Under the pieces are notes generated by a model, which was not told the origin of the DNA, did not search any database, and worked only from the letters and a program-made list of their open reading frames with translations. Shown one piece after another: positions 1 to 64,000 of a stretch of DNA of 64,000 bases; the stretch's first letter is position 1, and every line of letters begins with the position of its first letter. The position numbers and the translations under genes were made by a program. Source of the stretch: a bacterium (GTDB taxonomy: Bacteria; Desulfobacterota; DSWW01). Where the stretch lies: positions 6,832-70,831 of the forward strand of contig JANQFG010000265.1 in the NCBI GenBank assembly GCA_028277985.1, written 5' to 3'.

Positions 1-367
1 TGAGCAGGTCGTTGAACCACATCCCGAAGGCAAGGTCTCCCTCGAAAACGACCGTGCCGTTCATCATCGCCTCCATGAAGGCCTCATCCGTGCCCTTTGT
101 CATGACATCAATGGCGATGGGGATATCGCTGTAGACCATCGCATAGTCCGGGTTCGGGTGGGCGCCGCGGGCGATGCGGAGGGTGCCGTGAGCGATGTGA
201 AAACGCCAGGCAACAGCGTAATCCGAGGTCCTGATTTCCGCAATCCCGTTTCGCTCCCCGAGATCTTCCCTGAAGTCGCGATTCAGGGCCCTTACGAGAC
301 GCATGCTCACCGCGAGGCTCATCAGCATCGCTTCCAATCGTAATCTTTCTTTTAATCCGCTCAGCAT
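1..367 (-). CDS. SCP2 sterol-binding-domain-like protein, C-terminus cut by window edge
   Basis: Minus-strand frame starts at ATG 365-367 with GAGGAGAG about 7 nt upstream and runs off the left edge without a stop, so it is absent from the ORF track. Translation is MLSGLKERLRLEAML...TKGTDEAFMEAMMNGTVVFEGDLAFGMWFNDLL, which shows an SCP2-like terminal pattern. The listed ORF 108..476 is in a different frame and is Arg/Pro-rich. Confidence 0.5.
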   Translation of the reverse strand, partial: MLSGLKERLRLEAMLMSLAVSMRLVRALNRDFREDLGERNGIAEIRTSDYAVAWRFHIAHGTLRIARGAHPNPDYAMVYSDIPIAIDVMTKGTDEAFMEAMMNGTVVFEGDLAFGMWFNDLL

Positions 368-533
368 TCTTCAACTCTCCTCTAGGCAACGTGCGGTTAT
401 CGGTTCCGGAAGAAGCATAGGAAAAAGGTCTCTGTGCGTCAAGCGACCGGTTGTGTGAAGATGAAAGAGCCGGCACCGTTGAGGCACCGGCCCTTTTTGT
501 CTTTGAGGCTAGTTTACACCAGGGTATTCCGTC

Positions 534-1454
534 TTATTGCGCAACGGGTCCGCCCGCGCAAGATCCGCCGCAGGACTCGTCTCCGCCCACGCAGTCGTCG
601 TCCACTCCGTTTCCGCAGATCTCGGGAATGCCCGGATTCACCATCGGATTGTTGTCAACACAATCATCTCCGCCCGTGCACTGGACCCCGGTGTACCCAT
701 CCGCGTCATTGTCGCAGCACTGCGCACCACAGTCGATGGTGTCGTCCGTCCAAAGGATGGAGGTGCCAACACTGACTGCATTGTTCAGGCAGGGAACAAG
801 GGGGAGAGGACCGAAGTTGATGGAAGCACACACGACGGTGAAATAGGTTGCGGCTGCCGGGAGCTTGAGCCTGACCGACTCGAGATAGGCTTGTGAGTAT
901 GTGGCCGTGGCGCCGCAAACGAAATTCCCGCTGACGGGTGTGTCAGCGTCCAAGACCTTTCCATCGGTGGGGGTGGGAGGCATGGGGAGTGAGCCTCCGC
1001 CGGGCAGTGACATGAGGGTCTGCGAAGTCGCCTGGTAAACGCCCAGACCACAATTGTTCCCCGTGTTCGTTCCCGCAGGGTCCAGCTTGATTTTGACGGT
1101 GCCGGAACCGGGGATCGTCTCCGTCTGCGTCACATCGAGATAGGTCATGGTGAATCCGCCCGTGGGCTCTCCCATGCAGCGTACTTCCGATCCGAACAGG
1201 TACCCCACGGCCGGCGGACCGCATTGCGGGTCGGCGGGGTCCCATATGATGGATGTAATCGAATACGCTCCGGGCGTATTGTTCGCGTCCGGGGCATCAT
1301 CAGCGGTTCCCATGAGGAGATCGGCCCCCGGGCCATTTCCTGCATCCGCCGCGTAGGTGAAGTATTCCCATTCGACAGAATTGGCATTTGCCATGGTGAC
1401 CATTGCGAAGACGGTGATAACCGAAAGAAAGCTGAGAAGAAGTCCTCTTTTCAT
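534..1454 (-). CDS. Secreted protein with C-terminal Cys/Asp-rich putative metal-binding (MopE-like) repeats
   Basis: Start trimmed to MKRGLLLSFLSVITVFAMVTMANA, a clear signal peptide with a G-rich SD upstream. The C-terminus reads CCDNDADGYTGVQCTGGDDCVDNNPMVNPGIPEICGNGVDDDCVGGDESC, matching the DCDD..P.A.E.C.NG.DDDC type motif. Confidence 0.7.
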   Translation of the reverse strand: MKRGLLLSFLSVITVFAMVTMANANSVEWEYFTYAADAGNGPGADLLMGTADDAPDANNTPGAYSITSIIWDPADPQCGPPAVGYLFGSEVRCMGEPTGGFTMTYLDVTQTETIPGSGTVKIKLDPAGTNTGNNCGLGVYQATSQTLMSLPGGGSLPMPPTPTDGKVLDADTPVSGNFVCGATATYSQAYLESVRLKLPAAATYFTVVCASINFGPLPLVPCLNNAVSVGTSILWTDDTIDCGAQCCDNDADGYTGVQCTGGDDCVDNNPMVNPGIPEICGNGVDDDCVGGDESCGGSCAGGPVAQ

Positions 1455-1684
1455 GTGTACCCCCCTTTTTGGATGTTCAGCCTGTTCGAAAATCGAGTTG
1501 GTTGGTGTTGCAGTCTCTTCAATGCGGTTGGATTCGCCTGTGATCACCTCCTTTCGGACCGTGGAAAGATGGATTCTGTATAAGGGTCATCCTCCAAGTC
1601 GGAACCGGAGCCCTTTGACGATCGAATTTTATGTATTCGTATTAAAACTATGACTTGGCAGATGAACCTGTGTCAAGAACAATT

Positions 1685-1700
1685 TATTGACCAGTCAATA
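1685..1700. promoter_or_regulatory. 16-bp palindrome TATTGACCAGTCAATA (core TGAC-N2-GTCA), candidate operator
   Basis: Perfect 7-bp arms, read directly in the 450-bp AT-richer leader upstream of the FAD-protein gene at 2002. A third half-site, ATTGACCGG, follows at 1706-1714. Confidence 0.45.
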
Positions 1701-1900
1701 TAGAAATTGACCGGACGGTGGCTTATGGATTTCTTTAATGGAAATAGGTGAATAGGGGGGAGCGTTCGACGGAACCGAAGAGGAAGAACTGGGAGAAATC
1801 CCGTTTTGTTGAGACAGCTTCCTCCGTGGTTGTCGGTTCTCTTCTTGGTGGGCCGGAAAGGAGGGCAGGCTGAATATTGGCCGGCTAACAAGTTTTTTGG

Positions 1901-1911
1901 TTGACCGGTCA
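1901..1911. promoter_or_regulatory. TTGACCGGTCA: perfect 10-bp palindrome TGACCGGTCA overlapping a -35-like TTGACC
   Basis: Read directly, about 90 nt upstream of start codon 2002. It has the same TGAC-N2-GTCA core as 1688-1697, 56134-56143 and 59661-59670. Confidence 0.4.
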
Positions 1912-2001
1912 CTCAATATGGTGTAACTGTAGCATGAGGGCAAGGTCCGTCCGGAAGAGACAACGGGAGAATTGCAGGCTCACTCGAGAGAGGGGGTAAA
2001 C

Positions 2002-4917
2002 ATGCAAGGGGTAAAGCTGGATCTCCTGAAATCCATCGTAGGGGAGCAGAACGTTTCTCTCGGGTGCGATGGGGGGCGCAAGTTTCTTCGACCTGGACAA
2101 GCGGCCCCGCATCTGATTGTCGTGAGCCCATCGGATGACGAAGAGGTGCAGAGGATAGTCAATCTGGCGCGCGAGGAGAAGACCGCGATCGTTACGGTCA
2201 ACGACCGCTATCTGCTGGAAGAGGACCTGGAAAAGGAGGGGATTCTTCTCGATTTCTCACGGATGGACAAGATCGAGAGAATCGACGCGCCGAACCTGAT
2301 CGCCCACGTCCAGCGAGGCGTGACCTGGGAGCAACTCAACGCGGAGTTGGGTAAGCAGGGCCTGAGAGCGGTCGCGCCGGTTGCAGCCAACTCGGAATCG
2401 GTTGCCGAATCCTGTGCCGCTAGAGCGGTCGGGAAGGCCGCAGCGAAGTACTGGGATTATTCCGTCACCAACTTGAGGGTCGTCCTTTCGAACGGAAGGA
2501 TTCACAAAACAGGAACCCACGGTTTCAATGAAGAAGCGAGTGACGGGAGGAGCGAGGGGGGGCCGAACCTTTCGAACTGGTTCACCTGCTCGGACGATAT
2601 TTTCGGTGTGATGACCCGGGCCACGATCATGCTCTGGCCCGCCTACGAGACCCGTACCTGCCTTGTTGTATCTTTCGAAGATCAGGATGAATTGCTCAGG
2701 GCCATGAGGGACCTTCCCCGCACGGAGCTCGGTGTAGAATACGTGGGACTCAACGGCGCCTACCTGAAGAACCTCCTGGGAGAAAATGCGGAGGCGTCTC
2801 CTTCCTGGGCCCTGGTAATAGGTCTCGAAGGGCGTTCCAGGCTGGTAGAGCATCATCGGGATAGACTTCTGAGCCGTCTGAAGGAATACAACTGCAGCGA
2901 GATAGAGAATCTGGTCGGCCCGATGACCGAGAAACTGGACCTCCCGTGGATGGAGGCGAGCGAGAATCACACCGCCTTCTTCACCTTGTTCTCCAGGTTG
3001 AAGAAAATGGATGCAGCGGTGGACAAGGCAGCCTCCTCTGCGGATGTCTCCTCGGGGAAAGTGGGCAAGGTCTTCGTGTCCTTTGACTGCGGAAGGGCGG
3101 TGTACGCTGTCTATGATTGGTTCGTGGACCCGCACCGGGGTGAAGAGATCAAGACCCTGAACCTGGCACTGTCAGATCTGGGGGCGTGTTTCGAGCGGCC
3201 CCACGGGAAGCTTGGGCGAAAGATCTATACGAGTATCCAGAATCACCTGCCGGTGCTGAAGCAGATCAAGGGGGTCCTGGACCCGGAGAACATCATGAAT
3301 CCCGGCCGCATTCTCACGGAGGAGGACGCGGGTTGGGAACCGCTTCAGGTGGGTAAGGGGGATACGGAACTTACCGTATCGAAGGTCCATGAAGTCAAAG
3401 AAAGACTGTCCGAGGCGGTTGGCGAGGAGTGGGTGAGCGACAATCCCGCCGACTTGAGCTCTTACGGCCGCGATTTCACTATCTTCTCCGGAGAGCGGCC
3501 GAACATCGTGGCGATGCCTGCATCCACCGAAGAAGTGCAGAAGATCGTTCGTATCGCATACGAATACGGGATTCCCGTGGTCCCGCAGTGCAGCGGCTTC
3601 AATCACGGAGGCCTATCGATCCCCCGAAAGGGCGGGATCCTGGTGGACCTTCGTCGCATGGACCAGGTGTGCGAGATCGACGAAGAATCGATGACGGTTA
3701 CAGTGAGTCCGGGCCTGCGCATGCGATACGTCTGGTGGGAGGCGGTCAAACACAGGGCAACGGACGGATTTCACTTGAAGCCGATCCTGCCCATGACATT
3801 CGGCAGCGTCTCCCTGCTCTCCAACTATGTTTCCCGCGGCGGTGCGGGCATGGCGGTCAAGTACGGAATCAACGCGGATCTCTCGTCGGACATGACCTGG
3901 GTGCTCCCGAACGGAGAGATCCTCAAGGTGGGTGCGAGCGCGATCCCGAAGGTGGGCAAGGTTCCTCTCCATTACTCCCCGGGTCCCGACCTGTTCGGCA
4001 TGTTTTTCAATGCGGACGGAATGTTCGGCATCTGCACGGAACTGACGGCCAAGCTCTACCCGGAACGGGACGAAACCGAGGGGCTCGAGGAGATCATCAC
4101 CTGCGCCAATTTCGGGGACGACCACCATCGTGCATTCTGCCTGGCCGTCGAGGCGATCCGAGACATCGCACAAGAGAACCTGGCGGACTTCATGTACAAG
4201 GCCCATCCCGGCATGGTTGCCCTGACGATCGTCAACAACCTCGAGGGCTTCACGGTCCCGGGTGTTATCGGCATGTCACCTCAGCACCCCCTTTCGATCC
4301 TGGTCTGCGGATACGACGCGGAGGAGACGGCGATCAAGAAGGAGATCGTGAGCGAGATCGTGGCGAAGCATGAGCTCATGGTGATGGATCCGGCCATGTT
4401 CGGCCAGGAAATGCAGGATGCTGCGGGAAGCATGGATCCCCTGAAGAAGAGCCTGGGCATCAAGGACAATTTCCTCGGAACCTATCAAGGGGCGTTCCAG
4501 TGGACCGCCTGCTTCATGAAGCTGGAGAAGATTCCGCAATATGCTGTCGAATATGACGCGTTGGTGAAGAAGTACTGGAAGACATCGGACCCGAAGATCG
4601 CCACCGAACACGCCATGACGGGCACCGACATCCAGGGGCCACTGCCCTTCGGCCGCTTCAGCGGCGTGGAGATAGACTTCTGGTGGGATCAGGGGAACCC
4701 GGAATCGGTGAAGCGCGCCACCGTCATCATGCACAAGGCGCACAAGCTGATGTTGAAGCACGGGGGGTTTCTGTATCGGAACATGTTCGGTTCGGGAGAG
4801 TATCATCTTCCTCTATGGGGAGAGTATTACGATATGCTGAAGAAGACGAAGCAGACCTTCGATCCTGCGAACCTGATGCATCCTGATGTCCTGCCGCTCA
4901 CGGATGATTATGTCTGA
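2002..4917 (+). CDS. Internally duplicated VAO/PCMH-type FAD-binding oxidoreductase (paralog 1 of 3, 971 aa)
   Basis: Start set at ATG 2002 (SD GAGAGGGGG). There are two tandem FAD_binding_4-like units. The C-terminal half is canonical (PNIVAMPASTEEVQKIVRIAYEYGIPVVPQCSGFNHGG...GSVSLLSNYVSRGGAG). The N-terminal half aligns to it but is degenerate. Strong paralogy to 47846-50770 and 56418-59339. Confidence 0.85.
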   Translation: MQGVKLDLLKSIVGEQNVSLGCDGGRKFLRPGQAAPHLIVVSPSDDEEVQRIVNLAREEKTAIVTVNDRYLLEEDLEKEGILLDFSRMDKIERIDAPNLIAHVQRGVTWEQLNAELGKQGLRAVAPVAANSESVAESCAARAVGKAAAKYWDYSVTNLRVVLSNGRIHKTGTHGFNEEASDGRSEGGPNLSNWFTCSDDIFGVMTRATIMLWPAYETRTCLVVSFEDQDELLRAMRDLPRTELGVEYVGLNGAYLKNLLGENAEASPSWALVIGLEGRSRLVEHHRDRLLSRLKEYNCSEIENLVGPMTEKLDLPWMEASENHTAFFTLFSRLKKMDAAVDKAASSADVSSGKVGKVFVSFDCGRAVYAVYDWFVDPHRGEEIKTLNLALSDLGACFERPHGKLGRKIYTSIQNHLPVLKQIKGVLDPENIMNPGRILTEEDAGWEPLQVGKGDTELTVSKVHEVKERLSEAVGEEWVSDNPADLSSYGRDFTIFSGERPNIVAMPASTEEVQKIVRIAYEYGIPVVPQCSGFNHGGLSIPRKGGILVDLRRMDQVCEIDEESMTVTVSPGLRMRYVWWEAVKHRATDGFHLKPILPMTFGSVSLLSNYVSRGGAGMAVKYGINADLSSDMTWVLPNGEILKVGASAIPKVGKVPLHYSPGPDLFGMFFNADGMFGICTELTAKLYPERDETEGLEEIITCANFGDDHHRAFCLAVEAIRDIAQENLADFMYKAHPGMVALTIVNNLEGFTVPGVIGMSPQHPLSILVCGYDAEETAIKKEIVSEIVAKHELMVMDPAMFGQEMQDAAGSMDPLKKSLGIKDNFLGTYQGAFQWTACFMKLEKIPQYAVEYDALVKKYWKTSDPKIATEHAMTGTDIQGPLPFGRFSGVEIDFWWDQGNPESVKRATVIMHKAHKLMLKHGGFLYRNMFGSGEYHLPLWGEYYDMLKKTKQTFDPANLMHPDVLPLTDDYV

Positions 4918-4961
4918 ATATGCATGAAGTAGATCTGATCCATAAGGGAGGAGGCGTCGAC

Positions 4962-5411
4962 GTGGAGAAAAGACCCAAGGGTTTGTTTGCAGTGGACAAG
5001 TTTTTTGACCGTACGCCGGATGGCCCGGTTCTGGTGGGCTCCCGGTGTACCGAGTGCGGGAAGGTCGCATTTCCCCGGAAGAAAGTGTGCATCAAGTGTT
5101 TTCGAAACGACTGCATGGAGGTGCACCCTCTGTCGAAACGCGGGGAGATCGTGACTTATTCGATCGCTCACATGAGCCACATCGGCATGGCCACGCCGTA
5201 CGCGTTCGGATATGTCTATCTACCTGAAGACAACATAACGATCTACAGCCTGTTCGAAGACTGGGACCCCCCGGAGGAGAAACTGTTCATCGGGCAGCAG
5301 GTCGAACAGTGCGTGGATGTGTTCCGAGAGGATCCATGGGGGAATTCGATTGTCACCTATCTCTATCGGTGTATCGGTACAAAACCGGATTCTCAAGCTG
5401 CCGCGAAGTGA
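4962..5411 (+). CDS. DUF35-type Zn-ribbon/OB-fold protein (thiolase partner)
   Basis: Contains CTECGKVAFPRKKVCIKC, a four-Cys zinc ribbon, followed by an OB-fold-like region, and sits directly upstream of an SCPx-type thiolase. Start placed at GTG 4962, 7 nt after a strong SD AAGGGAGGAGG. ATG 4920 is the alternative start. Confidence 0.75.
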   Translation: MEKRPKGLFAVDKFFDRTPDGPVLVGSRCTECGKVAFPRKKVCIKCFRNDCMEVHPLSKRGEIVTYSIAHMSHIGMATPYAFGYVYLPEDNITIYSLFEDWDPPEEKLFIGQQVEQCVDVFREDPWGNSIVTYLYRCIGTKPDSQAAAK

Positions 5412-5450
5412 AGTCCCGGGAAAAGGACGCGTATCACAGGAGGAGCTGTA

Positions 5451-6638
5451 ATGGGAAGACCAGGAACCGATGTGTACGTCGCGGGCGTCGGGATGACCCG
5501 TTTTGGTATACACATGGACAGGGATATCCGTGATTTGTGCGAAGAGGCGTTCTTCGAGGCGATGGAGGACGCAGGGGCGTATCCGGACGATATCGAGGCC
5601 GGCTACATCGGAACGGTGGGATTTGCGTGGGATGCGCCTATCATGGCGGGACAGATCGCCTTTGAGCAGGTCGGTGTGACAGGGATTCCGATCACACGGA
5701 TCGAGAACGCGTGCGGGAGCGGCTCGAACGCGATCCGTGAGGCATGGCTGGCGGTCAAATCCGGGGAATACGACGTGGCCATGGCAAGCGGAGTGGAGAC
5801 GATGAATCGTCCGCTCCAGGACCAGATTCCTCGGTTCGCCATGTTCGGGGGGGGAGATGCCATGATGGAGGGAACCATGGGCCTGTTCCCGCCCGGGATC
5901 TTTGCGATGGTGGCGCAGCGTTACCTGAACGAAGGGTGGATCACACGGGAGGACATGGGGATCATAGCGGTAAAGAACGCCTATCACGGATCGATGAACC
6001 CGAAAGCCCATTATCAACGGACGTTGACCATGGAGAAGGTGCTGGATGCCCGCATGATTTGCTACCCTCTCGGGCTCCTCGACTGTTGCCCCACCACCGA
6101 CGGCGCAGCCGCTGTCGTCATGTGCTCGGAAGAAGCTTTGCCTCGTTTCCGGAAGCATGCGCCGGTGAGGATACGGGCCCTCACCCAGACTTCGGGCACC
6201 TACTGCGAGGACAATCCGCGGGAATTCACTGCTGACAGCGTGGTGCGAGCAGCAAGGATGGCGTATGAAAAGGCGGAGGTTTCGCCGGAAGACATCGACT
6301 TTGTGGAATGTCACGATTGTTTCACCATGGCCGAAATCGTGCACACCATCGATCTGGGCTTCTGCGAGAGAGAAGAGGTGGGCAGGTTCATTCGGGATGG
6401 AAACACCCAACTAGACGGGAAGATACCTTTCAGCGTGTCCGGCGGCCTGATGAGCAAGGGACATCCACTGGGGGCGACCGGTCCGGGTCAGTATCACGAG
6501 GTGGTCACACAGTTGCGTGGCGAGGCAGGAAAGAGGCAGGTGAAGGATGCTCGGCTCGCTCTGCACGAAAACGGAGGTGGTTTTCGGCACGGCGATACGG
6601 GAATCGTCTGTGTATCCATCCTCGAAAGGGCTGATTGA
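5451..6638 (+). CDS. SCPx/nonspecific-lipid-transfer-type thiolase
   Basis: Motifs DVYVAGVGMTRFG, NACGSGSNAIREAW (nucleophilic Cys), ECHDCFTMAEI and GGLMSKGHPLGATG. SD AGGAGGAG upstream. Confidence 0.9.
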   Translation: MGRPGTDVYVAGVGMTRFGIHMDRDIRDLCEEAFFEAMEDAGAYPDDIEAGYIGTVGFAWDAPIMAGQIAFEQVGVTGIPITRIENACGSGSNAIREAWLAVKSGEYDVAMASGVETMNRPLQDQIPRFAMFGGGDAMMEGTMGLFPPGIFAMVAQRYLNEGWITREDMGIIAVKNAYHGSMNPKAHYQRTLTMEKVLDARMICYPLGLLDCCPTTDGAAAVVMCSEEALPRFRKHAPVRIRALTQTSGTYCEDNPREFTADSVVRAARMAYEKAEVSPEDIDFVECHDCFTMAEIVHTIDLGFCEREEVGRFIRDGNTQLDGKIPFSVSGGLMSKGHPLGATGPGQYHEVVTQLRGEAGKRQVKDARLALHENGGGFRHGDTGIVCVSILERAD

Positions 6639-6662
6639 AGAACCGGGAAGGGGATCGTTCAG

Positions 6663-7088
6663 ATGAACAAAAAGGGCTTTCAGAAGAAGAGCGAGGCGTT
6701 TTTCAAGCGGAACAAGAAGGCGATGGCCAGAGTCGTGCACATGCTGCCGGCCCCGCCCATGATCTACCTGATGTTCGATGTGACCCTGCCTCGGATCGTC
6801 AAGAAGAAAGAGTACAAGAAGTTCAAGGGAACCAAGATGGATTTCCAGTTCACCTTCACCGAGATGCCCGGCAGGAAATCCTGGGTGGTGGACATCGACG
6901 ACGGCAGGGTGCGGGTCTTTCGGGGTGAGAAGGACTATCCCCAGATGGTGATCAACGCCTCGGCCCGCGATTTCGTGGACATGACCACGGGCTACCTTCC
7001 CGAAACCAAGGCAATGCAGTCCGGACGATTGGCCGTGAACGGAGGGCCCGTAACCAAGATGAAGACGGTCATGGGCCTTTTCGGTTGA
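6663..7088 (+). CDS. SCP2 sterol-binding domain protein
   Basis: Contains WVVDIDDGRVRVFRG...INASARDFVDMTTGYL...AMQSGRLAVNGGPVTKMKTVMGLF, a typical SCP2 topology. Confidence 0.7.
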   Translation: MNKKGFQKKSEAFFKRNKKAMARVVHMLPAPPMIYLMFDVTLPRIVKKKEYKKFKGTKMDFQFTFTEMPGRKSWVVDIDDGRVRVFRGEKDYPQMVINASARDFVDMTTGYLPETKAMQSGRLAVNGGPVTKMKTVMGLFG

Positions 7089-7103
7089 ATACAGGGGTCA
7101 GGG

Positions 7104-8213
7104 CTATTTCGATCCTTCCGTAGCCCCCTGGAGCGACTCCATGATGGCCGCGTCGAGGGCCTTGTGATCCCACGGCGGGGAAGGGGCGTCTTCCCGCGGC
7201 TCCATGGAGAGGGCCTCGGACGGGCATGCCGAATTGCAGAGCCCGCATCCGATGCAGCGTTTGAGGTCCACTCGGACGAGCTCGTCTTCAACGGCGAGGG
7301 CGTTCGTCGGGCAGCGTTCCACGCAATCCTCACAGCCGATACATGCCTCTTCGTCAATCTTGAGCCGGTAACTGGACACGGCCCCTATGGACGGCATGTC
7401 CAAATCCTGTAGGCTCTTCACGATCCCGCAGTGGCAGGCGCAGCAGTTGCATATGAAGTCGATGTACTTGGATGTGTTGGAAGACATGTGAACCAGACCA
7501 GCCTCCTCCGCCTCCTCGAGGACCTTGAGCGCCTCCTCCCTGGAAACGAGTTGGCCGTAGCCTCTCTCATCGGCAAACTTGGCGTTGGGTCCGAAGGCCA
7601 TGCAATTCTGCTTCGGCTTTTCGCATGGCTCTCCCAACAATTCGCCATAGTGACGGCAGTAGCAAGTGGACAGGGATATGTACTCCGAGTTCCGGACATA
7701 CTCGGATAGGGCCTGGTAAGGGAGAATCTCGCTTCCGCCTGCAACTTCCTTCTCCACCGGGATCACTCTGGAGAAGGGAGTGATCTTTCGCATGAACTCG
7801 AGGTTTGCGCCCACGGTGAACTCCGACATCTTGTCGAAGTATGCCTTGAACAGGCGGGCCATCTTCTGGTCGTGTTCGGTGGTTCCGCCCTTCATGAACT
7901 GGAACTCGAAGAAACCGGGCAGGACCGCCATCAACTTGTAATGGGGCTTCTCCTTTCGTACCTGGTGGAAGACCAGCCCATTGTCTGCCATGCTCTCCAG
8001 CAAAGGCACGATTTCATCGACAGGCCGATCCGTGTGTTCGCTGATCGCCTCAACGGTCTGCATGCCCAGAGGCATTGCTGCAGCCAGTTCCGCTTCCTCA
8101 GGGTTGAAGAGTGCGCGGATCAGTGCGGTGAACTCATCGCACTTGAAGATCGGGATTGCTCCACCAATCAGCATGAGGTTCTCGATGAGTCTGTCGTATA
8201 CGGTGTCGCTCAT
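7104..8213 (-). CDS. 4Fe-4S dicluster domain protein with extra CNCCACHC cysteine motif
   Basis: Start trimmed to MSDTVYDRL (SD GAGGAG). The C-terminus has CIGCEDCVERCP and CIGCGLCNSACP. Upstream cysteines are STCYCRHYG..PCEKPKQNC and FICNCCACHCG. Confidence 0.75.
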   Translation of the reverse strand: MSDTVYDRLIENLMLIGGAIPIFKCDEFTALIRALFNPEEAELAAAMPLGMQTVEAISEHTDRPVDEIVPLLESMADNGLVFHQVRKEKPHYKLMAVLPGFFEFQFMKGGTTEHDQKMARLFKAYFDKMSEFTVGANLEFMRKITPFSRVIPVEKEVAGGSEILPYQALSEYVRNSEYISLSTCYCRHYGELLGEPCEKPKQNCMAFGPNAKFADERGYGQLVSREEALKVLEEAEEAGLVHMSSNTSKYIDFICNCCACHCGIVKSLQDLDMPSIGAVSSYRLKIDEEACIGCEDCVERCPTNALAVEDELVRVDLKRCIGCGLCNSACPSEALSMEPREDAPSPPWDHKALDAAIMESLQGATEGSK

Positions 8214-8601
8214 GGCGTTCTCCTCGGGGCCTATGGGATTCAAAGGACGATTGAAACAGGCTAGCAACGTCCTCATTGGCGTGTCAAGGGAGCAGCATCT
8301 GACACGTTCCCCGAATGCATACAAAATGTCCAGTGACCTTTCTTTCTTGACACACTATTCTTCATGACCTAACCTGATTCCGTCCGAACAGATTTCCTGT
8401 CTCACGGACGACGTGACCTTCCTGAAACACGAAAGGGATCAAGTCGTTCTCAGCAACCTGTTCGGGGACGAGGTGAAGGGGAAGAAGGAAGAGATCCGGT
8501 TCATGGATCAGAAGATTCTGCTCAGTGAAGCCATCTAGCGGGAAGACTCGTATTCCCAGCGTGGCCGTAGAGCTGCGAAGCCCATTCCGCGGTACCGAGC
8601 C

Positions 8602-10302
8602 ATGAAGTTCTTGACCAGCCAGATCCTGTCTCTCGTCTCGCGGGGCGAGGCGCGACGTAACGCCCAGACCCTGGCGAAGTACATGCTTCTGCTGCTCGGC
8701 ACCATCTCCCTCTACGCCACCGGGTTCCGCTTCGTCATGCGCTACGCCGAGGGCCAGGAGCACTCCTGGGTCACCGGATTCTACTGGACCCTGACGGTGA
8801 TGACCACCCTGGGCTTCGGCGACATAACGTTCCACACCGACATCGGACGGCTGTTCAGCATCTTGGTGCTCCTGACCGGGGTGGTCCTCCTCCTCATCAT
8901 GCTCCCCTTTGTCTTCATCCGTTTCTTCTACGCACCCTGGCTCGAGGCGCGCACGCGTCTTCAGGCGCCCCGTAGCGTCCCTCCTGGAACCCGCGACCAC
9001 GTGATCCTGTGCAGCCTCGACAGCATGGCCACGGCCCTCATGACCCGGCTCAAGCTCCAGGGGATCCCCCACTACCTCATTGAGCCCGACCCGGTACGTG
9101 CGTCCCAACTCCATTTGGACGGCCTTCCGGTGCTGGTCGGTACGGTGGAGAACCTGACCACCTACGAGGCGCTCCAGGCGGAACATGCACGTATGGTGGT
9201 CGCCAACTGCGGGGACACGATCAACACGAACATCACGCTAACACTCCGGGAATTGACCCCGGACGTACCCATCGCCTCTGTGGCGGAAAACGAGGAATCC
9301 GAGGACCTCCTGGAACTCAGTGGAAGCACCCACGTGATGCCCCTCAAGCGACGCCTTGGGGACCACCTGGCCAACCGGATCAACGCCGGTCACCTCCAGG
9401 GCAACGTCATCGGCAGGTTGGGCGATCTCTTCATTTCCGAGTTCCCGATTCACAATACTCCCCTGGCAGGACGGACCCTCCGGGAGGCGCACATGCGCCA
9501 AAACTTCGGGCTCAACGTGTTGGCCGTGTGGCAGCGCGGCCGTCTCGCTCCGGCGACCCCGGACACCCTGCTGGAGGACAGCAGCGTGCCGGTCGTGATG
9601 GGCACCGGCGAGAAGATGGAAGAACTGAACACCTACCTGGTCATCTACAACACCAACTTCAACCCGGTCCTGGTCATCGGCGGAGGCAAGGTGGGGTGCG
9701 CTTCCATCAGAGCCCTCAAGTCCCGGGGCGTAGAGGTACATTTGATCGAGCGCGACGAGGCCCTGCGCGGCCGCCTAGAAGGCGTTGCGGACCGCCTCTT
9801 CATCGGCGACGCCGCAGACCGAGACCTGATCATGGGTGCGGGACTGGACAAGACACCCACCGTGCTTCTGACCACCAACGACGACGCCATGAACATCTAC
9901 CTGACGGTGTACTGCCGACGCCTGAATCCGGGCCTGCGCATCGTCAGCCGCATCACCCACGAACGGAACATCGAGGCCATTCACAGGGCCGGGGCGGACT
10001 TCGTTCTGAGCTACGCCTCACTGGGCGCCGGTGCGGTGCTCTCTCTCCTCCAGGGCCGGGAGTCGGTAATCCTTGGAGAGGGATTCGACCTCTTCTACTA
10101 CCCCCTGCCCGCGAGTCTCGAGGGCCGGACGCTGGCCCAGAGCGAGATTCGCGTCCGGAGCGGGCTCAATGTGGTGGCCGTCCGCTCCCCGGACGGTGAG
10201 GTCGCCGCAGCCGCGGCCGGCACGATTCTGGAGCCCGGGAGCGAACTGGTATTGCTGGGAAGCGAGACCCAGTTCCGGACCTTCACCGCGACGTTCCGAT
10301 GA
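8602..10302 (+). CDS. Potassium channel with two RCK (TrkA-N/TrkA-C) modules
   Basis: Two TM helices flank the selectivity filter TTLGFGD. Two Rossmann-like RCK units follow (VILCSLDSM..., VLVIGGGKVGCA...). Confidence 0.85.
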   Translation: MKFLTSQILSLVSRGEARRNAQTLAKYMLLLLGTISLYATGFRFVMRYAEGQEHSWVTGFYWTLTVMTTLGFGDITFHTDIGRLFSILVLLTGVVLLLIMLPFVFIRFFYAPWLEARTRLQAPRSVPPGTRDHVILCSLDSMATALMTRLKLQGIPHYLIEPDPVRASQLHLDGLPVLVGTVENLTTYEALQAEHARMVVANCGDTINTNITLTLRELTPDVPIASVAENEESEDLLELSGSTHVMPLKRRLGDHLANRINAGHLQGNVIGRLGDLFISEFPIHNTPLAGRTLREAHMRQNFGLNVLAVWQRGRLAPATPDTLLEDSSVPVVMGTGEKMEELNTYLVIYNTNFNPVLVIGGGKVGCASIRALKSRGVEVHLIERDEALRGRLEGVADRLFIGDAADRDLIMGAGLDKTPTVLLTTNDDAMNIYLTVYCRRLNPGLRIVSRITHERNIEAIHRAGADFVLSYASLGAGAVLSLLQGRESVILGEGFDLFYYPLPASLEGRTLAQSEIRVRSGLNVVAVRSPDGEVAAAAAGTILEPGSELVLLGSETQFRTFTATFR

Positions 10303-10381
10303 ACTCAGATAGTCAAGACCCGGGCCCCCGCACAATCGATCGCAGAGAGGGCCTCCTCAAGCGGGATTTGATGCAGATCCG

Positions 10382-10906
10382 TCATTCGAGCTCTGATCGC
10401 AGCTTGTCACACACGAACTGAAAGACATCGACGATCCTGAGGATTCCTACGGGGTCGCGTCCTCGCATGACAATGAGGGACAGGAAACGGTTGTCGAGGA
10501 GCCGAGAAACAGCTTCATCCAAGCTAGCGTCTTCGCCGATATACTCGCCTATGTTGAGAGCTCTTATAATGTCTTTGGCTCTCAGGTTTTGAGCTTTGGA
10601 TGCGAGATGCGCCAGTGGCCCTGCCCAGGCGTCGTAACGCTCAACCATGGCGAGAGGATCTACCCTTTTCATTGATTGGGGTTTGAGGGCCAGCAGAACG
10701 TCCCAAGCTGCAAGTCTGCCGACCACCCGCCCATCCTTGTCAAAGACGAGCACCGCAAAGTCACGTGCTTCTTCGGGATCCGCTTTTTCGCGCCCTTTGA
10801 GAGCCCCTTCGAGGGCCAAGAAGACCTCCTCGAGCGTCGCTTCTTCCGAAACACTGGTGTATTTCTCGAGCGGAAGCATGATGTCTTTGACTTTGAGATT
10901 GCTCAT
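10382..10906 (-). CDS. CBS domain-containing protein
   Basis: 174 aa with paired CBS-like repeats (VKDIMLPLEKY...; AKDIIRALNIGEYIGEDASLDEAVSRLLDNRFLSLIVM). Confidence 0.65.
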   Translation of the reverse strand: MSNLKVKDIMLPLEKYTSVSEEATLEEVFLALEGALKGREKADPEEARDFAVLVFDKDGRVVGRLAAWDVLLALKPQSMKRVDPLAMVERYDAWAGPLAHLASKAQNLRAKDIIRALNIGEYIGEDASLDEAVSRLLDNRFLSLIVMRGRDPVGILRIVDVFQFVCDKLRSELE

Positions 10907-10934
10907 GGTCCGTTCAACCTTGGGCGCGCACGCC

Positions 10935-12515
10935 TCACAAGAAATGCCCTGCTACCCCCGCGATGACTCCATACAGAATCATCGGCAGTATCGTTCTCTT
11001 CAGAATGAATCCTTCCTGATTCGCAATGCCCAGAATAGAGCAAACGGCAACAATATTGTTTATGCATACCATGTTTCCCAGGGCCCCGCCAACGGACTGC
11101 AGGGTCAGGACGACGATTCGATCGAGTGCAAGGTCTGTCGCAATGGAGTACTGGATGCCGCCGAAGGTCAGATTCGAAATCGTCGCCGAGCCTGAAAAGA
11201 AAGAGCCAAGCGCTCCGAGGAAAGAGGCAACGTATACCCAGGAGTTGCCCGCCACACCAGCGAAGCCGTGCCCGATAGTGAGCACCATGGAGCGATCTCC
11301 ACCTACCATCAGGAGCTTCACCATCACCAATGCGCCGAGTAGGGCGATGATTGTGTAGACCATGCGCGTATAGGATTCTGATGTGATGCGTATCATGACA
11401 GGTGTTTTCAGTCGGTACACAACGAAGGACAGCCCCGAGACAAGAAAGAAAGGGATGAATGCGGGAACATAGAGGGCTTGGAACACCCAGGTGCTTTGTG
11501 CCTGAAAGATATCTTTGAGAACCAGAACAAGTGAGAGGCTCGCGGTGAAGTTCCCCAGGGAGCCCAAGCCGATTTCCATGGCGGGCGTAGCGTCATTGAG
11601 AAAGCTTTTGATCCCCAGTTGTTCGATCCGCGTAACGAGAAGCACCAGGACGGTTGCCCACAGGGGAAAGAGTGCCCTGATCAACTGACCATAAGAGGTG
11701 CGTGCCGCGCTCTCGCGTCTTTCGCTGCTCGAGGAGAGCCCGATCCCTGAGCGTGCCAGAGCAACTGAAATCAGAAAGCCGATCATTCCCGCAAGAAGCG
11801 CAGGGAACTCGTAGTTGTAACGCGCCACGAGCACATAAGGGGCGACACAGCTCAGGATAGAGAGGTAAACGAATACCAGATTCGACCGGAGCTCTCGCCA
11901 ATCGACCACAGCCAACAAGGCAATGACCGGGATAACGAGCGCAGCAAAGGCATGGACCACGGCAGAGTTGAAACCGATCCGCAACATCTCGGCTTCGCTG
12001 AGACCCAGCTGCCCCATCCCAAACCAGGTTGGTGTGCCGACGGCACCGAATGAGACCGGGACAGAGTTCATGATGAGTGCGAGCACCGCTACCCGTACGG
12101 CGGGGAAACCCAAACCGACCAGGATCGGCGCGGCAAGAGCCGCAGGCGTTCCAAAACCGCTTGCTCCTTCAATCATGAAGGAGAAGGCCCAGCCAATGAT
12201 CATGAGCTGTGCAATCCGATTGCTGCTGACACCATTGAGCCAGTCCCGGACAATCGTCATGGCCCCGGAATGTTCCATGGTCTTGAACATGAAGATGGCG
12301 CCCCAGATGATAAGAATGGGCGTCAAGGCGGTGAGCAGTCCGTTCAGAACCGTTGCGTTGATCAGGTTGGCATTATCGCCGAAGTACACGAGCTTTATGA
12401 GGTAAACAAGCACTGCAACGGCTGGAAGCGCGATGTGGGACGGTGTTCCGTTCTTCTTGGTCATCAAGAAGATGAGAATGGCAATCGGAGCAATGGAGAC
12501 GAGAAGGTCGGCCAT
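10935..12515 (-). CDS. L-lactate/glycolate permease family (LctP) transporter
   Basis: 526-aa polytopic membrane protein whose N-terminus and length are typical of the LctP family. Confidence 0.7.
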   Translation of the reverse strand: MADLLVSIAPIAILIFLMTKKNGTPSHIALPAVAVLVYLIKLVYFGDNANLINATVLNGLLTALTPILIIWGAIFMFKTMEHSGAMTIVRDWLNGVSSNRIAQLMIIGWAFSFMIEGASGFGTPAALAAPILVGLGFPAVRVAVLALIMNSVPVSFGAVGTPTWFGMGQLGLSEAEMLRIGFNSAVVHAFAALVIPVIALLAVVDWRELRSNLVFVYLSILSCVAPYVLVARYNYEFPALLAGMIGFLISVALARSGIGLSSSSERRESAARTSYGQLIRALFPLWATVLVLLVTRIEQLGIKSFLNDATPAMEIGLGSLGNFTASLSLVLVLKDIFQAQSTWVFQALYVPAFIPFFLVSGLSFVVYRLKTPVMIRITSESYTRMVYTIIALLGALVMVKLLMVGGDRSMVLTIGHGFAGVAGNSWVYVASFLGALGSFFSGSATISNLTFGGIQYSIATDLALDRIVVLTLQSVGGALGNMVCINNIVAVCSILGIANQEGFILKRTILPMILYGVIAGVAGHFL

Positions 12516-12824
12516 GACGGTGATTTATGCCTCAGCTTTCGGAAGAGCGGCGTAGATCCTGTTCAACGTCTGCCCTGATGGCTGTCTAGAGATGGGACGA
12601 GCAGAGAGGCAACTAAGACCTTGGATGAAGCTGTTGGCCGAGAAGTTCCAATGGTTTCCCATGTCCGGCTTCCTCGGCGCAACCGTCCTGAGTGTGCTCG
12701 GATGAAATCTCGGGCTTTTCGTCAGCAGGTTGAATTTGCAGGGATATCAACTATCATCGTAGAGGCTTGCATCGTGGAGTGCTCGTCCCAGGCCGTGAGG
12801 TTGGGCAAACAGGAGGTATCGGTC

Positions 12825-14273
12825 ATGAAGAAAGTCATTGTCATTGGAACCGGCGTCGGCGGAGCCGCGGTCTCCGCGCTTCTTGCTCAGAAGGGTTTCT
12901 CGGTGACTGTCTTCGAAAGGAGCGACTTTGAAGGGGGAAAGGCCGCGAGCTATGAGAGGGACGGGTTCGTCTGCGACATGGGGGTGCACTTCACGGCACG
13001 GGGGTCAAACGGCCCCCTGGGGGAAGTAGCGCGCCTCGTGGATGCGGACCTAAGGTTCTGCGAACCGGACCCGGTCATGCGGATCGTGACGCCGTCCCGG
13101 AGCTACGATTTCTCCCCGCACCTTCTCAGGCCTCTCTCCCTCGTCAAGCAGGCGCTTATTGCGGGTGTGAAGGCGTGGAACCTCCCCGGTGCGCTCCGGT
13201 TGTTCCGGCAGATTGTCAACATCAGCCGGGAACGGGACGCGACTGTCCACGACTCGGTTTCCATGCGGGACTTTCTTCTCCGGTACACGGGCGACGAGGG
13301 TATCCACCGACTCGTGAACATCTTCTCCGGGCTCATGTTCGTCATTCCCCTTGAGGACGCCTCGGCTGGTGAGTACCTCTGGTCCTTTGTGGGTATGGCC
13401 AGAACCGGGTCCCTGGGGTACCCAATCGGCGGCTTCGGCCAGATCGCAAGATCGTACCTGCGGGCCTGCGAACGCAACGGCGGTGAGGTTCATTTGAAGG
13501 AGGGCGCCCGATCGATCCGGGTGGAGAATGGAAAGGTTGTGGGGGTCGAGACCGAGAAGGGGTTCTACGAAGCGGACCTGGTGGTGAGCAACGTTGGGAT
13601 CCGGAAGACGATCGCCATGGCTGGGGAGGATTGTTTTCCCGCGTCCTACACGGCGGACGCAAAGAAACTCAGGGATTCCCTCGGGGCCGTAACCGTCAAG
13701 TATGCACTGGATCGCCGGCCTTTCGATATCCCCATTCTCGTATACATGCCTGAGGACATGGACTGGAGCCGGAACATGGAGATGATGTCAAGGGGCGAGG
13801 CACCGGAGGATATCCCGATCTTCCTTCCTTGCCCTACCAACTGCGACCCTTCACTGGCACCCCCGGGCAAGCACGTTCTTCTGGCCGGTACAGCGGTCCC
13901 GGCAGACCTGTCGGCCTCGGACATGGCCGACACGATCCTGGACCGGATGGAACGGAGAATCCCCAAGCTACTTCCGGGAATCGAGAAACACATCCTCTGG
14001 AAGCACCGCACGAACCTCTCCTACATCGACGGGATGGGAGGCCGCGGAGCGGGTGAGGTGATTGGCCTTGCCCAGTCGTACGACCAGGTGGGGGAGAACA
14101 AGCCGGACCCGCGCACGCCGGTGGAGGGGCTCTACCTGGTAGGCTGCGACGCGGGGGGACGCGGCATCGGCACCGAACAGGCCGCCGACAGCGCACTCAA
14201 GGTAAGAGAGATGATCCTGTCGGAAACGCAGACCCCTGAAATGGTCGTGGCAGAAGCGCAGGTCCCCCGGTAA
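12825..14273 (+). CDS. CrtI/phytoene-desaturase-family NAD(P)/FAD-dependent oxidoreductase
   Basis: Start trimmed to ATG 12825 (SD AGGAGG). Reads MKKVIVIGTGVGGAAVSALLAQKGFSVTVFERSDFEGGKA, with C-terminal LYLVGCDAGGRGIGTEQAADSA. Confidence 0.8.
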   Translation: MKKVIVIGTGVGGAAVSALLAQKGFSVTVFERSDFEGGKAASYERDGFVCDMGVHFTARGSNGPLGEVARLVDADLRFCEPDPVMRIVTPSRSYDFSPHLLRPLSLVKQALIAGVKAWNLPGALRLFRQIVNISRERDATVHDSVSMRDFLLRYTGDEGIHRLVNIFSGLMFVIPLEDASAGEYLWSFVGMARTGSLGYPIGGFGQIARSYLRACERNGGEVHLKEGARSIRVENGKVVGVETEKGFYEADLVVSNVGIRKTIAMAGEDCFPASYTADAKKLRDSLGAVTVKYALDRRPFDIPILVYMPEDMDWSRNMEMMSRGEAPEDIPIFLPCPTNCDPSLAPPGKHVLLAGTAVPADLSASDMADTILDRMERRIPKLLPGIEKHILWKHRTNLSYIDGMGGRGAGEVIGLAQSYDQVGENKPDPRTPVEGLYLVGCDAGGRGIGTEQAADSALKVREMILSETQTPEMVVAEAQVPR

Positions 14274-14348
14274 CAGGGTGCCGAGATCGGCAACAAGCGT
14301 AGTTTCACCTAGCTGTGAGAGTGCGGAATCCTTGGTCCAACACGCGAG

Positions 14349-15554
14349 CTAATCGGCTGCCGGGATCCTGTAGCGGCGAAAGACGAGCCGGTGCAGCATG
14401 TTCTTGAGCACCGTGTCTCCCATGCCCTGGACCTCGAATTCGTTCCGAAGGAAGTCAGCGGTGTCCCGGATGGCCTTTGCCTTGTCGGCGAGGCTCAATC
14501 CATGAAGCATGCCGGGTTGCTTTGCCATGGATGAAGCGCTCGAAGCCTTCATCCGCAGAGGATTGAACTGGTCAAGGGCTGTTACCATTTCCGGTTTGAC
14601 GAGTTGCTTGTAGAGAGTCAGGGCATCGACACCCTTGTGGACAGCCTGGATCACGGCCTCCCCGGCATAGCCGCCGCTTGCGAGCGCACAGGAGATTCCT
14701 TCTCCGCCCTGGTGCATGAGCCCCATGGCATCCCCTACCATCAGCACGTTGCCACGGCCCGGGAAGAAGCGGTTCAGAGGGGTCATCGTGTTGGAGGGGC
14801 AGGCCTCCATGGCCAGTTCGCGTTTGATCTGGAGGCCGAGGTTCTTCTTGAGGAAATCGACAAAGAGCTGGAACCGGCTCTGGAAGTTGTGGCCCTTTAC
14901 CAGGGCCAGGCCGATGATGATCTGGTCGTCCTTCAGGTTCATCCACGGGAAAGGTCCCATGTTCCGGGTGAGGAACCAGTGCAGATAACGGTCGTCGGCG
15001 TCGATCTTCCCCTCGAAGTACTTCTGACATGCGTAGGCCCATGGCAGGCCCTGGTAGACATCTGGGGCAAAGGTGCGGATCACGCGGGAGTTGCCTCCGT
15101 CGGCACCGATGAGGTATCGGGCCCTGACCTTCGTGATCTTTTCGTTCCGTTTGAGATGGGCGACGACTTCCGCGCCGTCGTGTTCCAGGTGTAGAAACCT
15201 CGTACGGTCCCGAAGCACCGCCCCGGATGACTTGGCCAGGAAGTGATCGAACTTGTCTCTCCAGACGTAGAGGTTGTAGCAATCCACGTCCGTGTAGACC
15301 ATACCGACCGTTGGGAAGTAGAAACCCATTCCCCTCGAGATGTTCGGCCTGCTGAAGGCCTTCTCCGGTATGGGTCCGAAGTTCTCGAACACGTAATTCT
15401 GTGAAACGTTCGAGATAATCCCGGAACAGGCTTTTCTCCTGGGCAGTTTGTGCTTGTCGATCAAGAGGGTCTTCAAACCCCCGTCTACGCACTTCCTTGC
15501 TGTGGCCGAACCTCCGGGTCCTGCGCCTACAACGAGAACGTCGAACTTCTGCAT
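14349..15554 (-). CDS. Geranylgeranyl-reductase-family FAD-dependent oxidoreductase
   Basis: Contains MQKFDVLVVGAGPGGSATARKC...LLIDKHKLPRRKACSGIIS and ...VLMVGDAMGLMHQGGEGI. Confidence 0.75.
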   Translation of the reverse strand: MQKFDVLVVGAGPGGSATARKCVDGGLKTLLIDKHKLPRRKACSGIISNVSQNYVFENFGPIPEKAFSRPNISRGMGFYFPTVGMVYTDVDCYNLYVWRDKFDHFLAKSSGAVLRDRTRFLHLEHDGAEVVAHLKRNEKITKVRARYLIGADGGNSRVIRTFAPDVYQGLPWAYACQKYFEGKIDADDRYLHWFLTRNMGPFPWMNLKDDQIIIGLALVKGHNFQSRFQLFVDFLKKNLGLQIKRELAMEACPSNTMTPLNRFFPGRGNVLMVGDAMGLMHQGGEGISCALASGGYAGEAVIQAVHKGVDALTLYKQLVKPEMVTALDQFNPLRMKASSASSMAKQPGMLHGLSLADKAKAIRDTADFLRNEFEVQGMGDTVLKNMLHRLVFRRYRIPAAD

Positions 15555-15621
15555 GCTGCCTCCTTCAAGAGCTGTCGAGCATCGACTGGGTTCACGGAAC
15601 GGCGGAACAAGAAATTACTAT

Positions 15622-15646
15622 AATCGAATAATACATAATTCGAAAT
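15622..15646. promoter_or_regulatory. AT-rich direct repeat TAATCGAAT-N7-TAATTCGAAA (TAWTCGNAA boxes 16 bp apart)
   Basis: Read directly in the divergent intergenic region. Related boxes lie at 56011-56035, 59540-59564 and 1620-1641. Confidence 0.4.
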
Positions 15647-15735
15647 AAAAGATATGGATAGCAATGTCGGCCGCTTATGTCAAGGCATTTGTCGCACAGG
15701 GAGGCCGAAAGGAGGCTCCTGAGGCGCGTGACAAA

Positions 15736-15778
15736 AGGAAATTTCCTGTTGACAATTTTGCTACGAAATTGGTATTTT
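15736..15778 (+). promoter_or_regulatory. Sigma70-like promoter of the CrtI-GltD operon with abutting 12-bp perfect palindrome
   Basis: AGGAAATTTCCT (15736-15747) sits next to TTGACA (15749-15754), followed by a 17/18-nt spacer containing TACGAAATTGG and then TATTTT (15773-15778). An imperfect inverted repeat GATATTAG/CCAATATC lies at 15781-15804. Confidence 0.55.
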
Positions 15779-15844
15779 TTGATATTAGAAATTTTACCAA
15801 TATCGAAAGACAGGCGAGAACGCACCCATGCGGAGAGGGTGAGC

Positions 15845-18745
15845 GTGCGCATTCTGGAAGATGCGACCCTGCGGGATCGCTATCAAGTGGTCGTGGTCGG
15901 TTCGGGCATCGGGGGCCTGACGGCCGGGGCCCTGCTGGCCAAGAGGGGGCTCGAACCGCTCGTGATCGAGCAGCACTATCTGCCGGGTGGTGCCTGCACC
16001 ACCATGCGGCGCAGGGGCATAACCTTCGACGTGGGCGTGGGCATGATGTTCGGTTTCGGGGAAAGAGGGTTCAACCCCCATCGTTTCGTGATGAACGAGA
16101 TCGAGGAAGAAATCGATGTGATCCCCCACGAGTGCCTGTACCAGATGAAGATCATGGGGCGGGACCTCACCTTCTGGCGGGATTTCGAACGGTACTTTTC
16201 GGAGTTGGCGGCCCTGTTCCCCCAACAGGAGAAGGAGTTGCGGGATCTGTACGACTACTTCTACGAGCTGTACGAAGAGATGATCCTCAAGAATGAAGTG
16301 GTCGTGCCCCCAACGGAAATACCGGTGAGGGAGAGCCTCAAGAGCTTCCTGAAGAACCCCCTGGGCATGGTTCGGATCATCCCCCTCATGTTCAAGAACA
16401 CGGAAAGCCTCGTCAAGAGATTCATCACGGATCCGGACGTCATCGCCTTCTTCAACATGCTCACCTGTACCTACTGCTACTGCGACGCCAGAGAGACCCC
16501 GGCGATGCTTTCCGGCGCCCTGTTCTGCGACAACCACGAGGGGGGAGCCTTCTATCCGGCCGGTTCGCCCCAGATGCTCTCGAACAAGCTGGAGAGGGCC
16601 ATTGAGAAGCACGGCGGCCGGGTGCTCTATCGCCGCCTGGTGGATGAGATCCTGATCGAGAGCGGAGAAGCCTACGGGGTGAGGCTCGACGACGGCACCG
16701 AGATCCTGGCCGACCGGGTAGTGGCGAACGCCACGATCTGGAATCTGTACGGAAAACTGGTGAAGCCGCGACACATCGAACCGGAACGAATGGCCTGGGC
16801 TCAGGGCTTCGTACCGACCTTCGGAAGCCTTGTCCTGTATCTGGGAGTGGATGCGGAAGCGGTCCCGGAGGGGACTCCGCCGATCCTGATGTTCGTCGAA
16901 GATATGTACAATATCACGGGGAATGACATTACCGTCTACATATCCTCGGTCGACGATCCAACCTTGTGCGCACCCGGCATGCATTCGATCACCGTTGTCC
17001 AGCCCTCCATGGTCGAATGGCCTCGCCCCTCTGACCCGGAATACGCGTCAGAGAAGTATCAACGCTTGAAACGTGAAGAGGCCGACAAGCTGCTCGATCA
17101 GGTGGAAGAGCATTTTCCGGCTCTACGGAAGCATATCCGGGTCATGGAGGTAGGCACGCCGACCACCATAGAGCGCTTCACCCTCAAGAACTGGGGAGCG
17201 GTCGGTGGGCCGAAGATGATGATGGGGCAGGACATGATGAAACGCCTCCATGCCCGCAGCGACTGGAAGAACCTCTACGTTTGTGGTGATTCCACGGTCA
17301 TGGGCATCGGAATCCCTGCTACGACCGTGTCGGGCGTGGGTGCCGCCAACAGGGTCCTGCGTGACTTGGGGCAAGAGGAATATGCTCCCCGCTCTTTTGT
17401 CCGGGAGTATATCCACTATGTGAAAGGACAACCCTGGACCCCGGCGCCGGACGCCTCGGCACCGATCACAGAGGATTCGGCCGGACGAATTGCCCGGGAA
17501 TGCCAGCATTGCGAAGAGCCTTCCTGCCGGAACGCCTGCCCGGCAGGCATCGAAACGAGCTATTTCGCGCGCCGTGTGGAAGCCGGCAACTTCGAGGGCG
17601 CGGCCCGTGCCCTGAGAGAGGTGAATCCCTTTTCCGAGGTCTGCGGTGTCATCTGTCCGGCCGAACGATTCTGTGAAAAGAGCTGCAGTCGTCTGGATTT
17701 CGATGAGAAGCCGGTAAGGATCAGAGATCTGCACGGCTGGGTCTGCAGTCACGTTTCAAGATCACGCGGATGGGACCGCTGGATTCCGGCACAGAAGAAC
17801 CTCAAGGTGGCGGTCGTCGGTGCCGGTCCCGCCGGCCTCACCTGTGCCCATTATCTGGCCCGGCTCGGCTATCGGGTGGATATGATGGACAAGGCATCGA
17901 AGCCCGGGGGGATGCTGAACCATGCGATCCCCGTCTTCCGACTGGGGGACGACGTCGTGGCGAGGGAAGTCGAGGGATTGACCATTCCCGGAATGAGGTT
18001 TCATGGCGGCAGGGCTCTGGGAGAAGACTTCACCGTTGAAGAACTGGAATCGGACTATCGTGCAGTGTTCCTGGCGCCGGGGTTGTGGTCCGGGCAGCAA
18101 CTGGACATACGGGGTGCAGACAAAGTCAATACGACGGATGCCCTGGATTTTCTGAAGAACTGTCGGACATCCGGAACAACAACGGTCGGGAAGAGGGTGC
18201 TGGTCATCGGGGGAGGCAGTGTGGCATCGGACGCGGCTCTGTCGGCCGGTCGTGTCGGCGCTGCAGAGGTTGCGTTGGTCTGCCTCGAGACCCGGGAAGA
18301 CATGCCCTGTCTCGAGAGTGAAGTGGATGAGATGAACCGCAGGGGAATCCGGATCGAAGACGGATGGGGCCCCCGGGAAATCCTCTCCGGATCGGAGATG
18401 TCCTTTGTCCGTTGCACTTCCGTGTTCGATGATCACGGGGGATTCGATCCCGTGTTCGACGAGTCCGAGGCGATGGAAATGGAATTCGACCAGGTGATTC
18501 TCGCGGTGGGTCAGCGCGTAGAGCCCGGCCTGGCCGGGTACCTGGAAGAGGCCTTTGGCCGGGGCGATCGGCTGGAGGTGGATCGGGAGTCCATGCAGGT
18601 GGTCGGCCGAAGCCGGGTATTTGCCGGTGGAGACATCGTTCGTGGCGCGGGCACCGTGGTGGAGGCGGTGGGGGACGGCAGGCGCGCGGCCATGGGAATT
18701 GACAGGCGGCTGGGCGGTAGCGAGACGCTACAGGTCACGGAGTGA
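15845..18745 (+). CDS. CrtI-like flavoenzyme fused to GltD-like 2x[4Fe-4S]/FAD/NAD(P)H module (paralog 1, 966 aa)
   Basis: GTG start at 15845 aligns exactly with the paralog N-termini (V/M-RILEDATLRDRYQVVVVGSGIGGLTAGALLAKRG), with SD GGAGAGGG upstream. The CrtI part ends at GDSTVMGIGIPATTVSGVGAAN. It is followed by CQHCEEPSCRNACPAG, NPFSEVCGVICPAERFCEKSC, VVGAGPAGLTCAHYL, VIGGGSVASDAA and VFAGGDIVRGAGTVVEAVGDGRRAA. Confidence 0.85.
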   Translation: MRILEDATLRDRYQVVVVGSGIGGLTAGALLAKRGLEPLVIEQHYLPGGACTTMRRRGITFDVGVGMMFGFGERGFNPHRFVMNEIEEEIDVIPHECLYQMKIMGRDLTFWRDFERYFSELAALFPQQEKELRDLYDYFYELYEEMILKNEVVVPPTEIPVRESLKSFLKNPLGMVRIIPLMFKNTESLVKRFITDPDVIAFFNMLTCTYCYCDARETPAMLSGALFCDNHEGGAFYPAGSPQMLSNKLERAIEKHGGRVLYRRLVDEILIESGEAYGVRLDDGTEILADRVVANATIWNLYGKLVKPRHIEPERMAWAQGFVPTFGSLVLYLGVDAEAVPEGTPPILMFVEDMYNITGNDITVYISSVDDPTLCAPGMHSITVVQPSMVEWPRPSDPEYASEKYQRLKREEADKLLDQVEEHFPALRKHIRVMEVGTPTTIERFTLKNWGAVGGPKMMMGQDMMKRLHARSDWKNLYVCGDSTVMGIGIPATTVSGVGAANRVLRDLGQEEYAPRSFVREYIHYVKGQPWTPAPDASAPITEDSAGRIARECQHCEEPSCRNACPAGIETSYFARRVEAGNFEGAARALREVNPFSEVCGVICPAERFCEKSCSRLDFDEKPVRIRDLHGWVCSHVSRSRGWDRWIPAQKNLKVAVVGAGPAGLTCAHYLARLGYRVDMMDKASKPGGMLNHAIPVFRLGDDVVAREVEGLTIPGMRFHGGRALGEDFTVEELESDYRAVFLAPGLWSGQQLDIRGADKVNTTDALDFLKNCRTSGTTTVGKRVLVIGGGSVASDAALSAGRVGAAEVALVCLETREDMPCLESEVDEMNRRGIRIEDGWGPREILSGSEMSFVRCTSVFDDHGGFDPVFDESEAMEMEFDQVILAVGQRVEPGLAGYLEEAFGRGDRLEVDRESMQVVGRSRVFAGGDIVRGAGTVVEAVGDGRRAAMGIDRRLGGSETLQVTE

Positions 18746-18806
18746 GGGGAGGGATGAGGGGGCAGGCCCTGGTACGCCATCTCCCATTGTCCTCGTCCCC
18801 GATTTC

Positions 18807-18826
18807 GGGCACAGGCACGGGCACGG
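18807..18826. repeat. Hexamer micro-repeat (GGCACR)3
   Basis: GGGCACAGGCACGGGCACGG lies 23 nt upstream of start 18849. The same family occurs at 37831, 38736 and, inverted, at 46676. Confidence 0.6.
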
Positions 18827-18848
18827 ACAAAAGAGAAAAGAGGAGCCC

Positions 18849-21737
18849 ATGAAACTACTGAATGATGCAGTGATCAGGGATCGATATGACGTTGTGGTCG
18901 TGGGAGCCGGGATTGGCGGGCTGACCGCTGCCGCTCTGCTGGCGAAGAGGGGACAGAGGGTTCTCGTTCTCGAGCAACACTATATCCCCGGGGGGTGCTG
19001 CACGGCGATCCGGCGCAACGATGTGGCCATCGACGTGGGTGCGGCCCTGCTGTTCGGATGGAACGACGAGACGAGCGCGCACCCCTTCGTGATGAACGAG
19101 CTCGAAGAAGAAATCGACCTGATTCCACACGATTCGACATACCGCATTCACCTCGGGAAGAAGACGGTCACGTTCTGGCGGGACCTGGACCGGTATCTCG
19201 ACGAATTGACGGCGGTGTTTCCGAACCAGGACAGGGAGATTCGTGCCCTCTACCGGGAGTGCAGCGAGTTGTACGAGATCATGATGGGAATGGCCAAGTT
19301 CCCCGTGCCCCCCACGGAGATACCCCCCCTGGACGGGCTCAAGATGGCGCTCAAGGATCCCATCGGGATGATGAAGATGCAGAAGCTCATGTCCATGTCC
19401 GGTGAGGATCTGCTCAAGAAGCACATCACCGATCCGAAAACGACCGATTTCTTCGACTTTCTCGTTGCCTCGTGCACGACCTGTACCGTCAAGGAGAGCC
19501 CTGCGAGCATGGTGGTCGGTATCTTCATGAACATCCATCTCGGTGGGACCTGCTACCCTTCGGGTTCCCCCCAGATGTTTCCGAACAAGCTCGAAAGGGC
19601 CCTGGAGAGATTCGGCGGCCAGATCGTTTACCGGAAGATGGTGGACGAGATCCTGATCTGGCAGGGGAAGGCCTACGGGGTTCGCTTGTCCGACGGAACC
19701 GAGATCCTGGCGGACACCGTGGTTTCCAATGCGGACGTCTGGACCCTCTACGGCACGTTGGTCAACCCGAAGCACATCAAGCCCGACCGGATGGAGTGGG
19801 CGCAGGGGTTCGATCCGACCCCGGCCATCCTGGTGCTCTATATAAGTGTGAAGGAGGAAGCCATTCCGGGAGGAACGCATCCGATCGAATTCTATGTACG
19901 AAGTCTCCACGATGTGCAGGGGGATAACTTCATGGTCTATATCCCCTCCCTCGAAGACCCGACCATTGCTCCGACGGGTACCCATTCCATCACGATCATG
20001 GGATCGAGCAAGATCGATTGGCCCCGTCCTCAGGATCGGTCCTATCGGTCGGACGAGTACAACCGGATGAAAGAAGAGGAGGCGGAGAGGGTCCTTGATC
20101 TGCTCCAGGCGAACTATCTGCCGAACCTGAAGGAAAACATCATCAGCATGGACGTCGGAACCGCATCGACCATCGAACGGTACACACGGAAGTACAAGGG
20201 GAACATCGGTGGGCCGAAAGTCACGACGGAACAGTTCTTCTTCAACCGGCTGAAGGCCCGCAGCGAATGGAAGAATCTCTACTGTGTGGGCGACTCGACC
20301 GCCATGGGCGAAGGGGTTGTTTCCGTGACCATGTCGGGTGTGGGGGCGGCCAACCAGATCTTGAAGGACAAGGGGCTCTTGCCGTACCGGCCTCGTGCGT
20401 TCTCCAAGCATTTCGTCAACATGATCGAGGGCAAGCCCTGGGTCGCGAGCCCGGATCCGGCAGATCCGATTACCGAAGAGGCGGCCATAAGAATCGGCAG
20501 GGACTGCCAGCACTGCGAAGATCCTGAATGTCAGAATGCGTGTCCGGCAGACATCGAGACGAGCCTTTTCGCCCGGCGCATAGAATCCGGGAATTTCGTG
20601 GGTGCCGCGAGGGTGTTGCGGGAGGTGAACCCCCTTTCGGAAGTCTGTGGATACATCTGTCCGGCAGAGCAATTCTGCGAAAAGAAATGCAGCCGGCTGG
20701 ACTTCGACGACCGACCCGTGCGAATCCGCGAGCTCCATGGGTGGGTCTGCGGTCACGCGTCCCGATTCGAGGGGTGGGATCGCTCCGTTCCAGGCCTTAA
20801 CGGCCATAAGGTGGCCGTTGTGGGCGCCGGACCGGCAGGCCTCACCTGTGCCCATTATCTGGCACGACTTGGTTACCGGGTGGACATCATGGAGAAAGCG
20901 AAGGCGTCCGGAGGGATGCTGACACATGCGGTTCCGGCCTTCCGTCTGCCGGACGAGGTCGTGGAGCGCGAGATAGAGGGTTTGAGCCTTCCGGGGATGG
21001 CATTCCAGTACGCAAAGGCCCTTGGCAAGGACTTCAGGATTGCGGAACTGGAGGCGGATTATGATGCCGTCTTCCTGGCACCCGGGTTGTGGTCGGGCCG
21101 AACGCTCGACATCCCCGGCCTGGAGAAGGCGAAGATGACGGACGGGCTGAGGTTCCTCCAATCCTGCCGGGGAAAGAAGAAGGGGAAAGTCGGAAAGAAT
21201 GTGGTGGTTGTAGGAGGGGGGAGCGTGGCGTCGGATGCAGCTGTTTCCGCCGTTGAATGCGGAGCAGAGAAGGTGACACTGGTGTGCCTCGAAGGTCCGG
21301 AGGAGATGCCGTGCCTCAAGAGTGAAATCGTTGAAATGAAGAATCACGGGATCGAGGTGCAGAACGGGTGGGGCCCGAAAGAAGTCACATCCGAATCGAA
21401 GATTTCCTTTGTATGCTGTACCTCGGTGTTCGATGAGACCGGAGCCTTTCGCCCTGTTTTCGATGAATCGAAAACCATGGAGTTGGATTTCGATCAGCTG
21501 ATTCTGGCCGTGGGGCAGCGAACGGAACCGGCTCTTGCCAAATACTTGAAGAAGGAATTCGGGCGGGATGACGGGCTGGATGTGGATCCGCAGACCATGG
21601 AGGTGATCGGCCGAAGCGGGGTATTTGCCGGCGGAGACATCGTGCGTGGAGCCGGAACCGTCGTGGAGGCAGTAGGGGACGGACGTCGTGCCGCCATGGC
21701 CATCGACGAGCAGGTGAGGGATGACCCGGGGTTCTGA
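18849..21737 (+). CDS. CrtI-like::GltD-like fusion flavoprotein (paralog 2, 962 aa)
   Basis: ATG 18849 (SD AAGAGGAG). Reads MKLLNDAVIRDRYDVVVVGAGIGGLTAAALLAKRG and has the same motif series as paralog 1, including CQHCEDPECQNACPAD and NPLSEVCGYICPAEQFCEKKC. The listed ORF start 18555 is an upstream open-frame extension. Confidence 0.85.
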   Translation: MKLLNDAVIRDRYDVVVVGAGIGGLTAAALLAKRGQRVLVLEQHYIPGGCCTAIRRNDVAIDVGAALLFGWNDETSAHPFVMNELEEEIDLIPHDSTYRIHLGKKTVTFWRDLDRYLDELTAVFPNQDREIRALYRECSELYEIMMGMAKFPVPPTEIPPLDGLKMALKDPIGMMKMQKLMSMSGEDLLKKHITDPKTTDFFDFLVASCTTCTVKESPASMVVGIFMNIHLGGTCYPSGSPQMFPNKLERALERFGGQIVYRKMVDEILIWQGKAYGVRLSDGTEILADTVVSNADVWTLYGTLVNPKHIKPDRMEWAQGFDPTPAILVLYISVKEEAIPGGTHPIEFYVRSLHDVQGDNFMVYIPSLEDPTIAPTGTHSITIMGSSKIDWPRPQDRSYRSDEYNRMKEEEAERVLDLLQANYLPNLKENIISMDVGTASTIERYTRKYKGNIGGPKVTTEQFFFNRLKARSEWKNLYCVGDSTAMGEGVVSVTMSGVGAANQILKDKGLLPYRPRAFSKHFVNMIEGKPWVASPDPADPITEEAAIRIGRDCQHCEDPECQNACPADIETSLFARRIESGNFVGAARVLREVNPLSEVCGYICPAEQFCEKKCSRLDFDDRPVRIRELHGWVCGHASRFEGWDRSVPGLNGHKVAVVGAGPAGLTCAHYLARLGYRVDIMEKAKASGGMLTHAVPAFRLPDEVVEREIEGLSLPGMAFQYAKALGKDFRIAELEADYDAVFLAPGLWSGRTLDIPGLEKAKMTDGLRFLQSCRGKKKGKVGKNVVVVGGGSVASDAAVSAVECGAEKVTLVCLEGPEEMPCLKSEIVEMKNHGIEVQNGWGPKEVTSESKISFVCCTSVFDETGAFRPVFDESKTMELDFDQLILAVGQRTEPALAKYLKKEFGRDDGLDVDPQTMEVIGRSGVFAGGDIVRGAGTVVEAVGDGRRAAMAIDEQVRDDPGF

Positions 21738-21773
21738 GACGAGGACGAGGATGAGGACGACGACGAGGACGAT
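21738..21773. repeat. Codon-periodic (GAC/GAG/GAT)12 tract immediately after the TGA stop
   Basis: GACGAGGACGAGGATGAGGACGACGACGAGGACGAT is in frame with the preceding gene and would read DEDEDEDDDEDD. Confidence 0.6.
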
Positions 21774-21796
21774 AGCTTGGGAAAGGAAAGCAACAA

Positions 21797-24691
21797 GTGC
21801 AGCTACTTGACAATGCAGTGATCAGAGATCGTTACGATGTGATTGTTGTAGGAGCCGGTATCGGGGGGCTGACTGCCGCCGCCCTGTTGGCCAAGAAGGG
21901 GATTCGCGTTCTGGTCATCGAGCAGCATTACATGCCGGGTGGTGTCTGCGGCGGTATCCGGCGCCGGGGCGTCACGATGGACGTGGGAGCGACGGTCCTC
22001 TATGGGTTCGGGGAAAGAGGATACAACACCCACCGGTTCGTGATGAACGAGCTGGAAGAAGACATCGACATGATTCCCCGGGAAGCGATCTATCACATGC
22101 ACGTCGAGGACTACAGCATCATCTTCTGGCTGGAGTTCGAGCCCTTTTTCAAGCAGCTGGTGGAGCTGTTTCCTGACCAGGAGAAGGAACTCAGGCATTT
22201 CTATGACTATCTTTTCGACCTCTATGAAGGGACGATCCTGAAGAACGAAACGATTGTTCCGCCCACAGAGATGTCGCCGAAAGACAACCTGAAGCTCTTT
22301 GTGAAGAACCCCTTGGGCACGATCAAGATGGTTTCGATGATGTCCAAGAGTGCGGAAAGCGTCTTCGAGAAATTCTTCACAGACCGAAAGGTCATAGACT
22401 TCTTCGACATGCTGACCCGCACTTTTTCTTACGTGGATGCGGATGAGTGCCCTGCGATTCTCTCTGTCACCATGTTTGCAGACAACCACATCGGCGGCGC
22501 CTATTATCCGTCAGGCTCTCCGCAGATGCTTTCCAACAAACTGGAAAGGGCGATCGAACGGCATGGAGGCCAGATCCTTTACCGCCACCTGGTGGATGAG
22601 ATTCTCATCACGGACGGAAAGGCCCATGGTGTTCGGCTGGCAGACGGCACCGAGATCCATGCCGACCGGGTCGTCTCGGATGCGGCGATCTGGAACCTCT
22701 ATGGAAAACTGGTGCGACCCGAGCACATCGAACCGAAACGCATGAAATGGGCGCAGGACTTCATTCCGTGTCACAGCAACGTGATCCTTTACATCGGTGC
22801 GGACGCAAAGGGGATCCCGGAGGACGCTCGCCCGATGGAAATCATCATCGAGGATCCGAACAAGGTGGACGGCCACGGGATCACCGTATACATCCCCACC
22901 CTCGTGGACCCGACCGTGAGCCCTCCGGATACCTGCTCGATAACGATCACTGCTGTTTCCACCCTGGAATGGCCCCGTCCGGGTGACCCTGGTTACCAAT
23001 CTGAAGCATACCGGCAGATGAAGGAGGAGGAGGCAGAGAAGATCCTGGACAGGCTGAAACCTCGGTTTCCGAGCTTGAGAAAACACATCAACACAATGGA
23101 TATCGCTACGCCGAGCACCATAGAGCGATACACCCTCAAGAGCTGGGGGAATGTGGGTGGCCCGAAACAGATGCTCGGCCAGGACATGATGAAACGGCTC
23201 AAGGCTCGGAGCGATTGGAAGAACCTGTACCTCGTGGGGGACTCCACGGTCATGGGGTTGGGGGTCCTGCCGGCCACAACGTCCGGGGTCGGTGCAGCCA
23301 ACATGATCTTGAAGGATGTGGGGCTCAAAGAGTACGCACCTCGCACGTTTGCGCGACAGTTCGTCCATTTCACGGAAGGAAAGCCCTGGACCCCCGAGCC
23401 GGACGATTCGGAGCCGATCACGGAAGACTCGGCCATGCGTATGGCCCGTGCCTGTGATCACTGCGAAGAAGCGGGCTGTATCGGGGCCTGTCCGGCAGGG
23501 ATCGATCTCGTGGGGTTTCACCGGCGGGTCGAGTCCGGCAATTTCGCCGGGGCGGCCCGGTCCATGCGGGATATGAACCCGCTTGCAGAGATCTGCGGCC
23601 ACGTCTGCCCGGCGGAGCGGTTCTGTCAAAAGCAATGCAACCGCCTGGACTATACCGACAAGCCGGTGCGTATAGCGGATCTTCATGGATGGGTGTGCGG
23701 GCATGTCCCGCAGGACGAGGGCTGGGAACAGTATGTCCTCCCCTTGAACGGTCGGCGGATTGCTGTTGTGGGATCGGGCCCGGCCGGCTTGACCTGCGCC
23801 CACTACCTGGGCCGTCTTGGATGCAGGGTGGATGTGCTGGAGAAAGCGGAGAAGCCCGGCGGGATGCTGGCAATGGCCCTTCCTCCGTTCCGCATTTCCG
23901 ATGACGTGCTTGCGCGGGAAATCGATGGGATGACCCTTTCAACCATGCGTTTCGAGTACGGAAAGACACTGGGCAAGGACTATTCGGTCTCCGATCTGGA
24001 GGATGACTACGATGCCGTCTTCCTGGCCCCGGGATTGTGGTCCGGCCGGGAGGTGGAGGTGCCGGGTGCGGACAAGGCGGAAACGATCGACGCCCTCGGT
24101 CTCCTCTGTTCCTACCGGTGCGAGGGTCGGGTGGAAATGGGGAAGAGGGCTGTCATCATCGGAGGGGGGAGCGTGGCTGCGGACGCAGCCCTTGCAGCAA
24201 AAGACTCGGGAGCCGAGAAGGTTTCGCTGGTCTGTCTGGAGGGGGAGGGCGAGATGCCGGCGCTTTCCGGAGAGCTGTCCGAGTTGAGGAGATTGGGAGT
24301 CGAGATTCTTCACGGATGGGGTCCCCGGGCCTTTCTTGACTCGAAGAAAATCTCTTTCAAGGCGTGTGAGCGCGTTTTTGACGAACAGAACCGGTTTCAG
24401 CCGACCTACGATGAATCGAGATCGATGGAGATGGACTTTGACACCTTGATCTGGGCGGTCGGGCAGGAGGTGGAGCCATCGCTGGCGGATTACCTGAAGA
24501 GCGAGTTCGGATGCGTTGGCTTGATCCCGGTTGAACAGGACACGATGCAGGTCACGGGCCGCCCCGGCGTCTTTGCCGGTGGCGACATCGTTCGAGGAGC
24601 AGGGACGGTCGTGGAGGCTGTCCGCGACGGTCGTCTCGCAGCAATGGGTATCGAGGCCTGGCTGACCGAACAGGTCAAAGATCAAAGGTGA
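21797..24691 (+). CDS. CrtI-like::GltD-like fusion flavoprotein (paralog 3, 964 aa)
   Basis: GTG start. Reads (M)QLLDNAVIRDRYDVIVVGAGIGGLTAAALLAKKG, with CDHCEEAGCIGACPAG, NPLAEICGHVCPAERFCQKQC, VVGSGPAGLTCAHYL and VFAGGDIVRGAGTVVEAVRDGRLAA. Confidence 0.85.
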   Translation: MQLLDNAVIRDRYDVIVVGAGIGGLTAAALLAKKGIRVLVIEQHYMPGGVCGGIRRRGVTMDVGATVLYGFGERGYNTHRFVMNELEEDIDMIPREAIYHMHVEDYSIIFWLEFEPFFKQLVELFPDQEKELRHFYDYLFDLYEGTILKNETIVPPTEMSPKDNLKLFVKNPLGTIKMVSMMSKSAESVFEKFFTDRKVIDFFDMLTRTFSYVDADECPAILSVTMFADNHIGGAYYPSGSPQMLSNKLERAIERHGGQILYRHLVDEILITDGKAHGVRLADGTEIHADRVVSDAAIWNLYGKLVRPEHIEPKRMKWAQDFIPCHSNVILYIGADAKGIPEDARPMEIIIEDPNKVDGHGITVYIPTLVDPTVSPPDTCSITITAVSTLEWPRPGDPGYQSEAYRQMKEEEAEKILDRLKPRFPSLRKHINTMDIATPSTIERYTLKSWGNVGGPKQMLGQDMMKRLKARSDWKNLYLVGDSTVMGLGVLPATTSGVGAANMILKDVGLKEYAPRTFARQFVHFTEGKPWTPEPDDSEPITEDSAMRMARACDHCEEAGCIGACPAGIDLVGFHRRVESGNFAGAARSMRDMNPLAEICGHVCPAERFCQKQCNRLDYTDKPVRIADLHGWVCGHVPQDEGWEQYVLPLNGRRIAVVGSGPAGLTCAHYLGRLGCRVDVLEKAEKPGGMLAMALPPFRISDDVLAREIDGMTLSTMRFEYGKTLGKDYSVSDLEDDYDAVFLAPGLWSGREVEVPGADKAETIDALGLLCSYRCEGRVEMGKRAVIIGGGSVAADAALAAKDSGAEKVSLVCLEGEGEMPALSGELSELRRLGVEILHGWGPRAFLDSKKISFKACERVFDEQNRFQPTYDESRSMEMDFDTLIWAVGQEVEPSLADYLKSEFGCVGLIPVEQDTMQVTGRPGVFAGGDIVRGAGTVVEAVRDGRLAAMGIEAWLTEQVKDQR

Positions 24692-24776
24692 AAGATCAAT
24701 AAAGACCCCGGGACGGAGTGGTCACCCGTGGTCCTTCTGTTTCTTGTCACCTCGACATGGCAAAGGGGGGAGGCAT

Positions 24777-26333
24777 ATGACCGACAAGGTCGACGTCGTG
24801 ATCATCGGGGGAGGGATCGCCGGCCTTTGTACCGGGCTCTACCTGCAGAAGATGGGCAAGCGGTCCATCATCCTGGAGCACGGCAAGCAGGTGGGCGGCA
24901 ACATGTCCGGCATCTGGCGGAAGGGCTTCTACTTTGATTGCGGCGACCAGTCCACCGAGGAGGTCGGGATCCTGTTCCCCGTTCTGAAGGAGTTGGATCT
25001 CTATGACCCTGATGACTGGGTCCGGGCGAGATTTCGTTACGTGACGCCCGATTGCGATGTCATGATGTACGACTATGACGAGATGCGGGAAGGGTTCAAG
25101 AAGGCCTTTCCGGGATCCAAGGCGGAACTGGACAGGTGGTTCGACTTCATCAAGCCCCAGTGCGAGAGCATGCGGCGAATGATGGGAGAGGGAGCCTTCA
25201 ACCTGCTTCTCGAGGGCAAGGAGAAAGTGCGGGCAAACCTCAGGATGTTGATCAACTCCGCCTCCATGGGCACCACGGGGATGAAGATGATGTCCATGAC
25301 CGGGGAAGAAAAGGCCCTCGAGTATTTCCCGGACGAGCCGCGTCTGTCGTACCTCTTCGGAGTGGGCGGAGCCGAGAACATGCTCCTCATGATGCATATG
25401 ACCTTCTGGTACAGCTTCGTCCAGGACTACTGGTACCCGAGCGCGGGCCTGCAGGGGTTCATGTACAAGCTGGCTGACGCCTACCAGGAGCGGGGAGGGG
25501 TGATCCACCTGAAGTCGACTGTGGACAAGGTGATTACCTCGGGTCCCTGGGTGACCGGGGTAGAGACCTCAGGGGGGGAGCGATTCCGTGCGGATCATTA
25601 CGTCAACACGGGAAACCCCAAACGCCTCATCAACGAGATGCTGGACGACAACAGGGTGTGGCCCTACAGGGACCGACAGATAACCACGGCGGCACCCGTG
25701 TCCCAGTCGATCTGTTCCGCCTTCCTCGGGGTCGATATGGATGCGGAGGAGCTGAAGAAACACATGAAAGACCACCATACCCTGTACTGGCGCAGCTATG
25801 AATCCGTCGGCTTGGACATGTACGACCCGGAAGCCCACAACAAGGGCTGGGCCATGCTTAGCGCCCCTTCTCTTCATTTACCGCACCTGGCTCCTGAAGG
25901 GAAGAGCTCTTTGAATATCCAGGTGAACACCTCTTACCACTGGCAGAACGGCTGGGCGACCGGCACGGACGACCCCTTTTCCCGTACGCCCCAGTACCGA
26001 AAACTCAAGAAGAAGGTGCTGGACGATATCATCCGTGAGAGCGAATACATCATTCCAGGGCTGTCGGAGAAGATCGTCTACAAGGAGATGGCCACGCCCC
26101 GGTCCTTTTCCCGATGGACCTTGAATCCGGAGGGGGCGATCATGGGGTGGACCTATGACTCCCTCAAGGCCCACATGGCAAAGACGTATGCGCGGTTCCG
26201 CACGCCTTACAAGAATCTGTTCATGGCGGGGCAGTACGCGACGTGGCCGGCGGGCGTCGTCTTTTCGGCAATGTCCGGGAAGATCGTGTCCAAGGGGATC
26301 TACGGGGGGTTCTGGCGTCAGCTTCTCTACTAG
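24777..26333 (+). CDS. CrtI-family NAD(P)/FAD-dependent oxidoreductase
   Basis: ATG 24777 (SD GGGGGGAGG). Reads MTDKVDVVIIGGGIAGLCTGLYLQKMGKRSIILEHGKQVGGN, with C-terminal NLFMAGQYATWPAGVVFSAMSG. Confidence 0.75.
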   Translation: MTDKVDVVIIGGGIAGLCTGLYLQKMGKRSIILEHGKQVGGNMSGIWRKGFYFDCGDQSTEEVGILFPVLKELDLYDPDDWVRARFRYVTPDCDVMMYDYDEMREGFKKAFPGSKAELDRWFDFIKPQCESMRRMMGEGAFNLLLEGKEKVRANLRMLINSASMGTTGMKMMSMTGEEKALEYFPDEPRLSYLFGVGGAENMLLMMHMTFWYSFVQDYWYPSAGLQGFMYKLADAYQERGGVIHLKSTVDKVITSGPWVTGVETSGGERFRADHYVNTGNPKRLINEMLDDNRVWPYRDRQITTAAPVSQSICSAFLGVDMDAEELKKHMKDHHTLYWRSYESVGLDMYDPEAHNKGWAMLSAPSLHLPHLAPEGKSSLNIQVNTSYHWQNGWATGTDDPFSRTPQYRKLKKKVLDDIIRESEYIIPGLSEKIVYKEMATPRSFSRWTLNPEGAIMGWTYDSLKAHMAKTYARFRTPYKNLFMAGQYATWPAGVVFSAMSGKIVSKGIYGGFWRQLLY

Positions 26334-26423
26334 TGGAAAACCGGATCGAGAGCTGGCTGGGCGATGGTAGATATTGCGAAGGCGTGTGCGGAAGCGAATG
26401 TTCTGATCAGGGAGTGAGCTGCT

Positions 26424-27935
26424 ATGGGAACGACGGACTACGACGCCATCGTGATCGGGGCAGGGTGCGGCGGCATTACCTGCGCGTCCATTCTGGCCAA
26501 AAGGGGAATGAAAACCCTTCTGCTCGAGCAGAACGACATCATCGGGGGGTGCTGCTCCACCTTTGAAGCGGAGGGGTTCCACTTTGATACGGGAGCGTCC
26601 ATCGTGGAGATGCCGGAAGGCATTGACGTCATCTTCGAGCGCCTTGGGAGGAAGCGGCAGGATTACATCGATCTTCGGCCTTGCGACCCGATGTACTCGT
26701 TCCGGACGCCGGAGGGCGAGTATCTGGATATCCCCACCGATTTCGATGCCATGTACGAGCTGATCAAATCTTACTCGCCCGAGGACGCGGAAGGGTGGCG
26801 TGACTATTGCGCATATTGGAAGGTGAGCATAGAGGAAGGGATGAAGACTTACCTTCACAGCGACATGCAGTCCTGGAAGAGCATGCTCAAGATGTCCATG
26901 CGCTCGCCCAAGATGCTCAAGTACATGTCCAACTTCTACCTGACCTATGAGATCCTCATAAAGAAATGGTTCAAACATCAGACGACCCTGGACTCCCTGG
27001 GATTCCAGTCGTTCTGGATCGGGTTGCCGCCGCGGCTCTGCCCGGGTCTGTATGCGGGGATCACATACTCGGAGCACGAGGGGATCTACTACCCCATGGG
27101 CGGGATGATCTCCGTACCCCAGGGGATCCTGACCGTGGGGCAGGAGTTCGGGTTGGAGGTGCGGCTCGATACCGAGGTCACCAAGGTGATCGTTCGGAAC
27201 GGGAAGGCCCGAGGAGTGGAGCTCAAGGACGGGACCAAGCTGGGTGCCAAGGTGGTGGTCTCCAATATCAACGCGAAGGTTCTGTACTTGAAGTTGATCG
27301 GAGAAGATCATCTCCCCGCACGGGTCAAGAAAGGGGTTGAGAGCTACAAGCTCTCGTTGTGCATGCCGATGATCTACCTCGGGATCAAGGGAGAGGTGCC
27401 CCTGCGAGCCCATCACAACCTGCAACTGGGCCGCTTTCAGACCATGAACGAGATGTGGGAGAAGTACTTCCTGGCCGGACGCTTCCCGGAAGACCCGGTC
27501 AGTCTTCTGGCCTGGCCTACGGAAACGGATCCGTCCCTGGCGCCGGAGGGCCACCATGTCGTCAATGTGGGGGCCATGGGGTCCTATCACCTGGACCACG
27601 GGACCTGGGACGAGCGCGGGGAAGAATACACCGACCTGATTCTGGGGTACGTGGACCAGACCCTCTGGCCGGGAATCCGTGATCAGATTGTCTACCAGAA
27701 CCTATCGACCCCCCTGGATTTTGAACGGAGGCTCTTGAGTCCTGAGGGCGCCGTGTACGCCCTTCAGAATGACATCCCCTCGACCATGATCTTTCGGCCC
27801 TCCAACCGGTCCAAGAGCATAGAGGGGCTCTATCTGACCGGCGCCTCCACACATCCGGGCGGAGGGGTCGTGATGACGATCGCCAGTGGCGGCATTTCCG
27901 CGGACCTGATCGAGAGGGACCTGCCCCATTTATAA
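26424..27935 (+). CDS. CrtI/phytoene-desaturase-family oxidoreductase
   Basis: Reads MGTTDYDAIVIGAGCGGITCASILAKRGMKTLLLEQNDIIGGCCSTFE, with C-terminal LYLTGASTHPGGGVVMTIASG. Confidence 0.8.
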   Translation: MGTTDYDAIVIGAGCGGITCASILAKRGMKTLLLEQNDIIGGCCSTFEAEGFHFDTGASIVEMPEGIDVIFERLGRKRQDYIDLRPCDPMYSFRTPEGEYLDIPTDFDAMYELIKSYSPEDAEGWRDYCAYWKVSIEEGMKTYLHSDMQSWKSMLKMSMRSPKMLKYMSNFYLTYEILIKKWFKHQTTLDSLGFQSFWIGLPPRLCPGLYAGITYSEHEGIYYPMGGMISVPQGILTVGQEFGLEVRLDTEVTKVIVRNGKARGVELKDGTKLGAKVVVSNINAKVLYLKLIGEDHLPARVKKGVESYKLSLCMPMIYLGIKGEVPLRAHHNLQLGRFQTMNEMWEKYFLAGRFPEDPVSLLAWPTETDPSLAPEGHHVVNVGAMGSYHLDHGTWDERGEEYTDLILGYVDQTLWPGIRDQIVYQNLSTPLDFERRLLSPEGAVYALQNDIPSTMIFRPSNRSKSIEGLYLTGASTHPGGGVVMTIASGGISADLIERDLPHL

Positions 27936-27984
27936 TGAAGCGTGAGGAACCGAAAGCCGACGGAGGCCGGAAGAGGAGAGTGAC

Positions 27985-28146
27985 ATGGGTTTCATTCTAG
28001 CCGTGTTCAAGTGGGTGGTTCTCATTGCGGTGGCTTACTACACCTTCAAGATCGTTCGAGCGTTGATCCGGGAACCGAATCTGCGGCTCTATCTGGTGAA
28101 GACGGCGAAGGAGGCGAAGAACATGTACTATCGATATCATGTATGA
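27985..28146 (+). CDS. Small (53 aa) single-TM protein, hypothetical
   Basis: Below the ORF-track cutoff. ATG 27985 lies 4 nt after SD AAGAGGAGAG. Reads MGFILAVFKWVVLIAVAYYTFKIVRALIREPNLRLYLVKTAKEAKNMYYRYHV, a hydrophobic helix followed by a basic tail. It closes the CrtI operon. Confidence 0.45.
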   Translation: MGFILAVFKWVVLIAVAYYTFKIVRALIREPNLRLYLVKTAKEAKNMYYRYHV

Positions 28147-28164
28147 GGCGGGGCGAATCACTGG

Positions 28165-28193
28165 TTGACAATATATTACGAAAATGGTAGTTT
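28165..28193 (+). promoter_or_regulatory. Sigma70-like promoter upstream of marR-family gene
   Basis: TTGACA, then the 17-nt spacer ATATATTACGAAAATGG, then TAGTTT. It is nearly superimposable on the 15749-15778 promoter (TTGACAAT...TACGAAAWTGGTA.TTTT). Confidence 0.55.
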
Positions 28194-28286
28194 TGGAAAA
28201 CGGTAGTAACAAGCGTATGCCTGGAGGGCTTGCTGGGTTTGTTTTATTATTAAATAGTTACAGACTAAATGTAAGGAGTAGCTTGA

Positions 28287-28802
28287 ATGAAAGGAAGCGA
28301 TCGAGTGAAGGTGATTCAAGACTATTTCAACCTGATGGGAAAGACCTACATCATCCTCCTGAGCAGCCTCGATGAATTCCTCGGGTCTCCTCTCTCCACG
28401 AACGAGAAGGTGGTCCTGCAGATCCTTGATGAGGAACCGATCTCGATCAAGGAGGTCTCTCTCAGGACTGGGCTGGCCTTGTCCACCCTCACGAATGTCT
28501 TCGACAAGATGGAGGACAAGCGTCTGGTGAAGAGGCGGCACTCTCGCACGGATCGCCGCATGGTGAAGATCGAGCTGGACGTGGCCGGCCGTCGCCTTCA
28601 GTCCAGGTTCAACGATCTGATCAAGCAGATCTCTTCCACCTGGCTGGAAAGAGTTCCGGAGGAAGATGGCCGGAATTTCACTTCCGCCCTGGAGAAGACG
28701 GGGTTCTTCCTCTCTGTGGACAGTGAAGATTTTCAGGATGGATTGAGCTCTCTGATCGAGCCCCTGCAGATCACGCTGGCAAAGCAGTTCAAGAAAAGGT
28801 GA
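28287..28802 (+). CDS. MarR-family transcriptional regulator
   Basis: Winged-helix region: TNEKVVLQILDEEPISIKEVSLRTGLALSTLTNVFDKMEDKRLVKRRHSRTDRRMVKIELD. Confidence 0.85.
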   Translation: MKGSDRVKVIQDYFNLMGKTYIILLSSLDEFLGSPLSTNEKVVLQILDEEPISIKEVSLRTGLALSTLTNVFDKMEDKRLVKRRHSRTDRRMVKIELDVAGRRLQSRFNDLIKQISSTWLERVPEEDGRNFTSALEKTGFFLSVDSEDFQDGLSSLIEPLQITLAKQFKKR

Positions 28803-28856
28803 TGAAGGTTCTCTTAGTGAGAAGAAGTCTATTGTGAACAGCACCTTTGGAGAGAA

Positions 28857-30917
28857 ATGACGATGCAGAAGAAACCAACGAAGCTGTTTGAACCGATCAT
28901 GGTCGGGAACATGCAACTGAGGAACCGGATCAAGATGCCTGCCATGGCCATCGCCATGGGAGAGGACGGAGGCATGTCCGAGGCGGCCAAGGCCTTCTAC
29001 GTCGAGCGGGCCAAGGGTGGCGTTTCGCTGATGGGTGTGAGTTGTACGGCGACCCCGTTGATCGAAGACCCGATGCTGGGTTTGTACGACGACCGGTTCC
29101 TTCCCGGCTTGAAGGACCTGGTGGATTCGGTTCGCCCTTACGGGGCGAGACTCTACACCCAGATGGGTGTGGGTTACAGCTGGGCCTTTGGGGACGGGCC
29201 GGTCGAACTGGTGAGCCCTTCGGGCCTGACCTGCTGGGGACGCCCCGGGACCCCTTTCCGCATGGGAGGGCCTTTCGAACCGACCATGCCGAAAGAACTC
29301 ACCGTGGAGGAGATTCAGCAGATCGTGGAGGCTTACGGTGACGGGGCCCGTCGAACCCAGGAGGCGGGCTTCGATGCGGTGGAGGTCATCGCTTCCGTGG
29401 GATACGTGACTGCCCAGTTCATCTCGCCCAAAACGAACAAACGCCAGGACCAGTACGGTGGTAGCCTGGAGAACCGGATGCGTCTCTTCCTCGAGATCAT
29501 CGAGAACATCAAGAAGAAGACGGGCGGCGATTTCCCGATCCTGGTGCGCATCAGCGGGGCCGATCTGCTGAACGATGGGGGATATGACCTGGAAGACACC
29601 AAGAAGATGGCGCCCATGCTGGAAAAGGCAGGGGTGAATCAGATCGATGTGATGGCGGGTTGGCACAATGCGCCCGTTGCCATGATCCAGACGCAAGTGG
29701 CCCAGGGGTCCTGGGTACACCTGGCGGAAGGGGTGAAGAGCGTCGTGAACATCCCCGTTGCCGCAGGGACACAGATCCAGGACATCGACGTGGCGGAACG
29801 GGTGGTGGCGGAGGGGCGCGTGGACATGGTCTACATGGCACGCGGCCTGGTGGCGGATCCTGAACTGCCTCGCAAGGCCCAGCAAGGCCGGCTCAAGGAC
29901 ATCCGACCCTGCATGAACTGCTGCCGTTGCATGTCCGCGTCCGACAATCCGCCGGTCCACTGCACGGTGAACGGACGCATGGGCAGGGAGTGGAAGTACC
30001 CGGAGGAACGGCCCGCCAAAGAGAACAAACGAGTGCTGGTTGTCGGGGGCGGTCCGGGCGGCATGGAGGCTGCCCGCGTTGCGACGCTGAGGGGCCATCG
30101 TGTGACCCTTTGCGAGAAGAATCCGAAATTGGGCGGAGCCATGCTCCTGAGCTCGATCACCAACCCACGGATCGGGCCTGTACTGAAGTACATGACGAGA
30201 CAGATCAAGGAGCTTTCCATCGATGTCAGGTTGAATACCGAAGTGACTCCGGCAGTCGTGAGGGAGGTAAACCCGGACGTGCTCGTGGTGGCACAAGGGG
30301 GCAAGGCTGCGCCGATGAACGTACCCGGTATCGATAAGGACATCGTGTTGAGTCGCAGCGACGCAGAGTCGATCCTTGGGGGAGGCCTGCCGCAGAAGGG
30401 AGGGCTGGTCCGCAGACTGCTTTCCCTGGGCGCTGCCCTGTTCGTCCGGCTCTTCTACAATCCGAAGGTGTTGCGGAAGCTCCTTCGGTTCCCCTTCCCC
30501 TTCAAGAAGCGGGTGGCCATCCTGGGAGGCGGGTTTGCGGGTGTGGAACTGGGAGAAACCCTGGTGGAGAATGGAAAGAAGGTTGCCATCGTTGAACCCT
30601 CCAAACGGATGGGCAGCGACATCGAGATCATCCACCGATGGGTCTTTCTGAAGCACTTGAGGGACGCGGGCGCGAATCTTCTCACCGAAGCGGAAGTCGT
30701 GGAGATTACAGACCAAGGGGTGAAGATCACGCAGGAAGGTTCACCTCAATTCATCGAGGCGGATACCGTGGTGCCGATCAACATCACCGCCAACAAGGAG
30801 CTGGCCGACACCTTCGAAGGCAGGGGGCCGCAGGTATTCGTCGTTGGGGATTGTGCGGAACCTGCGAAGCTCCAGGAGGCGATTACCGCGGGCTTTGTGG
30901 CGGGGCATGAGATGTAA
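28857..30917 (+). CDS. OYE-like FMN / [4Fe-4S] / FAD-NAD(P) oxidoreductase (2,4-dienoyl-CoA reductase FadH family)
   Basis: N-terminus LFEPIMVGNMQLRNRIKMPAM. Cys cluster PCMNCCRCM...VHC. Then VLVVGGGPGGMEAA and VAILGGGFAGVELG. ATG 28863 is the likelier start given the SD spacing. Confidence 0.85.
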   Translation: MTMQKKPTKLFEPIMVGNMQLRNRIKMPAMAIAMGEDGGMSEAAKAFYVERAKGGVSLMGVSCTATPLIEDPMLGLYDDRFLPGLKDLVDSVRPYGARLYTQMGVGYSWAFGDGPVELVSPSGLTCWGRPGTPFRMGGPFEPTMPKELTVEEIQQIVEAYGDGARRTQEAGFDAVEVIASVGYVTAQFISPKTNKRQDQYGGSLENRMRLFLEIIENIKKKTGGDFPILVRISGADLLNDGGYDLEDTKKMAPMLEKAGVNQIDVMAGWHNAPVAMIQTQVAQGSWVHLAEGVKSVVNIPVAAGTQIQDIDVAERVVAEGRVDMVYMARGLVADPELPRKAQQGRLKDIRPCMNCCRCMSASDNPPVHCTVNGRMGREWKYPEERPAKENKRVLVVGGGPGGMEAARVATLRGHRVTLCEKNPKLGGAMLLSSITNPRIGPVLKYMTRQIKELSIDVRLNTEVTPAVVREVNPDVLVVAQGGKAAPMNVPGIDKDIVLSRSDAESILGGGLPQKGGLVRRLLSLGAALFVRLFYNPKVLRKLLRFPFPFKKRVAILGGGFAGVELGETLVENGKKVAIVEPSKRMGSDIEIIHRWVFLKHLRDAGANLLTEAEVVEITDQGVKITQEGSPQFIEADTVVPINITANKELADTFEGRGPQVFVVGDCAEPAKLQEAITAGFVAGHEM

Positions 30918-31006
30918 GCCCAAGGGATTGCTGCGAGGCTTTTCCCCGGAGTACATATCCTTGCTTCTCGGTATCAATCGCTTCTACGCACACGGGAGGC
31001 TACGGC

Positions 31007-32083
31007 ATGTCCAGAGTGATCGTGAGGAATTCGGACTTCGAGAGCCTGCGGGGAGCGATCGATCGTATCTTTCAAGACCTGGAGGTGGATCTGAAGGGAA
31101 AGAGCGTCCTGATCAAGCCGAATTTCGGCGCGGCCGTTGGGCCGGAGAAATCGGCGCTGACAGACGCTAGGGTGGTCAAGGCGGTGCTGGACGCCTGCCT
31201 CGAGCAGACCGGTGAGGTCATCATCGGGGACAACCCGGGAAATCTTGACACCAGAGCCATGCACACGATCGGGATGTCCGGGATTCTGGAACTGGCGAGC
31301 GACTTCTATTGCAACATCAGCCAGGGGGGGCAGTTTGTCGACATCGGCTCCGAGATCATCCCCAGGGTCTTCCTGTCCAGTCAGGTCACGGATGTGGACT
31401 ATGTGATCAACGTGCCGAAGATGAAGACCCACGTGCTCTGCGGACTATCCTGTTGTATCAAGAACCTCTACGGGTACGTGGTAGGCGCGCAGAAGGCGAG
31501 ATACCACCTGGAGTCGGGGAGCCTGAAGCGTCTCACCCAGTTGTGGCTCGACCTCTACAAATACCGAGCACCGAACCTGAACATCGTGGATGCGATCGTG
31601 GCCATGGAGGGTGGCGGCCCCACACACGGCAAACCGAGGCCCGTCGGAAAGATCGTGGCCGGAACGAACGGGTTTGAAGTGGATGTGGTGCTCACGACCA
31701 TGATGGGGTGGGACCCGAGGACGATGAAGATGCTGGAAATGGCCTGCGAACAGGGGTTGGGTGAGATCGATGTGGAGAGAATCGAGGTAGAGGGTGACTT
31801 CGAGATCCTCCCCGAGTTCGAGAAACCGCCTACCTTTGCAGCCATCGATCCGAAGTTCAACCCATACGAGGAAATCGTTCGTATTCGACCGAGCCTGGAC
31901 GAAGAGAAATGCGTCCTCTGCAGGCTCTGCGGGGACGAATCCTGTCCCGCAGAGGCGATATCCTTTGAAGAGTATCCAATCATCGATCCGGAGAAATGCA
32001 TCTCCTGCTACTGTTGTGTCGAATTCTGTCCCGAGGGGGCCCTGTTCGTCGAGTATGACAAGGAAATATTCGAGATTGCATAG
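31007..32083 (+). CDS. DUF362 domain protein with C-terminal 2x[4Fe-4S] ferredoxin domain
   Basis: Contains VLIKPNFG...PKMKTHVLCGLSCCIKNLYG...IVDAIVAMEGGGP, then CVLCRLCGDESCP and CISCYCCVEFCP. Confidence 0.7.
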   Translation: MSRVIVRNSDFESLRGAIDRIFQDLEVDLKGKSVLIKPNFGAAVGPEKSALTDARVVKAVLDACLEQTGEVIIGDNPGNLDTRAMHTIGMSGILELASDFYCNISQGGQFVDIGSEIIPRVFLSSQVTDVDYVINVPKMKTHVLCGLSCCIKNLYGYVVGAQKARYHLESGSLKRLTQLWLDLYKYRAPNLNIVDAIVAMEGGGPTHGKPRPVGKIVAGTNGFEVDVVLTTMMGWDPRTMKMLEMACEQGLGEIDVERIEVEGDFEILPEFEKPPTFAAIDPKFNPYEEIVRIRPSLDEEKCVLCRLCGDESCPAEAISFEEYPIIDPEKCISCYCCVEFCPEGALFVEYDKEIFEIA

Positions 32084-32100
32084 TGTGAGGGATGTTCGTC

Positions 32101-33417
32101 ATGCCTAAAAGCAAAGTGGATGCGCTCGTCATCGGGTCCGGTGTTGGAGGTCTCTGTGTGGCCGCCAGGCTGGTCGAGCAGGGGCTGAGTGTTTCGGTCA
32201 TTGAGAAGCTGCCTTATCTGGGAGGGCGGTTTTCTACCCGGGACATCAAGGGATTCAAGATCACGACCGGCGCCATCATGGTCCCCTTCGGCGAACGAAG
32301 CGCCTTCCATGAGACCTACCGTCTGATGGAGGCCCCGTTCAACGTGAGGGAAGGGAAGGGAGGATTCAGATACCGACTGAGTCACGGAGAGTACGATCCT
32401 CCTGCCGAAGGTGGAGGGGGGCTTCTCGGCATGCTCGAGTTCGCCACGGGGGATGAAGCAGCCGCCAAGGCGCTCTTTCGGCACTTCAGGCGTGCTCTCG
32501 GCTGGTGGGAACCCTCGGACACGATTTCTTTCGAAGAATGGCTGTCTCAGCATACGAGTCATCCGGAAGTCCATAACCTGCTTCAGGGGTTCTGCGCGGC
32601 CTTTATCGGTACCAGCATCAACGAGGTCCCGGCGGGCGAGTACTTCCGTTTCCTGAAGGCCATGGGAAGAAACAACCGGTATGGCATCGCGGTGAACGGG
32701 AACATCGAGCTCATGGAGTCCCTGGCCGAGTCCGTGGCGAACAGAGGGTCATCAGTCGTCACCAATGCCGCATGCAAGGGAATCCTGGTGGAAAAGGGCA
32801 GGGTTCGAGGGGCCCTGGTCGTTCGGGATGCAGTGGAGGAGCGTGTGGACGCGGATTTCGTGATCAGCAATGCCGGTCCGAATCGGACCATCCGGTTGGC
32901 GGGCGAGGAGAACTTCGAGAAGAGTTATCTGGCCCTTCTCAGGGAGCACCCGCATGCCACTCCGGTCTTTCACGTCTGTATTCGGAGCCCGGAGCCGCTG
33001 GATCCGTATCCCGGGATCATCAACTTCGGAAACACCCGGAGGCTCATCTTCCTCGAATGCCCGACCCTGACCTGTCCGGAGCTGGCGCCGGAAGGAATGC
33101 ATATCACCACCACCTTCAGCGTGCCGGAATCCTCAACCCCGCCCATCAAACGAAGGCAGACGATCGAGGAGATCATGGTCGATCTGGAGGAGAACTTCCC
33201 GTCCTTCCACAGAAAGAAAGCAGACGTGATGGTCACTGCCCATCACGCGGAGTGGCCATCCATGCGCAGGTGGCCGGGGCATCCGATGCCGACGAAGACA
33301 CCGGTCGAGAATCTATACAATGTGGGCGATGGATGCATGCCGCCGGGCACAGTGGGAATCGAGGCGTGTGCCTTGTCCGCAAAAGACGTGGCCCGACAGA
33401 TTTCGTCGGGCAGGTAG
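32101..33417 (+). CDS. CrtI-family FAD-dependent oxidoreductase
   Basis: Reads MPKSKVDALVIGSGVGGLCVAARLVEQGLSVSVIEKLPYLGGR, with C-terminal NLYNVGDGCMPPGTVGIEACALSA. ATG 32092 is the alternative start. Confidence 0.75.
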   Translation: MPKSKVDALVIGSGVGGLCVAARLVEQGLSVSVIEKLPYLGGRFSTRDIKGFKITTGAIMVPFGERSAFHETYRLMEAPFNVREGKGGFRYRLSHGEYDPPAEGGGGLLGMLEFATGDEAAAKALFRHFRRALGWWEPSDTISFEEWLSQHTSHPEVHNLLQGFCAAFIGTSINEVPAGEYFRFLKAMGRNNRYGIAVNGNIELMESLAESVANRGSSVVTNAACKGILVEKGRVRGALVVRDAVEERVDADFVISNAGPNRTIRLAGEENFEKSYLALLREHPHATPVFHVCIRSPEPLDPYPGIINFGNTRRLIFLECPTLTCPELAPEGMHITTTFSVPESSTPPIKRRQTIEEIMVDLEENFPSFHRKKADVMVTAHHAEWPSMRRWPGHPMPTKTPVENLYNVGDGCMPPGTVGIEACALSAKDVARQISSGR

Positions 33418-33458
33418 TCCGTTGGAACGAGGTTTCGAGAAAGAGAGAGGGGAGCGAG

Positions 33459-34808
33459 ATGGGTAACTGGGATGTTGTGATTGTTGGAGCGGGATTCGGA
33501 GGGCTTTGTTCTGGGGCGCTGCTGGCCCATGCGGGAAAGAAGGTCCTGGTGCTGGAGAAGGACAGCGCCATCGGAGGGCGCGCCAAGAGCATCCTGTATT
33601 CGGGCCAGGTCCTCGATGACGGCGCCCACATCCCCTCGAGGGCAGGGCACCTTGAATCGATCTTTGAAGACCTGGGAATTCCCTATCCGGAATTGGCGCA
33701 CATGGGCAAGAGCGAAATCTACCACGATGGGAAGTGGTGGGGGCCGAAAGAGCTCTTCACCAAAGACATGTACAAGAAGGTCTTCGGTGAGATGCTGCGC
33801 CTGTCCAAGGAGGAGATCGTCCAACTCGACGATCTGCCGTTGAGTGAATGGGTCAAGAGCGTGTCCGACGACCCGGGCATCCAGAAGCTGTTCTTCTATC
33901 TGGCCTGCTCGACGAGTGTGGGAAATCGTTTCGAGACCTACTCTGCCGGAGAGATGATCTACATCCTTCGGGAGTTCATTGACGGCGGTCGCAGCCTCAC
34001 GGAAATCGGGGGCGTGATCAAAGGCGGGATGAACAACATCCTGCAGCCCCTCACCGACTACATCAACGCCCACGGGGGCGAAGTGAGGCTGAATACACGG
34101 GTGGACAGTGTAGAGACCCGGGACGGAGAAGCTGTAGGGGTGAATCTGGAAGTGGGGGAACGTCTCTTCCACAGCCAGGTCCTGGACGTTGAGACGGAGA
34201 AGGCTGATTTTGTTATCGTCACGCTTCCGCTCAATGATCTATTCACCGTAATGGACGAGGACGCCTTTCCTAACTGGTGGGTGGACTGGGTGAACTACAT
34301 CGGCACCAAGGTCAGCCACGCCTGGAGCATCATCTACGGCCTGGACGAACCTCTGTTCGACACACAGACCTTCCGGTGGGCTCCGAACCTTCCTGAATCC
34401 GGATTCTCCGGGATCTTCTATCCCATGCCCTCGTATGGAGACGACGTGAACCAGTACCAGTTCCACGTCTCCTACCAGGGGCACTACGACGAAATGCCGG
34501 ATCTGCTCAAGGGGAGCCGGGCGCGGGTCAGACGACAGATTCGAGATACGATTGCCATGCTGGAGCGGGAGTCGATTGCATTCTTCCCACAGTTGAAGGA
34601 CAAATACCGCTGGCGAGTTGCCCATGCGGGGGTCTACGGGATTGCACAGTCGCCCGGATTCGTGGGCACCAAACGGCCGTCCATGAAGGTGCCGGGATAC
34701 AGCAATCTCTACGTGGTGTCGAACACCGTGCAGGAAGCGAGAGGCATCAGCATGTCTGCCATTGGACGATGTGCGCGGATGGCAAGTGAGGCCATTGTAA
34801 ATACATAG
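33459..34808 (+). CDS. CrtI-family FAD-dependent oxidoreductase
   Basis: Reads MGNWDVVIVGAGFGGLCSGALLAHAGKKVLVLEKDSAIGGRA. The listed ORF 32772.. is an upstream open-frame extension that overlaps the previous gene. Confidence 0.75.
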   Translation: MGNWDVVIVGAGFGGLCSGALLAHAGKKVLVLEKDSAIGGRAKSILYSGQVLDDGAHIPSRAGHLESIFEDLGIPYPELAHMGKSEIYHDGKWWGPKELFTKDMYKKVFGEMLRLSKEEIVQLDDLPLSEWVKSVSDDPGIQKLFFYLACSTSVGNRFETYSAGEMIYILREFIDGGRSLTEIGGVIKGGMNNILQPLTDYINAHGGEVRLNTRVDSVETRDGEAVGVNLEVGERLFHSQVLDVETEKADFVIVTLPLNDLFTVMDEDAFPNWWVDWVNYIGTKVSHAWSIIYGLDEPLFDTQTFRWAPNLPESGFSGIFYPMPSYGDDVNQYQFHVSYQGHYDEMPDLLKGSRARVRRQIRDTIAMLERESIAFFPQLKDKYRWRVAHAGVYGIAQSPGFVGTKRPSMKVPGYSNLYVVSNTVQEARGISMSAIGRCARMASEAIVNT

Positions 34809-34832
34809 TTGGCGAGAAAGGTCACAAGGAAT

Positions 34833-35285
34833 ATGCCCAAGAAATTGCTCTCTAAACCGGCTCTGTGCGTGAATTGCAGGACGTGCGAGATGTCCTGCTC
34901 CCTCGAGAAGAGCGGCATGTTCAACCCGGTCAAGGCGAGAATCTGGATCCAGAAGAACAAGAAGGGCCTGGATGCGCCCATGATCTGTAGGCACTGTCTG
35001 GCTCCTCCCTGCGAAAAGGCATGCCCTGTCGAGGAGGAGAAGCCGATCTTGCGCGACAAGCAGACGGGCATCGTCCGTGTTTCACTGAAGACCTGCATTG
35101 GGTGCTATGAGTGCGTCTCGGCATGTCCCTTTGGTGCCATGCGAGTAGATCCCCACACGGGCCAGGTCTTCAAGTGCGATCTCTGCGACGGAGATCCGGA
35201 GTGTGTGAAGTGGTGCCCCACCGGGGCGATTCAGTATGTGGACACAAAAGCGATCGGCACGGTGAGTTCAGCCGACAAAGGGTAG
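34833..35285 (+). CDS. Polyferredoxin (multiple 4Fe-4S motifs), AOR electron-transfer subunit-like
   Basis: Contains CVNCRTCEMSC, CRHCLAPPCEKACP, CIGCYECVSACP and CDLCDGDPECVKWCP. It sits immediately upstream of the AOR gene. Confidence 0.8.
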   Translation: MPKKLLSKPALCVNCRTCEMSCSLEKSGMFNPVKARIWIQKNKKGLDAPMICRHCLAPPCEKACPVEEEKPILRDKQTGIVRVSLKTCIGCYECVSACPFGAMRVDPHTGQVFKCDLCDGDPECVKWCPTGAIQYVDTKAIGTVSSADKG

Positions 35286-35303
35286 GACAACGGAGGATTC
35301 GCA

Positions 35304-37211
35304 ATGTACGGCTGGGCCGGAAGCCTGTTACGCGTCAATCTGACGGATCGGAAGATACAGAAGGAGGAATACCCGGAGGCCCTGAGGCATCAATTCATCG
35401 GTGGGAGAGGCGTGAACTCGCGCCTGCTCTACAGTGAGGTCAAGCCCGGGATCGATCCGCTGGGGCCCGAAAACAAGCTCTTCTTCGGCACCTCGCCCCT
35501 GACGGGTACCGGCCTGATTACCTCGGGGAGGATCCACGTCACGGCCAAGTCGCCGCTCACGGGGATCCTGGGGGATTCGAACGCAGGGGGACATTTCGGT
35601 CCCGAGCTGAAGTGGGCGGGATATGACCACATCATCATCGAGGGAGCCGCAGACAAGCCTGTCTACTTGTGGATCGACGACGATCAGGTGGAGATCCGGG
35701 ACGCCGGCCATGTCTGGGGGAAGGTGGTTTCCGAGACCTATGCGACCCTCTGGGACGAACTGGGGGACCCTCGCATTCGGATTGCCACCATCGGACCGGG
35801 AGGAGAGAATCTCGTCCGGTTCGCATCCCTCATGACGGATTACGGAAACGCCTGCGGCAAGACCGGCATGGGCACGGTGATGGGGTCGAAGAATCTCAAG
35901 GCCGTCGCGGTTCGGGGGACGAAGGGCTTTCGGGTGGCGGACCCGGAGCGATTCAAAGAGATCGCCAGAGATTGGATCAGAAAGATCAAGAAAGGGCCTA
36001 CCTACGAGAGCTTCTCCAAGTTCGGCACCTTGTCGTACCTGACGCAGTATCATTCCCAGGGAAGGTCCGTCGCGAGGAATGCCCAGGTGACGGCCGATAT
36101 CGACTACATCGACAACTACGATGCGAAGAGCATGATGAAGCATATGACGAGGAGCGTCGCGTGCTTCGGCTGTCCGATACACTGCAAACACGAATTCAAG
36201 GTCAAGAAGGGCCCGTTTGGGGGAGAACACGGTCACGGCACCGAATTCTGCATCATGAGCGCACATGGACCTGCCTGTGGCAACACCGATGAGGCGGCCG
36301 TGCTGAAGATCAACAATATCTGCAACGAATACGGAATCTGCGGAGATACATCCGGGATCACCATGGCTGCGGCCTTTGAATGGTATCAGCGGGGGATCAT
36401 TTCCAAGGAAGACACGGACGGGATTCCTCTCGAATGGGGCAACGCAGAGGCCCAGATCGAGATGTTGATGAGGACGATCCGGAGAGAGGGGTTTGGGGAC
36501 CTCCTGGCGGATGGTTCGGCCCTGGCAGCGGAAAAGATAGGAAAGGGGGCTGAGAAGTACATATCCCACACCAAAGGGAGCGACATCGATCAGGTTGACA
36601 TTCGAACGCTCAAGGGATGCGCCCTGTCGGACGCTGTTTCGAGTCGCGGCGCGGACCCGCAGAGGGGATGGCCGGGGGTCGAGTTCTATCCCATGAAACC
36701 GGCAACCGCAATGAAGCTCTTCGGAAACGAAAACGCAGCGAACCCGAGGTCCTATGAAGGCAAGGGCTCGCTGGTAGATTTCTACACGTCCATCTGCACC
36801 ATGTGCGATGCCCTGGGGATCTGCAAGTTCTCCAGCGCATGGTTCAGTACGCCCATCTATCTGAAGCACATGGGGCAATTGGTCGAGGCTGCTACCGGCG
36901 TGGATTTCAACGAGAAGAAGATGACGGAGATCGCCGCGAGGATCAACAACGTGGAACGAGCCTACCTCGTCAGAGAAGGGATCACGCGCAAAGACGATAC
37001 GATCCACGGCAGGGCCATGGAGGAGCCGGTTCCGTCGGGCCCGTACGAGGGCGAGCGGTTGGATCAGGAAGGCTTGGACAGGATGTTGGACGACTACTAC
37101 AAGGTTGTCGGGTGGGACAAGAAGACAGGTGCACCCACCCGGAAGACACTCGAAAACCTGGGGTTGCAGGATGTCGCGGATGAGCTCGCGGACATGGGCA
37201 AGATCACATAG
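35304..37211 (+). CDS. Tungsten-type aldehyde:ferredoxin oxidoreductase (AOR family)
   Basis: Canonical N-terminus MYGWAGSLLRVNLTDRKIQKEEYP...FIGGRGVNSRLLY...GPENKLFFGTSPLTGT. Length is 635 aa. Confidence 0.9.
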   Translation: MYGWAGSLLRVNLTDRKIQKEEYPEALRHQFIGGRGVNSRLLYSEVKPGIDPLGPENKLFFGTSPLTGTGLITSGRIHVTAKSPLTGILGDSNAGGHFGPELKWAGYDHIIIEGAADKPVYLWIDDDQVEIRDAGHVWGKVVSETYATLWDELGDPRIRIATIGPGGENLVRFASLMTDYGNACGKTGMGTVMGSKNLKAVAVRGTKGFRVADPERFKEIARDWIRKIKKGPTYESFSKFGTLSYLTQYHSQGRSVARNAQVTADIDYIDNYDAKSMMKHMTRSVACFGCPIHCKHEFKVKKGPFGGEHGHGTEFCIMSAHGPACGNTDEAAVLKINNICNEYGICGDTSGITMAAAFEWYQRGIISKEDTDGIPLEWGNAEAQIEMLMRTIRREGFGDLLADGSALAAEKIGKGAEKYISHTKGSDIDQVDIRTLKGCALSDAVSSRGADPQRGWPGVEFYPMKPATAMKLFGNENAANPRSYEGKGSLVDFYTSICTMCDALGICKFSSAWFSTPIYLKHMGQLVEAATGVDFNEKKMTEIAARINNVERAYLVREGITRKDDTIHGRAMEEPVPSGPYEGERLDQEGLDRMLDDYYKVVGWDKKTGAPTRKTLENLGLQDVADELADMGKIT

Positions 37212-37237
37212 GGTTCTTCGTCGAAGAGGGGGGGCAT

Positions 37238-37627
37238 ATGGAAGACCAAGTTAGACAGACGATTGAGTCGTATTTTCGGCTGGTGAACGAGGAGAAGTTC
37301 GACGAGTTCTTCGATCTGTTCGACCCGGACGTGGAGTTCAAGGCACCCTTCAATTTCACCGCCCGGGGGCTCGAAAATGTGAAACCCTTCTATCTGCAGG
37401 TCCCGGTGAACTATCCCCATCACGTGGATACGCCTGAAGAGATCCTCGTCTCGGGGAACAGGGCAGCGGTCTTCATCGACTTCGTGGGCACCTCCAAAGA
37501 GGGGATTGCCATGGCCTTCAAGGCAACGGACTGGTTTCGCATCGAAGACGGGAAGATCAAATCGCTGAACATCTTTTACGACAGCCATCATCTCGCGAGG
37601 GTAGGATCGGGGAAGAAGAAAAGTTAG
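37238..37627 (+). CDS. NTF2/SnoaL-like (ketosteroid-isomerase-fold) protein
   Basis: 129 aa. Contains IESYFRLVNEEKFDEFFDLFDPDVEF...WFRIEDGKIKSLNIFYD. Confidence 0.65.
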   Translation: MEDQVRQTIESYFRLVNEEKFDEFFDLFDPDVEFKAPFNFTARGLENVKPFYLQVPVNYPHHVDTPEEILVSGNRAAVFIDFVGTSKEGIAMAFKATDWFRIEDGKIKSLNIFYDSHHLARVGSGKKKS

Positions 37628-37631
37628 TGTC

Positions 37632-37673
37632 AAGTGGCAAGTGGCAGGTGGCGAGTGGCAAGTGGCGGGCGGC
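37632..37673. repeat. Heptamer tandem array (RRGTGGC)x6
   Basis: AAGTGGC AAGTGGC AGGTGGC GAGTGGC AAGTGGC GGGCGGC begins 5 nt after the TAG stop of the NTF2 gene. Confidence 0.75.
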
Positions 37674-37703
37674 AAGATGTGAGCAAGGCACCTGGTGAGG
37701 GGG

Positions 37704-37775
37704 CAGGCCGAAACTATCAACCCTAGTCACACTCGGTTCGTCAGCCGTGCCACCAGGGTTGATAGTTTCGGCCTG
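37704..37775. repeat. 21-bp perfect inverted repeat with 30-nt loop
   Basis: CAGGCCGAAACTATCAACCCT (37704-37724) and AGGGTTGATAGTTTCGGCCTG (37755-37775), verified base by base. Confidence 0.8.
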
Positions 37776-37830
37776 ACCCCATTTTGGCTGCAGAGTCCCG
37801 GCAGGCCGTCATGACGGTTTGGGCGAAGTG

Positions 37831-37846
37831 GCGGGCACGGGCACGG
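37831..37846. repeat. Hexamer micro-repeat GCGGGCACGGGCACGG
   Basis: Preceded by another GAAGTGGC heptamer copy at 37824-37831. It lies 59 nt upstream of the SDR gene start. Confidence 0.55.
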
Positions 37847-37904
37847 ATGGGGAGGAATACCTGACAGGTTATTGAGTGGGAGGAAGAGAGGGGAAGGGTT
37901 CTCC

Positions 37905-38729
37905 ATGGGCTTGCTCGACGGCAAAGTGGCGGTTGTGACGAATTCCGGTACCGAGGTGGGGCAGGCCATCGCCCTCCTGATGGCCGACGAAGGCGCCCGC
38001 CTGGTGGTGCACGATTCCGAAACCCTTGCGCAGGAGATCCGGGAAAGGGGAAGTGAGGCTGTGGCCTTCATGGTACCCGTGTCCTCCTGGGAAGGAAGCC
38101 ACGATCTGGTCCAAACCGCAGTGGAGCATTTCGGTCGGCTGGATATGCTGGTCAACAACGCGGACCACACCACGGGCATCCGGGATCGGTTGCTATCCGA
38201 CATGAGCAAAGAGGAGTGGGAGGGAGTTGCGAAGGCTCAACTCAAGGCCTCGTTTCTCTGTGCCCGGGCCGCGGCTCCGCAGATGCGAAGCCAACGTCAG
38301 GGCCGCCTCATTCACTTTGCCCTTCCCGAAGCTCTCATCGGGGGCACGGGGCGTACCCATCAGGGGGCAGCCCAGATGGCTGTCGTAGGTCTAAGTCGCA
38401 ACGCAGCCATAGAACTGGAGCGATACCATGTAACCTCGAATTGTATCGTCCCCTGCGACGGGCCCGGAGGGGGGCCGGAGCCGACGGATGTGGCCCCGCT
38501 GGCCGTCTTCCTGGGCAGTGATGCTGCCGAGGGCATTTCCGGCCAGATCTTCGGTGTTAGGGCAAAGGAGATCTTCCTCTTCTCCCAGCCCCGTATCCAA
38601 CGTAGCATCCACAATTCACGGGGGTGGACGCCGGAGAGGCTTTCTGCGATATTCGAAACGACCATGGGGCCCCATTTCACTCCCTTGGAGTCCTCGGACG
38701 CTTATTTCTCGTGGGATTTGGACCTGTAG
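37905..38729 (+). CDS. SDR-fold protein lacking the catalytic and cofactor motifs (predicted pseudoenzyme subunit)
   Basis: Paralog of the next gene, but TGAGRGLG is replaced by TNSGTEVG, NNAG by NNAD, and NYGAAK by HQGAAQ. Confidence 0.75.
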   Translation: MGLLDGKVAVVTNSGTEVGQAIALLMADEGARLVVHDSETLAQEIRERGSEAVAFMVPVSSWEGSHDLVQTAVEHFGRLDMLVNNADHTTGIRDRLLSDMSKEEWEGVAKAQLKASFLCARAAAPQMRSQRQGRLIHFALPEALIGGTGRTHQGAAQMAVVGLSRNAAIELERYHVTSNCIVPCDGPGGGPEPTDVAPLAVFLGSDAAEGISGQIFGVRAKEIFLFSQPRIQRSIHNSRGWTPERLSAIFETTMGPHFTPLESSDAYFSWDLDL

Positions 38730-38735
38730 GGGGGT

Positions 38736-38765
38736 GGCATGGGCACGGGTACGCGTACGGGCAGG
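38736..38765. repeat. Hexamer micro-repeat GGCATG GGCACG GGTACG CGTACG GGCAGG
   Basis: Read directly in the spacer between the two SDR genes. Confidence 0.55.
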
Positions 38766-38834
38766 AGAGGGACATGACCGTCAAACGTCAACAAACCCTG
38801 TTTGAGAATCTGGAGCAAGGCAAAGGGGTGCCAA

Positions 38835-39752
38835 GTGGGCATACTCGATGGTAAGGTTGCTGTGGTCACGGGTGCCGGCAGGGGACTCGGCCGGGGCATG
38901 GCCCTTCATCTAGCCCGTGAAGGGGCAAGGGTCGTGGTGAATGATCTAGGGGGGTCCGTGCACGGAGAGGGCAAGGACGGATCGGTAGCCGAACAGGTGG
39001 TGGATGAGATCAGGGCAGACGGCGGCGAAGCCGCGGCAAATGCCGATACGGTGGCTTCCTGGGAGGGTGGACAGCGAATCGTGCAAACGGCCTTCGATCT
39101 GTATGGTCGTTTGGACATCCTGATCAACAATGCCGGCATTCTGCGGGATCAGCCCTTTTGGAGGATGACCGAAGAGGAATGGGATGCTGTTCTTGACGTA
39201 CATCTCATGGGTTCGTTCCACTGTACGCGTGCTGCGGTACCCTTCATGCAGCAACAGAAATGGGGGCGGGTCCTTTTCATCACTTCCACCGCCGGGTTCA
39301 TCGGGACCATAGGACAGTGCAATTACGGTGCAGCCAAGATGGGGGTGCTCGGGCTGAGCCGCAGCCTCGCTGTGGAAATGCAGGAATACAACATCACCTC
39401 CAACTGTATCGCCCCTTTTGCCTGGACGAGGATCCCGGCCTCCATTCCTGCGGTAACGGATGAGATCAAGGAAAGTGTGGATCGTCTGTTCAAGGACATG
39501 GAGCCGGAGGACGTGTCACCCCTGGCCGTCTTTCTCGCGGGGGAGGGCGCGGATGGGATATCGGGGCAGGTTTTCGGTGTTCGGGGCAAGGAGATCTACA
39601 CATTCAACCAGCCCCGGGTGGTACGCAGCATTCACAAGGCGGAAGGCTGGAGCGCACGGGATCTCGCCGATCTGATCGGGCCCACGTTCAAACAGCATTT
39701 GACACCTCTAGATAATTCGATCACCTTTTTCGATTGGGACGCTCTCTTGTAG
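38835..39752 (+). CDS. SDR-family dehydrogenase, MFE-2/hydroxyacyl-CoA-dehydrogenase-like (catalytically intact)
   Basis: GTG start. Motifs TGAGRGLGRGMA, NNAGILRD, ITSTAG and NYGAAKMGVLGLSRSLAVE are all present. Confidence 0.8.
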   Translation: MGILDGKVAVVTGAGRGLGRGMALHLAREGARVVVNDLGGSVHGEGKDGSVAEQVVDEIRADGGEAAANADTVASWEGGQRIVQTAFDLYGRLDILINNAGILRDQPFWRMTEEEWDAVLDVHLMGSFHCTRAAVPFMQQQKWGRVLFITSTAGFIGTIGQCNYGAAKMGVLGLSRSLAVEMQEYNITSNCIAPFAWTRIPASIPAVTDEIKESVDRLFKDMEPEDVSPLAVFLAGEGADGISGQVFGVRGKEIYTFNQPRVVRSIHKAEGWSARDLADLIGPTFKQHLTPLDNSITFFDWDALL

Positions 39753-39769
39753 CAAAGGATCGTCACGCA

Positions 39770-40960
39770 ATGAGCGAGGAAAGAGAGGAATCTGAGGGGC
39801 ATCTGGATATTCCGATTCCCTTTGAAGAGTTGCCTCCCCACAGACAGAAACGGATCCGACGGTACGTCTATCTCGGTGGTCTGGTGTTTCTGGTGCTGGT
39901 CGTTACCTTCGTGGCCGGACTGTTTGGCGTTACGGCGAAGAAGAAGCGGCAGGCGGTGGAGGAGTGGCAGTCTCCGGGCATACCGGTGAGGGTGCTCGAA
40001 ATGGCGGCTGTCGACCTGAACGAGGTCGTAGAGGCGACCGGTGTGATTCAGGCCCGACAGGAGGTCACCGTGTACCCGGAGGTCACGGCCAAGGTGACGC
40101 GAATCGAGGCGGACCTGGGCGACACGGTTGGGAAGGACTCGCCCCTGGTCATCCTGGACGACGAGTTGATGGGCCTGCGGGTAAAGCAGATTCGGGCCCA
40201 GATCACGAAGCTCACGGCCATGTGCGAGGACGCCGAGAAGAGCCTGAAACGAAAGGAGAAGCTCTTTCGGCGGAAGACCGTCTCCGAGTCGGATCTGGAT
40301 CAGGCGATTCTGGCCGATCAGACGAATCGAGGATTGCTCGAAGAGGCGAATGCACAACTCGAAATGGCACTCTACGATCTTCGACATGCGACGGTCCGGT
40401 GCCCGATTCAGGGGAACGTTACGGAACGATTCCTCGAAGTGGGCAGCCTCGCCTCGCCCAAAACGGCGGTAGCCAGAATCGTCAATATCGACCAGGTCAA
40501 GGTCGAGGTCGGGTTGGTCGACGATGAGGTGAAGCGGGTGCGGGTGGGCCAGGAAGTGGACCTCCGGGTGGACGCCTTTCCGGATCAAGTATTCATGGGA
40601 CACGTGACCGCCGTCGGGAGCCAGGCGGATGCCCAGACCCTGACATTCCCCGTCCGCGTAGAGTGGGAAAACAGAGAGCATCAGCTCCTGCCCGGTATGA
40701 TCGCGAGGGTTTCGATCCGGGTCGAGCGCCACAAGGGGGCTCTCGTTGTTCCAAGAGAGATTATTCGCGACGAGGGAGGTCGCCTCGCCGTGTTTGTTGT
40801 CGAGGATTCAACAGCCAGGAAGCGTTTCGTCACCCTGGGCCCCCGGGAAAAGGAGAATGTGGTTGTATCCTCCGGACTCGAGGAAGGGGACAGGGTGGTT
40901 TGGGTAGGGCACGAAATCCTCGACGATGGATTGAAAGTTCAGATCGACACGGGAGAATGA
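39770..40960 (+). CDS. RND efflux periplasmic adaptor (HlyD/MFP family)
   Basis: N-terminal TM helix, a coiled-coil hairpin region, and a barrel region (VRCPIQGNVTERFLEVGS...VFVVEDSTARKRFVTLG). Confidence 0.8.
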   Translation: MSEEREESEGHLDIPIPFEELPPHRQKRIRRYVYLGGLVFLVLVVTFVAGLFGVTAKKKRQAVEEWQSPGIPVRVLEMAAVDLNEVVEATGVIQARQEVTVYPEVTAKVTRIEADLGDTVGKDSPLVILDDELMGLRVKQIRAQITKLTAMCEDAEKSLKRKEKLFRRKTVSESDLDQAILADQTNRGLLEEANAQLEMALYDLRHATVRCPIQGNVTERFLEVGSLASPKTAVARIVNIDQVKVEVGLVDDEVKRVRVGQEVDLRVDAFPDQVFMGHVTAVGSQADAQTLTFPVRVEWENREHQLLPGMIARVSIRVERHKGALVVPREIIRDEGGRLAVFVVEDSTARKRFVTLGPREKENVVVSSGLEEGDRVVWVGHEILDDGLKVQIDTGE

Positions 40961-41005
40961 CCCGTTCATTTCACTGCTGTCTGAAGACCGGGAGTCCCTT
41001 TCCGC

Positions 41006-44000
41006 GTGAGCGTTGCCGAGTTCTCCGTAAGGAATACAGTGCTCGTGAACATCCTGATGATCGCCATCCTGGTCATCGGTGTGTTCTCTTTTATCCACCT
41101 TCCTCGTGAACTGCTCAGTGAAGTCTCCCTGAACTGGGCCATGGTCATCGCCCCGTATCGTGGAGCCTCGCCCAAGGAAATCGAACAGCTCGTTACGATT
41201 CCGATCGAAGACGAGATCAAGGACATCGACGGCATAGACTTCATCTCCTCCAAATCCACCGAAGGCTACACGGTCTTGGATGTCAAGTTCGAGGAGATGA
41301 GCAAAGCGGACTTCCGCTATGCCATCCAGGAACTCAAGAGCCGTGTGGACGGCATCGATGACCTGCCCGAGGATGTGGATGACATCGAGGTGAACGAGTT
41401 CGACACCTCGGATGTGCTTCCGGTCATCAACATCACGGTGAGCGGCAGCATTCCGGAAAGGCAGCTCAGGGACATTGCGGATCACCTTACCGATCAGATC
41501 AGGGACATCCCACACGTATCCCAGGTGGAGAAGATGGGGATGCGGGATCGAGAGATCTGGGTGGAGGTGGACCCGCAGCGGATGTACAACTTCGACCTGA
41601 CGTTTCCGGAAGTGATGCAGGCTGTGGCGGTCAAGAACCTGAATGTGCCGGGTGGGAAGCTGCGGTCCGGACGAAGCGAGTTTCTGCTTCGGACCGTGGG
41701 GGAGATCGACGCCGCCGAAGACCTGAGACAGGTGATCCTTCGCCAGACCCCGGGCGGCCGACAGGTGGCGGTCAGCGATGTGGCCGAAGTGAACGAGACA
41801 TACGACAGCGACATGGGGACGATCTCACGCATGGATGGGCGTCCGTCCATCACCCTGTCCGTTTCCAAGAAGTCGGCCGGGAATTCGTTAAGAATCATTG
41901 AAGAGGTCAAGCAGGTCGTCAGGGAGACGAGCGACCGACTCCATGGCGAGGTGAACCTCGGGGGAACGGTGGAGTTCGACGTAGACAGCCGTGAGCACTT
42001 TCTGAAGTTCACCTCCTCCTGGGACAGTTCGATCGATATCGAGGACAGCCTGGGTACGCTCGAGAACAATGCGATGGTGGGACTCGGTATCGTGCTGGTG
42101 CTGCTCTACTTCTTCCTCGGACTCAGGTATGCCTTCATCGCTGCACTCGGAATGACCCTCTCCTTTCTGGGTACCTTCATCTTCATGTCCTATACCGGCA
42201 TTTCGTTCAACGGGAATTCCCTTTTCGGGCTCGTCCTGGTCATGGGAATCGTAGTGGACGACGCAATCATCATCCTCGAGAACTGCTATCGGTACCTCGG
42301 GATGGGTTTCAGCTCCAGGGAAGCCGCCATACGGGGGGCGAACGAGGTGGTTGCCCCGGTAACCTCTGCGATCCTGACGACGATCTCCGCGTTCCTGCCC
42401 CTTATGTTGTTACCCGGCGTGATCGGCAGATTCATGCGGGTCATCCCCCTGGTGGTCTCTATGGCCCTGATCGCTTCGCTGATAGAGGCATTCGTCATTC
42501 TCCCCACGCATTTTGCCGAATGGACCGGGTCGAAACCGTCGGTCAAGAAGAATCGCCTTCTGGATTTGCTGAACCACTACTATCCTCGGATTCTGAGAGG
42601 GAGCCTGCGGTTTCGGTATGTCTTCGTCGGTGTGGGCCTTCTGACCTGTCTCGCTTCCGCTTTCCTGATTCCGTCTCTCGGAGTCGACCTGTTCCAGGGC
42701 GATGAGTTGCCGCGATTCATGGTGTACGTGGAGATGCCCACAGGTACGAGCCTCGAGGTCACAGACGGTGTGATTCGACGCATCGAGGAGGAAGCGCTGA
42801 CCCTGCCCAGGGACGACGTCACTTCCGTGGTGGCCGTCGCCGGACTCATGCAGGAGGAGGACTGGACGGTCACGTCCTCTGTGGGCCAGATCATCGTGGA
42901 TCTGAAGCCTGCCTCGGAACGAAAGCGCAGTGTCGAGGAATTGATGGACATGCTGCGCCGCAGGACAGCGCACATCAGCGGGCCGAAAAACGTTCGATTC
43001 AAGAAGATGATCAGCGGACCGCCGACCGGCAAGCCGGTGGAGATCAAGGTGAAGGGAAAGGACTTCGTCAAACTGAAGGAAATAGCGGATCTGCTCAAGG
43101 CGGAGCTGCGAAAGATGCCGGGCGTGTACGACGTGGGCGACAATTTCTCTCCGGGCAAGCAGGAAATCAAGATTCGGCTCGACGAGGACAAGGCGGGGCT
43201 CTTCGGCCTGAGTGTAGCCCAGGTGGCGGAGACGATCCAGGCCGCGTATCAGGGAGGGGAGGCCTCGATCTGGCGGGACAAGGATGAGGAGGTGAAGATC
43301 TACGTGAAGCTCGCAGAGCAATGGCGCAGACACCCGGAGGATCTCCTGCGCCTCAAGATCGGGACCCCCACCGGGTTTCACGTGCCTTTGAGCAAGATAG
43401 CCCATCTGGATATCGAACAGGGATACGCGGAGATCAGGCGCTTCAAGAACGAGAGGGCCATCACCGTACATGCGGAAATAGACAAGAAACAGACGAGCGC
43501 CATCGAGGTGAACAGCGAAATCGAGGAGAAGGGGGGAGATCTCCTGGCTCGCTTCCCCGGATACCAGATCGATTTCGAAGGGGAGTTCAGAGAGTTTCGA
43601 GAAACCTTCGACAACATCCTGCAGCTCTTCATGGTCGGTGTGTTCCTCATCTACCTGATCCTGTCCGGACAGTTCCGGAGTTTTGTCCAACCTCTGATCA
43701 TCCTGTTCACCGTTCCCTTCGCATTCCTGGGCGCCATGGTGGGGATTCTGATCATAGGGGCCAAGTTCTCGACGATCACCATGTACGGAATCGTGGCGCT
43801 GGCAGGGATCGCGGTGAACGATGCGATCGTGCTGATCACGTTCATCAACAATGCCAGGGCGCGAGGGGCGAGCCGGTATGCTTCGGTGGTGGAGGCGGGG
43901 ATGCTCAGGCTACGGCCGATCATTCTGACGAGTTTTACCACGATCGGCGGGCTGCTCCCCATGGCGGTCGGTCTGGGCGGACATTCGGAGAGTTGGGCGC

Positions 44001-44158
44001 CTCTGGCGAATACGATCATCTGGGGAATGATGTCGGCCACAACCCTGACCTTGTTGATCATACCTGCCGTGTACACGATCATTGTCGACGATATCGCTAC
44101 ACCGATCCGGCTGAGAATTCGATCGCTGTTGAACCTCCCGGAGGAAGCCCACCCATAA
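41006..44158 (+). CDS. RND efflux permease (AcrB/HAE family)
   Basis: 1050 aa with 12-TM RND topology. N-terminus reads FSVRNTVLVNILMIAILVIGVFSF. Conserved GIVVDDAIIILEN and GIAVNDAIVLI motifs are present. Confidence 0.9.
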   Translation: MSVAEFSVRNTVLVNILMIAILVIGVFSFIHLPRELLSEVSLNWAMVIAPYRGASPKEIEQLVTIPIEDEIKDIDGIDFISSKSTEGYTVLDVKFEEMSKADFRYAIQELKSRVDGIDDLPEDVDDIEVNEFDTSDVLPVINITVSGSIPERQLRDIADHLTDQIRDIPHVSQVEKMGMRDREIWVEVDPQRMYNFDLTFPEVMQAVAVKNLNVPGGKLRSGRSEFLLRTVGEIDAAEDLRQVILRQTPGGRQVAVSDVAEVNETYDSDMGTISRMDGRPSITLSVSKKSAGNSLRIIEEVKQVVRETSDRLHGEVNLGGTVEFDVDSREHFLKFTSSWDSSIDIEDSLGTLENNAMVGLGIVLVLLYFFLGLRYAFIAALGMTLSFLGTFIFMSYTGISFNGNSLFGLVLVMGIVVDDAIIILENCYRYLGMGFSSREAAIRGANEVVAPVTSAILTTISAFLPLMLLPGVIGRFMRVIPLVVSMALIASLIEAFVILPTHFAEWTGSKPSVKKNRLLDLLNHYYPRILRGSLRFRYVFVGVGLLTCLASAFLIPSLGVDLFQGDELPRFMVYVEMPTGTSLEVTDGVIRRIEEEALTLPRDDVTSVVAVAGLMQEEDWTVTSSVGQIIVDLKPASERKRSVEELMDMLRRRTAHISGPKNVRFKKMISGPPTGKPVEIKVKGKDFVKLKEIADLLKAELRKMPGVYDVGDNFSPGKQEIKIRLDEDKAGLFGLSVAQVAETIQAAYQGGEASIWRDKDEEVKIYVKLAEQWRRHPEDLLRLKIGTPTGFHVPLSKIAHLDIEQGYAEIRRFKNERAITVHAEIDKKQTSAIEVNSEIEEKGGDLLARFPGYQIDFEGEFREFRETFDNILQLFMVGVFLIYLILSGQFRSFVQPLIILFTVPFAFLGAMVGILIIGAKFSTITMYGIVALAGIAVNDAIVLITFINNARARGASRYASVVEAGMLRLRPIILTSFTTIGGLLPMAVGLGGHSESWAPLANTIIWGMMSATTLTLLIIPAVYTIIVDDIATPIRLRIRSLLNLPEEAHP

Positions 44159-44174
44159 CGAGAAAGAGGACACC

Positions 44175-44600
44175 ATGGACGAGAAGAAACTTCAGACGCT
44201 GCTGGACCGAATGGAGATCATCGACACACAGAATCGCTACGCAACCGGAGTCGACACCCGGGACCGGGATTTGTATCGTTCCTGCTTCACGGACGAAATG
44301 GAATTGGACATGTCCGGGATGGGCCTGGGTGAGCCGATGACCCTATCCGCGGACATGTGGGTTGACCAGGCCATATCGCTGGTCAGCGGGTTCGAATCTA
44401 CCCAGCATATCATCACCAACCACGTGATCAGCATCGAAGGGGATAGGGCGACCTGCGTCGCCTATCTGCAGGCTCAGCACTATAACCCTGAGAACATGTA
44501 CACGGTGGGAGGCTACTACAGCAACTCGCTTGTCAGAACCCCTGACGGCTGGAAAATCAGCAAACTCAAGCTGACCCCTGCCTGGACGCAAAACACATAG
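44175..44600 (+). CDS. NTF2/SnoaL-like domain protein
   Basis: 141 aa. Contains LLDRMEIIDTQNRYATGVDTRDRDLYRSCFTDE...GGYYSNSLVRTPDGWKISKLKL. Confidence 0.65.
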   Translation: MDEKKLQTLLDRMEIIDTQNRYATGVDTRDRDLYRSCFTDEMELDMSGMGLGEPMTLSADMWVDQAISLVSGFESTQHIITNHVISIEGDRATCVAYLQAQHYNPENMYTVGGYYSNSLVRTPDGWKISKLKLTPAWTQNT

Positions 44601-44714
44601 CAGAGTGATACGGAGTGCTCTTTCGGGCGCCGGCGTGGGTCCAGGCGGGAAAGATGGGCCGAAGAGCCTGCAAACGGAACGGGGGAAACGCGTTCGCAAG
44701 GGGAGAGGAGATCC

Positions 44715-46559
44715 ATGATGGCGTACAGAGTAGACATGAGAGATATCCACTTCAATCTGTTTGAGAAACTCGACATTGGGAACCTATGTGCCTTCGAGGC
44801 TTACAAGGACTTCTCCACGGACGACTACAAGATGATCTTGAACGAAGCTGAAAAGCTCGCCGTCAATGTGATTGCGCCCACCCTGGCACCTACGGACAAG
44901 GATGGGGCGAAGTTCGTGGAAGGGCAGGTCGTGGTTCCGGAGGAGGTGCGGGACACACTGCATAAGTTCAACGAGGGAGGCTGGGGAGCAGTGAGCGCCT
45001 CCCCTGAATTCGGAGGGCAGGGCCTGCCGGCGACCCTGGCCGTGGGTACAGGGGACATACTCGTTGCCGCCAATACGGGCTTCAGCGGCTATCAGGGGCT
45101 AACGAGTGCCACGGCCAATCTGATCGCGGAAGAAGGATCGGACTACCTGAAAGAGACCTATTGCGAAAAGATGCTCACAGGAGTCTGGGCCGGGGCCATG
45201 GTCCTCACCGAGGCCCAGGCGGGCAGCGCCGTAGGCGATATCAAGACCTCGGCCAAACGAGATGGAGACACCTATCTCCTGACAGGCAACAAGATATTCA
45301 TCTCCGGCGGGGATCACGACATGAACGAGAACATGGTCCATGTCCTTCTGGCCCGCGTGGAAGGGGCCCCGCCGGGTATCAAGGGTCTGAGCCTGTTCGT
45401 GGCGCCCAAATATCTTGTCAACCCGGATGGGACGATCGGCCAATTCAACCATCTGAAGGCTACAGGCGTAGAAGAGAAAATGGGGATGCACGCTTCTGCA
45501 ACCTGTTCGATCTCGTATGGAGAAGACGGCCCGTGCAGAGCCTGGATTATCGGTGAGGAGAACCAGGGTATCCAGATCATGTTCAAGCTGATGAACCATG
45601 CACGCCTTGGAGTCGGCATGCAGGGGGTTTCTCAGGCGGCGGCCGCGTATCAGCTTGCCCTTGACTACGCCAAAGAACGCATTCAAGGGACTCGCATTGA
45701 AGACGTGAGAGATGCTTCCGCGCCGAGCGTGCCCATTGTCGAGCATCCGGATGTTCGTCGCATGCTGTTGACCCAGAAGGCTGTCGTCGAAGCCACTCGG
45801 AGCCTGGTCTATTCTGTTTCCTATTGGCTCGATCGTGTGAACAACACCACCGATGATGAAGAAAGGCAACGTTACAGCGATCTCGTGGAGTTGCTCACGC
45901 CCATTTGCAAGGGTTATTCCACGGAGATGGCTTTCCATTCCATCACCCTCGCGTTACAGGTTCACGGCGGGTACGGATACTGCGAGGAATACGGAGTCTC
46001 CGTACTCCTGCGAGACGCAAAAATCGGTACCATCTATGAAGGCACCACCGGCATCCAGGCTATGGATCTCCTGGGACGCAAAGTGGCGATGCAGAAGGGT
46101 CGGCTGTTCCAGAATTTTGTAGGCCTGTTGAGTGATTTTGTGAAGAGCAACATCGCTCATCCGGAGCTGGAAAGGCATTTCAAGCTCCTGGGTGAGGCGA
46201 AGGACCAGCTGGTTGCTACCACGATTACGTTGGGAACAAAAGGAATGGGAGGCGATATCGCCTATCCATTGCAGTATGCCACCCCTTATCTGTTCATGTT
46301 CGGTCATGTGGCCTGCAGCTATTTCATCCTTGATCAGGCCCTGCTGGCGTATGAGAAGCTGCAAGCCATATACGAGGAAAAGGGGATTCGGGACGACGGG
46401 GGGAAAGCGCAGCTGGTGCAAGCACATGGCGACGCGAAATTCTATTTCAACAAGATCGAGACAGCCAAGTTCTTTGTTGCCAACATCCTGCCGGATGTGT
46501 ACGGGATCGCCAGGTCGGCGGAATCGGACGACAAGAGTCCGATGCATATCGTTTTTTAG
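44715..46559 (+). CDS. Long-form acyl-CoA dehydrogenase (~600 aa class)
   Basis: Contains GWGAVSASPEFGGQGLP, TEAQAGSAVGDIKTSA, KIFISGGDHD and MQGVSQAAAAYQLALDYAKERIQG. Confidence 0.85.
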   Translation: MMAYRVDMRDIHFNLFEKLDIGNLCAFEAYKDFSTDDYKMILNEAEKLAVNVIAPTLAPTDKDGAKFVEGQVVVPEEVRDTLHKFNEGGWGAVSASPEFGGQGLPATLAVGTGDILVAANTGFSGYQGLTSATANLIAEEGSDYLKETYCEKMLTGVWAGAMVLTEAQAGSAVGDIKTSAKRDGDTYLLTGNKIFISGGDHDMNENMVHVLLARVEGAPPGIKGLSLFVAPKYLVNPDGTIGQFNHLKATGVEEKMGMHASATCSISYGEDGPCRAWIIGEENQGIQIMFKLMNHARLGVGMQGVSQAAAAYQLALDYAKERIQGTRIEDVRDASAPSVPIVEHPDVRRMLLTQKAVVEATRSLVYSVSYWLDRVNNTTDDEERQRYSDLVELLTPICKGYSTEMAFHSITLALQVHGGYGYCEEYGVSVLLRDAKIGTIYEGTTGIQAMDLLGRKVAMQKGRLFQNFVGLLSDFVKSNIAHPELERHFKLLGEAKDQLVATTITLGTKGMGGDIAYPLQYATPYLFMFGHVACSYFILDQALLAYEKLQAIYEEKGIRDDGGKAQLVQAHGDAKFYFNKIETAKFFVANILPDVYGIARSAESDDKSPMHIVF

Positions 46560-46590
46560 TGGCCGTGGCGAGTGACGAGTGACAAGTGGT
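46557..46590. repeat. Heptamer array TAGTGGC CGTGGC GAGTGAC GAGTGAC AAGTGGT starting on the TAG stop
   Basis: Same RAGTGRC unit as at 37632, again anchored at a TAG stop codon. Confidence 0.65.
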
Positions 46591-46659
46591 TCGGGGAAAA
46601 ACGCGATGTTTAGGGGCTTCTTACGCGAGTTAGGAGGCGGGGAGGGCCTGTTGACACCG

Positions 46660-46691
46660 GCCACTTGCCACTCTCGTGGTGCCTGTGCCTG
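46660..46691. repeat. Inverted copy of the heptamer (GCCACTT GCCACTC) plus inverted hexamer repeat (GTGCCTGTGCCT)
   Basis: Read directly in the convergent intergenic region. Confidence 0.55.
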
Positions 46692-46739
46692 AAATCGAGA
46701 TCCTGAGCGGTAATCGGTCTGTGGAGAGAAGCAGAGAGA

Positions 46740-47792
46740 TCAATCCCGGGTGAACTCCTCCATCCAGTCGCGCGGGTACCCCGGAATACCGCGGCCCATC
46801 CGGCCGAAGAGGACTTTCGAGTATTTGTAGTAGGCCGGCATGGAGGTGAGCATCTTCAGTTTGACCATGGGCGGGAGCCGGGTGATCGCCTCGAAAACGC
46901 GATAGAGATACATATGGTTGCGGTTCATCCGGTCGAACAGGACCTGGGCGCCGTCCCGATCCCGGAGGGCCAGCGCAGAGACCTTGCCGGATGTAAGGGC
47001 CCCGACGATACCGTAGCCGCAGTAAGGGTCGTAGCTGCCCGAGGCTGACCCGGTCATGATGTACCTGTTTCCCGGCCCGAAGAAGAGACGAGTGCCGATC
47101 ATCGTTTCGCAGTAGAAGGGCTTCCAGCCCTCGATTTCAATGCCTGCCCGCTCTCGAAATTGCCGGTCGATGGTCTTCAAGGCCTTCTCCTCGATCCGTG
47201 TTCGCCGGCCGAAGACAAGCCCGTAGAGGATGCCGTTCATGGCCACCGCGTAGAAATAGTCGGGCGAGTAGGTATCCGCGAACTGCCAGTTGGCAGGCCC
47301 AAGCTTGGTGTCCATGACAAAAGCGTAGCCGTATCCGTCTATGAGTTTGTGTACGGAAAAATCCTCCACCGTACACATCGTGCCGGTCGCCACGATACTG
47401 CCGGGTGGAATGTCCTTCAGCCTGTTGACCGGATGACCGAACTCGAACGCAACCCCGTGATCGAGGCAGATCTTGTACAGAAACGTGTCGATGGCCGTCT
47501 CCCGATCGCCTCGCTCCACGCCGTAGTGGTTCAGGTTCGGGAAGAGCCGCTTGTCCCGGATCCACAGTTGGGTCTCCGACAAGAGCTGGAAACAGCTCGA
47601 GACGTCGATACCGATGAGGTCCGACGTATACTGGAGGTCGATTGGTGTTGCATGAAGGGACGGATGATATGCCGGCGATCCGCCTATGGCCTTCTCCTTC
47701 TCCAGGACGAGAACCTCATCCCCCTGTCGCGCCAGATCGATGGCAGCAACCATCCCGGAAAGGCCCGCACCCACAACGGTTCTCTTCGGCAT
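46740..47792 (-). CDS. NAD(P)/FAD-dependent oxidoreductase (Rossmann GxGxxG, subfamily unassigned)
   Basis: Start set at ATG 47792, 7 nt after GGAGGA. Reads MPKRTVVGAGLSGMVAAIDLARQGDEVLVLEKEKAIGGS. Confidence 0.65.
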   Translation of the reverse strand: MPKRTVVGAGLSGMVAAIDLARQGDEVLVLEKEKAIGGSPAYHPSLHATPIDLQYTSDLIGIDVSSCFQLLSETQLWIRDKRLFPNLNHYGVERGDRETAIDTFLYKICLDHGVAFEFGHPVNRLKDIPPGSIVATGTMCTVEDFSVHKLIDGYGYAFVMDTKLGPANWQFADTYSPDYFYAVAMNGILYGLVFGRRTRIEEKALKTIDRQFRERAGIEIEGWKPFYCETMIGTRLFFGPGNRYIMTGSASGSYDPYCGYGIVGALTSGKVSALALRDRDGAQVLFDRMNRNHMYLYRVFEAITRLPPMVKLKMLTSMPAYYKYSKVLFGRMGRGIPGYPRDWMEEFTRD

Positions 47793-47845
47793 AGCCATAT
47801 CCTCCACAGTGTCTAGGGTCTTCTGATCATCACGTCCTGGAACAC

Positions 47846-50770
47846 CTACACGTAATCATCGGTGACCGGAAGCACGTCCGGGTGCATCAGGTTGGCCGGA
47901 TCGAATGCCTTCTTCGTGTCCTTCAGAATCGTTAGATACTCCCCATGTTCGGCATACAGGGGGATGTGATACTCGCCGGCGCCGAACATGTTCCGGAAGA
48001 GAGAGCCTCCAAGCTCGAGCATGAGCTTCTGCGTCTTGTGCATCATGGTCGTAGCACGCTTCACATCCTCCGGGTTGCCCTGATCCCACCAGAAGTCGAC
48101 CTCGACGCCGCCCATGCGACCGTACGGCAGCGGTCCCTGGATGTCCGTGCCGGTCATGGCATGCTCCACGGAGACGGTCGGGTCCGAGGTCTTCCAGTAC
48201 TTCTGGACCAGCGCATCATATTTCACTGCAAACTCGGGGATCTTGTCCATCTTCATGTTGCACGCGGTCCACTGGAAGGCTCCCTTGTAGGTCCCGGCAA
48301 AGTTCTCTCTCACTCCGAGACTCATCTTGGTGGGGCCGGTGGTCTGCATTTCCGCCATCTCGTCTCCGAACATGCTACGATCGATGACCAGGAGACCGTA
48401 TTTCTGGACGATCTCGGTTACGATCTCCTTCTTGATCTCCAGTTCCTCGGCATCATACCCGCTGACAAGAGTCGCCAGAGGGTGTTGAGGGCTCATTCCG
48501 ATGACCCCCGGTACGGTGAGGCCTTCGAAGGCACTAACCATGGCCAGTGCAAAGAGCCCGGGATGTGCCTTGTAGATGAAGTCGGTGACGTTCTCCTGGG
48601 CAAGGTCGTGAATTGCTTCCAGGGTCTGGCAGAATGCATGATGAGAATCCGAGTCATAGTTGGCCGATACGACGTAATCCTCGAGGCCGTCTATCTTGTC
48701 GTTCTCCGGGTAGAGCTTTGCCGTCAACTCGGTGCAGACACCGAACATGCCGTCGGCGTTGAAGAACATCCCGAAAAGGTCGGGACCGGGCGTAAAATGC
48801 AGGGGAAGATTCCCTACATTCGGGATGGCGCTGGCGCCGGCCCGGTAGACTTCACCATTCGGCAGCACCCAGGTCATTGCGGAAGTCAATTCACAATTCG
48901 CGCCATACTTGAAGAGGGTCCCTGCGCCCCCCCGGGACACGTAGTTGGAGAGCAGAGAGACGCTCCCGAAGGTCAAGGGAAGAATCGGTTTCAGATGGAA
49001 CCCGTCCCTTGCCCTTCGCTCGACAGACTCCCACCATATGGAACGCATGCGGATGCCTGGATTCACGGATACGGTCATGGACTCTTCGTCGATCGACAGG
49101 AGGGAGTTGGCTCGCTTCAGATCGATCAGGATGCCGCCCTTGCGCGTGATCGCCAGGCCGCCATGATTGAACCCGGTGGACAGGGGTACGACCGGAACGC
49201 CATGTTCATAGGCGATCCGGATGACACGCTGCACCTCTTCGGTTGTCTCGGGGAGGACCGCGATGTTCGGACGTTCCCCGGAAAAGATGGTGAAGTCTCT
49301 GCCGTAGCTGCTCAAATCCACGGGGTTGTCGCTCACCCAGTTCGATCCAACCGCATCCCTGAGTTTCTCCTTTACGGCCTTCAAGTTGGATTCCGTCAGG
49401 CCGGTCTCGCCGCTCCCGACCCCGAGGGGCTGCCATTCCGGATCCCCGTCCTTGAGAATGCGGCCGGGATTCATGATGTTGTCCGGATCCAGGAACCCCT
49501 TGATCCGCTTGAGGAGTTTCAGGTGGTTCGGGATGCTCGTGTAGATCTTTCTTCCCAGTTCACCATGGGGGCGGTTGAAGAATGCCCCCAGGTCGGCCAG
49601 CTTTAGATTCAATGCGTCAACGGGTACGACCGGCTCCTGTCCGTCGGAGAACCAGTCGTACACGGCATGGACGCACCGGCCATGATCATAGGCGGTGTAG
49701 ATCTTGCCGGTCTGATCTTCAGGCAATCCGGCGGCGGACGCGGTCCTGGCTGTCTGGGCATCCAATGCCCCAAGTTTCGTAAACAGGGCATAGAACCCTG
49801 TGTGGCTCTCCCCGGCCTCCATCCAGGGTTGGTCGAGTTGTGGGGTCATGACGTCTACTAGATCTTTCTCAGGCCGGCACCTGTACGCCTGCAGATGCTT
49901 CTCGACCCTGTCCACGTTGTGCGCCACGTGCTTGGCCCTCCCCTCGAACCCGACGACCAGCACCCAGGGAGGATAGTCTTCTGCCGCACCTCGGAGCAGA
50001 TTCTTCAGGGACACATCGTTCATTCCCAGATACTCCCGGCCGAGCTCGGTGCGGGGCACCTCCTTCAACGCCCTGAGCAGCTCTTCCGAGTCGTCGAAAC
50101 CATATACGAGACAGGTTCGGACTTCACACACCGGCCACAGCAGGATCGTGGCGCGGGTCATGATGCCGAAGATATCATCGGACCCGAAGAACCAGTTCGA
50201 AAGGTGGGGGCCTCCGTCGCTCCTTCCATCCGACGGGTCTTTGGAAAAGCCGTGGGTCCCGGTCCTGTGAATGCGACCGTTCGGCATGATGAGCCGAAGA
50301 TTGCTCAGCGGATAATCCCAGAACTTGGACGCAGCCTTCGAGACCATGCGTGCCGTGTGGCATTCGGCAACCGAATCCGAGTTCGCTGCCAGAGGAGCGG
50401 CAGCTTTGACGCCCTGTCCCCGCAACTCAGCGTTCAGTTGCTCCCATGTGACGCCCCTCTGGACGTGGGCCATGAGGTTGCGGGCGTCGACCTGTTCGAT
50501 CCTGTTCATGCGGGAGAATTCGAGAAGAATCCCTTTCTTCTCCAGGTCTTCGGGAAGTAGATACCGATCGTTGGCGGTAATGATCGGCGTGGCGTTCTCA
50601 TGGGCCAGGTTCACGATCTGTTGGACCTGTTCATCGCAGGAAGGTGAGGCCACGACCATGTTGGGTGCCTGTTGTCCGGCTGCGAGGAGCTTCTTTGCAG
50701 CGAGAGGTCCCGACGATACGTTCTCTTGCCCAAGGATCGACCCTAGGCCTTCCAGGAGTGTCTGTTCCAT
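47846..50770 (-). CDS. Internally duplicated VAO/PCMH-type FAD-binding oxidoreductase (paralog 2, 974 aa)
   Basis: Start trimmed to MEQTLLEGLGSILGQENVSSG (G-rich SD). Collinear with paralogs 1 and 3 throughout. C-terminus reads HPDVLPVTDDYV. Confidence 0.85.
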   Translation of the reverse strand: MEQTLLEGLGSILGQENVSSGPLAAKKLLAAGQQAPNMVVASPSCDEQVQQIVNLAHENATPIITANDRYLLPEDLEKKGILLEFSRMNRIEQVDARNLMAHVQRGVTWEQLNAELRGQGVKAAAPLAANSDSVAECHTARMVSKAASKFWDYPLSNLRLIMPNGRIHRTGTHGFSKDPSDGRSDGGPHLSNWFFGSDDIFGIMTRATILLWPVCEVRTCLVYGFDDSEELLRALKEVPRTELGREYLGMNDVSLKNLLRGAAEDYPPWVLVVGFEGRAKHVAHNVDRVEKHLQAYRCRPEKDLVDVMTPQLDQPWMEAGESHTGFYALFTKLGALDAQTARTASAAGLPEDQTGKIYTAYDHGRCVHAVYDWFSDGQEPVVPVDALNLKLADLGAFFNRPHGELGRKIYTSIPNHLKLLKRIKGFLDPDNIMNPGRILKDGDPEWQPLGVGSGETGLTESNLKAVKEKLRDAVGSNWVSDNPVDLSSYGRDFTIFSGERPNIAVLPETTEEVQRVIRIAYEHGVPVVPLSTGFNHGGLAITRKGGILIDLKRANSLLSIDEESMTVSVNPGIRMRSIWWESVERRARDGFHLKPILPLTFGSVSLLSNYVSRGGAGTLFKYGANCELTSAMTWVLPNGEVYRAGASAIPNVGNLPLHFTPGPDLFGMFFNADGMFGVCTELTAKLYPENDKIDGLEDYVVSANYDSDSHHAFCQTLEAIHDLAQENVTDFIYKAHPGLFALAMVSAFEGLTVPGVIGMSPQHPLATLVSGYDAEELEIKKEIVTEIVQKYGLLVIDRSMFGDEMAEMQTTGPTKMSLGVRENFAGTYKGAFQWTACNMKMDKIPEFAVKYDALVQKYWKTSDPTVSVEHAMTGTDIQGPLPYGRMGGVEVDFWWDQGNPEDVKRATTMMHKTQKLMLELGGSLFRNMFGAGEYHIPLYAEHGEYLTILKDTKKAFDPANLMHPDVLPVTDDYV

Positions 50771-50887
50771 GATCCGTCCCCCCTTTTTGATGAGGTGATC
50801 AAGCGGCAATCATGGTAAGCATCCAGATCCATATCCGGTCGTCAGGAACTACGTTCCGTCCGCACATCTCAACACAGGATTCGTGTC

Positions 50888-53047
50888 CTAGCAAGAAGCA
50901 GACGGTCCGGGATGAATATTGACAGGAATCGCCGTCATCTGGGCAAGCCCGGTCACCGGATCGTATCGAACATCGTCGGGAATGAGGCGTTGCACATTGC
51001 TTCCCTTTTCCCGCACGTTCCGTTGGTCGGAAGGGTCTCCCCAGCCGAACGCGAGTCCGACCACATCCGGCTTCAGGTCCTCGGTCGATTCGACAACAGC
51101 CTCGACCGTGCCGAAGCCGCTGTCAACCACCACGATGTCATCGTCCTCGAGGCCGAGGGACTCCATGGCTGTCGGATGCATCAGTAAGGGGTTGAAAGAG
51201 CGCTTCTGCCGGAGAGACGGCAAATTCTGCCCCTGCGTGCAATACGCCTCTGGCATACGATAAGCGATCAAACGGAATCTGCATTCCTCTTCCGGCTCGT
51301 AGCCTCCGCCGGCGATCACCGGCTCGGCGCGGAGCACGCGCAGGTCTTTCAGAATCGCCGGGTGCCCGACCGCCATCTTCTTGTCTTCGTGCCCGATCAT
51401 GCTCGGGATGAGACCGCCGGCCTTGAGCTCTCGTTCGCCCCACACGTGGCCCCCCGGGTGCTGCTTGATTTCCCCCAGCGGTATACGCTTCATCGGCTGG
51501 AGAGCATCCATGAGTGCGTCGGCCGTCGGTCGGGAATCCATGCTCGTATTCGGAATATTCAGGTCGAGATCGAGCCGCCCGGCAAGACCCCAGAACACTT
51601 CCCAGTCCTCCAGAACACCTTCAGGGGGATCTACGAGCGGCGGTGAATACTGGCCGAAGGGGAAAGGGAAAGCGATATCGCCGAGCCTCGTCACATCCGG
51701 TCGCTCAAAAGGATGCCTCACCGGGAAGACATAGTCGGCAAACTTCGCCGTAGCAGACAGGAAGAGATCGTTGACCACGAGTAGATCAAGATCCTTCAAG
51801 GCTTGGACCGTGGACGCCTCATCCGGAAGTACAAGGGCGGGATTGCCGCCAAGCACGAAGAGGGCCCGGATCTTGCCCTCACCCGGGGTGAGCATCTCGT
51901 CCGTAAGGGTGTTACTCGGCAACTCGGCAAAACCACCCAGGACATTGAATATCCCCTTTACTTCCCTGATGCGGGATGTTTCGCCGCTTTCGAGGGCCAG
52001 GGGAAGCGGGCCCATACCATCCGGAAGCTCGAACCCGAGGGCGCCTTCGTTCCGGCCCATGCCTCCGGGGCGATCGAAGCGCCCGCACAGGGCGTTCAGG
52101 GTCATGACGAGGTGTACCGCGAGGTTCTGGTGACGCGCCATGTGCACTCCCTGACCGCTCAGAGCGCCGCCTTTCTTCGCAGCGGCAAACGCCCGAGCCG
52201 CTTCGAGAATCAGCTGCTCCGGCACTTGTGAACGTCTGGAAACATAGGGAAGGTCGAAGTCCTCGAGGGATGCACGGAGTTCGTTCACGCCGCCCACATT
52301 GTCGAGAACGTACTGCCTGTCGTAAAGCTCCTCTTCCAGGATGACCCTGACCATTCCGGCCAGGAGGGCAGGGTCCTCCCCCGGTTTCACCTGCAGGTGG
52401 ATATCCGCCAGCTTGGCGATGGAACTTCGCCTGGGATCGACGACGATGACCTTCATGCCTCTCTTGCGGCCGTCCGTCAGTCGTTTGAGGGGATTCGACT
52501 GGGGCATGATCAACTGTTTCGAATCGACCGGATTCGTGCCCACGAACATGGCAACATCGGCCCTGTGCACATCGAACAGGCTCACAGGGACGGGACCGCC
52601 GAACAAACGGAACAAGGCAACCGAATAAGCGGGCGAGTCGATGGTGAAGCAGGTATAGAAGCTCGGCGATCCGAGGGCCTCGATGAACTTGGAGGCGAAC
52701 CAGGGACCCGCGGCTGAGTTGCGATACCCCCCGCACCCGACGTATGCGGCAACGGATCGGGGGCCGTATTGGTCTACGATTTCTTCCAGTTTTTGAGCGA
52801 TCTCGTCCAGGGCCTGCTCAGAGGGGAGTTCGCTTCTGTGGCCGTCCGCGAGCTTCCGGGTAGACAGGAGTCGGTCCGGATGGTAGATGCGTTCAAGCTC
52901 CGATCTGCCTTTGATACACGTATAGCCTTCTGAAACGGGATTGTCCGGATCTCCGCGAACCGCCACGGCACGGTTGTCGTCTACGTCCACCTCGATTCCA
53001 CAGGAGGCGTGGCAGAACCGACAGAATGACTTCTTCGTTTCAACCAT
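50888..53047 (-). CDS. Cytoplasmic Mo/W-bis-pyranopterin (MopB superfamily) oxidoreductase, catalytic subunit only
   Basis: Start trimmed to MVETKKSFCRFCHASCGIEV...GYTCIKG, giving an N-terminal CxxCxxxC...C [4Fe-4S] motif. There is no twin-arginine signal. The C-terminus has a molybdopterin dinucleotide-binding barrel (DDDIVVVDSGFGTVEAVV). Confidence 0.8.
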   Translation of the reverse strand: MVETKKSFCRFCHASCGIEVDVDDNRAVAVRGDPDNPVSEGYTCIKGRSELERIYHPDRLLSTRKLADGHRSELPSEQALDEIAQKLEEIVDQYGPRSVAAYVGCGGYRNSAAGPWFASKFIEALGSPSFYTCFTIDSPAYSVALFRLFGGPVPVSLFDVHRADVAMFVGTNPVDSKQLIMPQSNPLKRLTDGRKRGMKVIVVDPRRSSIAKLADIHLQVKPGEDPALLAGMVRVILEEELYDRQYVLDNVGGVNELRASLEDFDLPYVSRRSQVPEQLILEAARAFAAAKKGGALSGQGVHMARHQNLAVHLVMTLNALCGRFDRPGGMGRNEGALGFELPDGMGPLPLALESGETSRIREVKGIFNVLGGFAELPSNTLTDEMLTPGEGKIRALFVLGGNPALVLPDEASTVQALKDLDLLVVNDLFLSATAKFADYVFPVRHPFERPDVTRLGDIAFPFPFGQYSPPLVDPPEGVLEDWEVFWGLAGRLDLDLNIPNTSMDSRPTADALMDALQPMKRIPLGEIKQHPGGHVWGERELKAGGLIPSMIGHEDKKMAVGHPAILKDLRVLRAEPVIAGGGYEPEEECRFRLIAYRMPEAYCTQGQNLPSLRQKRSFNPLLMHPTAMESLGLEDDDIVVVDSGFGTVEAVVESTEDLKPDVVGLAFGWGDPSDQRNVREKGSNVQRLIPDDVRYDPVTGLAQMTAIPVNIHPGPSASC

Positions 53048-53069
53048 ACAGAAGACCCCACTCTGAAGA

Positions 53070-55028
53070 TCATATCTCCCGACCGATCGCCGCGGCGTCT
53101 GCAGTGGCCTGGAGTGCAGTGGCAGGGTGCCGGGCATCGCCGATCACATGGACTTCGGGCACCTTGTCCTTGATCGCTGCAGAGAGGTTGTCGCCCGACT
53201 TCGCGCCTGTAGCCAGAATGATATACTCTGCACCCTGAACGGACACCTCCTGGCCGTCTTTCGTGTATACCACGCCCCCATCCACGATTTCCTTGGCTTT
53301 TGCCCCGAGCAGAATCTCCACTCGCTTTTCGTGCAGCCTCTCCATGAGCAGGTGCCTCGCCTCTGAGTTGCCGTCCAGAGCGAGCCTGTCCTGCATCTCC
53401 AGGATGGTCACGTGGGTGGCCGCCACCCCCATATTGTCCGTGGTTTGTGCCAGGAAGTCCGCCGTTTCGCAACCAACAAGGCCGCCCCCGATGATGACGA
53501 CGTTGCCGGCCAAAGAAGCCTCGTGGCCGGCCAGGACCTCCCAGGCCGTGACGACATTGTCCTTGTCGGTCCCCTCAAGACCTTCCGGAACCAGGGGTGT
53601 GGCCCCTGTGGCTACGACGAGCACATCCGGCTTGCGTTCGTCGATGAGTTCCGGGGTCACCTCCCTGCCCAGCTCCACCTGTACGCCCGCCTTCTCTGCC
53701 TGTGTGGATAGGTACTGGATGAGCTGGCTGATCTCCTGCATGAAGGGGGGTACGCTGGCGATGTTGATCTGACCGCCCAGCTTCTCTTCCTTCTCACAGA
53801 CCGTCACCTTGTGGCCCCTCAGGGCCGCCACCCGAGCTGTTTCGAGCCCGGCCGGGCCTCCGCCCACAACCAGGACCTGCTTAGGTTCGTCCGCGGGGAC
53901 GAGGGCCATCTCCTTCTCCCTTCCCGCCGCCGGATTCACGATGCAGGTGGCGAGTTGACCCTGTACAACCGTGCCGATACATCCGATGTTGCAGGCAATG
54001 CATGGGGCGATGTCATCCAGGTTACCTTGAGCCGCCTTGTTCGGCAGCTCAGGGTCTGCGTGGAGCGCGCGTCCCATGGACACCATATCCGTCTTTCCGG
54101 TTTCCAGAACGAACTCCGCCACCCGGGGGGTGTTGATCCTTCCTACGCAGATGACCGGTATGTCGACAACCTCTTTGATGCCATGGGCGAAGTCTGCATT
54201 GAGTGCGAGAGGGGTTCCCGAAGGGGCAACAACGGCCCAGAAGACGTTGGGGATGGTGCCGCCGGATACCTCGATGGCGTCTACACCTGCGTCGACGAGA
54301 ATGCGGGCGACGAACTGGCTCTCCTGGAGGGTTCGACCACCGGTCCGCCGCTCGTCACCGGCGATGCGAACGATGATGGGGAAGTCGGGTCCGACCTTGT
54401 CCCGGGCCGATTGGATGATGTCCAACAGGATCTTCGCTCTCCGTTCCAGGGAACCACCATAGGCGTCCGTTCGCTTGTTGAAGAAGGGGGACATGAAGGA
54501 CCCGACCAGGGCATAACCGTGCGCGGCATGGATCTCCACCGCGTCGACGCCGGCTTGCTGGGCCCGCCGGACCGCCTGGCCGAAGTCCTCTACAATGGCC
54601 TCGATTTCGCTGCTGCTGAGCTCTCTGGGCATACTTCGAAAGATGCCCCGGCTGGCAACGGGCGACGGGCCGAGAGGATCCGCCCCGGTCAGGACCTTCA
54701 TCGCCTCGGGCCCGGGGTCCATGAGTTGCGCCGCCAGCTTGCCGCCCTGGCGATGTACCGCATCCGCCAACTCCTTCCAGCTCGGGATCACGTCATCATC
54801 GAACAAAGCGAGCGGGACCACCCCGTACTTGCGTCCGGGATGCACGGCGCAAGCCTCGGTGATGATGAGACCCACACCACCCTTTGCGCGAGCTTCGTAG
54901 TAGTCGCGGTATCTCTCCGTGACGCTTCCGTCCATGGCACCATAGCCCATGTGCATGGGAGGCATGACGATTCTGTTTCGTACGACCATGCTTCCGATTT
55001 CGATGGGGGTGAACAAGTGTTTGAACAT
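53070..55028 (-). CDS. OYE-like FMN / [4Fe-4S] / FAD-NAD(P) oxidoreductase (FadH family), second copy
   Basis: N-terminus MFKHLFTPIEIGSMVVRNRIVMPPM. Cys cluster CIACNIGCIG...ATC. Then VLVVGGGPAGLETA and VVIIGGGLVGCETA. Confidence 0.85.
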   Translation of the reverse strand: MFKHLFTPIEIGSMVVRNRIVMPPMHMGYGAMDGSVTERYRDYYEARAKGGVGLIITEACAVHPGRKYGVVPLALFDDDVIPSWKELADAVHRQGGKLAAQLMDPGPEAMKVLTGADPLGPSPVASRGIFRSMPRELSSSEIEAIVEDFGQAVRRAQQAGVDAVEIHAAHGYALVGSFMSPFFNKRTDAYGGSLERRAKILLDIIQSARDKVGPDFPIIVRIAGDERRTGGRTLQESQFVARILVDAGVDAIEVSGGTIPNVFWAVVAPSGTPLALNADFAHGIKEVVDIPVICVGRINTPRVAEFVLETGKTDMVSMGRALHADPELPNKAAQGNLDDIAPCIACNIGCIGTVVQGQLATCIVNPAAGREKEMALVPADEPKQVLVVGGGPAGLETARVAALRGHKVTVCEKEEKLGGQINIASVPPFMQEISQLIQYLSTQAEKAGVQVELGREVTPELIDERKPDVLVVATGATPLVPEGLEGTDKDNVVTAWEVLAGHEASLAGNVVIIGGGLVGCETADFLAQTTDNMGVAATHVTILEMQDRLALDGNSEARHLLMERLHEKRVEILLGAKAKEIVDGGVVYTKDGQEVSVQGAEYIILATGAKSGDNLSAAIKDKVPEVHVIGDARHPATALQATADAAAIGREI

Positions 55029-55070
55029 GGTGGCTCCTTTCTGACGAAGAGTACCTCGACTGTGGGTCCT

Positions 55071-55892
55071 CTAGTCGCGACGAATCTTTCGGAAGGCCTT
55101 TATCGCTTCTCTGTTCATGAGGTCCATGGCGTTCGGATGGATGCGCTGGAGCCACCACATGAACCGGGCATGGAACGGGAACACCATGATTCCCTTGTTG
55201 CGTTCCACCCCTTTCAGGATCTCCCCTGCCGCCTTGGTTACGTCCATCCGTTTGAAGGGTACCTGAGCGTAGAACTCATCATTGTCCGCCTTGCGTATGG
55301 TGGCGGCATCGTAGAGGCCGGTCTGCACGAATCCCGGGCAGACTACGCTGACCTTGACTCCCAGGGCGGCTCCTTCGGCCCGCAGAGAGGTGGAGAGACC
55401 CACAATGGCGTGTTTGGTGGTGACATAGAGGCAGTTGGTCGGGATCGAGACGAGGCCCAGGACCGAGGCCGTGTTCACGATGTGACCGAAACCCTGTTCG
55501 ACCATGAGTGCGTAGGCAGCGACGGTACCATGGAGGGCCCCCAGAAGGTTGATACGGATAATGCGGTCCCAGTGTTCCTTTTCCATGTCTCGCGCCTCGC
55601 CCTGGATGGCGATGCCCGCGTTGTTGAACATGTAGTCCAGCCGTCCGTGTTCGGCCGCGGTCTGTTCGATCAACTTCTTGATATCCTCTTCCGAGGTCAC
55701 GTCCAGGTGCGTCGGCTGGGCCTTGCCCCCGTTTTCCAGAATCCCCTCGGCAACCTTGTTCGCCCCCTCAACGTCGATGTCGGACACGACGACCGTTGTT
55801 CCGCGTCTGCCCAGGGCCTGGGAGACGGCACGTCCGATACCTGACGATCCTCCCGTGACGATCGCTACTTTTCTTTCGAAGGGATTCTTCAT
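55071..55892 (-). CDS. Classical SDR-family oxidoreductase
   Basis: Contains KVAIVTGGSSGIGRA, NNAGI and YVTTKHAIVGLS (YxxxK). Confidence 0.85.
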   Translation of the reverse strand: MKNPFERKVAIVTGGSSGIGRAVSQALGRRGTTVVVSDIDVEGANKVAEGILENGGKAQPTHLDVTSEEDIKKLIEQTAAEHGRLDYMFNNAGIAIQGEARDMEKEHWDRIIRINLLGALHGTVAAYALMVEQGFGHIVNTASVLGLVSIPTNCLYVTTKHAIVGLSTSLRAEGAALGVKVSVVCPGFVQTGLYDAATIRKADNDEFYAQVPFKRMDVTKAAGEILKGVERNKGIMVFPFHARFMWWLQRIHPNAMDLMNREAIKAFRKIRRD

Positions 55893-56003
55893 CTCGAGTC
55901 ACTCCGCCCGACTTGGTTTGCCGGCACGTCCCTCAAGGGAATTGATCCGCCGAGCCATTTCTATCAAGAAACCGAGCAGGAAACGACCGGGATCCTAGCT
56001 TGT

Positions 56004-56148
56004 CCTTCGGTATTCGGAATTTATACTATTCGTAACATAGCAGGGGCGGCCTGTCAACAAAAACTATTCATTTTGCAATTTCTTTGATTAAGTAATATAT
56101 TGACATATATATATAAATACACGGTCTTGAGAATGACATGTCATTCTC
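56004..56148. promoter_or_regulatory. Regulatory module copy A: TATTCGGAA/TATTCGTAA boxes, ATATATTGACATATA box, perfect 20-bp palindrome GAGAATGACATGTCATTCTC
   Basis: Blocks lie at 56004-56038, 56094-56108 and 56129-56148. The same blocks, in the same order and with the same spacing, recur at 59533-59675. Confidence 0.7.
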
Positions 56149-56245
56149 ACGACCAACCGAACAGAGGGGGGCTCTGAGACCGAAAATCGGGTGAGATCGG
56201 TTGATTCCGCTCAGGGGCCTTGGATTCCCTTCCCGTGGACCTCTA

Positions 56246-56274
56246 TTGACAGACGGGACAGAAGGCTCTACAAA
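56246..56274 (+). promoter_or_regulatory. Sigma70-like promoter (TTGACA-17-TACAAA)
   Basis: TTGACA (56246-56251), a 17-nt spacer, then TACAAA (56269-56274), about 145 nt upstream of start 56418. Confidence 0.45.
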
Positions 56275-56417
56275 TAGAGCATAGGAAACTTGACCGATGG
56301 GACAATTTTTTCGTTGACCCCCCAATGAAACGGCATGCCGGGGCAAGGGGGTTGGCGAATCATTCGGGGTCCGAGGGTTTCAAATCCCCAATGAGCAGCC
56401 AGGAAGGAGTCGTCACC

Positions 56418-59339
56418 ATGGAAGGACAGATCTTGAACGAGCTGAAGGCGATCGTTGGAGAGGAGAACGTTTCAGAGGGGACCGCCGGAACCCAGCGATT
56501 CCTGCGCCCGGGCTGGGAAACGCCTTTCCTGGTGAGCGTGCGTCCGAAGAAAGACGAAGAAGTGCAAAAGATCGTGGATCTGGCTCGGGAGAATCGAACA
56601 CCGATCGTGACGACGAATGATCGTTATCTCCTTGAAGAAGACCTGGAGAAGGAAGGCATCTTCCTGGATTTTGAATGCATGAATGAGATCGAGGTCATAG
56701 ACGGCTACACGTTGATGGCCCACGTTCAAAGGGGTGTAACCTGGCATCAGCTCAATGAAGCTCTGAGGACCCATGGAATGAAAGCGGCCGCCCCTGTTGC
56801 GGCCAATTCCAATTCCGTGGCGGAATCGCATGCGGCCCGGGTCGTCGGCAAGGCGTCGTCAAAATACTGGGACTATCCTGCCACTAACCTGAGATTGGTG
56901 CTGGCCAATGGTCGGGTTCATCGGACCGGGACCCATGGGTTCAGCGACGAGTCGGACGGCAGAAACGAGGGGGGGCCGAACCTGTCCAACTGGTTCTTCG
57001 GCGCCGATGATGTTCTTGGAGTCATGACCAGGGCCTCCATCATGCTCTGGCCTGTACGTGAGAGTCGTACTTGCCTGGTGTACGGATTCGAAGATGTCGA
57101 TGAAATGCGAAGTGCCATGAAGAATGTTCCCCGCACGGAGCTGGGGGTAGAGTTTGTGGGCATGAACCGGGTCTCCATGGCGAACCTGCTGGGCGGAGAC
57201 CCCCAAGATTATCCTGCCTGGAGCCTGACGATCGGTTTTGACGGACGGGCCAAGCGAGTCGAACACAATACGGATCGAGTGGGCAAGCTCATGCAGAAGT
57301 TCGAGTGCCGGCAGGAAGACCGGCTCGTCGCGCCCATGACCGAGCAGCTGGATCTGCCCTGGATGGAAGCGAGTGACTACCACACGGGTTTCTATGCCCT
57401 CTTCTCCAAGATGAAGGCGCTTGACGCCGAGGTTGACAAGTCATCGGCTGCGGCGGGCCTTTCACCCGAGAAGGTAGGGAAGATCTATTCTTCTTTCGAC
57501 CACGGAAGAGCCGTGTACGCCGTTTATGACTGGTTTTCCGATGATCCGGCCCATGGTTCTGCCATGGACGCTATGAATATGTCCCTGGCAGATCTGGGCG
57601 CTTTCTTTGATCGTTCCCATGGAGAGCTCGGGCGTAAGATCTATACGAGCATTCCGAATCACTTGCCGGTGCTGAAACACATAAAGAAGATGCTCGATCC
57701 CGAAAATGTGATGAATCCGGGTCGCATCATGAAGGAGGAAGATCCGGAGTGGCAGCCCCTCGAGACCGGAAACGGCGAAATCGGATTGACGGTCTCCAAT
57801 ATAGAAGAGGTCAAGAACAAGCTGGCTGAATGTGTCGGCCAGGAGTGGGTGAGCAACAACCCGGTCGACCTGAGCGCCTACGGCCGGGATTTCACCATCT
57901 TCTCCGGTGAGCGACCGAACATTGCGGTTCTACCCCGGACCACCGAAGAGGTCCAGGCCGTTATCCGGACGGCTTATGAACATGGCATCCCGGTGGTTCC
58001 CCTGACTTCGGGATTCAATCATGGAGGCCTGGCCATTACCCGCAAGGGCGGCATCCTCATCGATCTCAAGCGTATGGCTGACCTGATGTCCTTTGACGAG
58101 GAGGCCATGTCCGTCTCGATAGGCCCTGGGATCCGGATGCGCTCGCTCTGGTGGGAATCGGTACGACGCAGAGCGTACGAAGATTTTCATTTGAAACCGA
58201 TTCTGCCGCTGACGCTGGGCAGTGTATCGCTCCTGTCGAACTATGTCTCCCGTGGAGGAGCCGGCTCCCTGTTCAAGTACGGGTTGAACCCCGAGTTGAC
58301 GGCCGGCATGACCTGGGTGCTGCCGAATGGCGAGGTGTTGAAGGTCGGTCCGAGCGCTGTGCCGAATGTGGGGAACCTTCCCCTCCACTTCACGCCGGGT
58401 CCGGATTTGTGCGGTATGTTCTTCAATGCGGACGGCATGTTGGGTGTTTGCACCGAGTTGACGGCAAAGCTCTATCCGGAGAAGGACAATGCCGCGGATT
58501 TCGAGGATTACGTGACTGCAGCCAACTATGATCCGGATTTTCATCATGCCTTCAGCCAGACAGTCAAGGCCATTCATGAAATCGGCCAGGAGAACATAAC
58601 CGACTTCATCTACAAGGCCCATCCCGGCCTCTTCGCCCTGGCAATGGCTGAAATGTTTGAAGAGGTGACCGTCTCGAGCGCTATCAACGTGGCCCCGCAA
58701 CATCCTGTCTCGTCGGTGGTCAGCGGGTATGATGAAGAAGAGCTGGAAATCAAGAAGGAGATCGTGGCCGAGATCGTCCAGAAATATGGGCTCATGGTGA
58801 TTGATCCCGCCATGTTCGGCGAAGGATTGGCGGAAGCGCAATCAACCGATACCACGAAGATGAGTCTCGGAATCAAGGACAACTATGTGGGAGCTTACAA
58901 GGGGGCGTTCCAGTGGACCGCCTGCAACCTGAGGATGGACAAGATTCCGGAATTCGCGCGGAGGTATGATCAGCTGGTGCAGAAATACTGGAAGACCTCT
59001 GATCCGAAGATTTCCGTGGAGCACGCCATGACCGGAACGGACATTCAGGGACCCCTTCCATTTGCACGGGCGGGAGGTATCGAGGTGGACTTCTGGTGGG
59101 ACCAGGGCAACCCGGAAGAGGTGAAAAGAGCAACCACCATGATGCACAAGACCCAGAAGCTCATGCTGGAATTCGGAGGGGCCCTCTTTCGAAACATGTT
59201 CGGCGCAGGTGAATACCATATGCCGCTCTGGGGCAAAGTAAGTGAGTACTACAATATCTTGAAGGACACGAGAAAGGCCTTTGATCCGGCCAACCTCATG
59301 CACCCGGACGTGTTGCCGTCTACGGACGACTATATCTAG
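56418..59339 (+). CDS. Internally duplicated VAO/PCMH-type FAD-binding oxidoreductase (paralog 3, 973 aa)
   Basis: ATG 56418 (SD AGGAAGGAG). Reads MEGQILNELKAIVGEENVSEG and is very similar to paralog 2 across long blocks. C-terminus reads HPDVLPSTDDYI. Confidence 0.85.
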   Translation: MEGQILNELKAIVGEENVSEGTAGTQRFLRPGWETPFLVSVRPKKDEEVQKIVDLARENRTPIVTTNDRYLLEEDLEKEGIFLDFECMNEIEVIDGYTLMAHVQRGVTWHQLNEALRTHGMKAAAPVAANSNSVAESHAARVVGKASSKYWDYPATNLRLVLANGRVHRTGTHGFSDESDGRNEGGPNLSNWFFGADDVLGVMTRASIMLWPVRESRTCLVYGFEDVDEMRSAMKNVPRTELGVEFVGMNRVSMANLLGGDPQDYPAWSLTIGFDGRAKRVEHNTDRVGKLMQKFECRQEDRLVAPMTEQLDLPWMEASDYHTGFYALFSKMKALDAEVDKSSAAAGLSPEKVGKIYSSFDHGRAVYAVYDWFSDDPAHGSAMDAMNMSLADLGAFFDRSHGELGRKIYTSIPNHLPVLKHIKKMLDPENVMNPGRIMKEEDPEWQPLETGNGEIGLTVSNIEEVKNKLAECVGQEWVSNNPVDLSAYGRDFTIFSGERPNIAVLPRTTEEVQAVIRTAYEHGIPVVPLTSGFNHGGLAITRKGGILIDLKRMADLMSFDEEAMSVSIGPGIRMRSLWWESVRRRAYEDFHLKPILPLTLGSVSLLSNYVSRGGAGSLFKYGLNPELTAGMTWVLPNGEVLKVGPSAVPNVGNLPLHFTPGPDLCGMFFNADGMLGVCTELTAKLYPEKDNAADFEDYVTAANYDPDFHHAFSQTVKAIHEIGQENITDFIYKAHPGLFALAMAEMFEEVTVSSAINVAPQHPVSSVVSGYDEEELEIKKEIVAEIVQKYGLMVIDPAMFGEGLAEAQSTDTTKMSLGIKDNYVGAYKGAFQWTACNLRMDKIPEFARRYDQLVQKYWKTSDPKISVEHAMTGTDIQGPLPFARAGGIEVDFWWDQGNPEEVKRATTMMHKTQKLMLEFGGALFRNMFGAGEYHMPLWGKVSEYYNILKDTRKAFDPANLMHPDVLPSTDDYI

Positions 59340-59532
59340 GGATCATCTTTGCGGTGGACGGCGTGCCTGAATACATCTGCTCGGTGCGTTCATCGTGACT
59401 CAGTGGTTTCACGGCCCCTGGGTCTCCAAAGACTCCCTGGCCGCGATTCGCTGAACCATCTCGAACAGAATCGGTGGACGGCAGGCTCTCGGTGCCGAAA
59501 AGCCATGGAAATCGAGCACCTACCTTCCTTTT

Positions 59533-59675
59533 CCTTCGGTATTCGGAAATTATAGGTTCCGTAACATGTGCGTGATCCCTGCCTACAGAATCCGTATATC
59601 TGATTCTATTGAGTTTAATTAATATATTGACATATAAAAGAAAATGGACCATCATGAGAATGACATGTCATTCTC
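59533..59675. promoter_or_regulatory. Regulatory module copy B, ending in the identical 20-bp palindrome (59656-59675)
   Basis: CCTTCGGTATTCGGAAATTATAGGTTCCGTAACAT at 59533-59567, AATATATTGACATATA around 59621-59636, and GAGAATGACATGTCATTCTC at 59656-59675, directly upstream of the TetR gene. Confidence 0.7.
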
Positions 59676-59699
59676 ATGAGCGTGAAAGGGATGGATAGG

Positions 59700-60335
59700 A
59701 TGAAGCCGGAATACAGACGAAAACAGATCATGGAGGTCGCAAAGAAGGTCTTTGCGGCGAACGGGTACCACAAGACGAATATCGAGATGATCTGCAAGAA
59801 GGCAGGGACCGGCAGGGGAACGATCTATCGTTATTTCAAGAACAAGGAAGCGATCTTCGCCGTAATCCTGGAAGAGAACCTCGAGGACATGAACCGGCAG
59901 ATGATCGATGGATATGAATTCAGATCGCTCCTCTTTGACACCAAGGAGGAACTGGTGAACGCCTATGTGGAGAGCCTGGAACGGCTCCTGACCTTCATAC
60001 TCGCAGATCGTGACTTCGCAAGGATCGCGCTGGATGTGTCATCCGGTGAAAGCAAACGATTTACACAGATCCGTCAAGAGTATGAACGGAAGAATATTTC
60101 CCTGATCAAGACGATGATGGACCAGTGGAAATGCAACGAGTTCGTGAGAGAGGACCTGGATACGGAGCTGGCGGCCATCCGGCTGAGTGGGGCCATGGAA
60201 AAGATCGCCAGGACCTATCTGTTCGAGAAGAAGAAGAAGTTTGACAAGCAGGAGATCCGGGCCCTGGCGGAGAAGAACGCGGAAATCGACCTTCACGGGA
60301 TGCTCGTGCCCGAGTGCCGGGCCTCCCACGGCTGA
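59700..60335 (+). CDS. TetR/AcrR-family transcriptional regulator
   Basis: Reads MKPEYRRKQIMEVAKKVFAANGYHKTNIEMICKKAGTGRGTIYRYFKNKEAIF, an HTH region. ATG 59676 abuts the palindrome, so I prefer ATG 59700, which lies 9 nt after GAAAGGG. Confidence 0.85.
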   Translation: MKPEYRRKQIMEVAKKVFAANGYHKTNIEMICKKAGTGRGTIYRYFKNKEAIFAVILEENLEDMNRQMIDGYEFRSLLFDTKEELVNAYVESLERLLTFILADRDFARIALDVSSGESKRFTQIRQEYERKNISLIKTMMDQWKCNEFVREDLDTELAAIRLSGAMEKIARTYLFEKKKKFDKQEIRALAEKNAEIDLHGMLVPECRASHG

Positions 60336-60368
60336 TCTCGACTCTCCAATCTTCAAGGAGACGGAACC

Positions 60369-61283
60369 ATGAGTTCAGATCCTCTCGATCAGCGCCCAAG
60401 AAGAACGCAAGCCAAACCGCCTCCGCCCAGGATCAAGCAGGACCTATGTACCGGCTGCGGGCTCTGCTCCTCTGTTTGTGTGGTGATGGAAAAACGGAAC
60501 CGGAAGGTGGTCATCACGAGGCCCGAACTCTGCATCCGTTGTGGCCATTGTGGATCGATCTGTCCGTCGCGTGCGATCGTTGGGCCGTCGGTGGAGCCAA
60601 AGCGACTGACGGATCGGGCCCGCGCCGTCGCACCCTCTGCTGCTTCCCTTCAGTTTCTTCTTCGATCCCGAAGGTCTGTCCGGCGATACAAGCGGAAACC
60701 GATCAGCAGGAAGGATATGGACAAGATACTCGAGGCCGGCAGGTATACGCCCACGGGCACGAACACCCAGGGCATCGAGTACATAGTGATCACGGACCCG
60801 AACAAGATAGCGGAGCTGCGAGAGATGACCATGCCGGCCGTGATCCGGCTGTTCGGTATGGCGGTGCGCGTCTCCAAGATCCCGGTCCTGTCCGATTTTC
60901 TCCTGGGCGACCAAGCAGCGGACAACTTCCAGAAGATCTACACGCCTGCACTCAAGGCGATTGATGCATATACCCAGCGAGGTGACGACAGGCTCTTCTA
61001 TCACGCGCCGGCCATCATGCTGGTGCACGGTGAGAAGCTGGATGATATGGCCTTTTCCTGCTCGGCGGCCCTGTTCAGCTGCTACCTGATGGCCCATACG
61101 CTGGGTGTCGGGTGTTGCCTGAACGGGTTTCTGGTTCTGGCGGCCAACCGCGACCCGAAGGTGAAGAAATGGCTGGGTATACCCAGACAGCACAAGTGCC
61201 ACGCTGCCATGACCCTGGGTTACCAGGATGTGAAGTACAACCACCTGGTCAAGCGAAACCCGGCCAGGGTCAGATGGATATGA
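60369..61283 (+). CDS. Ferredoxin (2x[4Fe-4S]) fused to nitroreductase-family flavoprotein
   Basis: Contains CTGCGLCSSVCV...CIRCGHCGSICP, then LLRSRRSVRRYKRKPISRKDMDKILEAGRYTPTGTNTQG. Confidence 0.8.
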   Translation: MSSDPLDQRPRRTQAKPPPPRIKQDLCTGCGLCSSVCVVMEKRNRKVVITRPELCIRCGHCGSICPSRAIVGPSVEPKRLTDRARAVAPSAASLQFLLRSRRSVRRYKRKPISRKDMDKILEAGRYTPTGTNTQGIEYIVITDPNKIAELREMTMPAVIRLFGMAVRVSKIPVLSDFLLGDQAADNFQKIYTPALKAIDAYTQRGDDRLFYHAPAIMLVHGEKLDDMAFSCSAALFSCYLMAHTLGVGCCLNGFLVLAANRDPKVKKWLGIPRQHKCHAAMTLGYQDVKYNHLVKRNPARVRWI

Positions 61284-61317
61284 AGGTTCTCGTATGACCC
61301 ATTGGGGGGCATGAGTC

Positions 61318-62655
61318 ATGGAAGAAGACAAAGATCTCGGGCGGGTGTTGGAGATTCACGAGGCACTGAGGGAAATATCCCGGCTCTGGGTCCAGGGCGA
61401 GGACTGGGAAGAGGCGGCGGCGGAGCGTCTGAGGGAGGAAGCCGTACTGCTGAACCACAGACGGTACTTCAGGAGCATTCCCGCCTATCGCGCGGTGGCG
61501 GAGGATGCGGGGTTGGGGGAGGATATTCCGGACACAGAGGTCATCAAGACCGATCTCATGTTCGCTACGGACATTTTCAAATCTTATGATCCGGTGCTCA
61601 TAGACAACGCAGAGTGGCAGGAGATGACAAGTTGGCTGAAAACCGTCTTCACCGGGGACCTGCCGGGCGATTATTCAGACGTGAAGAATCTCGAGGAATG
61701 GATTGAAAGGCTCACGGCAGCGGAACTCAATATCATGACCAGCAGCGGAACCTCGGGTCAGTACTCGTTCGTCCCACGGGACAACAACACCCGGATGGGC
61801 CTCATGATGAATTCCGCGCTCGTGTTTCAACCTTTTTTCGGGAAGGTTCTCGAGAACATATCCGAATACGACGCAGCGATCATGAATTTCAAGGGCGGTT
61901 CCGCCGGCGTCCAGGCTGCCAGCAACAGCATCGCCAACATCGTGCAGCACTCTTACTGTCTTTACGACATGGTCATGCCCGCTGACGCGGTGCGGATTCT
62001 TCAAAGAGGACCGAGAAACGACGAGGAAAGGACCTTCATCGACGAATTCGACCGGGTGATGACCAGGGAAAAGGATCAAAGGTACGAGGTGATGCTGGAC
62101 AACATCCGTGCCTCTCTGAAGAACGGGCAGAAGATCCTGATGCAGAGCGCCTGCTATCAGCTGAAGGAGCTCTGCAAGAAGGCGGTGGAGCAGGGGGGGC
62201 TGATCTTGCCTGAAGGAAGCATCCTCCTGTTTGGGGGAGGGTGGAAGACCTTCGAGGGCGAGAAGATGGAGAAGTCGGAGTTGATCGATTTGATCGAAGC
62301 GGCCTTCGGCTTGAAGGGAGAGAGTGCGGTCGAGGGCTACTCCATGATCGAGATGAACACGATGATGACCTGCTGCAGCCAGGCCAGATTTCACATCCCT
62401 CCGTTGATGGAGCCGATCGTTTTCGATGAAGATCTGACGCCCATAGACGGAACCGGTACGGCAGGGATATTCGGCTTTCTGGATCCCTTTGCCCTGTCCT
62501 ACCCGGGATTTCTCGTCTCCGGAGATGAAATCCGTCTCTGGCATGGGGACTGCCCGTGCGGGAGAAAGGGATATGCCATCGACGGGGAGATCCGGAGGGT
62601 GGCCGGGAAGGAAGTGAAAGGATGTGGAGGCATTATGGCTTCGGTGAAGGCATAG
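61318..62655 (+). CDS. LuxE/PaaK-like adenylate-forming acyl-protein/acyl-CoA synthetase
   Basis: Contains TSSGTSGQYSFVPRD, a P-loop-like AMP motif, and a C-terminal CPCGRKGYAIDGEIRRVAGKEVKGCG. It sits next to a LuxC-like gene. Confidence 0.55.
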   Translation: MEEDKDLGRVLEIHEALREISRLWVQGEDWEEAAAERLREEAVLLNHRRYFRSIPAYRAVAEDAGLGEDIPDTEVIKTDLMFATDIFKSYDPVLIDNAEWQEMTSWLKTVFTGDLPGDYSDVKNLEEWIERLTAAELNIMTSSGTSGQYSFVPRDNNTRMGLMMNSALVFQPFFGKVLENISEYDAAIMNFKGGSAGVQAASNSIANIVQHSYCLYDMVMPADAVRILQRGPRNDEERTFIDEFDRVMTREKDQRYEVMLDNIRASLKNGQKILMQSACYQLKELCKKAVEQGGLILPEGSILLFGGGWKTFEGEKMEKSELIDLIEAAFGLKGESAVEGYSMIEMNTMMTCCSQARFHIPPLMEPIVFDEDLTPIDGTGTAGIFGFLDPFALSYPGFLVSGDEIRLWHGDCPCGRKGYAIDGEIRRVAGKEVKGCGGIMASVKA

Positions 62656-62664
62656 CCGGGAGAC

Positions 62665-64000
62665 ATGACATTGTCCACCATTGAGGATCTTTGCCGGGAG
62701 CATGATCTCCTCGTTTTGGGGCAGGACGGTATCGTAAGGATCCCTTTCCTGGTGAAAGGGACCCTGCGGGTGCCCCCGGTGGTGGGAATGAGCAGAATCC
62801 AGGAGGCTTTTTCAGCCAAGGAAGGTGCGACCGGAAGACCTGCGAATGCAGTGACCACGGTCCGCCTGGAAGACGCACAGGTGCTCAGGGAGCCCGTGAT
62901 CGACCGGGACACCATGAGAGTGACGGACGAGTTCATCTATCAGGTTCTCCCGGTATTTGATCCGGAGGAGCTGATCGAACAGGATCTCGACCGCGTAGTA
63001 AACGAGCTCTATAATCTGCCCTTCGAGCATGTCTTGGACTTTCTGGGCAGGGTTTCCTCCGCCCTGTCATCTTGCCCGGAACGCCTGGAGGCCCTGCAGC
63101 AACTGTTCAGGCACACAGCGACCGTAGCAGACCTCTACATAGATTTCTCCTTTGCGAGCCTCGGGGTTCTGCTGAATCCGGAATCCGCCAGGGAGATGGT
63201 AGATCGTGAGCTCTCGAGTTTCGGCATCCAGGGCTCTCGTTTCATGGATTCCTGGGTAGAGGTTTCGGACAACAGCATGGGGGGGCTGTCTGAGGAGTTG
63301 TCGCCCACGGAAGCGCAGGAGACTTCCGGGGATTGCACGAGCCCGGAGAAGATGTATCTCAGAGCCATGCCGACCCGACAGCTGCATCTCACTGCAGGGA
63401 ACGCTCCGGCGATCCCCATTATCTCCACGGCAAGAGCCATCAGTCTCAAATCCCCTGCGGTCATTAAATCCCCTTACGGAGCCACGTTGGGGGGAGCGTT
63501 GGTGAGCCTGGCTGCTTGTGCCGTTGCGCCCGATCATCCGAGCGTCCGGAACCTTTCCATCGTCTACTGGCCGGGGGGAGACGAGAGAGTGGAAGACGTC
63601 TTTTTTCGTCCGAACGCCTTTGACAGGATCGTGGTATGGGGAGCCCCCGACGCAGTCGAAAGCGTGAAATCCCGTGCCATGTTCACGAAGCTCATCACCC
63701 TGAACCCCCGGTACGGAATGAGCTGGATCGGCAGGGAAGCGTTCGAGAGCGACGACTTCATGGAAGCTGCCAGACGTGGCGCCGTGGACACGATGATCTG
63801 GAATCAGAAGGCCTGCATCGCTTCCTCGGTGCACTACGTGGAAGGGGATGAAAATCAGGTCAGGGCGTATGCGCAGGCCCTTCAGAAGGAGCTCGCCGAA
63901 TGGGACCGGATTGCTCCGAATTTTCTCGACCCTGCGGCCCAGGGTCAGATCCGCAGGCTGCGTCGCGGGAAACTGCTCAATGCCGAATGGATGGTCAACA
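62665..64000 (+). CDS. LuxC-like acyl-CoA/acyl-protein reductase (aldehyde-forming), 3' end cut by window edge
   Basis: I translated by hand 445 codons from ATG 62665 and found no stop. The gene is absent from the ORF track because it has no stop in the window. Contains RQLHLTAGNAPAIPIISTARAISLKSPAVIKSPYG and NQKACIASSVHYVEG. Confidence 0.6.
   Translation, partial: MTLSTIEDLCREHDLLVLGQDGIVRIPFLVKGTLRVPPVVGMSRIQEAFSAKEGATGRPANAVTTVRLEDAQVLREPVIDRDTMRVTDEFIYQVLPVFDPEELIEQDLDRVVNELYNLPFEHVLDFLGRVSSALSSCPERLEALQQLFRHTATVADLYIDFSFASLGVLLNPESAREMVDRELSSFGIQGSRFMDSWVEVSDNSMGGLSEELSPTEAQETSGDCTSPEKMYLRAMPTRQLHLTAGNAPAIPIISTARAISLKSPAVIKSPYGATLGGALVSLAACAVAPDHPSVRNLSIVYWPGGDERVEDVFFRPNAFDRIVVWGAPDAVESVKSRAMFTKLITLNPRYGMSWIGREAFESDDFMEAARRGAVDTMIWNQKACIASSVHYVEGDENQVRAYAQALQKELAEWDRIAPNFLDPAAQGQIRRLRRGKLLNAEWMVN

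Follow-up and report, generated by a model that had tools for sequence, protein, structure and literature searches.

The two adjacent SDR genes described here, SDR-A and SDR-B, probably encode the partners of a heterodimer with a single active site, in which SDR-A is the structural partner; we give this reading a probability of roughly 0.6. Both genes lie in the window (the whole stretch of 64,000 nucleotides that was analysed), and their coordinates and those of their neighbours are listed in Table 1. SDR-B carries an intact set of catalytic and cofactor motifs. SDR-A has lost these motifs, is held by purifying selection, is part of a tandem arrangement that recurs at every fetched locus with an SDR-B-type gene, belongs with SDR-B to the MFE-2/ChsB1-type dehydrogenases and has retained constraint on the elements from which the dimers of this family are built.

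Table 1. Features of the cluster around the SDR pair (positions in the window).
Feature	Position	Strand	Basis or description
MarR regulator	28287-28802	+	Pfam/NCBIfam
BaiCD/2,4-dienoyl-CoA-reductase-like Fe-S flavoenzyme	28857-30917	+	Pfam/NCBIfam
DUF362+Fer4 protein	31007-32083	+	Pfam/NCBIfam
CrtI/HpnE-like flavoproteins (n=2)	32092-33417, ~33456-34808	+	Pfam/NCBIfam
Fe-S subunit of aldehyde:ferredoxin oxidoreductase (AOR)	34809-35285	+	NCBIfam ferredoxin-like matches, synteny
AOR catalytic subunit	35304-37211	+	Pfam AFOR_N/AFOR_C, synteny
SnoaL-like protein, 129 aa	37238-37627	+	Pfam SnoaL_2/SnoaL
Heptamer repeats, AAGTGGC-like	37623-37681	.	intergenic, upstream of SDR-A
Inverted repeat, 34-nt arms	37699-37732 / 37747-37780	.	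intergenic, upstream of SDR-A
SDR-A	37905-38729	+	274 aa, MFE-2-type SDR paralog, predicted pseudoenzyme subunit
SDR-B	38835-39752	+	305 aa, MFE-2/ChsB1-type (3R)-hydroxyacyl-CoA dehydrogenase-like SDR, GTG start, predicted catalytic subunit
RND efflux pair	39734-40960, 41006-44158	+	Pfam
SnoaL_4 protein	44175-44600	+	Pfam
Acyl-CoA dehydrogenase (ACAD), 614 aa	44715-46559	+	Pfam

Both proteins belong to the classical SDR superfamily: against Pfam adh_short (PF00106; cut-off 26.6), SDR-A scores 102 bits and SDR-B scores 167 bits. They are paralogs with 44% identity over a full-length alignment (E 1e-85) that is ungapped around the active site. The signature of a catalytically competent SDR (TGxxxGxG, NNAG and Ser...Tyr-x3-Lys) is present in SDR-B and absent from SDR-A. 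In SDR-B, it consists of TGAGRGLG, NNAG, the Ser of ITSTAG, located 13 residues N-terminal to the Tyr, and the Y-x3-K of NYGAAK. At the aligned positions, SDR-A has a degenerate glycine loop (TNSGTEVG), NNAD with a 3-residue insertion, and Leu, Gln and Gln in place of Ser, Tyr and Lys. It is also shorter, by 14 residues behind strand B and by 20 residues in the substrate-binding loop. SDR-A does retain the final Gly of its glycine loop and the Asp that ends strand B (VHD), and the fold blocks GRLD.L.NNA, EEW, VGLSR...TSNCI.P and PLAVFL...GISGQ.FGVR.KEI are common to both proteins. The translations, the alignment and the motif positions agree with the original prediction, which had described an intact SDR beside a motif-less paralog that keeps the fold-defining blocks. 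The AF2 model of SDR-A has the SDR fold (pLDDT 92.3), and the models of both proteins superpose on FabG-type cores with an rmsd of ~2 A. The stretch GGTGRTHQGAAQMAVVGLSR of SDR-A contains no Tyr and no Lys, so that the sequence gives no hint of a shifted triad. The two genes are in the same frame, with two stops in the read-through translation of both. When a synthetic A-linker-B fusion was aligned using MAFFT, all homologs were placed on the B half. Annotation pipelines name both genes 'SDR family oxidoreductase'.

The SDR pair is part of the MFE-2/ChsB1-type (3R)-hydroxyacyl-CoA dehydrogenase family, whose members include the dehydrogenase unit of rat and human HSD17B4 (1gz6, 1zbq), M. tuberculosis ChsB1 (7lg9) and Candida tropicalis MFE-2 (2et6). 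The best relatives of SDR-B are PDB 2et6 (353 bits) and 1zbq (217 bits), both domains of yeast MFE-2 match it, and the top Foldseek match of its AF2 model is 1gz6 (42% identity, rmsd 2.8 A over 278 columns). For SDR-A, the top phmmer match is also 2et6 (141 bits), and 7ulh, 3qlj, 1gz6 and 7lg9 are among the top Foldseek matches of its model. Among the NCBIfam models, PRK07791 fits both proteins best, with scores below its cut-off. In addition, both have a C-terminal extension of ~50 residues (QPR..RSIH...GW...), which is highly conserved across SDR-A, SDR-B and their relatives and aligns with 3qlj, 7lg9 and domain B of the yeast enzyme; the Foldseek alignments span 278-300 columns. The predicted reaction is the NAD-dependent oxidation of a (3R)-hydroxyacyl-CoA, with which the neighbouring ACAD and the acyl-CoA ligase of the relatives are consistent. 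MFE-2-type enzymes take bulky substrates, steroid side chains included. The enzyme of Candida tropicalis joins two diverged dehydrogenase domains in one chain and, reportedly (Ylianttila et al. 2006), this yeast two-domain MFE-2 forms an internal heterodimer. SDR-A and SDR-B differ from it in being separate polypeptides. Also, all characterised MFE-2 members have both partners catalytically intact, whereas here the motifs of one partner are gone, together with its substrate lid and 14 residues that follow strand B.

Orthologs of SDR-A were found in ~32 clusters at 60-70% identity, with an intact frame throughout, and the 274-aa gene is also called in public assemblies (P0001). The catalytic Lys is absent from all of these clusters, replaced by Gln or Glu, and this is the only catalytic loss common to all orthologs. 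In most orthologs the Ser is retained, as are two of the loop's three glycines (TNAGxGMG), while the Tyr position is freely variable (Q, H, Y, D, L, E, P or C) and is commonly preceded directly by His (THxGA). The ortholog alignment contains 52 invariant columns, and no clade-specific invariant polar residue able to replace the triad was found in it. With neither such a residue nor a nearby Tyr or Lys, a shifted catalytic triad in SDR-A, the objection that the original prediction had raised against itself, was rejected. As two loop glycines and the Asp of strand B persist in most SDR-A orthologs, some nucleotide binding is conceivable; for the present copy, with a Glu in its glycine loop, no NAD(H) binding is predicted. 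The dN/dS values (unsaturated dS) are 0.27-0.33 for SDR-A versus 0.10-0.16 for SDR-B, and SDR-A evolves 2-3 times faster than SDR-B, whose orthologs share 74-85% identity and have intact motifs. SDR-A is thus kept by purifying selection and is not decaying.

In all 12 distinct loci fetched that contain an SDR-B-type gene (L002-L008, L026, L039-L044), this gene is accompanied by an upstream paralog on the same strand, with a spacing down to 3-10 nt in some loci. No second close paralog was found in the DNA fetched around related 304-aa enzymes (L009-L025). The upstream partner is intact in two of the 12 loci (L039, L044) and degenerate in the other ten, where the residues at the Ser/Tyr/Lys positions are L/Q/Q, S/H/Q, S/H/T, S/L/S, S/C/S, P/E/M or P/A/F. 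The tandem pair appears to be older than the loss of catalysis, because its partners are intact in two loci and differently substituted in ten. These varied substitutions would fit a long-standing release from catalytic constraint inside a retained pair. In a neighbor-joining tree, which has no support values and in which long branches may attract each other, the upstream partners form the sister clade of the SDR-B clade, with the intact members basal and the degenerate ones derived. Between L004 and L006, amino-acid identity is 98% for SDR-B and 81% for SDR-A, with a recombination breakpoint exactly between the genes, indicating that tight co-adaptation of particular A and B alleles is not required. 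In these loci, SDR-A recombines with the AOR-SnoaL block and not with SDR-B.

MFE-2/ChsB1 enzymes are dimers, with a main interface that consists of two long helices and a C-terminal beta/alpha module inserted in the other monomer (PMC8204306; PMC3538638). Regional conservation was compared in seven genome-matched SDR-A/SDR-B pairs. It is nearly equal on helix F (0.78 in SDR-A versus 0.81 in SDR-B), close on strand F and helix G, and 0.75 versus 0.83 in the C-terminal hairpin. SDR-A is relaxed in the glycine loop (0.47 versus 1.00), the Ser strand (0.58 versus 0.88), the pre-Tyr loop (0.56 versus 0.94) and, most of all, the substrate loop (0.25 versus 0.90). SDR-A has therefore retained constraint on the dimer-interface elements, and constraint is relaxed where the cofactor and the active site are formed. 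Where the strands of the swapped modules cross, the residue equivalent to human Trp249 is Gln without exception in SDR-A, SDR-B and the relatives that have no partner, and it gives no signal of asymmetry.

The surrounding cluster is conserved and uncharacterised and is found in uncultured Thermodesulfobacteriota. Synteny defines a conserved core of AOR-SnoaL-SDR-SDR, and wherever a locus shows the region 5' of the SDR pair (L002-L006, L039, L042, L044), the SnoaL gene is the one directly adjacent. Further upstream (28287-34808), the gene order is identical in L002-L006. Downstream, the RND pair is found in L002 and is absent from L003-L006, and the relatives have genes for SnoaL_4, an acyl-CoA ligase and ACAD. 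A purine-rich ribosome-binding stretch precedes the ATG of SDR-A, and the arm of the inverted repeat occurs at a single site in the window. A promoter and terminator scan around the SDR pair yielded sites no more numerous than in shuffled sequence. A literature search on the cluster (AOR, CrtI-like, OYE and SDR) returned nothing relevant.

These observations suggest the following model. SDR-A and SDR-B would have arisen through an old tandem duplication of an MFE-2/ChsB1-type (3R)-hydroxyacyl-CoA dehydrogenase and would form an A-B heterodimer, possibly a higher assembly of heterodimers. The chains are predicted to be joined through the long helices E/F and the reciprocal insertion of the C-terminal strand and helix, as in every solved family member. 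SDR-B would provide the sole NAD-dependent active site, and SDR-A, with its own cofactor site and substrate lid presumably lost, would be a non-catalytic scaffold that stabilises SDR-B and shapes the entrance to its substrate pocket. The probable substrate is a bulky hydroxyacyl-CoA that the anaerobic cluster around the pair would produce, a cluster with acyl-CoA ligase, ACAD, a BaiCD-like enoate reductase, CrtI-like flavoproteins, a tungsten-type AOR and SnoaL proteins.

The original prediction had modelled the pair on BbsCD, and as a functional class this parallel holds. In both cases adjacent SDR genes encode one catalytic protein and one pseudoenzyme, here with the dead member held by selection, and the setting of BbsCD, a bulky hydroxyacyl-CoA substrate in anaerobic catabolism, can be likened to that of SDR-A/SDR-B. 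That the non-catalytic SDR is kept as the partner of its neighbour fits the purifying selection, the invariable pairing and the constraint on interface elements, and the two proteins are predicted to associate physically. A particular kinship to BbsC and BbsD was not borne out. BbsD (7pcs_B) is a mid-list match with 93 bits to SDR-A and 133 bits to SDR-B, versus 141 and 353 bits for yeast MFE-2, and BbsC is absent from the best 60 matches to the two proteins. None of the bbs neighbours (the CoA-transferase BbsEF, BbsG, BbsH and the thiolase BbsAB) is present at this locus, and the window ORFs that were scanned yielded no CoA-transferase, hydratase or thiolase. The SDR-A/SDR-B pair has an origin independent of the BbsC/BbsD lineage. 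The BbsCD subunits are classical FabG-like SDRs that lack the C-terminal module of MFE-2 and assemble into an alpha2-beta2 tetramer. The MFE-2/ChsB1 family forms domain-swapped dimers (PMC8204306; PMC3538638), and therefore an alpha-beta heterodimer is a better prediction than the BbsCD-like tetramer that had been proposed.

There are precedents, BbsCD and petunia benzaldehyde synthase, in which the C-terminus of a dead SDR subunit completes the site of the live one (PMC13418739). In the 2022 structure of BbsCD (PDB 7pcs), as summarised in PMC13418739, the C-terminus of the dead subunit reaches the groove of the active subunit. Petunia benzaldehyde synthase is an alpha2-beta2 SDR heteromer that acts on a CoA thioester; its beta subunit lacks the catalytic Lys, is needed for assembly and contributes its C-terminus to the CoA site of the alpha subunit, and restoring the Lys did not restore activity (PMC13418739). 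This enzyme differs from the present pair in being a plant peroxisomal, NADPH-dependent thioester reductase from another SDR branch and a tetramer with subunits that are only ~30% identical. In the human mitochondrial ketoacyl reductase HSD17B8-CBR4, another alpha2-beta2 heterotetramer of SDRs, one kind of subunit is mainly a scaffold for the other (Venkatesan et al. 2014, cited in PMC13418739). Both of its subunits keep their catalytic residues and cofactor sites, and it belongs to a different SDR branch.

Adjacency and co-retention would also be expected for two separate homodimers in one pathway, one the SDR-B2 dehydrogenase and the other an SDR-A2 protein with a stand-alone, non-catalytic role, for instance as a binder or escort of a hydrophobic acyl-CoA or steroid-like intermediate, or as a docking partner of the SnoaL or AOR proteins encoded just upstream. 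SDR-A is under purifying selection and folds confidently alone (pLDDT 92), its adjacency to SnoaL is conserved as much as that to SDR-B, the SDR-A of L004/L006 travels with the AOR-SnoaL block, and the intact pairs of L039 and L044 could be two separate enzymes. However, no region of SDR-A is less conserved than the substrate-binding loop, which would be expected to hold such a ligand and which is deleted, the dimerisation elements are its best-kept parts, and we know of no free-standing ligand-carrier SDR of the MFE-2 type. Two independent homodimers are thus considered unlikely, if the most tenable of the other readings.

It is improbable that SDR-A is still an enzyme, one whose catalytic residues have moved or been replaced and which performs a non-canonical reaction (of the isomerase, dehydratase or decarboxylase type) beside SDR-B in the pathway. 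The frequent His before the Tyr position, together with the Ser and partial glycine loop of many orthologs, would leave room for such an activity, and some proteins classed as pseudoenzymes from sequence later proved active, a general point made in PMC10211241. The Tyr position varies freely, however, no clade-specific invariant polar residues exist beyond those common to SDR-B, the cofactor loop, Ser strand and substrate loop are the least constrained regions, and the substrate lid is deleted. Even less credible is a functionless SDR-A, be it a decaying pseudogene or an annotation artefact. This copy does lack every canonical motif and SDR-A does evolve faster than its neighbour, but a frame intact in ~32 clusters, a dN/dS of ~0.3, well under 1, the 52 invariant columns, the confident AF2 fold and the ribosome-binding stretch ahead of the gene stand against it; the dN/dS and the conservation were the grounds on which a decaying pseudogene was rejected.

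To our knowledge, BbsCD and plant benzaldehyde synthase are the only two systems in which the pairing of an active with a dead SDR subunit has been elucidated. The SDR-A/SDR-B heterodimer would be a third, independent origin, in the MFE-2/ChsB1 branch, with a knot-like swapped dimer instead of a tetramer. The pairs, ranging from both-intact to variously degenerate, offer a natural series in which it can be asked whether the heteromer preceded the catalytic loss and what the silent subunit contributes. Work with SDR-B expressed on its own would probably be misleading, as would a metabolic model that includes SDR-A among the dehydrogenases. The SDR pair is also a convenient handle on the uncharacterised cluster. 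It is a long shot that the AOR-SnoaL-SDR-SDR core and its flanking flavoenzymes encode a pathway, not described so far, that processes a bulky lipid (such as a steroid, hopanoid or isoprenoid carboxylate) independently of oxygen, with the dead SDR as an obligatory, specificity-determining subunit. If true, the loci that run from intact/intact to intact/dead would record the stepwise locking of a homomer into a heteromer with one silent site.

Two adjacent SDR paralogs, an upstream predicted pseudoenzyme (SDR-A) and a downstream intact enzyme (SDR-B), align end-to-end at 44% identity (BLASTP, E 1e-85), and both score above the Pfam adh_short threshold. SDR-B carries TGAGRGLG, NNAG and Tyr-x3-Lys, with the catalytic Ser 13 residues N-terminal of the Tyr. 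In the ungapped alignment, SDR-A has TNSGTEVG at the glycine loop, its Ser, Tyr and Lys positions are occupied by Leu, Gln and Gln, respectively, and NNAG is replaced by NNAD, followed by a 3-residue insertion. SDR-A is also shorter by 14 residues past strand B and by 20 in the substrate-binding loop; it still has the Asp of strand B and the final Gly of the glycine loop. A shifted triad was also looked for: the segment around the active site of SDR-A contains no Tyr or Lys, and among the aligned orthologs no invariant polar residue specific to the clade offers a replacement. The original observation that SDR-B is intact and that SDR-A lacks the Ser, Tyr, Lys and canonical glycine loop is therefore confirmed.

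SDR-A is a maintained gene and not a decaying one. A homolog search covering about 5.8 billion proteins yielded an identical protein and about 31 clusters at 60-70% identity (260-299 aa), followed by a gap, below which the next matches are intact enzymes of 304/305 aa at ≤54% identity. Within this clade, the Lys is absent from every member (Gln or Glu instead), the Tyr position is variable (Q, H, Y, D, L, E, P, C) and the first loop Gly is Asn in almost all members; the Ser and two loop glycines are retained in most. Codon alignments from seven genomes (Nei-Gojobori, pairs with unsaturated dS) gave dN/dS values of 0.27-0.33 for SDR-A and 0.10-0.16 for SDR-B, indicating that SDR-A is constrained, though two to three times less than SDR-B.

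In all recovered loci (L002-L008, L026), an SDR-B ortholog (74-83% identity, motifs intact) comes next after the SDR-A-type gene, on the same strand and in some cases after just 3-10 nt. SDR-B-type genes at a greater distance (63-72% identical to SDR-B) are likewise preceded by a paralog, the state of which varies. At the Ser/Tyr/Lys positions, the upstream partner is intact in L039 and L044 (both S/Y/K) and degenerate in L040 (S/H/T), L041 (S/L/S), L042 (P/A/F), L043 (S/C/S) and L026 (P/E/M). No second close paralog was found in the DNA fetched around the related 304-aa enzymes of L009-L025. In a neighbour-joining tree, which has no support values and may be subject to long-branch effects, the upstream partners form a sister clade to SDR-B, with intact members basal and degenerate ones on long derived branches. 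The history is most simply read as an old tandem duplication, retained as a pair, with later loss of catalytic constraint in the upstream copy.

Both proteins are nearest to the dehydrogenase units of the peroxisomal type 2 multifunctional enzyme (MFE-2) and bacterial relatives. SDR-B scores 353 bits against yeast MFE-2 (2et6) and 217 bits against human HSD17B4 (1zbq), and its AF2 model (pLDDT 86) best matches the rat MFE-2 dehydrogenase 1gz6 (42% identity, rmsd 2.8 A, 278 columns), followed by 3qlj, 1zbq and M. tuberculosis ChsB1. The SDR-A model (pLDDT 92.3) matches structures from the same set; its core fits FabG-type structures at about 2 A rmsd, and its full length fits 3qlj, 7ulh, 1gz6 and ChsB1 at 12-14 A, as would be expected if the C-terminal module is placed differently in the monomer model than in the swapped arrangement of the crystals. 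BbsD of the toluene-pathway heteromer BbsCD, on which the original prediction was modelled, is only mid-list (93 bits against SDR-A, 133 bits against SDR-B), and no bbs-type neighbour genes were found near the pair. BbsCD is thus an analogue and not a close homolog.

Conservation by structural element was compared as mean pairwise identity in seven genome-matched pairs. SDR-A is close to SDR-B in helix F (0.78 and 0.81, respectively), the C-terminal hairpin (0.75 and 0.83), strand F and helix G, whereas it falls behind in the glycine loop (0.47 and 1.00), the loop after NNAG (0.33 and 0.70), the Ser strand (0.58 and 0.88), the pre-Tyr loop (0.56 and 0.94) and the substrate loop (0.25 and 0.90). 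This pattern indicates that selection on SDR-A guards the dimer-forming parts and has given up the active-site parts. Yeast MFE-2 contains two diverged domains of this family within one protein, and these dehydrogenase domains pair as an internal heterodimer. Dimers are formed by ChsB1 and by the MFE-2-type dehydrogenases homologous to it: two long helices make up the largest interface, and the C-terminal beta9/alpha11 motif reaches outward to join the other monomer's sheet, so that the contact becomes 'almost knot-like' (PMC8204306). The human MFE-2 dehydrogenase unit is active only in dimeric form, and disease mutations are located at the C-terminal subdomain crossing, near the substrate-binding area (PMC3538638). 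Two active/dead SDR heteromers acting on CoA thioesters have been characterised, petunia benzaldehyde synthase and BbsCD (PMC13418739).

SDR-A is best read as a pseudoenzyme partner that associates with SDR-B, at a probability of roughly 0.6. The two would pair as an A-B heterodimer that has a single active site, the SDR-A module being packed against the SDR-B pocket. Two separate homodimers within one pathway would also be compatible, and gene adjacency is expected for them too. L004 and L006 weaken the heterodimer: they share about 96% DNA identity over the flanks, SDR-B included, and about 88% over the block of CrtI-like genes, aldehyde:ferredoxin oxidoreductase (AOR), SnoaL and SDR-A (about 4270-10780 in L004), with a breakpoint exactly between SDR-A and SDR-B. 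SDR-B is 98% identical in amino acids (dS 0.075) and SDR-A 81% (dS 0.32). The pattern is suggestive of recombination within the operon, and SDR-A alleles can thus be swapped against a nearly constant SDR-B; in this case SDR-A moved with its upstream neighbours. No asymmetry signal was seen at the strand-crossing residue, which does not differ between SDR-A, SDR-B and unpaired relatives. The partly kept glycine loop and the strand-B Asp make residual nucleotide binding possible in many SDR-A orthologs; in the SDR-A of the window it is unlikely, judging from the Glu that takes the place of the second loop Gly. The A-B heterodimer is the most economical model, because the dimer elements are kept in SDR-A and its adjacency to an intact paralog is invariable. 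The predicted active/pseudoenzyme pairing is partly supported, but the pair is probably better seen as an MFE-2-type heterodimer of independent origin than as a BbsCD-like tetramer.

The surrounding cluster shows synteny among MAGs placed in Thermodesulfobacteriota/Syntrophobacteria. It encodes, in order, a MarR regulator, a BaiCD/2,4-dienoyl-CoA-reductase-like Fe-S flavoenzyme, a DUF362+Fer4 protein, two CrtI/HpnE-like flavoproteins, a ferredoxin-like subunit with AOR, a SnoaL protein, SDR-A and SDR-B, then a SnoaL_4 protein and, at the end, a long acyl-CoA dehydrogenase (ACAD), preceded in relatives by an acyl-CoA ligase. An RND pair precedes SnoaL_4 here and in L002 only, and is missing at this position in L003-L006. 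The AOR-SnoaL-SDR-SDR core is found again even in distant loci. In L039 (11268-13579) and L040 (3431-5798), the pair is flanked by two adjacent ACAD genes of about 380 aa each, where the window has a single 614-aa ACAD; the two-gene arrangement is reminiscent of the heteromeric ACADs that act in the degradation of steroid side chains. A bulky acyl-CoA is a plausible but unproven substrate. No curated family reached its own cut-off for the cluster, and no paper on it was found.

Other features were also observed. Between SnoaL and SDR-A lies a 277-bp gap with about seven AAGTGGC-like heptamer repeats and then an inverted repeat (34-nt arms, 88% complementary, 14 nt apart) whose arm sequence has no further copy in the window. 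At least seven CrtI/amine-oxidase-type flavoprotein genes are an unusual concentration for 64 kb; two of the proteins, each about 1000 aa long, carry a fused GltD-like Fer4_20 + Pyr_redox_2 module. The three FAD_binding_4 proteins match this domain in two stretches, best at residues about 510-675, and also contain FAD-oxidase_C.

Positions of the SDR genes and other features in the window
Feature	Position	Strand	Remark
CrtI/amine-oxidase-type	12621-14273		
CrtI/amine-oxidase-type	18555-21737		
CrtI/amine-oxidase-type	21797-24691		
CrtI/amine-oxidase-type	24744-26333		
CrtI/amine-oxidase-type	26424-27935		
CrtI/amine-oxidase-type	32092-33417		
CrtI/amine-oxidase-type	about 33456-34808		
Repeat element	37623-37780		
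SDR-A	37905-38729	+	274 aa; ATG, purine-rich stretch before
SDR-B	38835-39752	+	305 aa; GTG start
RND efflux pair	39734-44158		membrane-fusion protein, AcrB-type pump
FAD_binding_4 (VAO-type)	1972-4917	+	about 1000 aa
FAD_binding_4 (VAO-type)	47846-50809	-	about 1000 aa
FAD_binding_4 (VAO-type)	56325-59339	+	about 1000 aa
Molybdopterin oxidoreductase	50888-53137	-	adjoins a FAD_binding_4 gene
ORF, 677 aa	53811-55844	+	coding-like GC3 0.65; no Pfam match at E 1e-5
TetR regulator	59676-60335		window 3' end
Fer4-nitroreductase fusion	60369-61283		window 3' end
LuxE-like acyl-protein synthetase	61318-62655		window 3' end

The principle of active/dead SDR pairs was already established, and the pair described here would add an independent origin to it. 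The natural series from intact/intact to intact/dead pairs is unusually complete in this instance. In addition, the pair marks an uncharacterised anaerobic pathway.

Follow-up and report, generated by a model that had tools for sequence, protein, structure and literature searches.

A five-gene cluster on the minus strand encodes a stand-alone cytoplasmic Mo/W-bisPGD enzyme (MopB), a member of a large uncharacterized clade of ~720-aa proteins of this kind. Tentatively, we explain the cluster best as a conserved module for catabolism or biotransformation, built around an Asp-ligated MopB that adds water-derived oxygen to a hydrophobic organic substrate. For the enzyme itself, our best guess is a water-dependent reaction that inserts or removes a hydroxyl group on such a substrate, coupled to a short-chain dehydrogenase/reductase (SDR) and an ene-reductase. 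That MopB is an O2-independent hydroxylase, as a sequence-only reading suggested, is a hypothesis. The stretch of DNA analyzed (the window) is 64,000 nucleotides long. The only sequencing run that contains it is a coral metagenome, with no match among RNA runs, and the host is an uncultured, Syntrophobacteria-like Desulfobacterota bacterium.

Gene cluster

The genes for the SDR, a FadH/NCR-type flavoenzyme (OYE), MopB, a double-VAO, and a small flavoprotein occupy positions 46740 to 55892, with intergenic gaps of 42, 22, 117, and 53 nt. No terminator-like sites were found in any of the four gaps. The sequence-only reading had described this operon-like layout, with gaps of 22 to 117 nt and one of 53 nt, and all of its coordinates and gaps were reproduced. 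The mechanically called open reading frames for MopB, the VAO, and the flavoprotein were longer than the genes in that reading, and its starts at 53047, 50770, and 47792 are the better choice on sequence grounds. For MopB, 28/28 homologues start with M-x-E-T-K-K-S-F-C-R-F-C-H, and the longer frame (53137) would run into the OYE gene. The VAO start has AAAGGGGGG just upstream (longer frame, 50809), and the flavoprotein start has GGAGG just upstream (longer frame, 47807).

The first gene (55071 to 55892, minus strand) encodes a classical SDR of 273 aa (Pfam adh_short, 1e-53). It contains the TGxxxGIG and YxxxK motifs and is 87% identical to its orthologue in the related locus L006. An SD-like GGAGTG lies upstream of its ATG.

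The second gene (53070 to 55028, minus strand) encodes the 652-aa Fe-S flavoenzyme OYE (Pfam Oxidored_FMN, 3e-73; Pyr_redox_2, 4e-27). It contains a TIM barrel, a [4Fe-4S] motif (CxxCxxxC) at residue 343, and an FAD/NAD(P) domain. Among solved structures it is closest to the 2-naphthoyl-CoA reductase NCR (6qkg), with an alignment that spans the whole protein (324 bits), followed by FadH (1ps9; 284 bits). This agrees with its earlier placement in the NCR/FadH family. The NCBIfam scores were 546 bits for BaiCD (cutoff, 825), 523 for bilirubin reductase (750), and 517 for mycofactocin OYE2 (793). It is thus below every equivalog cutoff, and a substrate cannot be transferred from known relatives. 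A second OYE in the window (28857 to 30917) is only 36% identical to it.

The fourth gene, after MopB (47846 to 50770, minus strand), encodes a fused double VAO/PCMH-type flavoprotein of 974 aa with two FAD_binding_4 stretches and FAD-oxidase_C (Pfam). The FAD domain of its C-terminal half matches those of VAO, PCMH, and eugenol oxidase at about 85 bits, and similarity to AGPS (48 bits) was seen in the N-terminal half. The family is small, with 79 clusters from MAGs only, and at least four contigs carry both double-VAO and MopB homologues. The window contains two further paralogues. One of them, a 1,004-aa reading frame (56325 to 59339, plus strand; Pfam), is 70% identical to it and is divergent from the SDR gene. 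Its true start is probably Met23, at about 56391.

The last gene (46740 to 47792, minus strand) encodes a 350-aa FAD protein in which Pfam recognizes only an N-terminal FAD Rossmann domain. Foldseek with its AF2 model (pLDDT 93.7) retrieved VioD, the geranylgeranyl reductases (GGR) Ta0516 (TM 0.64) and that of Sulfolobus (TM 0.68), and KMO. The model thus has a predicted p-hydroxybenzoate-hydroxylase/geranylgeranyl-reductase fold. The L006 orthologue is 86% identical, and paralogues with 35 to 37% identity lie near MopB in L002, L088, and L091.

MopB and its presumed metal ligand

MopB (50888 to 53047, minus strand) contains 719 aa and was analyzed with Pfam, a family alignment, PDB and NCBIfam searches, and Foldseek. 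It contains the domains Molybdop_Fe4S4 (3e-18), Molybdopterin (4e-30), and Molydop_binding (5e-15). The FS0 cysteines (CxxCxxxC...C; C9, C12, C16, and C44) are invariant in alignment A1 of 28 homologues; His13 and Lys46 were also marked. MopB retains a [4Fe-4S] cluster and a Lys electron relay on a scaffold that resembles formate dehydrogenase (Fdh) and acetylene hydratase (Ahy). The N-terminal motif had been read correctly from the sequence, as had the absence of a Tat signal; the first cluster Cys is already at residue 9.

The check proposed earlier, to find the metal-ligating residue, points to Asp137. In the PDB sequence comparison, this residue falls in the column of PsrA Cys173 and the Fdh Sec; two of five HMMER alignments move it by one residue. 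It is invariant across the 28 family members in A1, and the same column in 122 divergent relatives contains Asp in 119 and Glu in 3. From these alignments we infer that Asp137 is the metal ligand where relatives use Cys or Sec.

No Fe-S or cytochrome gene lies beside MopB within the window. A cytoplasmic enzyme without a canonical partner, as first read here, is a family trait: a ferredoxin-type reading frame was present within 3 kb of MopB in 1 of 74 related loci. The narrower claim of no adjacent Fe-S subunit holds in the window and fails in syntenic relatives (80 to 84% identity), where a 365-aa Fe-S protein follows MopB and replaces the double-VAO.

MopB relatives were found in ~500 species genomes, including aerobic Halieaceae and cultured Aromatoleum. 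The family is equally common in aerobes (Halieaceae, Microthrixaceae) and anaerobes and is therefore no marker of anoxic chemistry, which the sequence-only reading had suggested. The Asp clade is monophyletic in 165/200 bootstraps of a neighbor-joining (NJ) tree. An Fdh pair is nearest to it in 82/200 replicates, and Ahy is its sister in 22/200. A literature search for characterized members of the Asp clade found no match.

The top NCBIfam matches of MopB were Fdh-alpha (TIGR01591; 248 bits, cutoff 666), NasC (191 bits), and PhsA (188 bits), and all scores were 3- to 6-fold under the curated cutoffs. Formate dehydrogenase was rejected on this score and because the Sec/Cys-His pair is Asp-Ser in MopB. 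Together with the Asp clade, these results show none of the tight Fdh clustering that had been named as evidence against the sequence-only reading. The top single-sequence PDB match was PsrA. Polysulfide reductase was rejected because MopB lacks the Cys ligand, a Tat signal, and a PsrB/C-type partner. A type II (Nar/Ebd) enzyme was rejected at 32 bits for EbdA and 36 bits for NarG in NCBIfam, and the PDB match to 2ivf covers only 62 residues. Pyrogallol transhydroxylase gave no match in the NCBIfam and PDB searches. The earlier likening of MopB to hydroxylases and transhydroxylases is not borne out by these scores.

Against the MopB family profile, the top solved structure was Ahy (212 bits), and cytoplasmic Fdhs scored 187 to 210 bits. 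Homologues of the Thauera AR-1, Kuenenia, Archaeoglobus, and S. tirandamycinicus type scored 213 to 287 bits. Over the N-terminal 250 residues, Ahy, Psr, and Fdh scored 110 to 132 bits (Ahy best, 132), compared with 81 to 109 bits for the dehydroxylases and the Thauera type. By Foldseek, MopB is no nearer to any one of Fdh, Nap, Ahy, and Psr than to the others (TM 0.68 to Ahy).

Flanking genes and regulation

Convergent with the cluster is a long acyl-CoA dehydrogenase of 614 aa (44715 to 46559, plus strand; Pfam Acyl-CoA_dh_N/M/1 and Acyl-CoA_dh_C), with an 86% identical orthologue at the same position in L006. A SnoaL_4 (NTF2-like) protein is encoded at 44175 to 44600 on the plus strand (3e-28). 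SnoaL_4 genes directly follow MopB homologues in L001 and L090 and are within 10 kb of MopB in 16/74 species loci. An Fe-S protein (7104 to 8324, minus strand; Pfam Fer4) shares 36% identity, across 356 aa, with the 365-aa Fe-S protein that follows MopB in L006. The NAD(P)H-linked reductases of the window are the two OYE/FadH proteins, three CrtI::GltD fusions, and a nitroreductase-Fer4 protein.

A TetR-family regulator (59676 to 60335, plus strand; Pfam TetR_N, 8e-18) is 78% identical to its L006 orthologue. It is followed on the plus strand by a nitroreductase-family flavoprotein with N-terminal 2x[4Fe-4S] (60369 to 61283; Pfam Nitroreductase, 3.5e-25, and Fer4), conserved in L006, L087, L088, and L090. 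Next are a LuxE-type acyl-protein synthetase, an adenylating enzyme (61318 to 62655; Pfam LuxE, 2.7e-21; L006 orthologue 78% identical), and a LuxC-like acyl-CoA reductase whose open frame (62665 to 64000) runs past the window end. The last was named by synteny, as LuxC (PF05893) directly follows LuxE in L006 and L087.

A perfect 20-bp palindrome, GAGAATGACATGTCATTCTC, occurs at 56129 to 56148, in the spacer between the SDR gene and the divergent 1,004-aa VAO, and at 59656 to 59675, where it abuts the tetR start codon. Each copy is 23 nt downstream of a TTGACA (56100 to 56105 and 59627 to 59632). Two exact copies in the window compare with 0 expected by chance, and a copy with one mismatch lies 26 nt before tetR in L006, L007, and L087. 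The palindrome is a presumed TetR operator. Upstream of the SDR gene, a promoter-like block, TTGACAGG...TATGTTACGAATAGTATAAATTCCGAATACCGAAG (55990 to 56056, minus strand), was read from the sequence and is conserved with L006 and L087. It may be the SDR promoter; a consensus promoter scan made no call at this block. The first copy of the palindrome lies about 75 nt upstream of this presumed promoter, so any TetR control of the MopB operon itself is putative. The MopB cluster and the adjoining TetR-controlled operon are probably one regulon.

Synteny

The order SDR-OYE-MopB-X-FAD350, with the convergent acyl-CoA dehydrogenase and divergent tetR-nitroreductase-luxE-luxC, recurs in the metagenome contigs L006, L007, and L087, with orthologues 64 to 87% identical. 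Here FAD350 stands for the small flavoprotein, and X, the double-VAO in the window, is the 365-aa Fe-S protein in the contigs. For the cluster and its divergent operon, identities of 78 to 87% were noted in metagenome contigs. The 1,004-aa VAO is missing from these three, and tetR directly faces the SDR gene there. MopB, OYE, double-VAO, TetR, an adenylating enzyme, and a small FAD protein also occur together in L002 and L091.

Across 74 species-level loci, the MopB neighborhoods are mixed and no partner is conserved. OYE adjoins MopB in 2/74 loci, a narrow lineage, which weakens its earlier use as a pointer to function. The most common direct neighbor is an alcohol-handling SDR (adjacent in 10/74 loci, within 2 kb in 18/74); SDR genes are common, so this is weak evidence. 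SnoaL_4 proteins, Zn-ADHs, CurA-like enone reductases, KstD-like flavoproteins, acyl-CoA dehydrogenases, and CoA ligases/transferases recur near MopB homologues. Aerobic carriers also contain P450, Rieske, and RPE65 oxygenases nearby.

Proposed function

Asp-ligated Mo enzymes such as ethylbenzene dehydrogenase and steroid C25 dehydrogenase carry out water-dependent hydrocarbon hydroxylation, and the product goes to an SDR. Acetylene hydratase shows that the same scaffold is capable of hydration. In the proposed module, the Asp-ligated Mo/W center would move water-derived oxygen or hydroxyl onto a carbon atom of its substrate, a hydrophobic organic compound that is probably alicyclic, isoprenoid, or similar to an aryl carboxylate. 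If this is hydroxylation, electrons would exit through the [4Fe-4S] cluster of MopB to the neighboring flavoprotein or Fe-S protein; alternatively, MopB may perform a redox-neutral hydration, like Ahy. The SDR would then oxidize the alcohol to a ketone. OYE, the geranylgeranyl-reductase-fold flavoprotein, and the double-VAO would handle C=C bonds and electrons, and LuxE/LuxC and the acyl-CoA dehydrogenase may act on the carboxyl or thioester end.

This explanation draws on the gene order conserved in L006, L007, and L087, the co-occurrence with OYE and VAO in L002 and L091, and the repeated palindrome that relatives conserve. It also draws on the conserved Asp137 column, the Asp clade, Ahy as the top solved profile match, and the SDR and organic-substrate genes that recur near MopB. 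Aerobic carriers with oxygenases would have no need for an O2-independent hydroxylase, which argues against it. The window's abundant NAD(P)H-linked reductases would suit a reductive role just as well. MopB would then be a dehydroxylase or deoxygenase that strips a hydroxyl or other oxygen function from an organic substrate. Its electrons would originate from NAD(P)H and arrive by way of the FAD/[4Fe-4S] module of the FadH-type enzyme, ferredoxin, the Fe-S protein, or the double-VAO. MopB has its FS0 motif, C-R-x-C-H-x-x-C-G, in common with the MopB of the Thauera aromatica AR-1 3,5-dihydroxybenzoate cluster and with homologues from Kuenenia, Archaeoglobus, and Streptomyces tirandamycinicus, which outscore Ahy against the family profile. 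These have been grouped, together with the yatakemycin and CC-1065 cluster homologues, among putative dehydroxylases (PMC7028382). A 2-oxoacid:ferredoxin oxidoreductase gene also follows the MopB gene in A. toluolicum. However, the characterized catechol dehydroxylases and the Thauera-type proteins score lower over the N-terminal region, form a separate NJ group, and have Cys in the ligand segment, and the MopB family is abundant in obligate aerobes. We consider the reductive role unlikely.

It is rather improbable that the genes are adjacent without a joint pathway, with MopB shuffled into a flavoenzyme-rich genomic island, acting alone on an unrelated small substrate, and the operon appearance due to compact packing. 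The mixed neighborhoods, the rarity of adjacent OYE, and the lineage-dependent swap of the fourth gene (VAO or Fe-S protein) fit this, as do the housekeeping genes around MopB in L001 and the 117-nt gap behind MopB, which could house a promoter. Against it, SDR-OYE-MopB is kept with 22- to 42-nt gaps at 80 to 87% identity in three independent metagenome contigs. MopB-OYE adjacency also recurs in a second lineage, with OYE only 34% identical and the order reversed, and this is difficult to account for unless the two are functionally coupled. Very improbable is a disguised housekeeping or inorganic-substrate enzyme (Fdh or an assimilatory nitrate, polysulfide, thiosulfate, S-oxide, or N-oxide reductase). 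Its top NCBIfam and PDB matches and the nearest NJ neighbors would suit such a role, but the scores are far under the cutoffs, the Fdh pair is Asp-Ser, the Nas/Nap/Psr Cys ligand, Tat signal, and PsrB/C-type partner are absent, and organic-substrate catabolic genes surround the family throughout.

Comparison with known systems

OYE aligns with NCR over its full length and has the same tri-domain layout (FMN TIM barrel, [4Fe-4S], FAD-NAD(P)H domain), but the identity is only about one third. The bai operon for bile-acid 7-alpha-dehydroxylation acts on an alicyclic carboxylate and contains an SDR, FadH/OYE Fe-S flavoenzymes, acid-activating enzymes, a transporter, and a SnoaL-like protein of the NTF2 fold. 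Its likeness to the MopB region is a gene-content analogy only: it contains no molybdoenzyme or VAO protein, and no protein here reached a bai equivalog score in NCBIfam.

The catechol dehydroxylases (E. lenta Dadh/Hcdh, Gordonibacter Dodh/Cldh) and the Thauera and CC-1065/yatakemycin types are MopBs related to Ahy, with organic molecules as substrates. A Tat signal is missing from the Gordonibacter, Thauera, and Streptomyces types, as it is from MopB, whereas the Eggerthella enzymes undergo Tat export and have Fe-S and membrane partners. The ligand segments of the group carry Cys (QICKGP, DSCYQPR, AQCFHPR) where MopB has Asp, and a characterized catechol dehydroxylase was rejected on this basis and on the separate NJ group.

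The type II hydroxylases (EbdA, steroid C25 dehydrogenase, p-cymene dehydrogenase) have an Asp ligand, as presumed for MopB. The ethylbenzene pathway offers a similar context, hydrophobic-substrate catabolism with an SDR able to take the alcohol product. Unlike MopB, these enzymes are periplasmic and Tat-exported, with a 900- to 1,000-aa alpha subunit and beta (Fe-S) and gamma (heme b) subunits. The Asp ligand, if real in MopB, probably arose independently.

Cytoplasmic Fdhs (FdhF/FdhH, HDCR FdhF, F420-Fdh) share the domain order of MopB and are of similar size, but they have Sec/Cys-His in place of Asp-Ser, and MopB has no hydrogenase or NAD-linked partner genes. Acetylene hydratase of Pelobacter acetylenicus (2e7z) was rejected as an identity: its W ligand Cys141 is replaced by Asp137, catalytic Asp13 by His13, and Ile142 by Ser138. 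It is only about 21% identical to MopB, and no acetylene-related context was seen at MopB loci. Like MopB, it is a cytoplasmic, stand-alone enzyme of about 720 aa with no Tat signal or partners and with the N-terminal CxxCxxxC...C [4Fe-4S] cluster.

Gene cluster and conserved arrangement

ORF calling and Pfam searches recovered five consecutive minus-strand genes where the sequence-only reading had placed them. The first encodes a classical SDR (55892-55071). The second encodes a tri-domain flavoenzyme of the OYE/FadH type (55028-53070; Oxidored_FMN, 3e-73; Pyr_redox_2, 4e-27). It is followed by the MopB gene (53047-50888), which contains Molybdop_Fe4S4 (3e-18), Molybdopterin (4e-30), and Molydop_binding (5e-15) domains. 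The fourth gene (start at 50770) encodes a double-VAO of about 975 residues with two FAD_binding_4 stretches plus FAD-oxidase_C, and the fifth (start at 47792) encodes an FAD protein of about 350 residues, both by Pfam. The intergenic gaps are 42, 22, 117, and 53 nt, as had been reported, and no terminator-like sites were found in these four gaps. Homolog alignment and Shine-Dalgarno sites also bore out the earlier gene starts over those of longer mechanical ORFs. The Met at 53047 is the start of all 28 aligned MopB homologs, and good Shine-Dalgarno sequences precede the starts at 50770 (double-VAO) and 47792 (flavoprotein). A coral metagenome is the sole public run that contains the window DNA, and the sequence was present in no RNA run. 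Rfam and tRNA scans of the window retrieved no Moco riboswitch, no other Rfam family, and no tRNA.

The arrangement is conserved in three metagenome contigs (L006, L007, and L087), which encode MopB proteins 80 to 84% identical to that of the window. In all three, tetR is divergent from SDR-OYE-MopB, and a nitroreductase-Fer4 gene, luxE, and luxC lie behind tetR. In L006 and L007, MopB is followed by one gene and then the 350-aa flavoprotein, with a long acyl-CoA dehydrogenase (ACAD) gene convergent; L087 ends just past MopB. The window and L006 proteins are 87% (SDR), 84% (OYE), 86% (flavoprotein), 86% (ACAD), 78% (LuxE), 78% (TetR), and 64% (nitroreductase) identical. The window contains luxC too, from 62665 to past its end. 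The sole difference in arrangement is at the double-VAO position, which is taken by a 365-aa Fe-S protein in the relatives. A paralog of this protein (36% identical to that of L006) is encoded in the window at 7104-8324 on the minus strand.

MopB had been described as a lone enzyme. It has no canonical partner, and a ferredoxin-type ORF was present within 3 kb of MopB in just 1 of 74 loci, which makes the partner-less status a family trait. The lack of an Fe-S neighbor is local and not conserved, because the 365-aa Fe-S protein lies beside MopB in the closest relatives. The variable fourth gene, double-VAO or Fe-S protein, would be the best electron-partner candidate for MopB. The Fe-S proteins of this type (365 to 406 aa; window 7104-8324, minus strand, and L006 12307-13404) contain an unassigned N-terminal domain, the Cys-rich motifs CYCRH... 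and CNCCxCxC, and a C-terminal 2x[4Fe-4S] region. Four copies surround the MopB homolog of another locus, L033.

A second lineage was represented by two loci (L002 and L091) with MopB proteins 62% identical to that of the window. There, MopB is followed by a different OYE (34% identical), a double-VAO, and TetR. Further genes encode a PaaK-like adenylating enzyme, a small FAD protein, and a CrtI-like protein. Another locus (L090) contains a MopB-SnoaL_4 pair surrounded by a CrtI::GltD fusion, nitroreductase-Fer4, SDRs, an aldehyde:ferredoxin oxidoreductase (AOR), and ACAD, much as in the wider window.

Regulatory sites

A conserved gene module adjoins a TetR-controlled operon. The sequence GAGAATGACATGTCATTCTC is a perfect 20-bp palindrome with two copies in the window and 0 expected by chance. 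Copy 1 is in the spacer between the SDR gene and a double-VAO paralog, VAO-1004 (56325-59339, plus strand), 23 nt after TTGACA at 56100. Copy 2 abuts the start codon of tetR (59676-60335), 23 nt after TTGACA at 59627. In L006, L007, and L087, a copy with a single mismatch precedes tetR by 26 nt. The palindrome is a putative TetR operator, as phylogenetic footprinting indicates. The extra VAO-1004 gene seems to have entered the region between tetR and the SDR operon along with a duplicated promoter-operator unit. About 100 to 165 nt upstream of the SDR gene, a TTGACA-containing block on the minus strand is conserved with L006 and L087. Because the operator copy lies about 75 nt upstream of this block, we regard TetR control of the MopB operon itself as plausible only. 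The promoter-like block also contains a direct repeat (TTCGG-TA-TTCGG, 56000-56015), which could be a second regulator site.

MopB and the Asp clade

MopB (719 aa) contains the three Pfam domains of the superfamily in order. It has the four cysteines of the N-terminal [4Fe-4S] cluster FS0 (C9, C12, C16, and C44) and a Lys two residues after the fourth. The protein begins 8 residues ahead of the first cluster Cys (residue 9) and, as had been stated, carries no Tat signal. A 30-residue upstream extension with "PRRSVG" was rejected as a Tat signal; it lacks a hydrophobic stretch, occurs in none of the homologs, and overlaps the OYE gene. Asp137, the presumed metal ligand, is in the motif Y-T-C-F-T-I-D-S-P and aligns with the PsrA Mo ligand Cys173 and the selenocysteine of F420-Fdh in HMMER alignments.

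A set of 5.8 billion proteins contained 2361 relatives of MopB. The best 120 of these, all unnamed, have lengths of about 716 aa and identities of 58 to 86%. When 1.84 billion cluster representatives were searched with a profile, 150 clusters (50% identity) were retrieved, with scores of 339 to 1128 bits. Most are near full length (about 700 to 750 aa), and 121 are at least 650 aa. Signature residues were counted in 122 full-length sequences, made up of these 121 representatives and the window MopB. In the four FS0 columns every aligned residue is Cys, apart from a few gaps near the N terminus, and Lys46 is present in 113 sequences. The ligand column contains Asp in 119 of the 122 and Glu in 3. 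His13 is confined to the subfamily of the window protein. The stand-alone MopB of this Asp clade keeps both FS0 and the Lys relay.

The Asp clade was monophyletic in 165 of 200 bootstraps of a neighbor-joining tree. Fdh was its sister in 82 of the 200 replicates and acetylene hydratase (Ahy) in just 22, in a deep branching order that is untrustworthy because the tree was made from 249 N-terminal columns by neighbor joining with Kimura distances.

Every NCBIfam model scored MopB far under its curated cutoff. The Fdh-alpha model (TIGR01591) gave 248 bits (cutoff, 666), NasC 191 bits (cutoff, 1100), PhsA 188 bits (cutoff, 694), EbdA 32 bits (cutoff, 2000), and DMSO_red_II_alp 93 bits (cutoff, 985); NarG gave 36 bits. 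In a single-sequence PDB search, PsrA, the cytoplasmic Fdhs, Ahy, and NapA were about equally distant. The AF2 model of MopB (pLDDT 76) was non-discriminating in Foldseek, with TM scores of 0.65 to 0.68 to Fdh, Nap, Ahy, and Psr alike. In Fdh a His follows the Sec/Cys ligand, whereas Ser138 follows Asp137 in MopB. An Fdh or other housekeeping identity was rejected on the scores below curated cutoffs and the lost catalytic residues. MopB does not cluster tightly with Fdh or a standard respiratory enzyme, in keeping with the sequence-only reading.

Ahy is the best solved match to the family profile (212 bits). Its tungsten ligand, Cys141, and Asp137 of MopB are equally far from the GSP motif. 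Immediately after the second cluster Cys, Ahy has the catalytic Asp13 and MopB has His13; neither residue typical of Ahy is present in MopB. The Cys ligand, Tat signal, and PsrB/PsrC partners of PsrA/PhsA are absent. The type II DMSO reductase family (NarG, EbdA, and S25dA) has an Asp ligand in common with MopB by alignment only. Its members are longer than 900 aa, are Tat exported (except Nar), and have beta and gamma subunits, whereas MopB is 719 aa long, without partners, and of negligible sequence similarity to them. Ethylbenzene dehydrogenase matches MopB over just 62 residues in the PDB search. None of the 57 PDB sequences with E values of ≤1e-3 was a pyrogallol-phloroglucinol transhydroxylase chain. 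The transhydroxylase has a Ser ligand and a small beta subunit, whereas MopB has Asp in this column and no beta-subunit gene.

Catechol dehydroxylases were compared using reference sequences from the supplements of PMC7028382, four of them by their N-terminal parts only. The ligand segments of the Eggerthella lenta (QICKGP) and Gordonibacter (DSCYQPR) enzymes contain Cys where MopB has Asp. The homologs from Thauera AR-1, Kuenenia, and Archaeoglobus also contain Cys (AQCFHPR and HFCYAPR segments). MopB has the C-R-x-C-H-x-x-C-G motif in common with these three and with the Streptomyces tirandamycinicus homolog. Family-profile scores were 287 bits for Kuenenia, 237 for Archaeoglobus fulgidus, and 213 for Thauera. 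Over the N-terminal 250 residues, the scores were 132 bits for Ahy, 113 for PsrA, about 110 for Fdh, 109 for Hcdh, 92 for Dadh, 88 for Dodh, and 81 for Cldh. The dehydroxylases formed a cluster apart from the Asp clade in the neighbor-joining tree. Membership was rejected on the lower scores, the Cys in the ligand segment, and the separate position in the tree.

Together, these tests, the profile scores, and the tree indicate from sequence that MopB belongs to a large, distinct, uncharacterized Asp-type clade on an Fdh/Ahy-like scaffold. We found no solved structure or curated family model covering the clade. Literature searches retrieved no characterized member and no paper with such a gene combination.

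Partner flavoproteins

The OYE of the cluster has the FadH/NCR-type layout of a TIM barrel, a CxxCxxxC...C motif (CxxCxxxC at residue 343), and a C-terminal FAD/NAD(P) domain. Its earlier assignment to the family that includes 2-naphthoyl-CoA reductase (NCR) stands at the level of type, since NCR matches over the full length with 324 bits, ahead of FadH with 284. The identity to NCR is about one third. Assignment to a specific enzyme fails, since no equivalog cutoff was reached; the NCBIfam scores included BaiCD (546 bits; cutoff, 825) and the bilirubin reductase BilR-long (523 bits; cutoff, 750). A second FadH/OYE tri-domain gene is present within 28857-32083 (plus strand). It is 36% identical to the cluster OYE, has no CxxCxxxC match in a motif scan, and is followed by a gene for a DUF362 plus Fer4 protein.

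The double-VAO is a VAO/PCMH flavoprotein with FAD_binding_4 (PCMH-type) and cap domains. Its C-terminal FAD domain is similar to those of PCMH, eugenol oxidase, and VAO. This similarity to the 4-alkylphenol-oxidizing VAO/PCMH subgroup (about 85 bits) is confined to the FAD domain, residues 457 to 701. Its N-terminal half resembles alkyl-DHAP synthase. The family is small and unnamed, with 79 clusters and a full length of about 970 to 985 aa. Double-VAO and MopB homologs were on common contigs in at least 4 cases. The window contains three fused paralogs of about 975 aa (1972-4917, plus strand; 47846-50770, minus strand; 56325-59339, plus strand) that are mutually 64 to 70% identical.

The AF2 model of the 350-aa flavoprotein (pLDDT 93.7) was matched by Foldseek to VioD, the geranylgeranyl reductase (GGR) Ta0516, KMO, and Sulfolobus GGR, with E values of 1e-13 to 3e-17 and TM scores of 0.55 to 0.68. 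It has, as modeled, a p-hydroxybenzoate-hydroxylase/geranylgeranyl-reductase fold. Its family comprises 74 clusters, 0 of them from cultured organisms. The double-VAO and 350-aa flavoprotein families are, like the Asp clade, uncharacterized, and both come from MAGs only. The GlcDEF-like heterotrimer of the anaerobic benzene flavoprotein paper (PMC13416013) was also considered and is unrelated to the cluster.

Distribution and neighborhoods of MopB relatives

MopB relatives are encoded in 529 stretches, with one genome per GTDB species. The best 80 of the 529 include Thermodesulfobacteriota, Syntrophobacteria, and "Deltaproteobacteria" MAGs (64 to 82% identity). They also include the cultured Aromatoleum diolicum, A. 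toluolicum, and A. tolulyticum and Azoarcus sp. Aa7 (57% identity), and many aerobes (Halieaceae, Microthrixaceae, Ilumatobacteraceae, Binatia, and Myxococcota).

The neighbors of the MopB homologs are heterogeneous and all catabolic. Pfam assignment of 126 ORFs lying up to 3 kb from homologs in the first 24 species loci gave a mixed picture with no conserved partner. Of 74 loci, 10 have an SDR gene adjacent to MopB and 18 have one within 2 kb; for SnoaL_4, the counts are 3 adjacent and 16 within 10 kb. Recurrent neighbors encode acyl-CoA dehydrogenases, CurA-like enone reductases, acyl-CoA ligases, CaiB-type CoA transferases, apocarotenoid/lignostilbene-type dioxygenases, Rieske alpha subunits, and P450s. 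In A. toluolicum, SRPBCC, Zn-ADH, SDR, SnoaL_4, SDR, and CurA-like genes face the MopB gene. Downstream of MopB are genes for a two-subunit 2-oxoacid:ferredoxin oxidoreductase, an SDR, and a KstD-like flavoprotein.

A Rieske oxygenase alpha gene lies directly upstream of MopB, on the same strand, in about 10 genomes of aerobic Halieaceae (L051, L084, and others, at about 8600-9950); the gap is about 55 nt in L084. An RPE65-type apocarotenoid/lignostilbene dioxygenase is a MopB neighbor in about 9 loci, mostly actinobacterial and myxobacterial. A Spirochaetaceae-labeled MAG (L004/L005, 6734-12163) has two facing MopB paralogs of this family, separated by an SDR gene. The pair adjoins CrtI-like flavoproteins and an acyl-CoA ligase.

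Other genes of the window

The window is unusually dense in genes of the CrtI/amine-oxidase family. Three tandem genes at 15677-24691 (plus strand) encode proteins of about 1000 aa in which a CrtI/amine-oxidase-like flavoprotein is fused to GltD-like Fer4_20 plus Pyr_redox_2 domains. Two of the three are 59% identical, and a like fusion faces the MopB homologs of L074 and L090. The fusions may act as saturases or desaturases of polyenes or ketones, driven by NAD(P)H. The mechanical ORFs of the first fusion (15677-18745) and the second (18555-21737) overlap by about 190 nt. The second gene probably starts further downstream, and its first Pfam match begins at residue 111. Five more genes of the family lie in 12621-14273, 24744-27935, and 32092-34808; they are mutually just 20 to 27% identical.

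A tungsten-type AOR gene is followed by two SDR genes (43% identical) at 35304-39752 (plus strand). An AOR flanked by SDRs is also present near the L090 MopB homolog. Genes for an HlyD-type adaptor and an RND pump of the AcrB type lie at 39734-44158 (plus strand), directly upstream of the SnoaL_4 and ACAD genes, a setting that fits the handling of a hydrophobic compound. The protein encoded at 534-1547 (minus strand) contains a MopE-type Cu-binding motif. Similar genes lie just upstream of MopB in L002 and L091.

Proposed function and comparison with known systems

In the pathway that we propose, Asp137 would ligate Mo or W, and MopB would use water to make or break a C-O bond of a hydrophobic organic compound. 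The SDR and ene-reductases would work on the resulting alcohol, ketone, or enone, and LuxE/LuxC and ACAD would work on the carboxyl end. The known hydrocarbon hydroxylases that use water are Asp-ligated Mo enzymes. We tentatively favor hydroxylation or hydration as the MopB reaction, because known hydroxylases are Asp ligated, the nearest solved relative is a hydratase, and an SDR is the commonest direct neighbor. MopB may instead be a reductive dehydroxylase or deoxygenase, which we consider possible at a rather low probability. The window is rich in reductases, and the CRxCH motif is common to MopB and putative dehydroxylases; the ligand segments of the latter carry Cys.

That the genes of the cluster have no functional coupling is unlikely in our judgment; the neighbors differ among loci, and the SDR-OYE-MopB order recurs in the three closest contigs. 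A housekeeping or inorganic role for MopB is very unlikely. The model scores and residues of MopB point away from it. The operon-like layout noted in the sequence-only reading is sound, and its functional reading survives in part.

Mo/W bis-pyranopterin enzymes catalyze some of the hardest O2-independent reactions, including hydrocarbon hydroxylation, acetylene hydration, and phenol dehydroxylation. The Asp clade could be a new Mo/W class that hydrates or hydroxylates unactivated C=C, C-triple-bond-C, or C-H bonds of isoprenoids or alicyclics in aerobes and anaerobes alike, a speculation to which we give little weight. Example substrates would be breakdown products of acetylenic or polyene carotenoids and apocarotenoids in a coral holobiont. 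Such a class would provide a route to alcohols or ketones beside RPE65/Rieske oxygenases in aerobes and beside NCR-type ene-reductases and CrtI-like saturases in anaerobes.

The clade as delimited here contains at least 122 divergent full-length representatives (50% identity clusters) and about 500 species-level genomes of aerobes and anaerobes. Its members are stand-alone and cytoplasmic, keep FS0, and have Asp in the ligand position of an Fdh/Ahy-like scaffold. The cultured Aromatoleum members, and the TetR-operator pair as a possible ligand sensor, make MopB function directly testable. If Asp truly binds the metal, Asp ligation arose outside the Nar/Ebd lineage, and a new reaction type is likely. 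The clade combines a presumed Asp ligand on an Fdh/Ahy-like scaffold with the lack of partner subunits and a distribution across aerobes and anaerobes, and in this combination it differs from every characterized MopB group.

Follow-up and report, generated by a model that had tools for sequence, protein, structure and literature searches.

Probable operator of a FadR/YsiA-like TetR regulator within a divergent control region duplicated around an inserted double-VAO gene

Gene organization of the locus

The window, that is, the whole 64-kb stretch of DNA analysed here, contains a minus-strand operon of SDR, OYE, molybdopterin and VAO genes, a third double-VAO paralogue (VAO3) and a TetR-family gene, arranged as in the preliminary description of the locus (Table 1). 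VAO3 is 70% identical to the paralogue at 47846-50809 and 64% identical to that at 2002-4917, and its orthologues (77-90% identical) sit elsewhere in other contexts. The TetR start codon was fixed by orthologue alignment, the preliminary delimitation being 211 aa. The protein in this form matched no database record, and a 214-aa version was present solely on a 9.7-kb Logan contig. The TetR operon proceeds with genes for a Fer4-nitroreductase (60369-61283) and a LuxE-like protein (61318-62655) and onward, and its counterparts in the orthologous loci L001 and L002 go on with LuxC and Fer4 proteins. The same divergent partner stands opposite TetR in the orthologous loci. No tRNA gene was found in the window, and no palindrome site of the kind described below was found in front of the nearby acyl-CoA dehydrogenase gene (44715-46559).

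Table 1. Positions of genes and control elements in the window.
Feature	Position	Strand	Basis or remark
Divergent operon	46740-55892	-	Pfam and NCBIfam
FAD protein	46740-47807	-	
Double-VAO paralogue 2	47846-50809	-	
Molybdopterin oxidoreductase	50888-53137	-	
OYE/BaiCD-like flavoenzyme	53070-55028	-	
SDR	55071-55892	-	
Copy A of the ancestral divergent SDR-TetR control region	55893-56149	.	SDR start codon to palindrome end
Block 1, copy A, TCCTTCGGTATTCGGAATTTATA..CGTAACAT	56003-56038	-	putative core/early leader of the SDR-side promoter
Candidate SDR-side -10, TACGAA	56029-56034 (plus-strand coordinates)	-	
Candidate SDR-operon -35, TTGACA (TGTCAA on the plus strand)	56052-56057	-	invariant in orthologues
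Block 2, copy A, TAATATATTGACATATA	56093-56109	+	holds the TetR-side -35 TTGACA (56100-56105)
Ancestral -10 position, copy A, now GGTCTT (decayed)	56123-56128	+	
Candidate operator A, TGAGAATGACATGTCATTCTCA, 22-bp perfect palindrome	56128-56149	.	FadR-box-like, core GAATGA-N4-TCATTC
Junction filler between duplicated region and VAO3 cassette	56150-56245	+	
Native promoter and leader of the VAO3 cassette	56246-56417	+	TTGACA (56246-56251), 17 nt, TACAAA (56269-56274)
VAO3, inserted gene, 973 aa, two FAD_binding_4 (VAO-type) domains	56418-59339	+	Pfam
Copy B of the ancestral control region	59423-59699	.	SDR start/RBS-equivalent position to TetR start codon
Block 1, copy B	59532-59567	-	retained without any divergent gene
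TetR promoter, copy B	59620-59655	+	-35 TTGACA (59627-59632), 17-nt spacer, -10 CATCAT (59650-59655)
Candidate operator B, TCATGAGAATGACATGTCATTCTCATGA, 28-bp perfect palindrome	59652-59679	.	abuts the -10
TetR-family repressor gene, FadR/YsiA-like	59700-60335	+	first gene of its operon

The duplicated palindrome

The perfect 20-mer palindrome GAGAATGACATGTCATTCTC is present in two exact copies in the window, at 56129-56148 and 59656-59675, and a search of the 64 kb with up to 3 mismatches returned no further copy. It was matched in none of 100 dinucleotide-preserving shuffles; its exact duplication is far beyond chance. The preliminary description had reported this base-for-base duplication, the placement of both copies 23 nt past an identical TTGACA box and a shared block about 95 nt upstream, and all of these were borne out, with the same box spacing in both copies and a distance of about 90 nt from the shared block TCCTTCGGTATTCGGAA. 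The perfect symmetry is longer than first noted: copy A is palindromic over 22 bp, copy B over 28 bp. Some 20 nt separate the end of operator B from the TetR start codon. A third, degenerate copy at 58098 was not considered credible, as it has 5 mismatches and lies inside VAO3, and 2-mismatch matches at 15626 and 17991 were rejected as extra copies because they are at chance level.

Extent of the duplication and origin of the VAO3 cassette

Identity between the two copies falls mainly in three islands, including TCCTTCGGTATTCGGAA (56003-56019 and 59532-59548) and TAATATATTGACATATA (56093-56109 and 59620-59636), with diverged spacers between them; local alignment joined 55999-56152 to 59528-59679 with a score of 93, compared with 19.6 +/- 2.0 in shuffles. 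Comparison with orthologous loci revealed a larger unit. Copy A aligns colinearly with the one intergenic region present in L129, L131, L002, L007, L008, L009, L011 and L012. Copy B, between ~59423 and the TetR start, matches the ancestral intergenic region over its full length, in colinear alignment with L007, L011, L002 and L129 (z = 7.7-10.2 against shuffles for its left part). The promoter module of ~145 bp in the preliminary description was not borne out as a stand-alone cassette: the repeat spans ~255 bp and is the entire ancestral SDR-TetR divergent intergenic region, duplicated around the inserted VAO gene. Every sampled relative, including those with a TetR 83-86% identical, has a single SDR-TetR (or Mo-TetR) intergenic region of ~280 bp with two back-to-back promoters, and what is new here is the duplication of this control region around an inserted double-VAO gene. 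A 30-nt segment in copy B (59392-59422) was considered as a 5' remnant of SDR coding sequence and set aside, its z <= 2 not being significant alone.

The homology of copy A to the TetR leader ends directly past the palindrome, and similarity to the sequences ahead of VAO3 orthologues, which lie in unrelated contexts, starts exactly at the TTGACA at 56246. The filler between these two points showed no similarity to TetR leaders, to VAO3-orthologue upstream regions or to any other fetched sequence. The VAO3 leader also holds a second repeat, TTGACCGATGGGACAA (56290-56305), and the RBS AGGAAGGAG, and the palindrome was absent near VAO3 orthologues elsewhere in all those examined. A second promoter had been proposed here as a sign of layered control; the TTGACA-17-TACAAA element is indeed present, but it is the native promoter of the VAO3 cassette, found in unrelated contexts. 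Folding of the 285-nt VAO3 leader was unremarkable (z = -1.5), and a consensus fold of four orthologous VAO3 leaders gave a covariation term of almost nil (-0.44).

Conservation and decay of the two copies

On the SDR side, block 1 is conserved in all SDR-type orthologues, and its TTGACA-17-TACGnA arrangement on the minus strand suggests that it belongs to the SDR-side promoter; at each locus, 41-44 bp separate the minus-strand TTGACA from its plus-strand counterpart. Inspected by eye as a second FadR-like site, block 1 was rejected for its wrong arrangement (ATTC-G-GAAT). Sigma-54, ECF and archaeal TATA promoters were likewise weighed by eye and dropped, the closest genome-assigned orthologue being bacterial (a Syntrophobacteria MAG).

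The TetR-side TTGACA is invariant in orthologues, in which the -10 reads CATAGT, CATAAT, CATATT or CACAGT; copy A deviates from these at 56123, 56124 and 56126. The TetR promoter of copy B scored 10/12 matches in a promoter scan and shares its geometry with orthologues, and the SDR-side -35 of this copy has decayed to TGCCTA (59580-59585); on this side copy B deviates from orthologues at 59549, 59555, 59557, 59568, 59571, 59582 and 59584. The conserved SDR-leader motif AAAACGAGCAnATACCTTC is lost in copy A and kept in copy B. That a perfect operator persists in copy A and block 1 in copy B does not follow simply from losing whichever half is unused, which counts against the favoured explanation. 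At neutral columns the two copies have reached saturation (50% identity), whereas conserved columns retain 83-87% against orthologues, so both copies appear to be still under constraint.

Copy A might instead be a functionless, decaying remnant, leaving copy B as the sole active operator, with the identity of the two palindromes due to recency or gene conversion. The loss of its -10, the presence of VAO3's own promoter downstream of the operator and a distance from the SDR-side -35 too great for steric repression are consistent with this. However, against 50% identity in unconstrained columns copy A keeps 22/22 palindrome bases and 17/17 block 2 bases, and the 19 nt between block 2 and the palindrome have diverged, contrary to a single conversion tract; that copy A is such a remnant is regarded as unlikely.

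The palindrome in orthologous loci and other genomes

The TetR orthologues form a tight group of 67 proteins (47-86% identity), beyond which identity drops to 25%. In ~14 orthologous loci (TetR 58-86% identical), TTGACA-17-CATAGT/CATAAT is followed directly by the palindrome, and the AGAATGACATGTCATTCT core is nearly invariant amid diverging spacers, its distance from TTGACA being 23 nt throughout. The palindrome also accompanies the TetR orthologue into other contexts, next to an aldo-keto reductase gene (L006) or a molybdopterin enzyme gene (L130), and in L016 it lies downstream of TetR. In L012 the -10 position reads CCCACT and the palindrome is nonetheless perfect, as it is in copy A with GGTCTT. 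The -10 assignment fails in both, which counts against the favoured explanation.

A wider association with TetR genes was observed for the central 18-mer, which had 42 exact matches in 185,579 genomes where ~9 were expected by chance. Eighteen of the 42 precede a TetR-family gene by 27-62 bp, the encoded helix reading G[TS][FI]Y.[YH]F.NK, in Acidobacteria, Nocardia, Desulfobacterota and others. A dispersed REP- or MITE-like repeat with no regulatory role could also be a perfect palindrome in more than one copy, but the window holds only two copies even with 3-5 mismatches allowed, orthologous loci hold one each at a fixed promoter position, and every genome match is a single site. The chance that the palindrome is such an element is extremely small, and the scattering that would have spoken for it was seen neither in the window nor in the orthologous loci or the genome collection.

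Relationship of the regulator to FadR

The window TetR carries a TetR_N domain (PF00440, residues 10-54, E = 7.2e-18, Pfam), and its best solved relatives are FadR of B. subtilis (3WHB and 1VI0, E = 7e-13, residues 3-185) and of B. halodurans (5GP9 and 5GPA). Its best NCBIfam match is the Bacillus-type FadR (NF053878) at 67.5 bits, below the 200-bit cut-off. The recognition helix reads GTIYRYFKNKE in the window TetR and GTIYLYFKNKE in FadR (window GRGTIYRYFKNKEAI, B. subtilis ADGTIYLYFKNKEDI). FadR contacts bases through Gly42 and Tyr45 and recognizes the box WTGAATGAMTANTCATTCAN (PMC5397183); this Gly and Tyr are kept in the window TetR, and the core GAATGA-N4-TCATTC of the window site agrees with the FadR box at 12/12 positions, the full 20-mer differing at the outer T/A and two central bases. 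Each palindrome half holds two overlapping hexamers like ATGA(A/G)T (GAGAAT and ATGACA), an arrangement compatible with binding by a dimer of dimers.

Opposite the CoA anchors Arg116, Asn120, Arg150, Arg153, Glu162 and Tyr174 of FadR, the window TetR has T, Q, E, A, K and F, a tentative comparison that rests on a pairwise alignment with B. subtilis FadR of low identity there. The missed FadR cut-off and the unconserved CoA-anchoring residues count against the favoured explanation, and the effector is therefore not predicted from the FadR likeness. The structure prediction for the TetR was mediocre (pLDDT 71.8), and a Foldseek search with the model returned generic TetR folds with FasR/FadR on top (TM 0.55-0.63), which did not discriminate the ligand class.

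Nature of the site

The TetR-operator reading of the preliminary description, with its autoregulatory layout, is very probably correct, judging from the conserved distance to TTGACA before TetR orthologues, the combination of a FadR/YsiA-like TetR with a FadR-box core and the occurrence of the 18-mer beside TetR-family genes of several further phyla. The site might instead be bound by some different regulator, for instance a global factor, the TetR adjacency being incidental; block 1 (TCGGTATTCGGA...CGTAACAT) adds a further conserved element, so that one or more other proteins may act in this region. Yet the site tracks the TetR orthologue across the contexts of L006, L130 and L016, the TetR-family genes adjoining 18 of the 42 exact matches elsewhere encode the same recognition-helix type, and the core matches that of the experimentally defined box of FadR, the nearest characterized TetR; binding by such a different regulator is highly improbable.

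The flanks of the palindrome covary, contrary to what is expected of a site read only by protein, and this counts against the favoured explanation. The element might act mainly as a nucleic-acid structure: in RNA, a 5' stem-loop that governs attenuation or the stability of the mRNA; in DNA, a hairpin or a cruciform. The symmetry outreaches the conserved core in lineage-specific sequence (44 bp in L013, 38 in L131, 36 in L007, 34 in L012 and 30 in L130), compensatory double changes occur in 11 of 22 pairs, and the covariation score of 0.235 exceeds both the shuffled value (0.113 +/- 0.017, reached in 0/500) and that of slid registers (0.05-0.09). On the other side, the 18-bp core is kept as sequence and not just as pairing, and recurs beside unrelated TetR genes in other phyla. 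Because the -10 hexamer occupies the covarying left arm, a transcript from that promoter would lack this arm. Neither a T-run past the palindrome nor a terminator-like call there was found, and Rfam gave no match at gathering thresholds, with only chance-level matches in 55850-56450. Templated correction of quasi-palindromes could yield covariation without function, which was also counted against a structural role. Such a role as the main function is considered very unlikely.

A related suggestion concerns the origin of the duplication. The palindrome extensions, with their compensatory changes and lengths of up to 44 bp, may have been selected for hairpin or cruciform formation or may mark a fragile recombination hotspot, at which the palindrome captured the VAO cassette and produced the 255-bp duplication. 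The left junction on the VAO-cassette side falls exactly at the palindrome edge (56149/56150). This scenario is quite unlikely; if true, TetR operators of this class would be natural landing pads wiring incoming genes into a regulon.

Proposed mechanism and significance

The palindrome probably serves the adjacent FadR/YsiA-like TetR as its operator, its extra copy having arisen when a gene was inserted into the region and the region was duplicated. From the conservation and geometry of the site, the FadR homology, the site-TetR association and the insertion-plus-duplication structure, we infer the following course for TetR binding, transcription starts, repression, effector release and the order of events. 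The ancestral rightward promoter would have consisted of TTGACA, 17 nt and CATAGT/CATAAT with the palindrome directly after, so that bound TetR, probably a dimer of dimers as in Bacillus halodurans FadR, would cover the transcription start and keep its own operon (TetR, Fer4-nitroreductase, LuxE, LuxC and Fer4 proteins) repressed until release by an effector. The leftward promoter, block 1 included, would drive the SDR/OYE/Mo operon. A double-VAO gene would then have been inserted directly past the palindrome, together with a promoter and leader of its own (56246-59339), with the whole intergenic region duplicated to leave one copy on either side. Copy B would still drive the TetR operon, and copy A the SDR operon with a decayed rightward -10, operator A gating at most such upstream transcription, residual or alternative, as still reaches VAO3. 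The union of at least three transcription units in one regulon, as proposed in the preliminary description, is not supported by these results: the palindrome lies at least 70 bp upstream of the SDR-side -35, GGTCTT stands in place of the -10 before operator A, and VAO3 has its own promoter ~100 nt downstream of this operator.

The regulation itself is of an ordinary kind with a tidy evolutionary history, and current understanding is not overturned by any of these results. They provide a candidate operator and a likely FadR-like DNA-binding mode for an uncharacterized, metagenome-only TetR group, which heads an unusual anaerobic redox cluster (OYE/BaiCD-like, molybdopterin, double-VAO, LuxC/LuxE and multiple ferredoxin-like proteins). 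The operator may serve as an experimental handle on the pathway of that cluster, e.g. as a reporter or biosensor for the effector. The GAATGA-N4-TCATTC box with a G(T/S)(I/F)YxYFxNK helix appears to be in use well beyond Bacillus. The locus is also a clean natural example of how duplication of a bidirectional control region can follow from a cassette insertion, the two copies then decaying in a partly complementary manner.

Comparison with known systems

The nearest counterpart is Bacillus FadR (YsiA), an acyl-CoA-responsive TetR-family repressor which, like the window TetR, has a site at its own promoter. The two proteins share ~25% identity and their sites differ in the outer and central bases (TGAATGAMTANTCATTCA in FadR, AGAATGACATGTCATTCT here); for B. 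halodurans FadR a DNA complex is known (5GPC; PMC5397183). The FadR regulon consists of beta-oxidation genes, whereas the window neighbours encode SDR, OYE/BaiCD-like, molybdopterin, VAO, nitroreductase, LuxE/LuxC and ferredoxin-like proteins, and the host here is probably a Thermodesulfobacteriota/Syntrophobacteria-like anaerobe, as suggested by L089. Loci in Acidobacteria/Terriglobia, Nocardia and Desulfobacterota carry the same core as the window 27-62 bp upstream of TetR genes whose products, where they align with the window TetR, share 24-46% identity with it. In Acidobacteria the site is a palindrome of 42 bp that has TTGACA in each arm (cTTGACAagaatAGAATGACATGTCATTCTattctTGTCAAg), a promoter geometry unlike that of the window.

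In the classical TetR/tetA and QacR/qacA systems, as in the window, a divergent region holds a palindromic operator that overlaps the point where the transcription unit of the regulator begins, and autorepression of this type is relieved by ligand release. Unlike in those systems, the window operator overlaps only the regulator-side promoter; the SDR promoter is at least 70 bp away, so co-repression of both sides is not obvious. The fate of the two copies resembles duplication-degeneration-complementation, the idea that duplicated regulatory DNA becomes subfunctionalized, in that copy A is without the rightward -10 and copy B without the leftward -35; it differs in that the loss is partial, each copy retaining conserved blocks of its unused side.

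The palindrome and its two copies

A perfect palindrome, the 20-mer GAGAATGACATGTCATTCTC, occurs on either side of the double-VAO gene VAO3 (copies A and B, Table), without a third site in the window at up to three mismatches and without a match in 100 shuffles. Including flanks, the perfect palindrome extends over 56128-56149 (22 bp) in copy A and over 59652-59679 (28 bp) in copy B; in both, 23 nt separate the end of the block 2 TTGACA from the 20-mer downstream. Direct alignment of 55999-56152 with 59528-59679 scored 93 vs 19.6 +/- 2.0 for shuffles, with the identity confined mainly to three islands (blocks 1 and 2 and the palindrome) and the spacers between them diverged. The duplicated palindrome with shared boxes, as given in the preliminary description, is confirmed by these exact repeats, shuffles and alignment, and the gene layout described there matches the annotation.

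Table. Features of the window (+, plus strand; -, minus strand)
Feature	Position	Remark
Double-VAO paralog	1972-4917	~975 aa
Amine-oxidase/phytoene-desaturase-like proteins (several), DUF362-Fer4 protein	within 12621-34808
Amine-oxidase-like + Fer4_20 + Pyr_redox_2 fusions	15677-24691	three, ~1000 aa
Second OYE/FAD enzyme	28857-30917
Aldehyde:ferredoxin oxidoreductase	35304-37211	after flavoenzyme run
RND efflux pump	39734-44158	after flavoenzyme run
Double-VAO paralog	47846-50809	~975 aa
SDR	55071-55892	-
OYE-type flavoenzyme, molybdopterin oxidoreductase, double-VAO protein (the paralog at 47846-50809), FAD protein		-
Block 1, TCCTTCGGTATTCGGAA	56003-56019; 59532-59548	identical in A and B
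Block 2, TAATATATTGACATATA	56093-56109; 59620-59636	identical in A and B
Palindrome	56129-56148; 59656-59675	A; B
Orphan junction sequence	56150-56245
VAO3 (second double-VAO protein)	56418-59339	+, ~975 aa
TetR	59700-60335	+
Ferredoxin-nitroreductase, LuxE-like protein		+

Conservation of the putative operator

The TetR falls in a tight orthologue group found in metagenomes only (67 members, 47-86% identity; next match 25%), from which the DNA of ~14 non-redundant loci was recovered for comparison. Directly before the TetR gene, nearly all of these loci carry TTGACA, a 17-nt A/T-rich spacer, a -10-like hexamer (CATAGT, CATAAT, CATATT, CACAGT or AATAGT) and, straight after the hexamer, the palindrome as [G/T/A]AGAATGACATGTCATTCT[C/A/T]. 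Within the 20-mer, positions 2-17 are invariant or deviate in one locus and the 23-nt distance from TTGACA is invariant, while the flanking spacers have diverged. The pattern reads as a textbook case of phylogenetic footprinting, with a promoter and a putative operator over the expected transcription start. The earlier proposal that the palindrome would be the autoregulatory operator of the adjacent TetR is well supported by this comparative evidence and by homology.

Some loci differ in detail. An extra partial repeat (...ATGTCATTCTCAGAATGTCATTTTCAGTATTCTG) follows the operator as a third half-site-like element downstream in two orthologous loci (L009, 5942-5990; L089, 4205-4255). The upstream region of a 58%-identical orthologue (L016) is without the palindrome, and a partial palindrome, TAGAATGACATGTCAGTGCG, lies downstream of that TetR, before the next gene (1102-1121).

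The central 18-mer AGAATGACATGTCATTCT was further scanned in one genome per species (596 Gb), resulting in 42 sites, where a random palindromic 18-mer would give roughly 9 (596e9 / 4^18). A TetR-family gene has its predicted start 27-62 bp downstream of 18 of these sites, and another eight have one within 0.5-1.9 kb. Except for one true orthologue (L089, a Syntrophobacteria MAG), the TetRs at these sites reach only 24-46% identity with the window TetR, and they have the helix pattern G[TS][FI]Y.[YH]F.NK in common. The scan supports the idea that this helix type would read the box. The linked sites are distributed in Acidobacteria/Terriglobia, Nocardia, Desulfobacterota and Methylomirabilota. 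Every genome with a match had a single site, which speaks against a dispersed repeat, the possibility raised against the palindrome beforehand.

In eight Acidobacteria/Terriglobia MAGs (L091, L100, L104, L110, L114, L115, L118 and L122), the 18-mer lies inside ~42-bp palindromes, cTTGACAagaatAGAATGACATGTCATTCTattctTGTCAAg, with TTGACA on both arms and adjoining TetR genes bearing the helix SSTGSFYFYFRNKED, an arrangement that looks like a symmetric bidirectional promoter-operator. Six Nocardia genomes (L098, L108, L112, L113, L117 and L121) carry the identical 18-mer 55-58 bp upstream of a conserved TetR (helix IGHGTFYRYFANKRDI), which suggests an operator open to characterisation in cultured organisms.

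Origin of the duplication

Every relative, including those with 83-86%-identical TetRs (L129, L131), has a single ~280-bp region between the SDR and TetR operons; in one locus missing the SDR and OYE genes (L130), the Mo enzyme takes the divergent position. This region contains all three blocks, with block 1 at 124-128 bp from the palindrome centre and two opposed TTGACA boxes 41-44 bp apart. Read on the minus strand, block 1 is TTGACA-17-TACGnA-TAATATAAAT-TCCGAATACCGA, which would make it the SDR-side promoter core plus early leader, with a non-canonical -10. Colinearity of copy A (55893-56149) with the ancestral region begins at the SDR start codon and extends up to the palindrome end, where homology ends abruptly. 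Copy B is colinear with it between about 59423 and the TetR start, its left part being too diverged for alignment to copy A while aligning to the orthologues at z = 7.7-10.2. Consequently, the duplicated unit is the whole ~255-bp intergenic region and not a 145-bp promoter module as previously described. An additional 30-nt SDR-coding remnant in copy B is possible, yet did not reach significance.

VAO3, which separates the copies, is 70% and 64% identical to the other two double-VAO genes in the window and 77-90% identical to closer orthologues in other metagenomes, whose contexts are unrelated (FUR/ZnuA; thiolase and acyl-CoA dehydrogenase; DDE transposase) and none of which has the palindrome at its locus. 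Conservation with these orthologues covers promoter and leader, including a second copy of the motif TTGACCGATGGGACA (56290-56305), and starts exactly at the TTGACA at 56246 (TTGACA-17-TAmAAn), indicating a native promoter that arrived with the VAO3 cassette. The second promoter previously pointed out therefore exists. Neither the layered control attributed to it nor a regulon of three units is established, and the insertion history partly re-explains both readings. The leader matched no known RNA family and has no unusual fold.

Two direct repeats TTGACmGAyGGGACA, 44 bp apart (56246-56260 and 56290-56304), are present in the leaders of VAO3 orthologues (window 56246-56305; L132 7827-7906; L134 about 7823-7900; L136 32-110; L137 2324-2385). 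The repeats are shared across five unrelated genomic contexts and may be a pair of sites for some regulator rather than a -35 box only. In L138 (1206-3092), a DDE transposase gene directly upstream of the VAO3 orthologue truncates the conserved leader, which fits with movement of the gene between contexts.

Divergence and constraint of the copies

Of 149 columns identical in at least seven of eight single-copy orthologues, 35 differ in copy A, clustered in the SDR leader (55965-55998), the TetR-side -10 (CATAGT to GGTCTT through changes at 56123, 56124 and 56126) and everything past the palindrome. In copy B 21 differ, clustered in the SDR-side core (59549-59584), where the -35 changed from TGTCAA to TGCCTA. 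The copies thus appear to have undergone partial complementary decay. The leader motif AAAACGAGCAnATACCTTC, conserved in orthologues, is lost from copy A (55965-55998) and kept in copy B (59495-59527), the opposite of simple subfunctionalisation, as it was lost before the SDR gene and kept before no same-strand gene.

At orthologue-variable columns the copies are 50% identical, i.e., saturated, while at conserved module columns each is 83-87% identical to the orthologues vs 91-97% among most single-copy orthologues, so both are still constrained, including operator A and block 1 of copy B. One option is residual or alternative promoter activity in copy A, where a candidate promoter (TTGCAA-17-TATATT, 56073-56101), if used, would put operator A in the transcript path towards VAO3. 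Other options are that bound TetR influences the SDR-side promoter, or that a block-1-binding factor also serves the TetR-side promoter.

Beyond the core, lineage-differing sequences extend the dyad symmetry to perfect palindromes of 30-44 bp (arms such as ccatagt/actatgg, ccccact/agtgggg, tttttcctcata/tatgaggaaaaa and atatt/aatat). When 14 sites were aligned without gaps, double compensatory changes appeared in 11 of 22 pairs, with a covariation score of 0.235 vs 0.113 +/- 0.017 for shuffles (0/500 reaching it) and 0.05-0.09 for slid registers. Since the -10 hexamer forms the covarying left arm, a hairpin in the RNA made from this promoter is unlikely; templated correction of quasi-palindromes, a mutational effect, and selection for hairpin or cruciform potential remain as explanations. 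The VAO3 insertion has its left junction exactly at the edge of the palindrome, a single case compatible with palindrome-stimulated breakage.

The flavoenzyme-rich surroundings

The three double-VAO paralogs (64-70% identity), each with two FAD_binding_4 (VAO-type) domains, belong to a family without a named function, and the 156-kb contig to which they belong encodes a fourth (P0100) at another position. Flavoenzyme paralogs are densely packed across 12621-34808, and the region looks like a large putative anaerobic catabolic island. The near-palindrome TCGAATAATACATAATTCGA (15621-15646, arms TCGAAT/ATTCGA) lies just past a TACTATAAT box, between a FAD monooxygenase-like gene (14349-15554, minus) and the divergent first giant flavoprotein gene. 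It is possibly an operator of another regulator; its resemblance to a FadR-type box is at chance level.

Comparison with Bacillus FadR

The best sequence matches of the TetR among solved structures are the TetR-family repressor FadR/YsiA of B. subtilis (3WHB, 1VI0; E = 7e-13, residues 3-185) and FadR of B. halodurans (5GP9, 5GPA). Foldseek with its AlphaFold model (pLDDT 71.8) returned generic TetR matches only, headed by FasR and FadR. In B. subtilis the FadR box is WTGAATGAMTANTCATTCAN, each monomer reading an ATGA(A/G)T hexamer with base contacts by recognition-helix Gly42 and Tyr45 (PMC5397183). The window site and this box have the core GAATGA-N4-TCATTC in common, and GRGTIYRYFKNKE occupies the position of FadR ADGTIYLYFKNKE, so that the DNA-reading part of the window TetR probably works like FadR.

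The window TetR falls outside the FadR equivalog on three counts: the score (Bacillus-type FadR is the top NCBIfam model at 67.5 bits, far under the 200-bit cut-off), the CoA-anchoring residues of B. subtilis FadR, which align to other residues, and the neighbours, which are not beta-oxidation genes. Judged from sequence, the locus would represent a known kind of system, a FadR-like TetR with a FadR-type box, plus a lineage-specific duplication.
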